Source: Geosiphon pyriformis uo1 (Eukaryota > Fungi > Glomeromycota). Taken from it: a DNA stretch of 64,000 nucleotides. Shown here piece by piece: positions 1-64,000 of this stretch. The notes under the pieces are model-generated. The model saw only the letters and a list, made by a program, of their open reading frames with translations. It ran no database searches and had not been told where the DNA came from. Numbering within the stretch: position 1 is the first letter of the stretch; every line of letters starts with the position of its first letter. Both the position numbers and the translations under genes were made by a program. Location: contig JAAOMT010000597.1 of assembly GCA_016748015.1 (NCBI GenBank), positions 571,176-635,175 of the forward strand, in the 5' to 3' direction.

Positions 1-274
1 TGGTTCCCCTATTGCTGCTGCTGCATTTAAGAATTCAATGCTGGATTTGGATATGGCTTTGAACAGTGCTTCAGTACTGAGTGCTTCTTGTCTTTCTCTT
101 GTGGTTGATGGTGCACATAATCTTAGTTCAAGCAGCTCCAAGGTTCTCACCAGCAAAGTTGGTGGTCTAGAGACTAAGTTGGCTTCATTGAAAGCTTCTA
201 TTGGTTTAGTGTTGGCTAGATTAGATCTTTTATGTTCTGGTTTGAGTTCTCTGTCATCTTCTGTGCCCCAATGA
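1..274 (+). pseudogene. LINE copy 1 ORF1, C-terminal part
   Basis: SSSKVLTSKVGGLETKLASL matches the ORF1 end of copy 2 (21833-22429); stop TGA at 272-274. Confidence 0.9.
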
Positions 275-3200
275 GTAACCTGGTTTGGAAGTTTGTTATG
301 TGCAATGTTCGTGAAATTAATATTCTTGCTAAACAGAAAGATGTAGTATGCTGACATAAGTGGTCAGGCAATATAGTGTCTTTTATTACAGAAACCAAGC
401 TACATTCAAGTGTTGGGTCTTGGATAGCCAATAAATTTGAGGGTGTTCAAGTTTTCGCTTTTGGTTTGGAAAAGGGTTTTTTAGGTGCTGGCATGACTGT
501 CATTGTGAACAATTCCTTGGCTTGTCATGTGTTCAAAGTAGAGGAGGTTCCTGGTCGATTGATTTCAGTATGGCTCTTATTTAAGAGCAAGTTGTTGGTT
601 ATATTGTTAGGCTTATATGCTAGTGCTTCAGCTGAGGCTCATTTTTGTCAGGCTGTGGAAGTAAACTCTCTTATAGCTAAGGCTGTTAACTCCAGCACTT
701 TTGTGATTTTGGGTGGGGACTTTAATGAGAATAGTTCAAGTAGAAGTGCGAGCTTCAGGTTCTATCTGAAATTGGGTTTGGTCAATGCATTTACCAACCA
801 TCAACTGGTGGGAGCTTTCACATGGAGCAATTCCAGAGGGGCTAAGAAGACAATTGATTATGTTTTTGTCAGTAGAACTTTGGCATCTGCTCTTGCTAGT
901 CATTAGGTCAAGTCTGTTTCTGAATTCTTTGACACTAATTACAATGCTGTTTTGGTTTCGGTTGGCTTGGGTGGACTTTTGGACATTCAGTTGAATAGCT
1001 TGCGCAAACAGGCTAATAAGAATCAGTGAAAGTTTAAGATTAAGAATGTGGATGGCTTCAGATGGACTAGATTCAAAGATTATTCCTCTGCCATGCTTTT
1101 GGTGGCTACAGATGAGTTTTCTAGTGCTTTGGTTCTTGGAAATATAGATGCTGCATGGTCAATCCTGAAGGAAGTGATGATTGCTTCAGCTGATGAAATA
1201 TTTTCGAGATGTTGGTTCAGTGAGTTTTAGTGCTCTAGAAATAAGCATTCCTCTAAGTTTTTTGGGTTGGAGCTTTTGGTTGCCAAAATTGTTAGGTGCT
1301 TCTGCTCTGGAGACATGCCTAAGATCGAGTGCTTTGTGGGGAAGTGGTCAACTCTTGATGATACCAGAGCTCATGTCTTTGCTGACTTGTGTGAATCTGG
1401 TGTGAAATCTGAGGTGATTTTTAAACATTTATTATTGGTGCGTAAAGATTACAGAAAATCAAAGCTGTTTAAGTCAAGGTTAGCTGAGGAAGCTTTTATC
1501 AAAAAGGCAATAGAGCAACACATGAAAAAATTTTGTTCAGATAAGGGTGGCATGATTAGGAATGTCTTGAATTGGCCTTTCTGCAAAGTGGTTTTGGATT
1601 ATTTGGTGGTGGATGAAGAGCTGGTGTTGGAGCTGGATGACATGAAGCTTAAAGTTAATAAATCATGGAGGGGTGGACAAGGAAGAGGGATGTGTTGCCA
1701 GTTTTGTCTAATCTTTGGGCCCACCAATATGCTTCCTTGAATTATGTAAAGGATGATGCCTTTTCAGACGTGATGAGTGTGATCAATAAGGGTAAACTAC
1801 TTTTAGTTGTTATGGGTCTGCCAGATGGCAAGGCTGCTGGCTTGTCTGGCATTGCTAATGAGTTTTGGAAACATGGTGGAAAATTGGTGTTGGGATGTTT
1901 TTTGAATATTTTGAATGTGTGTCTGGTGTCGGGATGTGTTCCCATTCTGTGAAGAAGAGCTTGGATTTCTATGATTCCTAAACCTTACAACTGGGATGGG
2001 ATTCTAATGAACACTCAGCCGATTGCACTTATCGAGACTGCCAAAAAGATTTTGTCCAAAATTCTTTCAGACCAAATTTTGGCCACTTACAGCAAGTTTG
2101 GTGTTCTTCGTGGGGACAATTTTTCTGTTTTAAAGAGTACATCTACACAGTCTTCTGTGTTTGCAATAGGCTTAGTGATTGAAGATGCATTGGAAAAAAA
2201 TTGGAAACTTTGGCTGGTTCTGCAGAATATGCACAAGGCGTATGACTCAATTGGTTGACATTACTTGGAAGCTAGCTTGAGGCATATTAAAATATGTGAT
2301 AAGTTTATCAAGTTCTTTGGCAGCATTCATACAGATAGAGTTAATAGGGTCATGACAGATTTTGGTCTTTCAGATAACTATGTAGTACATGATGGCTTAG
2401 ATCAAGGTGAGGTTTTTTCTCTCCTTCTCTGGAGAATCTTCTATGATCTGCTCTTGTGTGAAGTTAAACAACATGAACATTTGTGTGGATATTAAATTGA
2501 TACTAAGTTTGTGGCAAAGACTGGCAGAATTAAAAATGTTGGTAGATTAACCTCTTTCTTTGCGGCTGGTGCTTTTGTAGATAATACAATATGAGTTGGA
2601 GATTGTCAGACATCTACACAATATGCTCTGAATATTGCTAGTGAGTTTTTTTCAATTAACAACATTTCTATTAATAATGAGAAGACAGTGGCCATTTCAA
2701 TTAATCAGGGTGTACAAGTGACTTCTTTGAGTATTAGTAGTCGGCCTATCTCTATTGCCAAAAAGAGTGAAGCTTATCGTTATTTGGAGATATTCTTGTC
2801 TACTGATGGACTGTCCAAGCCCAGTTTTGCTAAGGCCCATTCTGACATTCGATTTTTTATCAATGTAGTGCTCAGAAAAGCAGTTATGGATAAACAGTTC
2901 TCTTATTTGGTGTTAGCTGTTTTGCAGCCTATTATTAGTTACTGTACCCAGTTCAGCTTCGTGTCTTTGAATGTGTGTCACAAGTGGGATGTCATGGTCA
3001 GAAAAGGTCTCAAAATCAAGGCCTGCCTCCCTCACAACTTTTCTGATGCAGCTTTACATCATTCTTTGTTATATGGCTTGAAATCTTTTAAGCAATTGCA
3101 GTCTGAGAGCAAGTTGGCTGCTGTGGTCTCTTTTTCTAATGCTTTTGGCATTCTGAAGTGTTTGTTTAACCACAGATTTTTGGATTTGCAGGTTTTGAGT

Positions 3201-4961
3201 TGGGCTCCCTTGGATCTTTTGCAGTTTCCTGTTAGGTTGCATGTCAGTCCTGTAAACAATTTTCTGGTTGGTATGGTTAGGATTTTTTTGCATGATGGAC
3301 TCTCTTTGGTGAACCACCTGCCTAGTGCTTTCCGTAGCCCTGGTGTTTTTTCTATGTCGTCTGTTCTGGATGGTTTTCTTTATTATGATTTTGTTTGTTT
3401 TTTGAAACGTTTTGGTGTTGTTTTTGCAGATAGGTTGCTTGATAAGAAAGATTATGTAATGGATTGAAAAACTTTCTATCAGTGAAAAAGGCTTGATCTG
3501 AGGAGGCCTGTTCCCTTTTGGTTTGGTCTGACCAGTAAGTTTTTGGTTGATGGTAGTATTCTGCTATCTGGTTCTTTTTGGTCTGTTGGGTGTTCTGGTT
3601 TGAACATTTTTGACTCTGAGGAATTTTCTAAGATGCAGAGTTGTCTACATGAGTTGTGGTCTAGTTCTTTTGAAGTTTTTATGGATGGTTTGCTGGTGAA
3701 TACTGGGTCTGGTGATGTTGCTGACGGCACAGCTGTTTACTTTTTTTCTGTGGATCTTAGTATTAGTGTGGGTATTTCTGGGCTATTGTCATCTACTTTG
3801 GCCAAGTTGCAGGCTGTTATGTTGGCATTGGAATGTGTTCCATCTTCTAGTATGGTGGCATTGCATTTTGACAGCCAAGCTGTCATCAATGCTTGTGTGT
3901 CTGAGATGTCTTTTGCTGTGCCTGATTTTTGTGTTCCATGTTGGGTGGAGAGGTGTTATATTTTCAATCTTAAAAAAGAAAAAGATCTTAGTGTGAATTG
4001 GGTTAAAGTTAAGGGACATTCTGGAGTTTATGGTAATATTAGAGCTGATTTTGCTGTTGGTGCTGCTATTTGTTCTCAGTTTTTTATGTCTGTGGAAGTA
4101 CAGAAATGTTTTTTGAAGGCTGATGGCATGGTTTTGTTTGGCAATATTTGTCATTTTGCTAGGGACTTACATAAGTCTGTCTGTCGTGCTTGCTGGGAAG
4201 CTGGTCCTAACTGTGATGTGATTCCAGGTAAGCTGGTGGGGTGTGTGAACTGGACAGCTACCTCAAGAGTGTGGCATCTTGATTCACATATGCTTGCTGG
4301 TTTTACTAGTCAAAAGTCTTCTGGTCTGTGGTTGTATCTGATGAAAGCTGTTTACCGCCACCTACCAGTGGCAGTTCAGAAGAGGTTATATAACAAAGGG
4401 TATCCTGGTGTGCTTTGCTTACTGTGTGGTGAGGTAGAGTTGCCTGATCATGTTCTTTTATGCATTTTGGATGCTAGCATTTGGGAGGAGATTTTGGCTG
4501 GAGCTTTTACTTTGTGGGTCTCCCTGTTGAGTCCTTGTTTTTTGATATCTTCTGTCACTTTGATGTTTCTTAATAGTTGTTCTTCAGATGTTGGTCTTTA
4601 CTTGGTTTTGTGCAAGGGTTTTGTAATGTCAGACTGGTGTCTTGAGGCCATTGATGCTTTCAAGAATAAGAAGAGGACTGCTGGTATTGTCATTGATTTT
4701 GTTAGGGGTGTGGTAGAGTTGCATTATACTAAAGTCTAGTTGATTAGGACTAAGCATAGGGTGGATATAGAGAGAGCTGGTTTGGTTAAAGATGGTGGGT
4801 TGGTTTTTGGTCTGCCTTGTTGTGCAGCTTCTGCTTTGTCAGATAGTGTGGTTAGATTACTTGGTATTTTGGAGTCTTTCATTGTTAATTTTGGCTGTCG
4901 TCGGACTTGTCTGTTCTTTTCTGGTTTGGATTTTAACCTGCAGGTTGTTATAGGTGTATAG
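271..4961 (+). pseudogene. LINE copy 1 ORF2 (APE endonuclease-RT-RNase H-CCHC), disrupted
   Basis: ATG at 271 (MSNLVWKFVMCNV); collinear ORF fragments broken by stops mostly at former Trp/Gln/Arg codons and a frameshift near 1665. Confidence 0.93.
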
Positions 4962-5083
4962 TGTTGCTTTGTCTGGCCTGAGTGGCTAGCCATATGTAGA
5001 AAGTGTGTGAATCACATTTAGTTTGGGTCTCTTAGTTTGGCTCTATGTATTAGATAGTGATTGGGCTTTACTCTTTAAACGCA

Positions 5084-5101
5084 TAATAATAATAATAATA
5101 A
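5084..5101 (+). repeat. (TAA)n 3' tail of LINE copy 1
   Basis: taataataataataataa directly after the 3' UTR. Confidence 0.85.
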
Positions 5102-5600
5102 AATATTTAAATTATAATATTTTGGTATTATTAAAGATAATTTAATAAACATATTAATAAATAAAATAAGTATTTATATAAATATATTTGTTAAATATTT
5201 TGGCTTATTAAGTATTATTTATAAAATATTTGTGTATTTTTTTAATTTAAGTATAAATATTAATATTAGTATATATAGTTTAATGTTTTTAACTTTAATT
5301 AATTTATTTATTATTATTTTATTATTAAAGTGTATTTTAGTTTTTAATATAATAATAATTTATTTAGGTAATATAAACAATAATTAGGCCACTTTATTTG
5401 CTGATAATACTTTAAATTTAATAATTATATCTATATAATTTTTATAAATAATTTGTTTTTAAAATTTAATTCTTTAAATTATTTTTGGTCTTAAGTAATA
5501 TTTTTACTATTAGTATATTAATAATTAATTTAGTTTACAAATTATTATATATTATAGATTAAATATTTGATTATTTAGTATTATTTTAATTGGTTTAAAT
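5102..5600 (+). pseudogene. Hyper-mutated RNase H region of an older LINE copy (the likely target of copy 1)
   Basis: Reads ISIYINIFVKYFG..IFVYFFNL..SLMFLTLINL..LLKCILV, an AT-shifted version of the VYTDGSL..AAVYF..GLLSSTLAELQ..LECVP segment of the other copies. Confidence 0.55.
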
Positions 5601-6581
5601 AGTTAATTATATATAAAAAGAATATAAATTATGTTTATTTTAAGATCTTTAATAGTTATAATATAATAAATAATAATTAAAACTTATTAAAATAAAATAA
5701 AATAAAAATTTCAATAATTTATAAATTAAAATATATATTTTTGTTATTAAAAATTCATTTTTTTTTATATATTTAAAGCCAAATATAATTAATATAATGT
5801 TTTTAAAATTTTAATAACTTAATTATTTATTTTTAATTATAATAATTAACAAAATAATCATTTTTTTATTTTTTTATTTTTTTTTAGAAATTTGTAATTA
5901 ATTTAAAAAAAACTAAAAGTAATATAAATAACAATAAAATAATAATAAATAATTTAGTAAAAAAAAAGCATACTTTAAATTAATCTTATTAAAAGTTTTT
6001 AGCTTATTAAAAAAACAAAAAATAATAATAAATTTTATTAATTACATAAATTAGATTAAATACAACTCATATAATACAATTAAAGAATAATTAATAACAA
6101 TATTATTATTAATATTAAATTTTAAAAAGGTTTAATTTTTTTGTTCTTTATATAAAAAATGTTATGAATAAACTATTTAAAAAAACCATTAAAAAATTTT
6201 TAAATGTTATAAAGACTTTTAAATATTATAAAATTAAGTACCAAAAACTGTTTTATTTTATTTAAAACTTTATTATTTGTAATACTAGTTTTAATATAAT
6301 TAAAGTACTATTAAAAATATCAAAAAATGAAGTTTTTTAATAATTTAAATAAATTAACAAATTATAAAAAAGAAAAAAAACTTAAAGATAATAATATTTT
6401 TAAAAAAAATTTTATTTAAAGCCAAAAAAATGTTTTAATATTAATAAAAAGCTATTTTGCTATAATATTATTTAAAAAAAGCATTTTTATAAAATATTAT
6501 TAAGTAGTTTTTATAATTATAAGTGTGTTTTTAGTAAAATAATTTTAAATATTAAAGTATTTACAATTTTTTTTTCTTTAT

Positions 6582-6586
<5 letters not shown>

Positions 6587-6618
<32 letters not shown>

Positions 6619-6720
6619 GATATATATATATTTTTTTATGGAAATTTAATGAGTGTGGCCAAATTATTATCTAAAAATTAGAAACAAACTAAGAATTCTA
6701 ATGCTAAATATAGTTTATAT
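6587..6720 (-). mobile_element. 3' end (UTR and TAA tail) of a further LINE copy, interrupted by Gypsy-1
   Basis: (TTA)n at about 6587-6617; 6645-6720 aligns to the reverse complement of the copy 1 3' UTR and to 17041-17111 of copy 2. Confidence 0.7.
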
Positions 6721-7629
6721 TATTACAGGTGATTATTTGGGATATAAAAACAAATACCATATCTGTAACTTGGTGCTTAATAGTTAAAGATTTTAGTATC
6801 TAAAAGTTTTGATTAAGTTTTTTATATAATAAACAAAGATTTAATAGTTAGTTTTAGTAGTCTCCTGGAATGTTTATTTTATCAAATTTTTTTTTTCAGT
6901 ATAATGGCCAGTTTATTTTGACAGTTATGTCCTTTTAGTAAACTATCTGTTAATTTATAAATTTTATACTCTTATTTTTGGATTTTTTACCAAGCTATCT
7001 TTAATATCAATTACTCAATACTTAATCTTTTAATCTGTTAGTAAATCAACATAACAAAAAAGAAAATTAAAAAAATTAAAAAAAATTAAGAAGAAAATAA
7101 GAAATTAATATTTTGTCAATAGCTGTAATTAAGAACTATTGTTTTAGTATGGTTAAGTATTAGATATTATTAACATAAAGTGTTAATAACAGATAAGTAA
7201 TAGAGATTCTTAATTAAATAATAATAATATGGATTAGATAATAATAAGTATGTTTTATTTAATATTTTATTGATAAATTCATTCTGATAGATATTAACTA
7301 TTTGTAAAGTGAGGGTTAATTAATAGATAAAAAAAAGAATACTAAATTGGAACTAAACCAAATTTTAAATACTTTTCTTGCTTTTAATACTATTGCTATA
7401 TATATAGTTGGTATTATACAAAATTCTTGAAATCTTGCAATTCTTTTAAAGAAATTCTGGAATTCTGAAATTTTGGAATCCTGCAATTTTTTACAAAGAA
7501 TTTTGAATTTTTAGAATTTTAGAATCCTATAATTTTTTTAAAAAAATCCTAGAATTTTTTTGTTACTATGCCTATTTCTGATTGGCTATTTTTTTAATTA
7601 TATATTACTCTTATTTTCTATGAGTAATA
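6721..7629 (-). repeat. 3' LTR of Gypsy-1 (LTR family A)
   Basis: Termini TATTAC...GTAATA (decayed TGTTAC...GTAACA); homologous along its length to the solo LTR at 23083-23993. Confidence 0.88.
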
Positions 7630-7644
7630 TTATTCCTTCCTTTT
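7630..7644 (-). other. Polypurine tract of Gypsy-1
   Basis: Minus strand AAAAGGAAGGAATAA abuts the LTR; equivalent tracts start at 12826 and 41541. Confidence 0.8.
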
Positions 7645-8355
7645 AATATTAAGCTCTGTTGAAATTTTCTAAGCTTTCTAGATTTTCCTCTTAGATTAAC
7701 TTCATAATTTCTTTCTCCAAAATTGCTTTTGTAATTTTGGTCTGTAATTTTTTAAATTAAGCATTAGTTAATTTTTCCAATTAATTAATAGTTACTATAT
7801 TCATTGTTAGATATAGTAATATTTTTGGTCTGTTTTAAAATTTTATCTATAGTCAGTAAATAATTCTTATGTGTATAAATAAATTGTTCTTTTCAACAAG
7901 TTGTTCAATTTATTATAGTCAACTTGAATTAAATTTCTTTTTTATTTTGTTAGTATATAAGTTTTTGATACTTATCTGTTGTTCCAACTGATAGTAACAA
8001 AAGTTCTTTGGATTTTGTTGTATCTATTAATTTCAATTATCTAAGATTTATTCTTTTTTTAGTATTAGTATTCTTAGATCTTCCAATGTTTTTTTTATTT
8101 TTCCTATTATCTTATCTATAGTGTTTTCAAAAATATAGTGTCTAGAATATTGTTCTTTGGTTTGGTCTTTTTGCATTATTTCTTTGTCTTTGGATTGAAT
8201 TATGTATTTATTGATGATAACTTCCAAGCTTAATTCCTGTTGTTAAATCAATTGTAATAGTTGTTATGTAAATGAATAAATGTTATCAGTCATTTCTATT
8301 TTTTTTTGTTGTTTTTGTTATGTATACTGGTTTTTTATATACTGTTATAGTAGAT

Positions 8356-9700
8356 TACTTCGACATGTTTGCTTCAATGATGATAATTGGTTTTAGATCT
8401 TATGAAATTTTATCTGGTTTAACTAGTATTCTTTGTATTTTTAATTGTAGAATATTATTAATAAATAATAATGCTATATTGTAATATGGTTTCAATCAAT
8501 CTCTATGTGCTGCTTTAGCTAAGCTTTTGTTGTCTTATCTTAGTTTATAAGCTTTATTTTCTAGAATTTTTTTAATGTAAAATGATTTATCCTATTTGGG
8601 ATCAAATTTTTTACTTCATTGTTTTTCTGCTTTGGTATAATATAAAAATACTTTGTCTTTAATTTTGAATTTAATTGGTTTATCTGGTATTTGGTTATTA
8701 TATCATTTTTTTTGTTTTTTTGTAACCTTTGAATGTTATTAGCTGTTTTTTTTTTTGTTTTTCAATATTTCTATTAGTTTATATGTTCTTTTTAGCAATA
8801 TTTTTTGGAAGTTGGCTTTTATTATTGGTTCTATTGGATATGTGTTAATATTTATCTTAACTAGTAATATTGCTGTTTTATCATAAACAAGTTCAAATAA
8901 TGTTGTTTATGTAATATTTGTTTTATTGTTTAATAAGCAAATAGTATTAATAGTATAAACAAATTCTATTCATTCTGGTTTTTTTGTCTGATTTTTGCTA
9001 TTGTTTCACATAATGTTCTGTTGAATTTTTCTACTAAGCTATTTGTTTGTGAATAATATAATGATAATAATAGTCTTTTAATTCCAAATTTTTGACTTAA
9101 TTCTGTTAATATTCTGTTTACAAAATAAGTTTTTTGATCTGATAATAATTTTTTTGAACATCTGTATTTACAATTAAAGCTTGGTAAATAAATTCAGCTA
9201 TAGATTTTGCATTTGCTTTTTGGATTGCTTTTACTTTTGGCTATTTAGTAAGATAGTTTATAGCTATTGCTATATAATGATTGTCTTTACTAATTATTAT
9301 TAATAATTCAACTAAGTTAATTCCAATTTGATTAAATAGTTGTCTCACTTTAATTAGTCTTAATAGTATATTGAATCTTGTCTCTTCTTTTCTTTAACAA
9401 GCATTACAATTTTGAATATATTAAATAATGTTTAAATGTATTAATAGCCAATAATATCTTTTTCTGGTTTTTTCTATGATTGCTTTTTTATGAAAATATT
9501 TTGCTGTTGAATACATATTGAATAGTATTGTTTCTTTTTCTGGTTCCATAATAATTTTAAGTGGTTGATCTAGATATTTTCTGTTTTTCTGATATAATAT
9601 ATCTTAATAAATAATAAAATATTTTGATTGTTGTTTTATGTTGTTTTGTTTTTTTTGAAATAATTTCTTCTTAAACTGCTGAGTATTAATATAATATTCG
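8356..9700 (-). pseudogene. Gypsy-1 integrase (degenerate)
   Basis: Remnants IGINLVEL, IAIAINYLTK, ISDQKTYF, LVEKFNRTLC, and C-terminal AYKLR..AAHRD*LKPY..KPIIIIE; boundaries approximate. Confidence 0.8.
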
Positions 9701-9779
9701 AATTGTTGATATTTTTGTGTGTTTATCTTTTGTTATATTTTTTTGGATTGAAACTATTAGCATTTCCGTTTTTTTTTTC

Positions 9780-11050
9780 TTATAATGTATCATATAATTG
9801 AATAGTGATAGTTTTATTTTCTATCTTATATAATAGTTATTTCTAAATTCTTGCTTCTGGATTGATGTTAACTCTTTGTGGTTAGTGTACACATCAAACT
9901 TTTAACTCAAATATTCCTTTTATTTAATAACAGCCTAATAAATAGCCAAATGTTTTAATGCCAGAGTTCTATAGTTCTTTTCAGTTGAGCTTAAGCTTTA
10001 ACTGACATATGCTACTAGATGTTTTTTTTTATTTGATTTTTTTTGTAATAATATGGCTCCTAATACTTGATTTAATATATCAGTGGTAATAATAAATAAT
10101 TTGCTGTAATCTGGATAGATTAATACTGGTGCTTAGATAAGTTTTTTTCTTAATATGTTAAAAGCTTTTTGTTCAGTTTCAGTCTATTTATATTTTACAT
10201 TTTTTGCTTGGAACTAATAAAGTAGTTAAGCCAGTTTAGAAAAGTTTTGGATAAAATAACAATAATATCTAGCAAATTCCAAAAATGTTCTTAATTTTAT
10301 AAGATTTGTTAATACTAGAAAGTTCTTGACTATCTTAATCTTATCTGAATTTATTTTGATGCTGTCTTTACTTATAATATGTCCCAAAAACTTGAGTTCT
10401 GTTTTGTTAAAAAAACACTTGTTTGCATTTAATTTTAACTCAGCTTTTCTTAATTTTTTGAATATTTGTTGGAAATAGTAGAGATGATTGTTAAATGTTT
10501 TTGAGAATACATTAGTATTATTCAAGTAGAGTACTATTAATTTCTATAGTAATCCAGTATAGATGATTTCCATAAGTCATTGAAAAATAGCTAAAGCATT
10601 TATTAAGCTGAAAGACATAATATTAAATTCAAAGTTCTTTTCTCTGGTTGTAAATGCTGTCTTCTCTTTATTAGCTGGACTCATGACTACTTGTCAGTAA
10701 CTACTGTTTAGATCCAATGTTGAAAACCATTTTTTTTTTCAAATGCATCAAATAGTTTTTGAATTTGTAAAATTAGATAGCTGTTTTTATAAGTAATATT
10801 GTTGAGTTTTTTGTAATTTACACAAAAACAGATTTTTTTATTTTTCTTTTGGACAAGTATTACTGATAATAACTATGAACTTATTGATAGTTGAATTAAT
10901 CTGTTGTCTAACATTCTGTTAATTTTTTGTTAAATAATTTTATGGCTTGTTAGTAGTACTCAGTATGTTTGTTGTTTGATTGGCATAGCATTTCCAGTTT
11001 TAATTTGATGCCAGATAATATCAGTTCTGCCAAATTTGTTTTCACTGGCA
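9780..11050 (-). pseudogene. Gypsy-1 reverse transcriptase and RNase H (degenerate)
   Basis: ORF 10226-10525 plus upstream WFSTLDLNSSY*Q and KTAFTT; RNase H VAYVS*SLS and VYTNH. Confidence 0.85.
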
Positions 11051-11559
11051 AAGATATCAGTAAAATTGCTAAGTAGTATTTTGAGCTATATATATTAAAG
11101 TGGGTTTAAGTTTCTCAAGTTTATTTGGTCTAATTGTTTTGGTTAAAGCAAATAATATTTTTCTTTTCCATATATAATTTGTGATGTAATATTTACATAT
11201 CTGTACAGTTATAGAAAATTTGAAATAGTATTTGGTAATTGGTTTTCAACTTCAGTACTTAAATATCTGATAATAGTACTGTTTGGTATTTTAATAGTGT
11301 TTCTAATTATGTTGTAGATAAAAATTTTGATGTGTTTACAGTTTTTGGTTAGTATGTAGAGATTGGTGATTCTAATTTTTTTTGATTTACAAATAGTTGA
11401 TTCTGCTTCAAAAATCTAAGACTGGTCTCTTATTTTCCTTTTTATTACTAATATATACTGATTATATAGTAGAATAAAAACTGATTAATAAGTAGAAATA
11501 ATTTTTTCTTTATTAATTATTTTTTTTTCTGCTATATTGACTAATACATCTATTTTACT

Positions 11560-11892
11560 TATAGATTCAAATCTATTTTTCTTTTTGGCTGTGATTTCTA
11601 GTTTTTTTCTTGTTTTTACTGGCACTAATTAAGTTATTTTTACTAAAAATAAGAATATTATTTATGTTATTTTTTTGTTTGGTTTAATTATATATGGTTT
11701 TTTTGATTTATTTTGTAGTATTACAATGATATTTCTTACATATTTTGCATTAATTATTCCTCTTCTGATGTTAATTTTCTTCTTCACTAAATTAGATCTA
11801 GATGCTAATTGAACTATTATTGTTGCCAAAATTTCTAGCACTATTTTTAGATTAATACTAGTGTGCAAATATGGTTTTAATTTGATGATTAT
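11560..11892 (-). pseudogene. dUTPase domain of Gypsy-1, cut by the Gypsy-2 insertion
   Basis: QLASRSNLVKK-INIRRGIINAKYVRNI..KKIT*IIF are G>A/C>T-decayed dUTPase motifs II (RSS), III (GIIDxxYxG) and IV (KIAQ). Confidence 0.8.
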
Positions 11893-12825
11893 TGTTACAG
11901 ATAATTATTTAGGGCTGAAAACAAATAAAAAACCTGTAATTTGGTGCTTAATAGTTGGTATAGTTGATATTATCTAAAGGTTTTTGTGATCTAAAGGTTT
12001 TGTATCTAAAGGTTTTGTATCTGAAGGTTTTGGTTGAATTTTTTATATAATAAATAGAAATTCATTGGTTGTGTTAATAGCTTTTTGGAATAGTAATTCT
12101 ATTAATTTTTTTTTAGTGTAATAGCCAGTTTATTTTGGCAGTCATGCCTTTCTGGTAAGCTATCTGTAAATTTTTTAAACTTTATACTCTTTTTTTGTGA
12201 TTTTTTACTAGGCTATTTTTGATTTCAATTATTCAGTACTTAATTTTTTTTTAATTAGTTAGTAAATTAACAAACAACAAAGAAATGAAAGAAATAAACA
12301 AAATTAAAAAAAAAAAATAAGAATTAGTATTTTATCAATAGCTGTAATCAAAAGCTATTGTTCTATTGTAGTTAAGTATTGGCAATTATTAATATGAATT
12401 GTTGATAGCAAAAAAATGGATTGCAATAGTAATAAATATTTTTATTAATATTTGATATTCTTATTTTAAATTATAGAATACTATCATATAAAAAGAAAAA
12501 TATAGAATTAGAACTGAAGGTTCTAAACTAAGAATTTTGTTTTTTTTGTTTCTAATATTATTGCTATATATACATAAATTTTATTATATGAAATTTCTTA
12601 AATTTCTCAATTTTTTAGTCAGAAATCTTGAAATTCCTGGAATTTTGTAATTCCTCAAGAAAAATTTGGAAATTTTGAAATTCTGCAATTCCTCATATAG
12701 AAATTCTATAATTTTGAAATCCTACAATTTCTTTAAGAGAAATTCTAGAATTTCACTTTTACTATGTCTATTCTGATTGGTTAATTTATGTATTAATATA
12801 TACTTTTTATATTATATAAGTAACA
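11893..12825 (-). repeat. 3' LTR of Gypsy-2 (LTR family A)
   Basis: TGTTAC at 11893 and GTAACA ending at 12825, followed by the PPT. Confidence 0.9.
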
Positions 12826-14218
12826 TTATTTTTTTCTTTTAATATTAAGTTCTGTCAAAATCTTATATATTTCTTAACTTTCCATCTTTAATTAATTCTT
12901 GAACTTCTTTTTCGAAAATTACTTGGGTTATTTTGATTTGTAATTTTTCAAATTGGGCATTGGTTATTTTATCCAATTGGTTAATAGTAACTGTATCTAT
13001 TACTGGATTAAGTAGTATTGTTGGTTGATTTTAAAATCTTACATGTAACCAATATAATTTATGCCTATGTAAACAAATTGTTCTTCCCCACAAATTGTTT
13101 CAATTGTTGTAATATTGTTGTGTTAAATAATCATTTTGTTTTGTCAGTATACAAGTTTTGAATATTCAGATTTTGTCTTAAGTAATAATAATAAAAGTTT
13201 CTTGAAAATTGTTGTATTCACCAATTTCAAGTTTTTTTATCAATTTTTGATATAGTATAACTGTTTTTGATAGTTCTATTGGCAATTTTACTTTTGCTAT
13301 TATCTTGTCTATGGTGTTTTCCAGTTTTTTATGCACTTTGTATTGGGTTTTTTTTTATTCTCTTTGTACTAAATAGTTTGTTAGTTGATTGTGATTTCTA
13401 TGTTTTGTTGTTAAATTAGTTGGAATAGTTGTTGTACAAGTGAATAGATATCATCAGTAATTTTCATTTTTTATTTGTTGCTTTTGTTGCATATACTGTG
13501 TTTTTATATATTATTCCAGTTTGATTAATTTGATATGTTTGTATCAATAATTATAATTGGTTTTAAATCTCATGGAATTTTATCTGGTTGAACTAGTATT
13601 ATTATATTTCTAGTTATAGAATATTACTGGTAAATAATAATACTATTTTGTAATATGGTTTCAGTCAATTTCTATGTGCTGTTTTAGCTAAGATTTTGTT
13701 GTTTTATCTTAGTTTATAAGCTTTATTTCCTAGAATTTTTTCAATGTAGAATGGTTCATCTCATTTGAAGTCAAATTTTTTACTCTATTGTTTTTTTGCT
13801 TTAATATAATGTAAGAGTACTTTATTTTCAATCTTAAATTCAACTGGTTTGTTTAGTAGTTAGTAATTATGCTGTTTTTTTTGTTTTTTTATAACTTTTG
13901 TATATTTTTAGCTGCTTTTCATTTTTTGTTTTTTAAAGTTTCTATTAAGTTATATGTTTTTTTAGCAATGTTTTTCGAAAGTTGTCTTCTGTTATTGGTT
14001 CAGTTGGATATGTATTGACTTCTATTTCAACTGGTAATATTGCTGTTTTATCATAAACAAGTTTAAATAGTATTGCTTGTATAGTATCTTGCTTTATTGT
14101 TCAATAAGCAAATAGTACTAATAATATAAACAGATCTTATTTGTCTTGGTTTTTTTGACTAATTTTGGCAATTGCTTCACATAATATTTTGTTAAATCTT
14201 TTAACTAAACTATTTGTT
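11893..14218 (-). mobile_element. Ty3/Gypsy element 2 (3' LTR, extra frame, integrase C-half) nested in Gypsy-1
   Basis: 12826-14218 is collinear and homologous to 7630-9045; it is truncated inside the integrase. Confidence 0.88.
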
Positions 14219-14399
14219 ATTTTTAATTATTTTATTTATATTAATTAATAAAATTTTAATAAAAAAGATTTTCTTATTATTAAAACAACTAAACAAAATA
14301 TCTTAACAACATTTTATTAAATATTAATAATAAAAAGCTGTTTTTAGTAGTTTTTAAAACATTTTTTTTTATTTTTGATTAATAGTTTTTCTTTAATCA

Positions 14400-15700
14400 G
14401 TTTTTTTTTAAGAAATACATTAGAATTAGTTCTAATATTGTTTTTATTTCTTTTAAAAGTTTTAAAATTTCAATAATAGACTAATTAATAAGTTAGTTTT
14501 TTTTGTTTTTATTATTACTTTTATTCTTTACAAATATTGTTTCTAATAATATCTAAGAAACAATATCTAATTATTAAAATCTTTTAAATAAATAGTTTTT
14601 ATTTTAATATTTAATATTATATTTAAGATCAAATTAGACTTAATTAATTCTTTGTTCAAGTTGTTATTTGGTTTTATTAAACTCAAATCAGTTTTGAAAA
14701 ACAATATTAAATTGTTTTATATGAACTTTGCTTTTAAGTTTTTTTTAATTACTGCTATTAAAGTTGTAATTAGTAATTTTTTTTTGATTACACTTAAGAT
14801 TACAAAATATTTTGTGGTAGTTTCTGGTTTTTTTTTATTTTATTGTATTTTATAATGTTTTTTTTAATTCATTTTTAAATAATATTAAAAATGTTTTTGG
14901 TATTTTTGTTATTGTTATTTTAAATAAATTAAAGTTTATTGGCTTATAATAAAATATTGTTGTTTATTTTAAAACTTTTTTTTTGCTGTTGTTGTTTTTA
15001 ATAACTAGTTTATACAAATAAAAAAATAATATTAGAATTTTTTTGCTTAATTAAAAAGAAATTATTATCTTAAAAGATACTTTTAAAACCAAGTTAATTA
15101 ATTTTTTTTTGATTATATTGTTTTTGAAATCAATAATTTAATTTTTTAAATTAATAGTTATACTTGTTTTATTTTTTGCTTTCTTGATTTTTATTATTAT
15201 TAATGCTTTATTATTATAATTTTTGATTTATTAAAAACTTTAAATTTTACTATATTAAAAATTAATACTTTATATAAATATTGTATTTAATAATAAATTT
15301 TTAAATATTATTATTGCTACAAATATCAAAATTTAAATTATTTATCTAAAGATTGCAAAATATTACTGTTTTTTTTCTTAGACTATTTGTTAAGTTTGTT
15401 ATTAACTTTAGGTTTTTTGTGTTATTATTTGTTAATAAAAAAATTTTATAATAAAGCTTTTGTTTTTTAACTTTTCTTTTTGCTATCTTTTTGGTTCTTT
15501 TTTGTTTTGTTTTTTTGACCGTTTTTGTTGCTAATTTTGAGTTCAAATTTAAATTAAATTTTTTTAAATTTATTATTAAATTAATTAGTTTTTTGGTTAT
15601 TTTTTTTTTTATTAAGAATATATATAAAAGTTACAAAATAAAAAAAGACTTGTTTATTATGTTAAATATTTTTAAAAACTTTGCTAATTTTATACTAAAA
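14400..15700 (+). pseudogene. Highly decayed ORF1/gag-like relic of a second repeat family
   Basis: Collinear coding-like remnants (KSVLKNNIKLFY, IRIF..DTFKTKLIN..INSYTCFI) loosely parallel the LINE ORF1 segment SVRV..DQFRALLFTLP..GGKTCVI; related sequence at 47450-48950. Confidence 0.45.
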
Positions 15701-17154
15701 TAAATAATAACAAAATTAATACTATTAAAGTATTTTCTTTAAATAAAAACACTTTTAAATATTTGATTACTTTATAACAAATATATAATTCTAATATTAA
15801 GAATAATAATAAAAAGACCAAACTGTTTTTTAGTGATTTTATTTTTAATATTCAAAATTTAAATAGTTTTATTAAAAGACTTAATAAATTGAGTTTATTT
15901 TGAGTCTTTTTTAATTTAACTTAGTTAATATTTTAACTGATTTAAGTAATTTGTTATATGTAAAAAGCCCATAATATATATTTAATTTAAGTTATTTATA
16001 TTATTATATTGTATTAAATAATATTTAAATATGTTTTATTAAAATATAATAAAAAAATACTTAAAAAATAGTGTAAATAATTTTTTATATTAATAAAAGC
16101 AATTTACAAACCCAATTTTTATTTAAATAAATTTATTAATTTTTAATATTATATTTATTATTTAAAATAATAATTATTAAAATACTTAATATTTATTTAT
16201 ATTAAACATATATTATTTATTATAATATAAAATATATTATAGAATTTTAATTAAAAATAAAATATAATCAAAAATATATAAAAACAAAAATAAATAATTA
16301 GTATTAATTAAATAAAAATATTTATATTAAATTTATTATAAATTAAAATATAAATAAAAAAGTAAAATTTTTAAATAATAATAATATAATAAAAAATATA
16401 TAAGATAATAATTACCTAATTTAATTAATAAAAATAAAAAATAAAAATAAATAATTACAATAAAAAAATATTTAAAAATTATTAATAATAATATCATATA
16501 ATAAAAATTAAACAAATTAAAAATTTTTATTTTATTTTAACAAATAAAATCTAATATTTAATATAATACAACAATTTAATATGCTAATTAAATATAATTT
16601 ACATATTTTTATATGTAATCAGCTATTTAAATCAATTAAAATTATATTATACAATTATATTAACCAAAACATTATTATTCAATCCAAAAAAAAAACATTT
16701 TTTTAAATTAAAACTTATAATATAATTTTTTATAATTCTAAACAACTATACTACTTTATTTGATAAAATAACCATAAAATTATATGCTAAAATAGATATT
16801 GAATTATTATTTAATAACAAGTTTTTTTTATATTAACTTTAAACTTAAAATTAAATAATTAAATATGTTTTTTATAATTAATAATTAAACTATAAACTAA
16901 TTTAATTAACTTTAAAATATTAGTTTTATATTAATAAAAGCAAAGCTAGTTTTTATAAACCAGTTTTTAAAATAAAATTTTTGTATAAACTATATACAAA
17001 TTATTGTTTTTAATACATAGTATTTTTTTATTTTATTTATTAACGAATATAGCCCAACCAAAATCTAGAATAAGTTACAAAGAAAAGTAGCCAACTAAAC
17101 ATGGTTCACACATTTACTACATGTAACTGACCACTCGAGCCAATCAAGGCAACA

Positions 17155-20100
17155 CTATGCACTTATCAAAACACTAACCCTATAAACAGCACCAGACAAA
17201 AACAAGAACCTACTCCTAAAACTGAAACCGACATCAAGAGAATTTAGCACACCAATAAGGTAGACCGTGCCAGCTGAGAGAGGCAGGGCACCCACACCAA
17301 GAGCACCGACCACAACAACATCATCACCAATCAAACCATTCCTCTCCATGTCAGATCTGAACTAAGTCCTAAAGAGCCAGAGGTTTGTCCTATAATTCTC
17401 AGCCAAATGATGGACGAAATCTACCACCACAATGACTGCTTTCTTCTTGCCACCAAGAGAAGCAGTAGTCTCATCCATCCAACTCTTGAGAACAAATCTC
17501 TTGCAAAAAACTGAATACAATTTAACATTAGACACCCCCAGAGAGAGATCTTGCAGTACAAAAGACGGCGACAGTAGATTAGGACCCATCAGAGTCCTTC
17601 ACAAACCACCAAAATCACCCAAAATATCTGATCGCACAAAAGCATCCTTAACACAAGTAAAACCATAATCAGGGAGTTCCACATTACCACAAAACAGACA
17701 AGATACACCAGGATAATCCTTATTATACAACCTTTTTTGAACAGCAACAGGCAACCTGAAATGAACAGCTTTTATAAAGTACATACGAAGAGCAGTAGTG
17801 GCTCAACACGTACTTTCAGAGAGCATATGAGAGTCAGGGTGCCAAACTAGAGCAGTACTATTCCAATTGACAACCAGACCAAACAAACAAGACACAATCC
17901 CTTGGCCGGAACCCACCTCCAACTGAAACTTGCAAATAGAACGAAAAATGTCACGTACAAAATGGCGGGCATTACTGGAAATTGGCTTGCCATCAGCAAC
18001 CACATATCTACAATTAATCCTGGCAGAGAGAGAGATCCCAGAATGCACAGCCTGTTTAGCAAGAACATTAGCCAAAACATTACCAGCGATGCCAGCATGA
18101 CCTTTGATCTTAATCCAGCGAACAGTCAGATCTTTGAATTTAATCAAATTAACCACATGGCACCTTTCTATCCAGCAACTATTGCGACAATCCGGCTGTA
18201 ACAGACCCAATTCAGCCACACATGCATCAATAGCCGCTTGATTATCCATGTGCAAAGTCACTAAAACAGAGACAGGAACGCACTCCAGAGCCAAGGCAAC
18301 AGCCTGTAATTCAGCCAGGGTCAAAGACAGCACACCATGTACCTCCACTCCTAAATCTTTGTTCAAGCCAAGAAAATAAACAGCAGCACCACACACCACC
18401 TGAAACATACCCAAATTTCTAAGAGAACTGTCAGTATAAACATCAATCTCATTAGCCCACAATCCATGAATTTCCTCATAAATGTCAGCAAAAGATGTCG
18501 AATCCAAAACACTAGCACAGACAGAAGCTAAACCCGCAGGAGGGGGAGCATACAAACAATTATTCAAGTAAGCAGAGGCCTTCAAAAACCATAAAGGCAT
18601 GGGACCTCTAGAACCAAGTCTTTTCCATCAGCAAAACATATGCCAACTAACAATAGAACCATTTTTGTCCAGAAGTTGGTCATCATATGCCACACCAGCA
18701 ATTTTTAAGGAGCAAACCACACTGAAATACAAGGGATCACCCAATACTAATGACATTGGAAAATGGCCAGGAGAGCGAAAGGCACAGGAAAGCCTGTTAT
18801 CCAAAGACAGCTTGTTGTCAAGGAATATATGAACCACACCCACTAGAAAATTGTTTGAAGTGTTCACTCTTAGCTTAACAGAATATTGCAGAGGATTCAA
18901 CAGAGCCCAGCACAAAACCTGCAAATCCAAAATTTGATGTTCAAACAGTCAGCCAAGAATTCCAGAAGAATTCGCAAACTGCACAATGGAAGCTGTCTTG
19001 TATTCAGCCTGCAACTGTTCAAAAGATTTCAGCCCATAAAGAGAGGGGTGGTGCAACATCTCATTGAAAAAATCTCTCGGCAAATTGGCTTTCGACTTAA
19101 GACCCCTCCTAATTAGAACGTCCCATTTTAGACAAACAGCTTTGGAAACAAAACTAAACTGCATTCGATAACTGACTATGGGCTGCAAAACAGCTGAAAC
19201 CAGATAAGAGAATTGTTTATCAGAGACAGCCTTCTGGAGAACCATATTTGAGAAGAACTTAATATCTGAATTGGCTTTGGTAAGACTCGGCTTAGACAAA
19301 CCATTGGTGAACAAAAAAATACCCAAATATCGATGACTCACACCAAGATTGGCAACAGTGATAGCCTGGCCATTGATGGATAAAACAGAAACCCCCACTC
19401 TTTTGTTGATAGAAATGGCAACCGTCTTCTTGTTGTTTATGTTAATGTTATTGATAAAGAAAAACTTGCTGGCCACATTAAGAATGTGCTGTGTAGAGGC
19501 TTGCCCATTTCCCACCCAAATAGTGTTATCGACAAAGGCACCAGCTGCAAAAAAAGAGGTCATACCCCCACTAGTCTCAATCCTTCCAGTCTTCGACACA
19601 AAGTTCAAATTGATCCGATAACCACACAAATGATCTTGTCTTGCAACTTCACATAACAAAGGGTCATAAAAAATTCTCCATAGAAGAGATGAGAAAACTT
19701 CACCCTAAACCATCAAGAACTTTGTATCCATCAGAAAGGCCAAAATCTGTCATGACTCTGTTGAAGTGACTGTTGTGAATGTTGCCAAAAAACTTGATAA
19801 ACTTGCTGCACATTTTGATATGGCATAAACTAGCTTCTAAATGAGACCAACCAACAGAGTCATATGCTTTGTGCATGTCTTGAAGAACTAACCAAAGTTC
19901 GCAGCCTTTTTCCAAAGCATCCTCCACAATTGAACCCACAGCTGAAATTGGTGACTGAGTAGAAGTGCCTTTGAGGACAGAAAAGTTGTTACCACGGAAG
20001 ACATCAAACCTACTACAAGCAAGAGAGATCCTGTCTGAGAGAACTTTTGACAGAATCTTCCTGGCCGTCTTAATCAATGCAATAGGTCATGTATTCGACA

Positions 20101-21836
20101 AAACACCATCCCAATCATAAGGCTAAAGAATCATGGACACCCAGACCTCTTTCCAATGGACCGGAACATTACTAAAACGCAAACAAGAGTTCAGCAAAGA
20201 CAACAAACACTCCAAAACCAAACAGCCAGTGTGTTTCCAAAGTTCATTGGTAATACCAGACAAACCAGCAGCTTTGCCATTAGGAAGATTGCTTATAACC
20301 GAAGACATCTTACACATGGTAATATCACACATAACCAGACTGAAGGTGCTATCATTAACATGAACCAAAAGGGCATATTGTTGTGCTCAGGGATCAGACA
20401 AGGCAGGAAGAGCATTCCGCTTTCTGGTTCAATTAATTATGATGTCATTAACTTTAAGCCTCATTTCGTCAGGTTCTAAAATAAGAGAATCACCAACAAC
20501 CAAATAGTCTAGAATGACTTTGTGAAAGAGCCGCTCCAAGATGCTCCAAATCATCTCATCTTTGTCCATTTCGAACTTTCCCATATGCTTATCAATTGCA
20601 TCTCTGATAGCAGATTTTTTGGCCACCTCAGATTCACAATATTTTGGACTTTCTATATTGTTTTCTAACCTTTGAAAGATGACTTATCAAGCCAGCAGAA
20701 CCCACACCATCCCTGATCATACTAAAAACTTTGGAAGCTTTGGAAGGGTCAACCTTAAGCCAAATGTCAGCCAGACGATCAAAGCCCAAAGTATCATCCT
20801 ATCTCAGCACTTTCAATAACTTGGCAACCAAAAGCTCCAACCTGAAAAATTTAGAAAAGAGTTTATTCTTAGCACAATCAAATTCACTATACTAATGTCT
20901 CGAAAAATTTTTTTCAGCAGAAACAGTCATGGCATCAGCTAGCATCCCCCACATTCCATCCAAGTTGCCACCATCCTCAGCCATCTTGAACCTATCCAGA
21001 GAACCCAAAAGCACACACTCAGAGAGGTCCTTAAAATGTGCCCATTTTTTTTCATCAGCATTCTTAATCTTAAACTTCTAGTGATCTTTATTAGCATGCT
21101 TGCAGATGCTGTTTAAACAAGTATCCAGAAGACCATCCAACCCAATAGACATTAACACAGCCAAGTAATCCATGTCAAAAAATTCCAAGACAGAACTAAC
21201 ATTACGATCCACAACCACTGAAATCAAAGAGTTACTAACTAGAATGTAATCCAAAACCTTGCTAACGCCTCTTGAATTGTTCCAAGTAGAAATCCTAGCT
21301 AAAGAGTGACCACCAAAAACATTAACTAAACCCAAACCTAAACATTTCCTAAGACTTGCCCCCTTGACTGAATTGTCTTCATTGAAGTCCCCATCTAAAA
21401 CAACAAAAGAACTCCTGTTGACAGTATCAGCAATGAATGAATTAATAACAGAAGCCTAAGCAAAACGGTCACCACCAGACACACAGACATAAAGCCCAAT
21501 GACAGACACAGAAAGCTTGTTCTTGAACAAAAGGCAAATTGAAAAAACCCTGCCCTTTACCTTCTCAACTTTGAAAACATGACGAGCCAGAGAATCATTC
21601 ACAAAAATAGCCACACCAGCCCCACGAAACCCAACATCCAGACCAGACATAAAAACCTGGACACTCTCAAACCTTTTCATGATCCATGGTTGTAAACCGG
21701 AACACAACTTGGTTTCTGTAACAATCGAGATCAAACTACCAGATTCCTTATGCCAGTGATAAATGTCCTCCTGCTTTGCAGGATTGTTCATTCTCCTAAC
21801 ATTACATGTGGCAATTTTCCAAATAAAACTGGTCAT
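17155..21836 (-). pseudogene. LINE copy 2 ORF2 (APE-RT-RNase H-CCHC), disrupted
   Basis: MTSFIWKIATCNVR, ETKL, LQDMHKAYDSV, AFVDNT, YTDSSL, AELQA, WIKIKGHAG, CLFCGNVE. Confidence 0.93.
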
Positions 21837-24652
21837 TGTGATGAAGAGATAACTAAAGAACCCGAGCCAGCACATAACTGATCCAACTTAGCCAAAATCA
21901 AACCAATGGAGATGTCGAGGACAACCAGCTTTGATTCCAGACCACCAACTTTGGAAGTTAGGACTTTGGAACTACTCAGACCCAATAGCGAACTGGTAAC
22001 ACCTGGAGAGAAAGAAGTAGGCTGGATAAAAGGATCATCAACTGCCATGTCAAAATCCAAGTCAGAGTTTGCAACCACAAGAGGAACAGAGGTTGGGGAC
22101 TGAGGAACTACCACAGAAGGAGCCAATTGAGAGGAAGGCACCAAGGGTGCCAAACTAATATTGTCAAGACAAGAAAGAATGTTCGAAATTTGTTCAGACA
22201 AAAGCTTTACAGAGCGTTCCAGAAGCACTAAGTGAGCACTCAAAGGAGAATTGACCACAGATAGAGGGGGAAGTACTCCACCCAAACTCAAATCACTGGA
22301 AAGTGGGGAACTAGAACCAGAACCAGCACGAAAACTATGAGAGACTGAAGCAACTGAGACTACTTGAGCCCAAGATTTGCCACCAAAGGCAACAGGACGA
22401 GAGATTGGCACATTTTTTTTTGCATACAATTTGGCCAGCTAGAGATAAGTATCAGAGTTGGTAGGCCTTATAAAAAACTTTGAAGATTTGAAAGCTGATG
22501 CAACCTCAGCATCACATTCCAAGGCAGAATGACCAAACTTCCCACACTATTCATAGCGAACCAAATCCAGCCTAGCCCATGAGAGTTTCACACCACCAAG
22601 GATCGGTTCTGTGTGAAAAGTTGACTCCAAAACCTCATCAGAATCAAAACACACAACAGCACAGTGGACCCTATTACCAGTCTCCAATGACCAATTTATG
22701 ACACAAGTTTTTCCACCAGCCCCTTCAAGAAGATCCCCAAGATTATGAGCAGTAGTTCCCACTGGCAAAGTAAACAAAAGTGCCCTGAACTGGTCCCTAG
22801 ATGCCCAAGTTTCACAGTTGCCTACCACCATAGTCACACGAACCGAGTTTTTACCAATCAGGAAAGACCACCTAACAGCCAAAGACACAGCCTGTTCCAA
22901 TTCGGCGAATTCCACCATAGTCTTTTGCCATAAACCAATTAACTGGATTTTGATCGACTTAATTTCTCCAAACTCGGATACTGTGGCAACAATTATTTCC
23001 TTTGGCATGTCCATGGGAATTTCCTTGATGACTACGGCCCGATCTGAACAAACTCCTTGTCTTTTGAGATCGCTATTTATGATGTTACAGGTGATTATTT
23101 GGGGTCTCAAATTAAATAACAAACCCATAACTTGGTGCTCAATTGATATAATGTTATTGGTAATATCTAAAGATATTGTTATCTGAAGGTTTTGGTTGAG
23201 TCCTTTGTATAATGAACAGAGATTCAATAAGGTTGATAGTGGTTGTATTCTCAAGTTGTTTTCCCAATTTCTTTTTCAGCTTGGTGGCTGGATTTATTCT
23301 GGCAGTCGTGCCCTTCTGGTAAGCTATCCGATAATATATAATTCTACCCTTATTTCTGGGTTTTTTACCAGGCTATCCGTGACGTCAATAACTCAGCACT
23401 TAATCCTTTTAATCAATTTAATGAACAACAAAAGAAAATAAAATAAAATAAAGAAAATAAAAGAAAATAAAGAAATAAGAAAATAAAATAAGAAATAAGT
23501 GTCCTGTCAATAGCTGTGATCAAGAGCTATTGTGCCAGCAGGTTAAGTAGTGGATAATAACATAGATTTGAAGATAATGGATAATTTCATTAATATGAGA
23601 GCAATTTCACTTCAAGTTATAATATTTTATCTTTTGAAGGAAGAGTATTTAATAATTATGATTTTGCGAGTTTAATTAATTCTATGAGTCTAATTGACTC
23701 TGCAAATCAATTGATTCTAAGTCCCCTTGACTAATTTTCTAACTTCTGATACTACTGCTATATATACGTATTTGAGATTCCTCAATTCCTCAATTTTTCA
23801 TGTCAGGAATCCTAGAATTCCTGGAATTCTGCAATTCCTTTGAGAGAAATCCTGGAATTCTGGAATCCTGTGATTCCTTGTGTGAAAATCCTGCAATTCC
23901 TCTGAGAGAAATCCTGGAATTTCACATTTACTACGTCTACCTATGATTGGCTAATTTATATGCTAATATACTTTCTATATTTTATGAGTAACAATGACAA
24001 TCCCTTTTTTTTCGGCCAATGACGCAGCTTTCCTTATGCTCTCCTCAGATGTAAATGTTGATCGGATGATCCCCTCAAATTTTGAGGGGATAGTGGCCCC
24101 CCCAAAACCATTGATTTTTGAAAAAATCTTCCTGATTAATTGAGTTTTTGCCATCACCGATTTGTCTTCAACAGCTGAAAGATTGATATCCAAGGCAAAA
24201 AATTTTTTAGCTGCCACCTCTACAGGAGTTTTGACAATTTTGGGATCAATCTAGATCTTATTCAAAAGAATTTTTTTCATAAGGGGGGGTGAAAGGGGCT
24301 TCACCTCTTCATCTATCTCAAAGTCAGGAGAACCAATAGGAGAACCAAAATTCGCACTAGTATTCACATGTTTAGCCTTAGGAGTATTAACAGCTGATTC
24401 CAAGAGAGAACCATCAAAACCACCAGACATACTGACATTCTTATCATCACTAGAAAGACTTTCTACATTGGAGTATACACTAGCACTAGAACCAGATTTC
24501 AAAAAAATATCTTTTTTATCACCAGAGTGTTTAATATTACCAAGAGAAGTCTTCTTTTTTTGTGAAAAAGAACCACTGGCAGGACCATGAAACACACCCT
24601 TAGAAGCCTTTTTACTAGACATGCCGCCACTAGAAGCAGCCTTTGAATCCAT
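21833..24652 (-). pseudogene. LINE copy 2 ORF1 (RRM-like and CCHC knuckle), split by a solo LTR
   Basis: Removing the LTR and one TSD restores EKKGIVINSDLKRQG; decayed knuckle YE*CGKFGHSALEC near 22510-22555. Confidence 0.92.
23083..23993 (-). mobile_element. Solo LTR (family A), 911 bp
   Basis: TGTTAC...GTAACA termini; perfect 4-bp TSD ATGA at 23079-23082 and 23994-23997. Confidence 0.96.
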
Positions 24653-26095
24653 GACAAAAGGGTTATTAGTTAAAGAAATATTGATATAATACTAATAAAA
24701 GAAAAATAAAAACTTCTTCTTCAGAAAATAATTCGTTGGAGTTTTCTGGGAGTAAAAGAGAAAAAAGTTTTTTTTTTTTATTACATAATATTAAAAATAC
24801 ATAATCTATATTTATAGTTACTATTTATAATTAATATAAAATTGTATTATTACAAAATTAAATTTGATTAAAAATATATTTTTAAAATTTTTGAAAATAT
24901 ATTTTAATATTATTATAATAATAATATTATTATTTATTATTATATAATAATATAATATTCTAAATAAACATAATATATTTATTTTTTATATATATTTAAA
25001 CAATATTGAATTTACCAAAGCAAACTTATTCAAAAAAATCATTTTTTATATAATAATAATTAAACTATTATTACTAAAAACAAAATTAAATAACTATATA
25101 GTAATTTTATATGTATTAAATATATTATTTTAAAACTAATAATATTTTTATTTAAATTTTTAATAATTTTTTGAAAAATACTAATATTTTTTTTGATTAT
25201 AAAATTTTTTTTATTTTAATATTCCAAAAAAAATATTGTAACTAAAAAATTAAAGCATTAATAAATTTAATAATAGATCTAAATAGTAAAACCAACTTAA
25301 TTAACTTAGATTTTAAAAAAATTAATTTAAAATTACTACAAAATTAATAATATTAATAATAAATAAAAAAATAAAAAAAGCAGTGGTTTTAAAAAAAAAT
25401 TATTTTAATAAAATAAAGTTTAAAAATTTTAAAACTAATAACAAATTTAAGTAAATATTTTGAAAAAAAATACAAATATTTTGTAATTAAAGATTAAATA
25501 ATTCAAATTTAATACTTAAACAGTATTAATATTTAATAATTTTAAATATAACTTTTTTTAAAGTATTTGTTTTATTAATAGCAGTATTTAAATTAACTTT
25601 AAAACTAAAAAAAAAAATATACCTAAATTATTAAAAAAATCAAAAGAATAAAAAATAAAAATAATTTAATTATAGTTTAAAAAATCAACTTATTAATTTC
25701 AAAAACAATATAATAAAAAAATCTTATTAACTTAGTTAAATATATTTTTTAAATATTAATTTTTTTTTAATTTTAAAAAAAAGAATATTAATTTTATTTT
25801 TTATTATTAGAATTAATTAACAAGTAAAAATAGGTTTAATAGCTTTATAAAACTTTAAATACATATAGTATATTATTATTAACAAACAAATTTTAAACAA
25901 ATTCTAAAAATTTTATCATAATATATAAAACATTATTATTATTATTATTATTATTTAATATAATTTTTTTTTTATTCCTTTAATAAATGAAGTCCAAACA
26001 CGACCTAATACTATACATCATACAAATGATCTAAATTAGGAGCAAATCATGTATTTTCTACACGTAACCAGCCATTCAGACCAATCAGAACAACA

Positions 26096-29000
26096 CTATA
26101 CCCTTATATGAACAAAAACCAGTCTCTAATACCCAAGAAAAATGAACATGGAGTATGAAATCTGAAACCTACACCAAACGCTTTAGCAATACCCAGCAAT
26201 CTAACCACACTAGCTAAAAATGACGTAGATAGACCAAAAATTGAGGTAGGAATAGAACTATCACATGAGATCAGCTCATTCTTGTCCATAAAAGCCTGGT
26301 GTTTGGTACGGACCAGCCAAATATTTTCCCTGAATGTGAGACAAAACTCACAAATGAAGCCCACAACTTTCGACATTGCAACCTTAGGATTCCTAAAAAC
26401 AGAAACAAATTCACAATACCAGTTATTGAAAACAAAGCCTTTGCACAAAACCAGACCAACAGCAACATTAGTAACACAGATATGTAACAACTGCAAAATG
26501 CACAAAGAAAACTGAGATAAACCTGAACAAGCCTCCCAAACAGATACATAGACATCCAACAACTGAACATGATCTGCAGCATCAAATGGACAACAAAAAA
26601 CATGGTCGAAAACCTCAATGTCACTACAGAATAAATAAATCACACTGAAATAACATCTATTATACAAATGTTTGCATACAGCAACCAAAAGCTGATAATG
26701 GAGGGCCTTCATAAAGTAAGTATGAAGGCCAGTAGTATGCATATTAGTAAAACCAGCAGCCAAATGAGAATTTATGTGCCATACCATAAAGGACTTTGAC
26801 CAATTGATATTAGCATGCAGACTATTTAGCATGACCAAAAAGCCCAATCCAATCTCCCAGTGTGTACAATGAACAGACCAAAAGACATCCCGAACAAAGT
26901 GTTTAGAAATACCAGAAACTGCAGTATCACCAGCTCTTAAAAATTTTTCACTGATTAAATAAAGCATTTGCCAGGCAGAGAGAGTGGCATTCTTAGCAAG
27001 TGCATCAGTGCACACATTGTCCAAGATGTCTGAATGTCCCCTAACTTTAATCCAATTCACACTTAAATTTTTGCGACAAATAATATTAATAATTTGGCAA
27101 CACTCAATTCAACACCAGTTCCTGAAATCTGAACAAATCAAAATAGATTCCGATTTGCACACATCCAGAACAGCCTGGCTGTTTGAGAATAAGTTGACTG
27201 TCTGAAAAAAAAGAACACACTTAAAAGCTAAAACAATGGCCTGCAGTTCTATCAAAGTGGAAAAAACCAGACCAGACACTTTCACATCCAGACCCAAGTT
27301 AATGTCCAGAAAAAAAACTGCAGCACCAGCCTTTATATCAATAGTACCCAAACCATACAGAGATCCATCCGTATATACAGAAAGACAGACCACATCAATA
27401 GTCAACAGATCATTACAAATAACACTAAAACCATAAGACTGATGAATATCAAAAACAGCACCACTATCTATAAACAAAGAGCACCCAGAAAAAAGAACAT
27501 TACCTTCAAGAAAGTGAATAGAGAGACTAAACCAAAATAGAACTGGGCCACAAAAGTCCAGCTTTTTTCAATGTTTGAAGGTTTTCTAATCAAAAATGCC
27601 ACCATTTCAGTCTCGCAGCTGCTCAACAAAAGTGATTCCATAACATTTGAATAACAAGATACACTTGAAAAAATATGGCTCACCAAAAACCATAAACATA
27701 GGGGTACCACTCCAAAAGTAAAAGACACAGGCCAGAGAGTTGTCCAAAGACAAATCACATCCAGAAAAAATATGAACCATACCAGCCAAAAAGTTATTTG
27801 AAAGGTTTACACCAACATAAGCCAGAAATAACAAAGAGTGACGAGGATGCCAACTAAAAACCTGGAAATCATGAGATCTATGAGAGAATAAATAACCCAA
27901 AATACCAACTGAGTTTGCAAAATTAATAACAGATACCAATTTACATTCAGCTTGAATCTGTTCAAAAGTCTTTAAATTGTACAACAAAAGATGATAAAGC
28001 ATATTATTGGGAAAATCAAATGATAATCCCAACTTTGACTTTAGGCCTTTGCATATCAGAGCATCTCATTTATTACACATACTAATAGGAACAAAACTAA
28101 ACTAAGTTCTGTAGCTGCAAACTGTTTATTCGAAATCACCTTCCTTAAAACAAAATTCACAAAAAACTGAACATCTGAATGAGTTTTAGCCAAGTTAGAC
28201 TTGGACAAACCCTCAGTCAACAAGAAGATATCTAGATAACAATGAGATTTCCCCTTCTTTACAATAGAAATAGGCAACCCACTGATAGTGAGATAGAAAT
28301 TTGTAATCTGACAATTGATAAAAACAGCCACTGTTTTGTTATTATTTATGAAAATGTCATTAAACCTGAAAAATTCACTAGCAACATTAAGCATGTATTG
28401 TATAGCAGTCTGGCTGTTACCAACCCATATTGTATCATCGACAAAAGCACTAGCAACAAGAAATGAAGTCAACTCAGCCTGAGAATCCACCCAGCCAGTC
28501 TTAAAAATAAAATGGGAATTTAATCTGTAACCACAAACATTCTTCTGTCTCTTGACCTCACACAAGAGTGAATTGTAGAATATGTGCCAAAGAAGAGGTG
28601 AGAAGACTTCCCCTTGGTCCAACCCATCATAAACATAATACCCATTAGTCAATCCAAAATCTGTTATCACCCTATTGATGTGACTATTGTAAATGTTACC
28701 AAAGAATCTTATAAATCTGTTACACATCTTGATTTTGACTAGACTTCTTTTGAGATATTCCCAACCAACCAAGTCATAAGCTTTACACATGTTTTGTAAA
28801 ACTAGCCAAGTTTCTTGTTCTTTTCTAAGGCATTCTCAACAACAGAACCAATGGCAAAAATAGGAGATTATGTCATTGTGCCTTTTAAAACTGAGAAGTT
28901 GTCCCCACAGAGAACATCAAAAGCACTACAAGACAAAGAGATCCTGTCTGAAAGAACCTTAGAAAAGATTTTGCAGGCTGTCTTAATCAGAGCAATTGGA

Positions 29001-30748
29001 TGGGTATTCATAAGAACACCCTCCCATTTATACGGTTTAGATATCATTGAAACCCAAGCATCTCTCCAAAGTCAAGGAATCAATTCACTAACCAAACAAG
29101 AATTCAAAAGCACCAAAAGCATATTTAAAATTGACTTGTTGCAATGTTTCTATAATTCATTAGAAATACCAGAAAGGCCAGCAGTCTTCCTATTAGGAAA
29201 GTTCTTGACAACAGCAGACATCTTATTAAGACTAATCAAACATATAACACCAGAGAAAACACCATCAAACACATAATCCAGAGACTGAAATTGGCAAATC
29301 CAATTAGCGGAGAGATCAGATACCACTTTATGTTTTCTGGTCCATCCCACCATAATTTCATTCATCTTAGATTTGACCAAATTAGGCTCCAAAATCAACT
29401 CATCTTCCACAATCAAATGATCCAAAACCATCTTATGAAAAGAACGTTCTAACACACTCCTGATAATATGACCCTTGTCTAATTCAAAACTTTTCATCTT
29501 TTTAGCAATAGTCAGCTTGATATAAGACTTCTCAGTGCACTTGGATTCCAACAACTTTGCAGTGTGGTATAATTTTCTTGTCTTGACAAGCACAGAATGA
29601 ATAAGATTAAAATTAGAACCCAAAAGAAAAAGAAACTTTACCGCTGATGTACCAGTGGAATCGAGCTTGTTCTATGTTTCCAGTAATGCAACAAAATCAC
29701 AACAAAAAATTAAATATGAGGCCCTGACCAGCTTGGAAACCAGCAACTCCAGCTTATAAAACCTGGAAAACTCCTTGGTGAAAACACCATTAAAACTCTT
29801 AAACCATTTCTTCTTAAATGCACTATCAACTGAAAGAACTATGATCTTGTGAATAATGTCCCACATAGCATCTAGATCCAAGAACCTCACAGCAAAATCA
29901 AATGCATCTGAAAACACAACAGCATTAGCAGTTATATTATTCTTGAACTCAAACTATTTTGTCTCATTAGCATTTTTGATGTCAAACTTCCAACAATCTC
30001 TATTCACTTGTTTGTAAAAAGAAATCAAATAAGTATTCAAAAGTCTACCCAACTCTAAAGACACAGAAACAGCCTGGTAATCTGTGTCGAAATGTTTACT
30101 AACATCAGAAATATCATGATAAACAACTGCATTGATTAGATTTGGAGAAATAAACACATAGTCAATGGTTTTTTTGACACCCCTAGAATTTGCCCAAGTG
30201 GGCGTTTTAGCAGCCAAGCTTCTGACCAAAGAATAAACCAGCCCCAGATCTAAACATTTTTTGAAACTAGCACACTTATAAGACCCATTTTCATTAAAGT
30301 CACTGCTGAGGATGATAAAAGAAGTCTTATTAACAGCTTTTGCAATGAGAGAGTTGATTTCACTGGCTTGAAAGAACCAAACTACTGAAAAAGTACTAGC
30401 ATAAAGACCCAAAATAGACACAGAAAGTTTATTTTTGAAAAACAATTTGATATATAGTAGCCAATCAAGCACCTCAGAAATTTTATACACATGTCTTACT
30501 AAAAAAGAATCCATGACAATAACCATGCCAGCATTCAAATAACCAGAATCCAAACCAGAAGTAAACACCCAAACACCATCAAACCTGCCAGCAATCTATG
30601 AACAGACCTTACTCTTCAGCTTCAATTTCATAAAAATAGAAATTAAATTACCCATATCCTTATACCAACAAATGATATTATTCTGTTTTGCTGGATTATT
30701 CATTCTTTTAACATTACACATGACAACTTTCCAAACCAAATCCATCAT
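26096..30748 (-). pseudogene. LINE copy 3 ORF2, disrupted
   Basis: SDFN, TIDY, KAYDLVG, GLDQG, AFVDDT, YTDGSL, WIKVRGHS motifs in ORF fragments. Confidence 0.92.
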
Positions 30749-32535
30749 TAAGAAGAACAAAAAACAGGCACCAGACTAGTATTGTTCAATTTGGCTGAAA
30801 AGCTTATAACTGTAACTGAAAGATTTTTTAAAGTTTCTTTCATTTTCAAAACAACCAAAGAATCAAAAACTGTCACCCCCACTACAGTCTTACCACTAGT
30901 GGCCACACCCGAATCCTCACTCATCACTATATCTGCTTCTTGATTCTGTAATTAAGGAGTCACCAATGGCTAACATCCAGAACTAAGCTGAAAAACCATT
31001 GGCCCAGGTGTGTCCAACCTCTTAGCCAGCTTATTAACATGCTCTGTGAGGCTGGTGAGACTGCACTCAAAAGTGGCAAACCTATCATTTATTACCAAAG
31101 ACACCAGCAGGGTAGGCTTCATCTCTGAAGAAGAGCCATTTTTTGAAGAAACACTCTGACCAGAAAGAGGAGGGAAAGAAAACCCACCAACAACACTAGC
31201 CTATAAAGCACTACCAAAAGCAACCAGCCAAGTGACTGGAGCTAAACATTTGGCATAAATGATCACCAGTTTACTTTTATTGGAATCCAAAAGCATCTAA
31301 TGTGACAACCTACCAGAAGGCAATTTTTTACCAAGACCACAGCCCAAAGAAGTATGATCCAACCTCTTACACTTTGCACATATAGCAGAACCAAGATAAG
31401 ACCAATGAAGATGAGCACCTCTTAACATGAGTGTAGTTTTCATGACAGCATCCAATGATTTGGCTAACTCAAAACAAACAACGGCACATCTGGCCCAAGC
31501 ATACATAACTGGATAACAATTAATCACACACGTTTTCCCACTTACAGAACCAATAAAGTTCCAGATGTCATAAGCATTTGTTCTCACAGGTAGAATATAG
31601 AACAATACTCTGTGAAAATTTTTTTTATCTCATGTAACCTTATCCAAATCTGATTTAGCAATGTGCACTACATTCTTTCTAATTAGAATAGACCATCTAT
31701 CTGCCAAAAGATCAGCCTGAGATTGTTTCTCAAACTCAATAATTGCTTTTTGCCACAGCTCTACCAATTGCATTTTGATCGACTTAATTGCACCAAATTT
31801 GGACAGTACAGCATGCACAGCCTCAGCTGATGTTCCAATCAGAATTTCTTTTATTACCACAGTCCAATCTGAATGACTAGTTGATTTTTTGTAATCAGTG
31901 TTCACCATGATTTTTGCATCAGTAATCTTATTGGTAGCTTTTATCAAACCCAATTCAGAAGTAAATGTTGCTCAGATAATCCCAGAAAATTTTGAGGGAG
32001 TAGAGGCCCTTCTAAAACCATTAATTTTTGAAAATAATTTTTTGATTACAACCAACTTATCCTGAGCAGATTTTTCAACCACATTATCCAAGCTAATATC
32101 CAAAGCAAAAGATTTTCTAACAGAAACTGAGACCAAATTTTTCAAGAGAGGAGGAAGTTCCAAGGAGGCATCCAAGAGAACATCATCATCAACATCAAAA
32201 TTTGAGAAGTTTATCTTCCCTAACGGCTTGGCCAAAGCCTTCTTTGTCTTAACACCCAGCCTTTTAGGCATTTGATCATAATTCTTATTAGCGATAGTGC
32301 TACTTTCATTATAGTCAAAGCTAGTTTTTTTCACTAGACATTCCTTTTTCATATCAATACTCTTAGACTCAGTAGTGTTACCAGTTTTAGAACTCCAAGA
32401 ACAACCACTAGGCACCTTAGTTGTAGTCCTTTTACCACCAACACTCTCTTTTAAAGTGACACCCTTTCTCTTTTTCCTTGACAAAACAGGCCTGAAACCA
32501 CCACCAGAACCAAATTTATTAGCAATCTTCTTCAT
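30745..32535 (-). pseudogene. LINE copy 3 ORF1, disrupted
   Basis: KSFALDI, KINGF..TPSKF, VVIKEI..SIKMQL, knuckle CAKCKRLDHTSLGC. Confidence 0.9.
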
Positions 32536-35500
32536 GACAGCAATACTAAGACCAACAGTAACCTTGAAATCAAAAAACGGTTTGGTTTTATTGTACTGAA
32601 TGTTAAAAAAACTTCTTTCAAAAAACTTTTGACTCTTTTTTGGGAATTTAAAACAAAGGAGAGAAAGAAGTTTTTGTTTTTAGTTTATATATTTTTTAAT
32701 ATAATATGCTAATAAAAAACAATATTATATAATTTAAATTTTATAAACATTTTAATTATTATTTTTTTTAAAAGATTACAAAAAAATCTGAAAATAAAAA
32801 AATAATTCATATTAATAATTATACAAATTAAAAAATAAAAAAATATTATTATTGCATTAGATTTTGCTTTAAATAAATTAATTCTCTTATGTTCTAAATT
32901 AATAATCTGTTTGTTGTAAACTCAAAAGCTGTTTCAAGTTATAGTATATCTAAGAAAAAAGTATCTAAAAGACTTTTTATGATTCTGCTGATGGCTTTTT
33001 TTCTTAAAAAAAAGATTTGTTTTTAGTAATGTTAAGCACTCTGATAATAAAAAGAATATTTTCTTAATCAAGTCTGATTCTAGTGATAATATATATTCGA
33101 ATATATAGAGAGTAAATTTAATAATAAAAAAGACAATCATATTATAGTTGATATTGACAATAGATATCTTTTGAATTCAGTTATTAATATTCCTAAAGCC
33201 AATTGAATTATAACTGATGTAATTTGCAGTTTTTCTCTTGGTTTTCTTAATTATAACATAGAAAAAAAAGTTGGATTACTTCTATTTTCTCTTAATATTT
33301 TCTTAAACAAAAAATAAATTGATTTCAAAATTGTAAAGATTTAAGTTAAAGTGGCTATTAAAAAATTCTTTGTTTTAGACATTAATTTTTCAGCTATTGA
33401 AAAAAAATCAGCAAAGACCAAAACTCAAGCCATCAGAAAAATTTTTTTTATAATCAATAATTTTAAGAAAGTTACTACTTTTTTAAAATTTGAAAAAATT
33501 ATTATATCTATATTTACATTAAAAAAAAGCATAAATAAGACTATATTATTGGCTAAAAAAAAATTAAAGTAAACTGCAATCTCAAAAAACAAAAAATGTA
33601 TTTAGTTTGAATAGTAATAATTAAAGAAATTTTTATAAATATTCTAAAAAAATAATTGTTACTACAGTATTTGAATTTGGCAAATTGTGTTAATTTAATT
33701 GCAATTAATTAAACTATGACAGAAAACTATCGTAAAATTTATCAAATCAGCTTAAACAGATTAGTTGACAGCTAAATAGTTATTCTTAATTAGAAGAAAT
33801 TCAGTGTGTATAATAAAGACTATAGAAAATTGTGATGTTTAAATATCTAAAAATCATTTCAGAGCACTTTTATTTATCTTGCCTATAAAAACAACAGTTT
33901 ATAATTTAAATATTTTGTTAAAAAAAACTGGTAAAAAAACTTGTATTATTAATCAATTAATTAAAACAGACAATAAGATTTACTGTATTGTGATTAATTT
34001 TAAGTTATATAAAAATCTGAAAACTGTTTTTTATATAAAACCAATACTTGATAATATAAAATTTTCTTGGATTAAATTAGATCTAGTTTACTGTAAAAAG
34101 TATAAGTATTTTGAATATTTCTCTTTTAAGTATAATTTTTTAGACTTTTTTGCTTTGGTTTTAAAAAAAATTTATAAAAAGTTTGTTTTAGATTAGAATT
34201 ATCTTCAACTTATTTACTTATATACCAAAAAAAATGTGTTTATTTCCCAATTTACTGTTTTTAGTGGCAGATTTTAAATGCAAATAGTTTTTCTAATAGT
34301 TATTCTTATTAGCATTTGTTCTGTTTTTGTTTTTGAGCTTTTTCTTTTTGATGTTCTATCTTCTGGCAAAATTCTTTGGTTTTTAAGACATATTTGCAAT
34401 TGGTAATTAATTAGCTTTTTTAAAATATTTTTTAAAGTTGTTAATTAATAAAATATCAAGTATTATATACAAATTGAATAATTTAGACTTAGTATCTCTT
34501 ATTTTTGCTTTTGTATTTTTTGTGTTAATTGATTTATTAATTTCAAGTTTGAATTTAAATTCCAATATAGTTTTAAATAATTTACTAATATTATTTTTCT
34601 TTCTTTTAATAGATATAAAAAAAAGTATTGAGTTTAAACATAAACAGTTTTAAGATCTTAATTATCAAACTAGAGTTTAAAATTCAAGTTGATTATTCTT
34701 TAAGTATCTATAATATCTGTTTTAGTAAGATTATATTAGTTATATATTAATTTAAGTTTTTTCATGTTTTTTGTATTCAAATAAACAAATTGTTTTAGAA
34801 AATTGCTACAATTAATATTAGAGACATAAACAATTAGACTAAGCAAAATAATATTGTTTATTGGCATAAAAAGTTTGGCAACATAATTTTTATTATTACT
34901 ATAACTAAGTTAAAGTCTAATATTAGGTTATAAATTAAAAATAAATTTGATAATATTTAAATTTTTATATTAAATATAAATCAAAGTTTTTTTGATGCTG
35001 ATATAATTATTATTATGAGTATTTTATTGGTTTAACATATGTTAAAAATAGAAAAAGTTCATAGTAAAATTATTTTAGTTCATTTATTGTTTAAGAACAA
35101 GTTTTTAGTCATGATTTTGAGTTTGTATACTGGTTTATTTGTTGGTATATGGTTTAATCAAGCTTTTAACATCAACTTTGTTATTTCTAAAACAATTAAT
35201 TCTAGTTTTTTTATAATTTTAAGTGATAATTTCAGTGAAAATAGTTTTAAAAAAGTGCAAGTTTCAAAAAGTACTCGAATATAAGTCTGGTTAATTTATT
35301 TAATAAATATTTTTTGATTAAAATTTCTATTTAAAACAATTTTAAAGAAGCTTAAAAAGTTATTAATTATATTTTTATTGGCAAAAATTTGTTATTAGCA
35401 ATTACAAATTATAGAGTTGGTTTTATATCTGACTTTTTTAATACTAATTATAAAACAATTATGATTTTAGTTGAACTGAAGAGTTTATTAAATGCTTATT

Positions 35501-37376
35501 TAAATAGTATTTGCAAGCAAATAAATAGAGATTGTTAAAAATTCAAGATTAAAAGTACTAATAGTGTCAAGTAAAATAATTTTTGTAACTTTTCTTCAAC
35601 TAAGTTTTTTTTAATAATGAATAAGTTTAATAAGATAAATAAAAAAAGTAATTTAGATATAATATAAAAATTTCTAAGAGATATAATAATAAAATTAGCT
35701 GACAAGATATTTTTTAAATATTAATATAGTAAAACCAAATGTTTTTTTAATAAACAATTATCAAAATTTCTCAAATTGAAATTGTTGGTCACCAAAATAA
35801 TAAATTTTTTTAAGTCTAATAATGTATTTGGAGCCAATTTTTTACTTTATATTTGATTAGTTTTTGATAAAAAAAGAGCTTCTAAAATGCAAATTATGAT
35901 TTAAAATAGTGTTAAATTAATAAATATTTTCAACTGTTTGTTTAAAATTAGAAAAAGTTATTATAAGTTCAAAATATTTAAGTTTAAAACTGTTAAAATA
36001 ACTGTTATTTGGTGTACAATTTGAAAAAAAATGAAAAATTTTTGTTTAGATAGAAGCTATATAATTAAGAATATATTAGAAAACTTTTTTACAAAATAGT
36101 ATTAAATTATTTGATAGTTAATAAAAAACTGATTTTGGAATTTAATAAAGCTAAATTTAATATTAACACTATTATAAAAAATTAAACCAAAAAGTATACA
36201 GTTTTTAGATTACTATTAAAGCTTTAAATTAATTAATATGTTTTTTTTGAATTATATAAATAATAGTGCTTTTTTAAATATTATAAACATTATTAATTTT
36301 AAGAAATTAATTTAGATAATAAAAAATTTGCTAAATAAAAAGGCTATTGGTTTAAGTAACATCTTAAATGAATTATAGAAGCATTGTAATAAGAGTATTA
36401 TTAGGTATTTTCTGGTCTTTTAAACTTATATTTGTTTCTAAATATAGTGCCAACTTTGTAAAAAAGAGTGTGAGTTTTAATAATATCTAAATTTTATGAT
36501 TAAGATAAAATTTTTATAAATATTAAGTTTATTGCTTTGATTAAAATGGCAAAGAAGATTTTTTTTAAAATTTTTTTGGACTGAATTTTATCTGTATATA
36601 TTAAATTTAATATTTTTTGTAAGAACAATTTTTTTGTTTTGAAAAATACTTTAATGCAATCTTCTGTTTTTACTGTTAAATCAGTAATTAAAAATGCTCT
36701 AAAAAAGAATAAAAAATTTTATTTGATGTTGTAAAACATGTGCAAAGCTTATAATTTTTTTAGTTAATCTTATTTAAAGACTAATTTATAATATATTAAG
36801 ATGTATAAAAAGTTTATTGATTTCTTTGGTAATATTCATAAAAACAGAGTAAATAAAATTATGACTGATTTTAGTTTTATAAACAAATATCAGATACATA
36901 ATAGATTGGATTAAAGTAATGTGTTTTTTTTTTTTTTTGAAAAATTTTTTATTATTCTCTTTTGTATAAGATTAAAAGACATAAGTATTTGTGTAAATAC
37001 CAAATTTGTGATTAAAACAGACAGAATAGAAATTAAGGAAGAGGAAACTTTTTTTTGCAGTTAATGTTTTTGTTAATAATACTATCTAGATTGAAAATAG
37101 TTAAGCTTTTACACAATATATATTTAATATTGTTAGTAAGTTTTTTTATTTAATAATATCTCAATTAATAATAAAAAAAGTAATTATTTTTATTAATTAA
37201 GATATTAAAACAATACTGCTAAGAATTAATAACATACCAATTTTAATTGTCAAAAAAAATAAATTACATAGATATTTAAAAAAATTTTTGTTAATTGAAA
37301 ATTTATCTAAGCTAAATTTGGTTAATATCTACTTTAATATTCAATTTTTTGTTAACATTATGCTTAGAAAAACTAT

Positions 37377-38233
37377 TGTTATAGATAATTATTTGGGGTA
37401 TGAAAACAAATAACAAATCTGTAATTTGGTGCTTAATAGTTAATAGTATTGGTAATTTCTAAAGATTTTTATATCTGAAGATTTTGGTGTCTAAAAGTTT
37501 TAGTTGAGTCCTTTGTATAATAGACAAAAATTCAATAGTAATATCCTTTTGTAATGTTTCTAGTTTTTTTTCAAATTTTTGAGTTAATATGCTTTAGTAT
37601 CTATAGCCTCCGAAAAGATTCTTTTGTCAATTTTTTTTCAGCTTGATGGCCAGTTTCTCCTGATAAGCTATCCTTAATTCTGAGTGTTTATTCTTATTTT
37701 TGGATCTTTTACCAGTGCTATTTTTAATGTTAATACTCTACATATTAATTCTTTAATCAATTAGTAAACAACAAAATAAAATAAAATAAAAAAAATAAAT
37801 GAAAAAAATAAGAAATTAATATCTCATCAATAGCTATAATTAAGAGCTATTGGTTCAATATAGTTAAGTGTTAAATTATATTAATATAGTGTGTTAATAG
37901 TGGCGAAAATAATTAATATTTTTAATCAAATAATAATAACATAGATTTGATGATAATGGATAATTTTATTAATAAGAAAATGATTTTATTTTAAGTTATA
38001 GAAAACTATTTTTTGAAGAAAAGGTATTGTTCTAAATAAATAAAACTCTATTAAATTCTCCAGGAATTACTTTTTCTGCTTTTAATACTCTCACTATATA
38101 TATAATTTATGTTATATAAAATTCCTGGAATCTTGCAATTTTTTTAGAAAAATTCTAAAATTTCTCTGTTACTATGTTTATTTCTAATTGATTATTTTTC
38201 TAACTATAATATTTCTAATTTCTATAAGTAACA
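37377..38233 (-). mobile_element. Solo LTR (family A) in LINE copy 4 ORF2
   Basis: TGTTAT...GTAACA; 4-bp TSD CTAT at 37373-37376 and 38234-38237; the empty site reads LRKTIINKQF. Confidence 0.93.
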
Positions 38234-39174
38234 CTATTATAAATAAGCAGTTTTTTTATTTAGTATTAGTTATTTTATAATCTATAATTAAGTATAAGTC
38301 TTAGTTTAGTTTTGTGTTATCAAGTATGTATTATAAATAAAATATTATAATTAGAAAAAGTCTTAAGTCTAAAGCTAATTTACTACATAACTTTTTTAGT
38401 AAGGCATTGTACTTTTTTTTTTATATGATTTAAAATTGTTTGAGCAAATACAAACCAAAAACAAATTGGTTTTAGTAATATTTTTGCTAATTTTTTAGGA
38501 TTTTTGGGTATTTGTTTGATTACAGACATTTGAATTTGCAGATTCTAAGCTAAATTTCTTTGAATTTGTTATAATGCCTTATTAAGTTACATGTTAGTTC
38601 TGTTAACAATTTTTTGGTTAGAATAATAAGGGTTTTTTTAGTCAATAATTTGTCTCTAAATAACAATTTGTTTAGTGCATTTCACAGTTTTAGAAAATTT
38701 TTAATGTCAAATATTTTGGATAATTCTTTGTACTATAATTTAGCTTATTTTTTGAAAAGATTTAGAGTGGTATTTAATAATAGACTCTTAAACAAAAAAG
38801 ACAATATAATAGATTAAAAAACATTTTGTTGCTAGAAAAAACTGAATTTTAGGAGTTTTGTATTATTATGGTTCAAATTGGTTTTAAAGTTTTTGCATAA
38901 TAGTTATTTTTTAATAATTAGTTCTAATTATATCAATTGAGTTTTTAAAATTTAGGAGGTTTTTTAATGTTTGTAAATATTTACATAAAGTTTGATCAAG
39001 TATTATTAAAATATACACAAATAGATTATTAAAAAATATGAGTTTTGTCAAAATAGCTTATAGAAGTGCTGTGTATTTTCTGACAGTAAACATAAAAGTT
39101 GGTGTTAAAGTACACAATTTTTTGTTATTTATAATAGTTAAATTGCAGGCTGTTGCTTTGTCTTTGGAGTGTAT

Positions 39175-40089
39175 TATTATAGATAATTATTTAGAGTGTT
39201 AAAACAAATAACAAATCTGTAACTTGGTGCTCAATAGTTGGTGATATTGATAATTTCTGAAGATTTTGGTTGAGTTTTTTGTATAATAGACAGAAATTCA
39301 ATTGATAATTTCTTCTGTGAATTTTTTTTTCAATGTAATAGCCAGTTTATTTTGGCAGTTGAATTTTTCTGATAAGCTATCTTTAAATTTTTATCTTTAT
39401 TCTTAAGTCTTTTACCAGACTATTTTTGATATCAATTACTCAGTGCTTAATTTTTTTAATCAATTAGTAAACAACAAAAAAATAAAACAAAAGAAAATAA
39501 AAAAAATAAAAAAAATAAAAAAAGGAAAGAAAAATTAGTATCTTATTAATAGTTATAGTCAAGAACTATTGGTCTAGTGTAATTAAGTCATAAATTCTAT
39601 CAACATTTTATGTTGATAGTATGGAATTGATTAATATTTCTTAATTAAGTAATAGTAACATGAATTCTGATAATAATTGAAATTTTATTAAATTATGTTT
39701 TAATTTCATTTTAAGTTGTAAAAAACTACTTTTTGAAAAGAGAAGTATTAAATAATTAATAATTTTAACTGATTTGTTTTGATCAATTCTGTTTTTTTTG
39801 TTTCTAATATTTTTATTATATATACATATTTCTTTTTATATAAGATTTCACATTTTTTTGAGCAATGTACTCTATTTTCTTTAACAATATATTTATTGTT
39901 AAGCAATATGTCATAATTTTTTGACAATGTGCTTATTGCTAAACAGTGTATTATAATTTACTAATAATATGTATATTGTTAAACAATATGTCATAATTTT
40001 CTAATATTGTGCTCACTTGCTAAGTTTTATTCTCCTATTGTTCTATTTTTTTATTTGTTTTTCTTTTTGTACTATTTCTATAAGTAATA
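39175..40089 (-). mobile_element. Solo LTR (family A, variant U3) in LINE copy 4 RNase H
   Basis: TATTAT...GTAATA termini; TSD GTAT/GTGT at 39171-39174 and 40090-40093; the empty site restores LECV..YLNSQ. Confidence 0.88.
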
Positions 40090-40532
40090 GTGTTTTGTTT
40101 TCTTGTATAATAGTTTTGTATTTGAACAGCCAGACTGTAATTAATATATATGCATCTAAAATTAGGTTTATTATATCAGATTTTTGCAATTAATATTAAT
40201 TAAAAAGAAAACATATTGCTAATTTAATAAAGAACAAGAATTTTTTGATTAATTAGATTAAAATTAAGAGCTATTTAAGTGTCTTAGACAATATTAAGAT
40301 AGATTAAATGACAAATAAGACTGTATACTCTCCTTTTTTTCTGCTGAATTAGATTTATAAATAGTTTATTGTAATTAAAAACATGGTTGTTTTTGGCAAT
40401 ATTCATTATTTTATCTGTAATTTGTATAAATTTATAAATTATATTTAATAAAAAAATGATTCTGGCCAAAATGTAATACCAGGTAAGTTGATTTAGAAAG
40501 TAGATTAACTGTCTATTATAAAAGTATGATAT

Positions 40533-41540
40533 TGTTATGAATAAACTTGGTGGATTAATATAGTAATATTTAGTTTCTTAAATTTGTATAAAGAAATCTG
40601 AAGATTTTTATTTAAGATACTTGAAGTAAGTTAGTAATATTAATTTTTAAAAATTTTTATTAATTTTATCTATGAAGTTCTTTAATTATAAGACACAAAA
40701 AAGTGTTTTAACTGTTTACAGCTTAAGTATGTAAGCTATCTTTTTCAAGTTAGTCAAACACAATTATTAGGATTTGACAGTGTTTTTTTCATTTTTTAGT
40801 AAGTTAATAAGATAATGTTAATATTCAATTTTAAAGAGAGCTTCTTTTTTTTACCAAGCTATAATAAAGTTTATTTTCAGACAGTCAATTTTATAATTGC
40901 TTTACAAGATAAAAATAAAATAAAATAAAATAAAAATAAAATAAAAATAAAAATTAATATCATTAATTGTTATGATCAATAGTGATTAGTCTAAGTTATT
41001 ATTATTTAAAACGTTTTTATGCTAAGAACATTTGACCAGAAACAAAGATAAGAGAATAATTAACTCAATTTAAACATAAAATTAATAGATTATAGATAAG
41101 TGATTTTTTTGATTTCGAATATTTTCTTTATTTGAAGTAATATAAATGTATAAGTAAAATAAATCTGATAAATATAAGTAAAAAAATGTATTTTTTATTT
41201 ATTTTTGTCTTTCTGTTTGTTGGCCTGTCTTTTTTTATTACTAAAACAACTTGTTTTTATACATATTTCTAGTTTTACAAGATTGTTTTCAATTACTTGT
41301 TATTATTAACTATTGCTTTCTATTTTTGTTATATCTTTTTTTTTATATTATAATTATTTATCTTATTTTACAGCTAGTTATTCTGTACTATTTTATATTA
41401 TTGTGTATTATTTTCTATTATCTTGAGTTATAATGTATTATTCTGTATTATTTTATATTATTACATTTTTCTAAGTTATCATATTTTCTAATTATGTTTT
41501 TTTCAATATTTTTTAAATTGGTTTTTCTACTTAAATAATA
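40533..41540 (-). repeat. 3' LTR of Gypsy-3 (LTR family B)
   Basis: TGTTAT starts where LINE homology stops; ATAATA at 41535-41540 abuts a PPT homologous to 7630; only one copy, so the ends are inferred. Confidence 0.7.
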
Positions 41541-44500
41541 TTATTTCTTTTTTTTAAAATTAAGTTTTTGCAAGATTATATGTATCTGTAAAAATTGTTT
41601 TTTTAGTATAATATTCAATTGTTGTGTTTAGTATTGCTTTTTATAAGTCTTTAAACTGTGAGTTTGTTATTTGTTCTATGCTGTTAACTGTAATAGTTTT
41701 TAGTATACTATCTAACAGTATGACTGGATAGTGTTTAAAGACTGCATATAATTAGTAAATTGCTTTGTAATATAGTGTTAAATTGTTTTTTTCTACAAAT
41801 TCTTCTATTTATTTAAAAGCTTTTCTGCTAAAAATTTGTCTATTAAAGTCTTTATATAATGTTCTTAATCCTAATTATTTACTAATTTTAAAAGACTAGT
41901 AGATTAATAAAAGTTTTTTTTTTCACTCTTTGGCATTTTTTGGTGTCTATTTTTCTGTTATTAGTTCTAAGTTTAATTTGTTTAACATATATCTTTTTTT
42001 TTCTTTAATTGTTTATAAAAATAAAAACACTCAGTTTTAATTGAACTCTCTTCTACTTCTTATTTGTACAAATTTCTGTATTGTATCTTTTTTTTATTAA
42101 TTGTAATTTTAATTAGTGTTGTAAATTGTTGAATTGTTTCAAATAGTTGTTTTAAGAGTCTTAAAATTTAATCTAAGAGATTTATATTAAAAGTTTTATT
42201 ATTTTTTTTCTATTGTTTTGGTCTTTATATATACTTAAATTTTTTAATTTAAATTATTACATATTGATTATGTTTTAATAATAATAATTGATTCTAAATC
42301 TTTTAGTATATCTTCTGGTCTGATTAATAAAATTTGCATTCCTAATTAAGATATAAATAACAATAATTTTTGGTTAATATAATAAATTTTCAGTTGATTT
42401 CTGTGTTATTTTTTTAAAATTTTGTCTTTTAATTATAATTTATAAGCTTTGTTGCTTAAAATTTTGTGTATATAAAATGGTCTGTTCTATTTTGGGTCAA
42501 ACTTTTCACTTCATTGTTTTTCAGCTTTAGTATAATATAATAATACTTTGTTTTTAATCTTAAATTTAACTGGTTAATTAGGTAGATAATTATTATATTT
42601 TTTTTCTGTTGTTTCTGAGTATTATTAATATTGTTAGCTGTTATTCTACTATTGTTTTCTAATGTTTCTATAAGTTAATATGTTCTTTGGTATAAAATAG
42701 CTTTTAAATTCTTTTAAGTGATTGTTTCTGTCAGAAAAAAAGATATTTTTTGTTCAATAAGTAGAATAGTTTTTCTTTTATAGACTAATTTGAATAATAT
42801 AAACTGAACAGTATTTTACTTTAGTATTTGATATGTAAATAATACAGAAAGTATAAATAAGTTTTATATTTGTGTATTTTTGTAACTTATTTTTGTTAAT
42901 GCTTTATACAATATTCAATTAAATTTTTCTATCAGTCTGTTTATTTGTAAGTAATATAATAATAATAATAATTACTTTATTTTAAATTATTAGCTTAGTT
43001 TAGTTAATATATTATTAACAAAATAAGTTTTTTGGTCAGATAATAATTTTTTTGGGCATCTATATCAATAAATCAGATTTTGATACACGAATTTAGCTAT
43101 TGTTTTAGCATTGGCTACTAGAATAGCTCTGGTTTTAGGTCATTTGATAAGATAATCTATAGTTATAGTAATGTAATAATTTCTTTTGAATATAATTAAA
43201 AGAGAACCAACCAAATTAATCTTAATTCTATTATATAAATTTTCAATTAAAATAGATTAAAATAATTCTGTGGTTTTGGCTTTTTTCTTTATTGACATGT
43301 ATTATAGTTAATAATATACTCAAAGATATTTTTATATATTGTTAATTAATAATATAAATTTATTGTTCTTTTTAGAGTAGCATTTTTGTTGAAATATCTT
43401 ATAATTGAATTAGAGTGTATGTTATACAAAACAGTTTTTTTCATTGTTTTTTATAATTTATTATAAAGTATTGTGGTTTTGGCATTTTTAATGATATAAT
43501 TAGTTGTTCTAAATAAAATAATTATAAATTTGTTTCCATATAATACTTTGTTTTTGTTAAGATAATTTTTTTTTGAATTATAGTGTTAATAGATACTGGT
43601 ATAATTACTGATAGGTGGTTGTATTCATGAGTCTAATGTCAAATTTGTATTATTCTTAACAAACTATTAGAATTGGTATTCTTGGTTCTTTTCTTATAAT
43701 GTACTTTGTATAAAAATTATTGTAAATAAATATTCTATCATATATATTTTCTTTTTAATTGTGGCTTGCTAAATAATTAAATAAGTTTTTTGTGATTTAT
43801 ATATAGGTTAAATAGTTAGTAAAAATAGTGTCTCCAATTTTGTATTGCTTAGTAAATGGTAAAACATTCTAAATCTATTATACTATATATATTTTCTACT
43901 GTATCAGTATTATAACTGGCATAAATGATTAGATGTTCTTAATTATCCAGTTTAATTTATAACAGAACAGCTCCTAGTGCATTTTTTAAAATATTCATAA
44001 CAATAATAAAGTGTTTATTAAAGTCTAAATAAATTAATATAGGTATTTTTATTAGATATTGTTTAAGATAATTGAAAATTTTTTGCTGTGTTTTTTTTCA
44101 TAATATGGAATATATTTTGACAGCAATTAATAGAATGATTTTGCAATGTTCAAAAAATCTTAAACAAATCTGTAATAATATCTGACCAGTTCTTAAAATC
44201 TTTTTAATTCTTACAAATTAGTTGAGACTGAAAAGTTTTTAACTTTTTTTATCTTATTTAGATTTGGTTTTACTCTATTTTTTTTCTTTTATGTGTTTTA
44301 AAAATTTTAGTTCAGTTTTTTTAAAGAAATATTTGTTCAGATTCAGCTTTAGTTTAATACTTTAAAGTTAATTAAAAACTTGTTGGAGGTAAAACAAATA
44401 GTTATTAAATGTTTCAAAAAATATATTGGTATTATTTAGGTATACTACAACTAATTTTCAAAGAATTTTTTTATACACAATATTCATGAAATATTAAAAG

Positions 44501-45479
44501 ATAGCTGGGACATTACAAAGTTTAAAAAGCATTATATTAAATTTAAAGTTTTTGTTTTATGTAGTAAATGCCGTTTTTTTGTCTTTGGGGTCCATTTCAA
44601 TTTGCCAATATTCATTTGTTAAGTCTAAAGAAGAGAACCACTTTTTATTTCTTAAGTTATTCAGAATTTTTTGAATAAAAAAAGTTAGATAGCTATCTTT
44701 TTAAGTAATATTATTGAGTTTTTAGTTATTTATACAAATCTGTATTTTTTTATTCTTTTTGATAACTAATACTATTGGAAAGCTTTAAAATTTAATAATT
44801 TTTTGATTAACTTATTGTTTAATATTCTTGTATCTTTTGTTTAATTAGATTGTCACTTATTAGAGTTATTTAATAGACCCATTATTTGATAAATCTGGTA
44901 TTTTCTCTGTTGATTTGATGTTTTATAATATTAGTACATCCAAATTTGTTTTTATTAACAAAAATATTGATGTATTAATTCAAAAAAACTTTAAATTATA
45001 TTTGTTATAATGTACTTAAGTTTTTCAAGTTTAATTTGGTGATTTTTTTCAGTGTAAACAGATAGTTTTTTTTTGGCAAGTTCTATACTTACAAAATAAT
45101 ATTATAAAATAAAAACAATTGTGTGAAGTTTGAAATAGACTTAGATCTTTTAGGATTCAGAAAAATAGAACTAATAAAAATTTTTTTGGAAATCTTAATA
45201 ATATTTTTAATAAAATTATAGATAAAGATTTTGAAGTGTTTATAAGCTTTGGCAGATATATATAGATTAACAATATCAGCTAAAGAACAAATTTTTAGGT
45301 TAGTCAAATAAAAAAATTTGATTCTGAATTTTTCGATTCACTTTTAGATTATACTATTAATATAGGGGAATAAAGATAATTGTATTAATATAGATAAATT
45401 TTATCTTATTATTATTATCTTTTATAAAATTAACTGATACATTTTCTCTTTTACTTAATTTGAATTTTTTAATTTCTTA

Positions 45480-45845
45480 AGCAGTAAAATCTAATTTCTT
45501 ATACATGGTAATTAAAATTAATTGCTGTATTTTTACAAGGGACAAAAAGATAGCTTGAGCAATTTTTTCTTGTAATTCAATTATAAAGTTTATTAAATTG
45601 TTCTGTAGTATTATAATAATGTTTTCTGTATATTCTAAGTTAATAATTTCTCTTTTTATGTTAATTTTTTTTTACAAGACTAAACTATAATACAACTTAG
45701 ACTATAATATTAATAAGAGTTTTTAAGTTATTTTTATATCTATTTTTACAAAGGAATGAAGTGTTATAACTACAAAAAATTGTTTAAGATATTTTAAATT
45801 GAATTTAGCATTGTTTTTATGTATTTTTTTGGAATATATTTTATT
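45480..45845 (-). pseudogene. dUTPase domain of Gypsy-3
   Basis: NAKFNL (motif I, DAGFDL), REIINLEYTENI (motif III) and intact EKIAQAIFL (motif IV). Confidence 0.82.
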
Positions 45846-47449
45846 ATTATTATTACTATATCATTTTAATTCTAATTTTTTAAAGAGGTTAAGATAGGTA
45901 AAATACTATTCTATTTTAGTAGCCTTATTTGACTCTTAAAATAACAAGTTCTTAGTTATAAGCTTATATTTTTTTTTGAGTTTTGGTAATTTGGAAATGA
46001 ATTAAACAAAAAATTACACTTGTTATAGTACTAAAAATAGTAAAAAATCAAGTAATATTCACACAATTTTGTATCAAAGTCTGATAGTCTTTGTTTTTAT
46101 TCTTCTTGAGTAAAAGCCAGTTCTTAATAACAGTCTTAAAATGCTTTAAAATTATCTGTAAATAAGTTATTTATCTTTTTAATAGTTAATAACACATTTT
46201 TTATGATGTATATTTCCTTAATTGTAATGTTCTTCCATTTTGTTATGGCCATGTTCAAAATTTTTTTTATTGTGAAAGTATAAATTCAGTTAATTTATTG
46301 CTTAACTATAGACTATAATGAATAGAGTTTTTTTTGGACCCAGTTATTAATTAGAATAGTGTATTGACAGAATTTGTCACATGTTTTTCTTCTATTAAAG
46401 ATATTATTTCATAGTTTTTTATCTAGTAAAATTTTATTACATGTAAAGTATAGCATATTGTTCTATTTGTTTTGCTATTTTGGTTAATTAAATTGTTTTA
46501 ATACACAAAATTAACAATAATATTTGATAACAATAGGCCATATTTTATTGTTTTTAATATAGACATCTATTGAAAATAACTTCTTTTTACAATTAATACA
46601 GATTAATTTTGGAAATCAATATAATAAATTTTATTAATTTAGAATTAGGTAAATTAATGATGATTCTTAAAGTTTTTTGTTAGTCTTTTTTTATCTTTTT
46701 TTTCTAATATAAAAGATAATAGTAACTTTGTTCTGTAATTATTAGCCCAAGAAACTTGATAAGTTTTTAAAGTTAATTAAAGAATAAGTTTTTTGAATTC
46801 GATTTGAAATTGTTCTAGAACTATTATTCTGAAGTGTCTATATGTAATAAATACTCTTGTGTATTGTCTGTTAAAAGCAATTTGAAGTTTTTGGGTTTTT
46901 CAATTAAGTATAGCATAAGTTTTAGTTAACTAGTCATTTCTTATAAGAACTTAATACTAAGTAGTTTTTATAACAAGTATTCTAATTAAGATGTTAATTC
47001 TGTGAATTTTGAAGAGAAAATTATTGATCTTTTCTATTAGTGTTTTGGTATTTTCATTTATAGTAATTATTTTAGCAGTAGCTGTATAATCTATTCAGTA
47101 ACTTAGTTGATTCATAATATTAAACAACTTAATAAATTATTTTATGTTTTATAAGTATTATTTGACTATTAACTATTTTTATATAACATAATTATTATAT
47201 ATTAAATAGAAATTTTATTATATATAACATATAAATAACTACTTAAATACTTTGAATTAAACACAAAAAAAACTTTCGTGTTTTTATTTTATTAATACAG
47301 CTATTCAAATAATTGTCTTTAACAATAAACTTATTTATTTAAATTTTTATAGCTTTTATATTAGTTTTAATTTCTGTTTTTTGGTAGTTTTAAAAACCAC
47401 TAAATTAGTAAAATTTAACTTAATAGCTTTATTATTATTATATAATAAA

Positions 47450-48950
47450 ATAACACTAAACTTGTTTTTAAATTTAAAGAATTTTTTAAACATAATAGTA
47501 ATTATTTTACTAAAATCTTTAATTTATGTTTTTAATAATAAAATTTAAGAATTTGGCTTTACAATAAAATTTTTTTAATAACCAAAAAAAAGCAGCCAAT
47601 ACAATTAAAAAATCAATAAACTTAATTATAAATCTTATAAAACAAAATAATTTTTGCAATAAATTTTTTAGAAAAACCAATTTAGAATTTAAAACAATAA
47701 AGTTATTTAATACAAAAAAAACCAAAATTTTAACATATAAAACTAAATTAATAAAATATTTTCCAAAATTTTTAAACAATACAAAAAATATAATACCTGA
47801 TTTTAGTAAATTAATAAAAACCACTTTATAGTTAAAAATCAAATAATTTACATTTTAACATTTATATAAATATCTAAATTTAAAAATTTTCTATTAAATA
47901 TAACTTTTTCTTAAAATACTAACTTAAACAATTATTGTATTAAAAACTTTTTTGAATTTAAAAGTAACAATATCAAATTTTTGACAATAATTAAATAATT
48001 GTTTTTCTAATATTACTAATAACAATATTATTAAAAAACAAAAAAAAATCTTTGATTTCTATTTGGTTAGCTTAATTTTTCAGATTAGTAATTCAATAAA
48101 GTTGATTAAGTAGAAACACATACAAAAACATAACTTATTTTGTATTCAGAACTGTTAATAATTGGCTGAAAAATAACATATTAATAATATAATTAAAAAC
48201 TAATTCAAACTAAAATAAACTTATATGTTTTATTGTTATTGTTTAAAATAAAAATGTTTTTTTATTTTCAGCCATAATAGAATTAAATACTGTAATTAGT
48301 ATAGATAATATTAGATTGACAAAAAAGTCAAAAACGGCAGAAAAAATCAAAGTTTTATTGTTTACAACACTAAAATTGGCACCAAAAACACCAAAATAAA
48401 AATTTCTTAATATTTTAAAAGAATTGATATTAGACATAACAAAAATTTGGAAAGTTGTTTTTTGGTTATCTTGGTTTTTTTAATTATTTGGATAGCAATG
48501 AAAGAAAAAACCAAAAAATAACTTAGTTATTAGCTTTTATTAAATACTTTAGGACTTTAAATAATACAGAAATCACATAAATACTGTTTTAAATGACTTT
48601 GTTTAAAAGAACTTTAAAAGAGAAAAAGTTTTAATTAAAGACAAAAACAATACTCTAGAGCCAATAAAAGACTGGATTTTAACTATTTTACTTAAGAAAA
48701 ACTTCTTTACAAATTGCTATCAAGTAGTTTTAACAACTTTTTTTTATTCTTTGTTCTAGTTATAATCATAAAAATATAAGAGAAAAAAGCCAATTAAAAA
48801 TATTTTTAATCAATGTTTTTTTAAAATTTTTACTGTTGTTATTTTTTAAAACAAAACAAAATTTACTTTAAAGAATTTTTGCCTAGTTTTTAAAACTCAA
48901 TAAATTAACTTTAAACTTTATCATACTGTTTAACTGTGTTACAAAAAAAT
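47450..48950 (-). pseudogene. Decayed relic related to 14400-15700
   Basis: Patchy similarity (for example SKLVFLKNLLQKL..FIIKFIDFLIV vs FEFKFKLNFFKFIIKLISFLVI); extremely AT-rich. Confidence 0.35.
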
Positions 48951-50582
48951 ATAAATAACAATTTTATTAACAGAAAAGTTTTGTTTCAATTTTTATTAAG
49001 ATAATTTTTGTTGTTTTTAAAACATTATTTTATAGTTAAAAATGTTTAAATATTAGGTAATAATTTATTTAACAAATTTTATTGTCGAATTCTTTTTGAC
49101 ATTTTTGCAAACATTATTTTGGGCTGATTAGCATTTTTTATGTTCCCAGTTTTTTTTTTAATTTTTCGGATAATTGTAAAAAATTTTAGTTACTATCTGT
49201 ATTTTCTTAGTAAAATGTATCTTATGAGTATAAGTTAGTTTAATATTGTAATTTACAAAAAATAGCAAAAGGTGAGAATATTTCAAAAATATTTTTTATT
49301 TGCATATTTTGTAACACATTTATTTGAATTTTTATTAATTAAATTTTTTCAATATTTTTATTCTAAAATTTGAAAATTCAAAAATGTTGGAAAAAGTTAC
49401 TGAGTTCAAGTTTTGATTATTGCTAATAATAAATAAAATTTTAAGTATATAATTTTTTAATTAATGCTTCATGTTCTGGTTTTAAAAAAATAATTTTATG
49501 AATTTATTATTGCCATTATTGTAAATTTAAAATAATAATCAACTTTTATCAGAGGAATATTTGACCAATTTTATTGTGTAATCAATAGTTTCGATGCAAT
49601 TTAAAAACAATTATGTCAATATTCGACAAATTTTTTTTTGGATTGTCCCAAGAAATCATACTCTGCATTCAAAAATCCTTGATTGATTCTACATTCAGAT
49701 TTTTTGTTATAGTGATGATGAATAGTTGGTTTTCATAAGTGCCAATGAACTAGAAATCAGTATGGAAATAAATCAATTTCTTTGTTTTTGGAGTTTTGAT
49801 CTAAGATTTTCCATCAGGTTCTTTACGAAAAAGAATGTAATTTTTTTTGATATGAAGATGATGAACAAATAAATGTCACATGATTAGTTTGGCTGTCATT
49901 AAATCTTATAAGAAAGTCGATAAATCTGCGAAATGTTGAAGTTTTTAAAGAAAACAAATTTCTTAATAGATTTTTTAACAAGAGGGGGACTTTTCGTTTT
50001 AATTTGCTAAAATTAGAACATAACCTAAACGTGCAACTTTAACCTCTAGATGTGCCAACAAGAATTCTAAGACCTTCGCCCCAACCAGGTATTGTATAGT
50101 ATTGCTAAACTTTAAATTAAACACACAAAATAGAAAAACGAATTTAGACATTTCAAAGCTGACATGACTCACACTGCAGATCAACCATATAAAATGTTTT
50201 GAGACCGCATTCGATTCATAGATTTTGGGACTAAAAAAAATTAATATTTGCTTTATAAAATGTAGATTTTAATATAAAATTTCCTTCCTGATCACCTTTG
50301 CCACTTTGTTCGAATCATCTTATTCCCACGCGATTTCATCATTGTGTTGTAAATTTGAATCAAATACTCATCATGTTGTAATTAACAGTCATTGACGTAT
50401 TTTATCGTTTAATGAAGTCATGTTGAAGTCACAGAATGGTCAGCATTTTTATTAAGTGTTCTTACATATTTATACAACACCCGATCCCTCACAACTTTCT
50501 AAAATATCACTAATCGCTATTAAAAAAATACTTATCCTAACTCTTAACACTTTTATCAACTCTTTTAACACTTATCTAAATT

Positions 50583-50911
50583 ATGGCCTCTCGACATCAT
50601 AAAGAAGCTCCCGAGAGTCATGCTCAACCTGTGAAAGCCGATACTCATGAAGAAAGAAGCGAACGCTCATACAAAGCTGTTGCACATAATCCAACTGTTT
50701 CTCACGAGGCTCGGTGAGCAGATTGGATATTGGATATAGAAAAAAATATTTTCGCTAAACTAATGCATTTTACCTTTTTTTATATAGAATGCACGCAGCT
50801 GAAAAACTTGCTGAAATGCACGAAGCTCGCACTGGTGAAAAGATTGACCCGGCAAACGAGGCAGCTATTGGGGATGAGAAGGCAAGATCTCGTGAGTCAG
50901 ATACTCGCTGA
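50583..50911 (+). CDS. Small hydrophilic Con-6-like (conidiation protein 6 family) protein, 84 aa, 2 exons (50583-50713, 50788-50911)
   Basis: GTGAGC..CTAAT..TAG intron of 74 nt; spliced product MASRHHKEAPESHAQPVKADTHEERSERSYKAVAHNPTVSHEARMHAAEKLAEMHEARTGEKIDPANEAAIGDEKARSRESDTR; KAVAHNPTVSHEAR fits the Con-6 repeat KAxLHNPxVSxEAK. Confidence 0.85.
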
Positions 50912-52021
50912 TTCTAAAAGGTTAGTCACAAATTCTTTTATTATGAATTTATACCATGGTATAATAGGTATAATAAGTATAACGAAGCTAAATTAATAAT
51001 CTGATTGACTAGGCTACATTTCAAATACCAATAACTATTTAGACTCGATTTGTCAAAAGAGTTCAATTCTTTGTTAAACTACGCAAGCTAATAATCGTGA
51101 CGTTTTATGAGTCAGTTTTATTTCGTTAGAGTTTGCTATCAGAATATAATCTTTAAAGTCCCGAAATATGTGAAATTTGAAAAAGATAATTGTGTATTTG
51201 AGAAAATCTTTTACTTTAAAATGATCGCATCATTTAAATGCAAATATTTTATCAATTACACATGTGTTTATGAAAAAAATGGATATGAAGATTGTATAGA
51301 AGAAAAAAAAGATAATCCCTTTTATAAGCTCACTTAAAATTAAAGAAAATCTTAATGAAGTTAATATTTGTGTAGAATTCATTAATCATGGATTAGCCTT
51401 TAGGGATTCAAATATAATAAATATAATTTCCTCTGGATTTCAATTATATTTTTAATTCTTTAAAACACGTATGGGAGATTTAGGTTTTCTCGACTTTTAG
51501 CACTTTTAACTTAGAGGAATAGGTTCAGCCATATATCTTCAAACTCGAAACAAAAAGTTGTACAATACTTTTGCCGGCCTAATTGAACGCTCAATTTTGT
51601 GAATTAAAGGTAATTTGTCTCTAAAATTGAAGTAATAGCTGTGAGATTAAGTGAAAATTTAAAAACAAAATCTTCTATCTGTTCACAAAATATGGAATTT
51701 TTAAGGGAGAAAGAAAATTTTAAATCCAGTGTTGTAAGCATATATGGATACTATCAAAAACTAAATTTAGTGATTGAGTAAACTTTTGTAAAGTTGATAG
51801 AAAAATTAAAGTATTAAAATTATAAACTTTACTTGATCGAATTCAATAGAAAACTTATTAACTTCATTATATTTTCCAACAAATCAATAAAGAAACCAAC
51901 CCACAATTTTAGCATTACTTATTCGAAACAAAAAAAATTTTAAATTCTTAAACCTTTTTAATAAATAATTCAATGATCTATTTAGAAAACGTAGTTTTAT
52001 AAATCTTTTATACATTGAAAA

Positions 52022-52640
52022 TACAGTTCCCATGGAAAGTAATATTGGCAAAACCATTAAAAAATTTTCTATGTTACCAATCTCCTTACAGAATTGGCCA
52101 ACGCATAAATATTATTTTTGTTTACCCTTAATGTTACGCAACCTCTGCTGCTACCCTTTTTTTATCCATACCAATGCAGCTTAACCGTGTAAAATCGAAC
52201 TGTTAAGGTGTTAACTACTTTTGAGTCAATGGTCCCCACAATGAAACCGAAATTGCCAAACAAACTTTTGTTCTTTTTGCTCCTATCAATGTTTACGTCG
52301 CCCCAATTTGGAAAATGGCTCAATTTCAGTTATTCATCGTTCTGGTCATTTACAAGCTTACTTTTCGCAAATGTTGCCCGATCAACAAAATGGCACACAG
52401 AAATCCTTTCGTTATAGCAGCCAAATTCAAAGTCCTCAATGAAATACATCCAGGTTGAAGTCAGCAAATAAACTGTGCAAAAAAAGTTCTCAAGGCTTGG
52501 CTATATTGTTATTCTGTTAAAGCCTTTGATAATAATTTCTATGATACTTTTATGACATTTTCTGTTATGGTCATTATATAGCCCGGATGTCAATCTCATT
52601 GAGAATATTTGGGTATCTCAAAGTATAATATAGAGAAAAA
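52022..52640 (+). mobile_element. Internally deleted Tc1/mariner (IS630-Tc1) transposon relic
   Basis: TA|CAGT candidate left end; fragments EIAKQT, ENGSISVIHRSGH, VSK*TVQKKFSRLGY..KPL, and WSLYSPDVNLIENIW at 52568-52612 (canonical WPxxSPDLNPIENxW). Confidence 0.75.
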
Positions 52641-52777
52641 ATTGAAAGTGAATTTTAACAATACAATTAAAAAAAAGAAAAAGAACAGAAATTGAATTGA
52701 ATTTGAAAAAACGAAAGTTATAACTTTATTTTTTAGCTTTGAAAGATTTTATTTTATATAGTTAATAAATGACCAAA

Positions 52778-52874
52778 TTAATAATTAAATTAACAATTAG
52801 GTTAATAATCAGATTAATAATTGAGTTAACAATTAAGTTAAAAATTAAGTTAAATAATTAAATTAATAATTAAT
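52778..52874. repeat. 12-bp AT-rich minisatellite, about 8 copies (TTAAYAATTAAG)
   Basis: ttaataattaaa, ttaacaattagg, ttaataatcaga, ttaataattgag, ttaacaattaag, ttaaaaattaag and further units. Confidence 0.75.
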
Positions 52875-53020
52875 TATAAAAATATAATGGGTAATATATA
52901 AAATTAATAGTTAATACATAATTAATATAAATAAAATAACTATTATAAAATCAATAAAAACATATTAATTATAATTTTATGTTTTATAATAAACAGTTTT
53001 TTCACTTTTTTTTCCATACC

Positions 53021-53025
<5 letters not shown>

Positions 53026-53057
<32 letters not shown>
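53026..53057. repeat. (TTA)n microsatellite
   Basis: About 10 TTA units; could be the tail of an unrecognised minus-strand non-LTR relic. Confidence 0.85.
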
Positions 53058-56000
53058 TAGTTAGTTTGAATATTGTTTTTTGCTACTAAAAATATTATTT
53101 TAGTTGTAACTTGTTTGGCTACTTTAACAAGATTTTGCTATTTTAAATTGTTTATAATATTAAACAATAAGCTTATATTATCTTTAATTTATTTATTGTT
53201 AATAATAAATTATATATAATTGGTTTTAATCTATACTCTATTAATTTAAATAGATGTAACTTTAGCAATTTTATTATTACTATTATTATAAATATTAGAC
53301 TTTGGTCACATAAAAATTTATTGATTTTTGAAATTTTTTTTAACAACCCAAGGAAATTGTTATATTGCAGTTGCAGAGAATAAAAGAATTTGCAGATTTT
53401 TGTAAAATTTTTAATCACCAAATTTTTGTAAAATTTCTTAAAATTTTATTTTGGCAGATTGTTTAAAGTTTTTAATTTGGTAAAAAAAATAATATTTAAG
53501 TTAATTTTAAAACTAATTCTTGTTTTTTGAATCTTGTATAATTTTAAAACTTACTTGTTCGGTTTTTTAATTGCAAGTTTTTTGTTAATTAAATTAAAAT
53601 CATTAATATTAATCAAAATTTAGCTCAGAAATTATCATAAAATTATCTCTGATTTTTATTATTAACTTAGCAGTAACTAAAAATTTCACAAATTATATTA
53701 ATTGTTTAATTATTAGTTTTAATTTACAAATATAATTAGATTAAACATTATTATAAAATAATAAAAATTTTAAGCAGTTTAGGCAGATAAAAGCTATGAT
53801 TCAATTCCAAGCCCATTTTTGCTTATAATTTCAGCATTTCGAGAAATCTTTATTATTATTAGCTAATCACTAAAAAGTGATGGATATTAAAATTCTAAAA
53901 ACTTGAAATTCTATTTTTTATTTCAAACTTTAAAGTCAACAATTATTTTTTATTGAAAGTATACCTATGAAAGTGATTAAAATTTATCAAAAATATGCTG
54001 TTTTGTATGTTTTTATATATTAAATGTTTTCAGAAATTGACAAGTTTTTAACTAGAAATATATAAGCTAAATCACATATTTGAAAATTTTAGATTTGTTC
54101 GTCATATTTAAACCGCTTCACCCCGCTAATTCAGATAAAATATATTTTAACTTTTTATTGTGATCAAATAAAATTCTTTCATTTTAGATTAAAATCAACT
54201 TTTTATTAGAATAGTTTGAAAAGTAAAAAAACTTGCTTGTTTAATTTATTGAATAAATAACTGTTAAAAAATAATTAATATTTGTTATTGAATTTCAAAA
54301 ATAATAGAATTATAACTGTAAACTATTTTTCTAATTTTTAATTTTTATAAAAAAAATTAACGACTGTAATTTATGACTAATTACATTAATTGAATTATTC
54401 ATCTATTTAATTTGTTCTTTATTAAGATTTTTCTTGATTAATTATATTGTTTTTAATTACTTTTAACTTTAATATTTCCTAGCTTTTTGCTTTAACCTGT
54501 AACATAAAAATAATGCTCTTTGTAAGGTTATTGAATTTATTTGTTATTTATTTTGCTATTTATTTTTTAAGCAAATATATATTTCTGTTACAAAAAACCA
54601 AACTACATTATACTGCTTATCTTGAACAAGTAAAAACCATTTGCTTTTTTTGCTTAATTTGTTATTTAGTTAAATAAGAAAATATTATTTTTCAATATTA
54701 AAAATAAGATTAAAATATTGGCGAACAAATATTTGTTTATCCAAATACATTACTCTTAATTTCCATAAAATCTAAAATAAACAATATTTATAAATTGTCA
54801 AAATTTGGCTAAGATATTAATTAAGTCAAAAAACATAATATTGAACTTAGTTTTTTTTGGATGTTAAATGCTGTTTTTCCAATTTTTAGAATCTATTCTA
54901 CTTTTTAATAATTAATGGTTAAATTTAAGGTCCTATTTATATTTTTTAAAAACATTTAACATTTTAATATTGTTAAGTTTTCTGTAATCTGTTTTTTTGT
55001 TTTTTTTTTAACAAAAGCAACTGGTAAAATTTAAAATTCATAAATAATTAAATAAAATTATTATTAAGCGTTTATTGTATATTTTTAATAAATTAATAAC
55101 TGATAGATAATAATTTGTATATTTGTTAACAAATTGATTAAGCATTTTTAGTGTACATGTAATGTTAAATTAAATCAGTTTTTCCAAAAATTTTATTATT
55201 TGGGTAAAAATATTTGAATACTTAATAATAAACTGTATGAGTTGCAATTGCTGATGTGGTTTTATTTTTTTATGTTAATTTTGAAAAAGTTTTTGAAAAA
55301 AAAAATCGTCTTTAAAATTAAATGTAAAGTTATTTATTTTGAAAACCATCGCTATGTATAATTTCAATATTTGTTACATTGTATAAAATAACTAAATATT
55401 TATTAAGATTGTAAAATATTATTTAAAAATTTTAATTGAATATTTTTGTTTATATAATTTAAAATTTGTTTAGTAGTAATAAGTTAAGAGTAAATATAAA
55501 TTTTTTGGTATATCTTTAAAAAAATTGTGATTGGTTAAAGTAGTTTTAACATTTAATGCTATTTATTTTAAGAATTCAAAATTTTATAACTGAAATAGTA
55601 AATTAAGTAACAGAGTCAAATTCTTGAATTTTACATTTATTAATGCCTAATTTCTTAGATTTTAAATCAATTGTAAACCCAAAATTTGGGTTAAAGTAAA
55701 AATTATAACTTAAAGAAACTTTCTTTGGTTTAATTGTAAATAAATGTTATTGAAATATATACTAAATAAAAAAACATATAATCAAAAATACTAGTATGTT
55801 CAGATTTTTAAAAAAATTAAGAACCATTTTTTATAATAGTTTAGAATAATGTTCTCAAGAAGTTGTAAAATTATTTTTACAATTCCAAAATAATTTATAA
55901 ATTAACAACAATTTATATAAATAAAGAAAACAAAGATAAGAATAAAAAATTTGAATACATTTTTTCTTACTTTAAAAAGTTGCAAATTACAATTTTTAAA

Positions 56001-57404
56001 TAAACACTAAAATCTATTATAGAATAGCTAGCAAATACTATTTTTATTTAAAACACAACAAATTTAATAATTAAAGCAGATAAAAGTTCAATTATATTAA
56101 TAATTTATTATTTTTGGTGATAACCATTAGTGTTTAGAATATCATGTTATTAATTTATTAAAAAACTAAATTCGAAAAAGCGGGATCAATTATTTTCAGT
56201 ACAGCTTAAATACTTTATTAATAGTAGACTAAAAATCAAACCAAAGAAACTTACAAAAATTATGGTCTAAATTGCTTACAAATTATTATTAAAAAGTAAA
56301 AAATCAATGCTATAAAAGCTGAATACATTGACAATTTATTTAATAATATTTTCGACAAAGTATTAATTTTTATTTCAAATTGTTTTTCTAATTGAATGTA
56401 GTTTGCAAAGTCTTTTTCGAAAGGTAAATAGGATTAAATAGAAGATAAAATTTTGTTATAATTATTGCATATTAAAAATATATGCTTTTTTTAATCTTGA
56501 TTTTAATATTATAATTTGATTTTCAATATATTTTGCAGATTTTATATTGGTTTGGTTTTTTTTTAAAATTCCAAATTATTATTTAAATAAGTATAAAACT
56601 ATTTGCAATATTTTAAACTTGTTGTTTTAGTAATTATCACTTTAATTGGTATATTAATTTTAGGAAAGCATTAAATGTTACTGAAAGTATTTTTATTACT
56701 AAATATTTTTAGAAGTGATTGCTGGTATTTGAATGTTTATTAGAAGTGTTTTGTTGTTTTCTTCTAATAACTGAAAAGTTACTTTTGTTTTTAATTGCTG
56801 TATTTGTAATGTCTGAATTTTTTGTAGATTGTTTTATAGTATTGTTATTTGTATACTAGTAATTTTTTATTTGTCATTGAGATAACTATTTCGTTTCTGT
56901 TTTAAAACCGCTGTTTAAAAGTTCACAAATAGTCCAGCTACTCAATATAATTTTAAGAAGTCATATTTTGTGTGAAGGTCTTTAGATTTAATAATTGATT
57001 TATAAAAATAAAGCAATAAACAAAATTGTTTTTATTATGTTTTTGTTATATATATTAATTTAAAGATTTTAAAGCCAGTTATTAAGTATAACAATATTAA
57101 ACATTATTCAAAATATTATTAAAATATTATATTTACATTAAAAAAAATGATTTAGACGTATTTTAATTTTTGTAAATACCAATTCGGGTGCCAATAAACT
57201 ATTTGTGGGAATTGCATTTAGACACCTTACTCAAAAACTGAATATTCGACAAATTTTAATGAAAAACTATTTAAAACCAATAAAGTTAACCTTCACGAAG
57301 AAATATGAAAAAATGAATCATCTTCAATTTTGAAATCAATTAATTTCTTACTAAAAATTGCTTGTTATTGATATCTGCACAAGTTAAATCTTTTAATTCA
57401 TCAA

Positions 57405-59246
57405 TTAAGTGATATTTTTGTTGGCTAAATTTTTATCAGGGTCGCCAAAATATTCAAACTCAATCTCTTCAAGCGAACAATTTGTAGCAATTATGTCACT
57501 TTCTTGATCTTTGCCCATATCTAAAAGGATATTATATAATGTTACATAGCAATGGTGCATAGTTGGCCTTTTTTCAGGATCCTGATGCCACGCTTGAGCC
57601 ATTAATTCTAGATATTTCGGCGGGATATGTGGAACTTTGTTGCTAGGACGTTCACCCCCTTTGATTTTCTCTGGAATTTGCCTATTTTCCACATCACCAA
57701 AGGGTAATCTTTGAGCAGCAATTTCCCATAGAACAATTGCATAACTGAATTTTTTAAAAATGGGTTGAATTCTTTTCTCCTTTGAATTATAAGGAAAAAA
57801 AACTTATGAATTTACCTATATACATCAGAAGCCTTAGTGTAACGAGCAGAACGATTCACAATTCTTTCGGGAGATACCCACCTACATTTGAAAATTTTAT
57901 AAGATTTTCAAACATATAAAAACTTTGAAATCAATATACGCACCTAATAATTGAGAGGAGCTCCAAGATTGGCTTCCTAAAAATATCTTCTTCTTTGTGA
58001 GCATGTGCAAAATTCGCAAGTTTGGCATTCAAGTTTTCATCGAGCAAGATATTGTGACTAATTTTTTTAAAGGTGGAATGCAAGCGTTAATCCAGAGAAA
58101 TCAAAATGCCAAAATTTTGTTTTATAAGATAAAATTAAAATGAATACCTTCTCACATCATGATGAACTATGTTGGAGAAATGACAAAAAGTCAGTGCCCC
58201 TGCAATTTGATACGCAATCTTTGCTTTTTGGTTCCAACTCAAAATATGGGCTTCGCTTTCAATTTCAAAGAAAGATTTCATATCCCCATTTTTGACCCAC
58301 TCGGTAATAGTATACCGCTCGCCATCTCGCTCGACTATACCATAACTTTATTGAAAGAAAATAAGTTGGAGCTTTAAATCAATTTGTTGGAATCAAAATA
58401 TCTGTCTGCTCACAATTTCAAGATCCCTTGGGCTTTTTCTAATTGCCTCCAAATCGCAATTTCTCGCCAAAAATCCTCATCATTGCCTTTGCCTGCTTTT
58501 CCAACATGCTTTTCCGCTACTTGTCCATATGTTCGGTGAAGTCTTTTTTTTATATGGTATTTGCTGCCGCGAACGACGCGAAATTTTTCTTCAGGGTTAT
58601 CGAAAATATCCTCAATTGGAATCTTGCTTTGACCAAGCGCTTCACTCAGTGGGGCATTGTCCTGAATAGCAGTCATACGAGCTGAGGCAACTTGGAGATC
58701 GTGAGTGGGCTTTCTGCGTGGGATTTTACGCTCGTTTTTGGGTGAATCCTTTTTTGAGGGGACAATCTCAGCAACCGCATCATCCAATTTTATTTTTAAT
58801 TCAAGGTACCTTTTAGCAATCTAAAGTCAAGTCAAAGCAATGCATCAAAGATCGATCTATTTGGATAAACAATTTTTTTTACAAAGTTGTTTCGAAATCT
58901 TATATACGTCGTTAGCATCCCATAGCTTCATTTTCACAGTCGGATCATCCTTTTGCTGCTTAATAAATTCAAGAATTGCTTTTAACGAATTGTTGTAATT
59001 TTCACTTGGCTCTAGACCTGATATTTTTTCTTCAGATAAAGACACTTCATTTGCCAATTTTTTACAAGTCGTCTTATTATATTCTGCCTTATTTTCCGCA
59101 GTTAGGATGGCCTTTACCAAGTCAGGTGTTTTTTGAGTGACTGGATTGCATTATTTTATTGGTAAGTTGTTATTCAAGGAAGAAAATTGGGTACTTAATA
59201 CTCTCTAAAATATACCATCGTAAACCGAGTGATTTTGTTGAAACAT
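57405..59246 (-). CDS. MLKL-like protein A: N-terminal helical bundle, linker and TKL-type pseudokinase, 462 aa; exons 59246-59216, 59140-58908, 58820-58414, 58345-58148, 58057-57944, 57881-57816, 57744-57405
   Basis: Six GT-AG introns give an open 1389-nt CDS; NKTTCKKLA and IAKRYLELKIKLDDA in the N-domain; VAEK, REIAIW, HHDVRSHNILL, AKLANFA, WVSPE, SDVYSYAIVLWEI, AWHQDPEKRP; exon 1 is the least certain. Confidence 0.85.
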
Positions 59247-59605
59247 TTGGACGCTTTATTTTAAGTACTGCGAACGAATTTTCCAAGGAAATAAAGGCGA
59301 AATTGGTAATTTTTTCGATTTGATATTTTGTCTGCGAAAAGACGGTTCTTTTATCAGATGGCTGTTACCTTTCTAAGAAACGTAGGATAGAACGTCAGAA
59401 GATAGGATCAATGATTCCGATTTATGTGAAACCGCGCCATGTTCTATGTGAAACTTTCAAGTCCGTACTCCAAATTGTCGATCAAACAAGTTGGAACCCT
59501 AATAGCTCACTGGCAATACAATGATGGTTAAAAAAAACCAAGCCATTTACCGAATCATTTCTTTCGAAACTACATTTTAGCCTGTTAATCACATTTTTTC
59601 AGCAA
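59247..59605. promoter_or_regulatory. Putative bidirectional promoter of the MLKL-like pair (359 bp)
   Basis: Lies between the divergent ATGs; CpG retained; central direct repeat TATGTGAAAC at 59423-59432 and 59445-59454. Confidence 0.55.
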
Positions 59606-61961
59606 ATGAGCGATTACCTTAAAACCAGCCTTACTATTACTCGGCAAGCATTCCAACTTGCAGGTTGGTTTAACAAGACTCAAATATTGCCTTTTGAGAA
59701 GATTTGAACAAGAACGACACTTTTGGTTACAAAGATATTTCAAATGTAAAATGATAGGAATTGGGGCTGGAGAAGTCATTGTCGATATTTTAAAAGATAT
59801 TTTAGAGGCGAAAGAAAAGATCAAACAGAATAAGAAAAACTGTAAAAGATTAATAAAAGTTGTTCAAACTTGTCAAGAGGAAATAAATAATAGAATTACG
59901 CCTGAAAATTTCGGGCAGTACAATCCCCAAAGTTATATTGACGCTCTTAAGGCTATTCGAGATTTTCTTGATTTGCGCAAATATTGAAAGTGAATGAGGT
60001 AGTTTTATAAATTCATCAGCAGTATATAAATTTTCTAAAGTTTAATTTTGAATTTCACTGAATTATAAGGTCACCACCAAGATTACTGAGTTAAAGGAAG
60101 ATTTAGATGAGGCTGTTGACAGGCTTACCCTTAACGTGGTTCTCCAAATTGGTGAGGATCAGAAAGAAATGAACAGGAAAATGATTCAAATGATTGCTAT
60201 CCATGATGATGCCCCACTTGATGACCAAATTTTGAATGAAATAACCATCTCGGATGCGCATATTGCCGATGATCCGAAGGAACAGTTTGCACGTCGTCTT
60301 TTGGGCAGTCGAAGTCATGTAGTAAAAAGGTATTACGCAGAAGAAAATGTACCAGTTGCAGAAAAACAAATCGCCAAGAGAGTTGCAGACCAAGAAAAAG
60401 ACTTCTTGAAAGAAATTGCCTTATGGCGGTTGTTGAACAACGTGACAGGCATTTTGAGACTGTATGTTCCCAATTATCTTATTACTTACGCAAGACAGAT
60501 GAATTATTTTCGAAGTAGTTTCAGCATCAAAATTGTTGATTTTAATATAATTATGGTTTCGTTGAACGCAACGGTGAAAGGTATATTATTACGGAATGGG
60601 CAAAAAATGGTGATTTGGAAAAGTATTTGGCAGATCCAAATAATACTCTGACATGGATTGAAAAAGTCAAAATAGGCGGTCAAATTGCAAATGCATTATA
60701 CTTCTGCCATGTTCAAGATGTGCTTCACCATGACGTTCGAAGGTTTGTAATGTTTCAAAAAAATTTAGACTTTTGAACTGAGTCTAAAAACAGCATTTCT
60801 CTTTAAATTAAAGCCACAACATTTTATTGGATGAAGACCTAAATGCCAAACTAACTAATTTCGAAAATTCTCGGAAAGAAACTGATGATTCGAAATCTAT
60901 ATCTGATACATTCACTGAAGCCAGGTAAAGGCTCCAATATTTTTATAATTTCAATATGATATTAAGGATCTTGTATTTCAGAATTTTATCAACCAAATTT
61001 TTTTCTCACTGCAGGTGGACAGCCCCAGAGAAACTAGCAGATAGTAAAACTCGCTATTCAAAAGCATGCGATGCATATAGGTATATCAAATAAATCCTAA
61101 TGAGTTATTATTAATTTCGCTCTCTAATCAATATCTTGTTCATGTTGATTTTAAATCCCATATTCAAGCTTTGCAATTGTCCTTTGGGAACTGGCTACTC
61201 AACAAATACCCTATGGAAATATTGAAAGGCCCTACTTGATAGGAAAAATTCTAGATGGGGAAAGACCCAACTCTGATATCCCCAACATGCCACCACAATA
61301 TAAGGAATTGATGATTCAAGGCTGGTCTTCAAATTATTGGAAACGGCCTAAAATGAGCTATGCCTTCTGTAATCTAGAACGACTCTTCAAAGAGATGCAG
61401 ATACAAAATACAAAAATATCTACTTCCGATATCAGTCTTGACCAAATTTCAACAAACTTCCTGTTAAGTCTTTATAATCCTGATGAAGAATCAGATTCTC
61501 CTATACCAAACATTGCCACCGCCATCTGTCACTACAAAGCCGAAAAATTCAAAGAGGCCTGGGAAATTTTTAAATATTTTCTGGAGCAAGGAAATGTGAC
61601 GGCAAAATTCTACGCTGGTTATTACTTTTTTGAGGGTAAAGATCCGGTTCCAAAAAATAAACGACGAGCCTTGGAGTTATGGCGCCAAGCTGCTGACTGT
61701 GGTGATAGAGATTCTCAATACCAGTTTTCTCTTACTTGCATGACACTACAGACAACGAGAGAACAAAAGGAATTGGCATCAAAATACTTCAAGATGGCAC
61801 TCAAGAAAGATCATCCTGGTGCTCTGTACAATTACGGATTGGATCTTTTCAAGAAAAAAAAATTCACTGAAAGTGAGAAATACTTAAAGAGAGCTAGTGA
61901 GATGGGGCATAAAAACGCGTTATCAAAATTGGATGAATTAAAAAGGCAGCATGACTTTTAA
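59606..61961 (+). pseudogene. MLKL-like protein B: helical bundle, pseudokinase and Sel1 repeats, 617 aa if repaired; exons 59606-59663, 59758-59998, 60070-60461, 60551-60742, 60814-60924, 61015-61080, 61169-61961; apparently disrupted or mis-assembled
   Basis: Same intron phases as gene A; NKKNCKRLI, VAEK, HHDVRSHNILL, AKLTNFE, WTAPE; Sel1 motifs AKFYAGYYFFEG..ALELWRQAADCG, YFKMALKKDHPGALYNYG, YLKRASEMGH; exon 2 is 1 nt short near 59986 and the intron 3 acceptor reads AA at 60549-60550. Confidence 0.75.
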
Positions 61962-63215
61962 ACCCAATCGTTAAAAGGAATACTTGAAGATAGCATGATT
62001 TTTCATAAACTTTTGTTTGGATTCAGAAATCATCAACCAAAATAGAAAGCTGAAAGTTGATTATACATTTTGTTGCACGAAATTTCGAAAATGTGATATA
62101 TTAAAATAGACTCCAAAAGGAAAGTATTCGATCAAAATTAGATATTAAACTAAATTTCGCACTTCTGAAGGAGTGAGGACTGTTTAAATAAAATTTTTAT
62201 ATTAGAATATTATTAGTTTTAAAAATCATATTAAGATATAATTATCAATGAGGTGAATGCAACTAATAGTTTAAAGTGCAATCAGCTTTTAATGGGATTT
62301 CTTAATGTTATCTATTACTATAACATGAAAATCCACTTTCGTTTTATAGAAAAAATTTCCAGTAACCATAATTACATGAAAAACTTGAGTGCACAAATGT
62401 TCATCATACATATTCAGAAAGCTGTTTAGCTCAAGAAAATAAACCAAGTTCTATTTTCCAGCAAATTATATTAAATTGATGTTTTGAAAATTTACCAAGC
62501 ATAAGAAAATGGTCAAAATATAAAATATCTAATTTTTTATGTATTTAATCCTGTTTTGGCTTTATTTACTTCTCAAACTACGTATAAATAAAATTTCACT
62601 AAATTTGTTTCTTTTCATGTAAAACAAGAAGGTAATTTAAGAATTTATGTGAGTTGAATACTTGGTTTTTATCAGCTCTTAAAATGATTTCAAATAATAG
62701 AAATATTATGTGTAACTACACACTGTTTAATTTTTAAGACTTTGACTTTGTTTAAAATCCTGGATACCAAAATTTAGTTAAAATTTTATAATAAAATACC
62801 ATATCTATCAGTATAAAATATTTATTCCTTGAGATAAAAATTTTTTAATAAATCCATTTGAGTTACGTCATATTACTTGAATAAATAGTGATCATATGAA
62901 TGTTTATTTTGTTTAACATGTTTCCATTTTGGTCTATTTCTGAATTTTTGCTTATCTAAACGTGTGAATGAAAAAATCATCTTTATTCATTTCACTAAAT
63001 TGGTAAGGTTCGCTTATTGTATGTCTAGAGCAGTTGTTCTATAGCCATTTTAATCAACCAAATAGGATCAAAAAGAAAGCTTCAGTGCCGCTGGTTACAC
63101 TAAATTTTAGAGTAAATCATTTATAAACGTTGGTTCTTCCACATCTATTTTATTTTCCCTAGTCAATTCTGGTTTAACGAGTGCCTTATAATAGGAAATT
63201 ACTTCGCTAAATATC

Positions 63216-64000
63216 ATGCAACTTTACGGCCTTATATATCATGTGGAGTCAACGACAGAAGAAGCTCTTGTGCCATTACAAAATGTAGCTGTCGAAGCAA
63301 ATAGTATGTATTTTTACCTTTGATACTTGTATATTCACATTGATTCTGTCTCTTATCAACCAAAAATTTCTATGAATAATTTTTTTAGTAGTTGATATGA
63401 TTTCTGAAGGTATAAATTCTTTTCTCATCCTTTTGTTGGAGAATATGAACTGTATGTGATCTTAACTAAATATCCTTGCTTCATAGTTACCATTTCCCAA
63501 ACATATAAAAATCTCGAAGAGCACATCATTGATGCCTCCTACAGATTTCCAATTTATGAGGGAGCAGCTATTTGTGGTTTTGAAGCCGAAATAGATGGTA
63601 AAAGGGTAATCAAAGGTGTTGTTAAAGAATCAAAAGAAGCTGCAAAAGAATACAAAGAGGCTGTTTCAGTGAGTTCTGGTTTTTCTTTTTGAAGAATTTT
63701 AAATAACCATTTTCATGTCTAAAATCTCGAGTTTCTTTTCTATGTGGCCCTTAGCAAGGTTTTGGTGCCTATTTATTAGAAGAGCAATTTGCAGATGTTT
63801 TTGTATGCTCTATCGGAAATGTAAGCCCCGGACAAACCGTAATAATTCGAATTACATATGTCAGCGAACTTAAGCATGATGCTGAAACGGAAAAAATTCG
63901 TTTCGTGTTGCCGACTGTGGTATCTCCAAGATATGGAAATGATTCGCTTTCCCCATTGAATCCCACCGCAAATGATGGAAAAGAATTACAATCCAGTCAG
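63216..64000 (+). CDS. VIT (vault protein inter-alpha-trypsin) domain protein, probably VIT-vWA/VWA5A-like, 3' part outside the window; exons 63216-63303, 63389-63409, 63487-63668, 63755-end
   Basis: Spliced product LVPLQNVAVEANIVDMISEVTISQTYKN..IDASYRFPIYEGAAICGFEAEIDGKRVIKGVVKESKEAAKEYKEAVSQGFGAYLLEEQ..DVFVCSIGNVSPGQ..ITYVSEL..RFVLPTVVSPRY. Confidence 0.9.

Follow-up and report, generated by a model that had tools for sequence, protein, structure and literature searches.

Organization of the locus

The window analysed here is a 64,000-nucleotide stretch of the genome of Geosiphon pyriformis. Two paralogous genes are found in it on opposite strands, head to head: gene A (KAG9290417.1) and gene B (KAG9290418.1). 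Each exon of one gene pairs with its counterpart in the other, and the identity is 34-71% exon by exon. The initial annotation had described two divergent paralogues and had quoted corresponding N-domain and helix-4 peptides; the arrangement is as described, and the peptides are present. In an assembly search, one locus was found for each gene.

The transcript of gene A (57405..59388, minus strand) was modelled with a coding capacity of 462 aa; its 5' end, at 59388, is adaptor-tagged in the cDNA contigs. The CDS of 1389 nt is divided into 7 exons (59246-59216, 59140-58908, 58820-58414, 58345-58148, 58057-57944, 57881-57816, and 57744-57405), and all introns are GT-AG with phases 1,0,2,2,2,2. 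All six junctions are present in spliced cDNA contigs, in which coverage ends at about 57557 and the final ~150 nt of the CDS are uncovered. The model is identical to the database protein P0002, and an exact-protein look-up with gene A returned no record. The transcript of gene B in cDNA (59706..61961, plus strand) is composed of exons 59706-59998, 60070-60580, 60667-60742, 60814-60924, 61015-61080, and 61169 to at least 61940.

The cDNA 5' ends of the two genes are separated by 317 bp (59389..59705, assigned to neither strand), and this putative shared divergent promoter region holds the ancestral exon 1 of gene B (59606-59663). The same 12-nt adaptor terminates the gene A contig at 59388 and the gene B contig at 59706, and the cDNA depth is zero over 59393-59553. 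The distance of 359 bp reported previously is correct between the two ATG codons of the model used there, but not between the cDNA 5' ends. In line with the proposal of one promoter region, both genes appear to be transcribed from the 317-bp region. Both were recovered as spliced contigs from the same single cDNA run, and contigs of this kind cannot reveal co-regulation. This run, stored as contigs in which minor isoforms are lost, represents all of the cDNA evidence. The one-T difference between cDNA and assembly in a T-run at 59309 indicates that the two sequences were obtained independently. Retrocopies were rejected as the origin of the spliced contigs because there is a single assembly locus per gene and a common 5' adaptor on both contigs.

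Gene A and its predicted domains

The N-terminal domain of gene A is predicted to be an MLKL_N-like four-helix bundle (58746..59225, minus strand; residues ~8-113, encoded across introns 1 and 2), according to AF2, VIA, and hhalign. In the AF2 model, helices are placed at residues 7-28, 33-50, 57-72, and 86-107. Alignment of this model to the MLKL executioner domain 6zz1 gave a VIA Z-score of 9.7 (rmsd 2.9 A, 103 residues aligned), and the P0001 bundle model gave 9.8 against MLKL (rmsd 2.5 A, 24% identity); designed helical bundles reach equal Z-scores, so the fold alone is not discriminating. Profile evidence points to the same family. The family profile matched MLKL_N domains of the same genome that lie above the Pfam cut-off with an hhalign probability of 96.4% (E 1.2e-9, 127 columns), and the best two PDB profile matches of the N-domain were mouse and human MLKL. 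The Pfam model MLKL_N (PF22215) itself is not matched by gene A alone, and the paralogues reach only 22-24 bits (best 24.4) against a cut-off of 27. Foldseek returned nothing from the PDB at E ≤ 0.001, with MLKL as the top row at E 0.83, and usable scores came only from the VIA re-alignment. A word-based search with the P0001 N-domain found only P0001 itself. Taken as a prediction from profiles and models, the assignment of the N-domain as a divergent MLKL_N-type bundle holds, as had been proposed initially. The following linker, residues 111-156, is modelled with pLDDT below 50 and short helices only, and the PDB profile alignment extends weakly (E 0.018) into the brace region of mouse MLKL.

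Residues 183-417 form a kinase-fold domain (57543..58538, minus strand; PF07714, E 1e-43), which is a predicted pseudokinase. The DFG motif is changed to NFA in gene A and to NFE in gene B, and HRD is changed to HHD in the alignment of gene A to Src. The GxGxxG loop is absent from the kinase fold, which retains the Lys of VAEK, the Glu of alpha-C, the Asp of HxD, and the Asn of the catalytic loop. Judged from these motifs, with neither the DFG Asp nor the Gly loop in place, the kinase is probably dead, in agreement with the pseudokinase predicted by the initial annotation.

Gene A ends after the kinase domain without a Sel1 tail, as had been noted before, and relaxed tblastn found no Sel1 remnant 3' of the gene; the CDS is also free of Sel1. 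The extra N-terminal helix of the family members is missing as well. Lacking both this helix and the Sel1 tail, gene A has a bare MLKL layout. It is an intact, expressed gene composed of a bundle, a linker, and a predicted pseudokinase.

Lesions in the transcribed gene B

The shared 7-exon structure with phases 1,0,2,2,2,2 claimed for both genes was confirmed for gene A by cDNA; it failed for gene B, where the frame is broken, an acceptor has been lost, and exon 1 is absent from the cDNA. The 7-exon structure of gene B comes from homology only, and the summed model of 1844 nt is not divisible by 3. The cDNA contig begins at 59706 and includes neither the exon 1 that had been proposed (59606-59663) nor intron 1. 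Translation from the first family-frame AUG would give only ORF1 (59751..59987, plus strand), with 78 codons covering bundle helices 1-3 and a weak MLKL_N match of its exon (E 0.0024, profile positions 3-41). The exon-2 frame meets an in-frame TGA at 59985-59987, at the exon end, and the cDNA then uses the donor GT at 59999. The frame leading into exon 3 is open only from 59972. The frame break is placed at 59972..59987 (plus strand), the only positions at which neither the ORF1 frame nor the downstream frame is closed, and over it the cDNA equals the genome with no gaps or differences. Programmed frameshifting at this point was rejected by eye, since a -1 shift would be required and no X_XXY_YYZ slippery site is found in 59972-59987.

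A further lesion lies in the kinase region. The exon-4 acceptor is lost, reading AA at 60549-60550, and the ancestral intron 3 (60462..60550, plus strand) is retained, with one contig piece unbroken over 60068-60576; this retention fits the loss of the acceptor. A new GT-AG intron of 86 nt (60581..60666, plus strand; cDNA joint 60576/60663, cut +4) has appeared within the ancestral exon 4. This intron mends the downstream frame and deletes the segment homologous to the coding sequence of beta5, the hinge, and alpha-D. The downstream frame is open over 59972-61961 (527 codons) with its first Met at 60169, which lies 418 nt beyond the AUG that starts ORF1. Sel1/TPR-like repeats are encoded in the last exon (61497..61958, plus strand), matching PF08238 (E 3.2e-10, 40.6 bits), TPR_27, and TPR_2; the Sel1 repeats assigned to gene B are therefore real.

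The annotated protein KAG9290418.1 (P0005) departs from the cDNA by skipping most of exon 2 and by using the in-frame alternative acceptor at 60579-60580. Neither of these joints is present in the cDNA contigs, and the public annotation is a predictor's workaround without cDNA backing. By genome or cDNA contigs, gene B encodes no intact bundle-kinase-Sel1 protein. The contig depth of gene B is not below that of gene A. The long open downstream frame and the frame-mending intron are consistent either with recent damage or with a part that is still in use.

Relatives and phylogeny

The Geosiphon subfamily consists of 9 copies at 3 loci, gene A and gene B included, and a Sel1 tail is carried by all 7 other copies. 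Genes with canonical MLKL_N (48.5 and 35.8 bits), kinase, and Sel1 stand alone elsewhere in the genome; of the 4 more canonical genes checked, all 3 that were scanned for a Sel1 tail showed one. The arrangement of bundle, kinase, and Sel1 on one chain is the family default. No tight divergent family partner was found for any of the 11 other copies examined (7 of the subfamily and 4 canonical), which are alone or at least 2.9 kb apart. A relative in Rhizophagus clarus has a divergent neighbour at 432 bp, and this was rejected as a second pair because the neighbour is an unrelated TPR-kinase.

The nearest relative of gene A is the copy at C714:1133k, with 56% identity versus 41% to gene B. A tree with A and B forced into one clade is 8.3 lnL worse (AU p 0.029), and gene B is the longest branch in the tree. 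The two genes are not sister copies and the pair is not an inverted duplication, contrary to the inverted duplicates proposed initially.

Only 20 sequence relatives at E ≤ 1e-3 were found among 1.84 billion representatives, and the named relatives, from Geosiphon, Rhizophagus clarus, Funneliformis, Gigaspora, Racocetra, and Dentiscutata, are restricted to Glomeromycotina. AM fungi show a strong expansion of their kinase and Sel1 families (PMC8647823). Among early-diverging fungi, MLKL-family homologues with Sel1 are reported to be exclusive to Glomeromycotina, where they were identified as matches of TCDB 1.A.105 (PMC8778642). The bundle-kinase-Sel1 architecture is thus already known for this lineage (PMC8778642) and is not new here.

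Comparison with known systems

The closest systems are the MLKL-Sel1 homologues of Glomeromycotina, including G000:C623:205k and C588:96k of Geosiphon, which share the lineage and the domain order of MLKL_N bundle, TKL-type kinase fold, and Sel1. Compared to the canonical Geosiphon copies, the present subfamily is divergent, with MLKL_N below the Pfam cut-off and a 7-exon structure; compared to canonical family members, gene A is without Sel1 and gene B is broken. By profile and by structure, the best matches in the PDB are to animal MLKL (human and mouse; PDB 6zz1, 6ux8, 4btf), which resembles the family in its four-helix bundle, its linker, its kinase fold without the DFG Asp, and a Lys/Cys/Leu stretch conserved at the turn between helices 1 and 2. 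Unlike animal MLKL, the kinase domain is by sequence nearest to Src/Lck-type kinases rather than to the MLKL pseudokinase and keeps its HxD Asp and catalytic-loop Asn, and family members have Sel1 repeats and one more helix at the N-terminus. We know of no RIPK3-type activator for the fungal family.

Plant MLKL (AtMLKL3, PDB 6ka4) and the HeLo/RPW8-CC bundles (NRG1.1, 7l7v) match the bundle fold with Z 8.3-8.7, and plant MLKL also shares the layout of bundle and pseudokinase. However, identity to bundles of these types is low (12%), no NLR link was seen, and the Geosiphon family has a Sel1 array at the C-terminus where plant MLKL has a serine-rich region. Head-to-head sensor/helper NLR pairs are found in plants, such as RGA4/RGA5 and RRS1/RPS4. 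The divergent orientation and short shared promoter recall these pairs, but neither of the present genes encodes an NLR, gene B is broken, there is no integrated decoy, and the paralogues do not share the arrangement.

Interpretation of the locus

The likely explanation is that this is an ordinary family locus, where an intact Sel1-less gene A lies beside a transcribed, decaying gene B, and not a dedicated pair. Both genes belong to a small Geosiphon subfamily within a Glomeromycotina-expanded family of MLKL_N, degenerate TKL-type kinase, and Sel1; as non-sister duplicates they lie head to head and appear to be transcribed from the shared 317-bp region. Gene B would be decaying while transcribed, with its first exon gone from the mRNA, its frame broken after bundle helix 3, and an acceptor lost; from the first AUG of this mRNA, only a 78-residue N-terminal fragment would be possible. 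By comparison with MLKL and HeLo-type bundles, family members are probably single-chain proteins for regulated membrane targeting, in cell death or non-self response, in which the kinase fold and the Sel1 repeats would restrain or sense and the bundle would execute.

The possibility that gene B functions in an altered form, through a minor isoform such as the annotated 560-aa protein or through the long downstream frame, with A and B merely co-regulated neighbours, is an unlikely one. The 527-codon frame, with the brace, a remodelled kinase, and Sel1, the intron that mends it, the in-frame acceptor at 60579-60580 used by the annotation, and the good contig depth of the transcript would suit such a function, and a rarer in-frame isoform, for example the annotated form, may be missing from the contigs. 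Against this stand the absence of both annotated rescue joints from the cDNA contigs, the first AUG with its 78 codons and the next long-frame Met 418 nt on, a product with neither helices 1-3 of the bundle nor the homologous hinge region of the kinase, and the longest branch of the tree. The related idea of a gene fission underway has a very small probability; gene B would be separating into a free three-helix ORF1 fragment and a re-initiated protein of brace, remodelled kinase, and Sel1, and gene A would be trans-regulated by Sel1-bearing relatives. If true, it would represent a naturally split MLKL-like sensor/executioner system under one promoter.

Highly improbable is the dedicated cell-death module of the initial annotation, with A as minimal executioner, B as Sel1 sensor, and one bidirectional promoter. 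The head-to-head transcription in the same run from 5' ends 317 bp apart, the complementary architectures with and without Sel1, and the MLKL_N-type bundles of the family would agree with it. However, the putative sensor is damaged in the genome as well as in the mRNA, the two genes are not sister copies, family members normally carry Sel1 on their own chain and none of the 11 others examined is tightly paired, and the single divergent neighbour found in R. clarus is an unrelated TPR-kinase. The locus as evidence of a new paired immune module is not supported. That the defects of gene B are assembly errors in a truly intact gene can be given hardly any credence; the T-run difference shows that homopolymer errors or polymorphisms happen, but the cDNA matches the genome gap-free over the frame break, the intron retention is consistent with the lost acceptor, and two independent lesions and a shifted 5' end would have to be explained.

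Apart from the question of pairing, the MLKL-like bundle-kinase-Sel1 family is a genuine and lineage-restricted feature of arbuscular-mycorrhiza-type fungi, and represents a plausible place to seek regulated cell death or non-self response in coenocytic fungi. Gene B is a documented family member in decay yet still transcribed. Gene A, naturally Sel1-less, intact, and expressed, offers a handy minimal construct for studying bundle toxicity and kinase-fold restraint.

Gene structure and transcripts

When both strands were read across 57000-62400, two paralogous genes were found head to head, as the initial annotation had stated, and each exon of one has a counterpart in the other (34-71% identity). 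No third copy of the family occurs elsewhere in the window. Gene A, on the minus strand, has 7 exons, all GT-AG, with intron phases 1,0,2,2,2,2 and a CDS of 1389 nt encoding 462 aa; the annotated protein KAG9290417.1 (P0002) is identical to this model. The promoter region is common to gene A and its plus-strand neighbour, gene B. The GC-richer blocks of the window (36-41% GC; 376-4739, 17803-23254, and 26104-32535) hold ORFs of 150-400 aa that presumably belong to other genes, and show no kinase-family relationship.

Transcript evidence came from the contigs of one public run, labelled 'probably DNA'. These contigs are regarded as cDNA because GT-AG introns are spliced out of them and both 5' ends bear an identical 12-nt adaptor. 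Retrocopies were considered as their source and rejected, the assembly having one locus per gene. At 59309, in a T-run of the gene A 5' UTR, the cDNA contig contains one T more than the assembly, either a homopolymer error or a polymorphism; this difference indicates that the cDNA is independent of the assembly. All 6 predicted junctions of gene A were seen in the cDNA, the transcript begins at 59388, and the 5' leader defined by the cDNA exons contains no upstream AUG. Coverage ends at about 57557, and for 57405-57557 (the last ~150 nt of CDS) the stop codon and the lack of a further intron are read from the ORF alone.

The seven-exon structure once ascribed to both genes holds for gene A; in gene B the layout (exon sum 1844 nt) was obtained only by homology. 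A TGA at 59985-59987 closes the exon-2 frame of gene B, the frame leading into exon 3 is open only from 59972, and the exon-4 acceptor is AA (60549-60550). The 5' end of the cDNA contig is at 59706; neither exon 1 as proposed (59606-59663) nor intron 1 occurs in it, with zero depth there. In the cDNA, intron 2 is spliced from the donor at 59999. The transcript keeps the ancestral intron 3 (60462-60550), in line with the lost exon-4 acceptor, and a new intron of 86 nt (60581-60666), inside ancestral exon 4, is spliced out. The last three introns match the prediction, and no base differences between cDNA and genome were found in gene B.

The cDNA-defined exons of gene B were chained and their ORFs listed. 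The first in-frame AUG, at 59751, opens 78 codons corresponding to bundle helices 1-3. The other open frame extends over 59972-61961 (527 codons, first Met at 60169); in it, unrelated residues take the place of the homologous segment that spans beta4-beta5, the hinge, and alpha-D. In the annotated KAG9290418.1 (P0005, 560 aa), most of exon 2 is skipped and an acceptor at 60580 is used, so that both lesions are bypassed; neither of these 2 rescue joints is present in the cDNA contigs.

N-terminal domain and kinase fold

The earlier reading of the domains, an MLKL-type bundle followed by a kinase fold, was correct. The Pfam MLKL_N model matched two paralogues slightly below its cut-off (24.4 and 22.3 bits), matched gene B exon 2 weakly, and gave no match to gene A alone. 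Against the PDB, the top two matches of the N-domain profile were mouse and human MLKL (E 0.018 and 0.058). The family profile also matched the canonical MLKL_N domains of the same genome, those above the Pfam cut-off (hhalign 96.4%, E 1.2e-9, 127 columns), and this match, at the level of sequence, is taken as the decisive link to MLKL_N.

AF2 models of modest confidence (pLDDT 57 and 67) contain four helices and an additional short one between the third and the fourth. A VIA alignment to the MLKL executioner domain gave Z 9.7 and an rmsd of 2.9 A over 103 residues. In a Foldseek-independent search of 48,161 chains, MLKL ranked second (Z 9.8, rmsd 2.5 A, 113 residues, 24% identity), with designed bundles scoring alike. 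An additional N-terminal helix occurs in other members of the family but not in gene A. Between bundle and kinase fold, residues 111-156 of the gene A model have a pLDDT below 50 and form short helices only, and no brace can be made out there. The kinase fold (E 1e-43) is nearest to Src/Lck by sequence. HRD is changed to HHD and DFG to NFA or NFE, and the Gly-rich loop is missing; the Lys, Glu, catalytic Asp, and Asn are retained.

Family copies and phylogeny

MLKL-family homologues with Sel1 are already on record for Glomeromycotina (PMC8778642), and both kinase and Sel1 families are expanded in AM fungi (PMC8647823). The divergent Geosiphon subfamily comprises 9 copies at three loci: the window pair, on contig C595, four on contig C387, and three on contig C714. 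A Sel1 tail is present in all 7 copies outside the window, among which the closest divergent pair is 2.9 kb apart, with Sel1 in both genes. When 1.84 billion representatives were searched with the exon 3 profile, only 20 proteins matched at E<=1e-3, and the named ones all belong to Glomeromycotina.

Four genes of a more canonical type, with MLKL_N domains above the Pfam cut-off, are found in the same genome (C623:205139-205537, C588:96019-96366, C571:123834-124115, and C554:322126-322371), each solitary within the 5-6 kb fetched around it. The Sel1 count covers the C623, C588, and C554 genes: two (MLKL_N 48.5 and 35.8 bits) combine MLKL_N, kinase fold, and Sel1 by Pfam, and in the C554 gene the kinase and the Sel1 tail were recognised from its similarity to the family protein P0001.

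Genes A and B had been viewed as inverted duplicates, a view contradicted by the tree, for which a supermatrix of separately aligned exons was used. Gene A is nearest to the C714:1133k copy (56% identity, vs 41% to B), constraining the two genes to a single clade lowers the likelihood by 8.3 lnL (AU p 0.029), and gene B has the longest Geosiphon branch. The model in which A is a minimal executioner and B its Sel1 sensor under one promoter fails, because B is broken, A and B are not sister duplicates, the Sel1-bearing single chain is the family norm, and the arrangement does not recur.

In R. clarus (BLAL01000197.1, 5567-9568), the family relative P0007 has a divergent neighbour at 432 bp, a 1188-aa TPR-kinase; it was rejected as a second pair, the neighbour being an unrelated protein of another family. 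A single gap (10373-10436) separates the tblastn matches of P0007, which suggests one intron vs six in the Geosiphon genes. On the minus strand of C387, an orphan Sel1-like fragment (49019-49264) lies between the two outward-facing family genes 2.9 kb apart and is probably the remnant of another copy.
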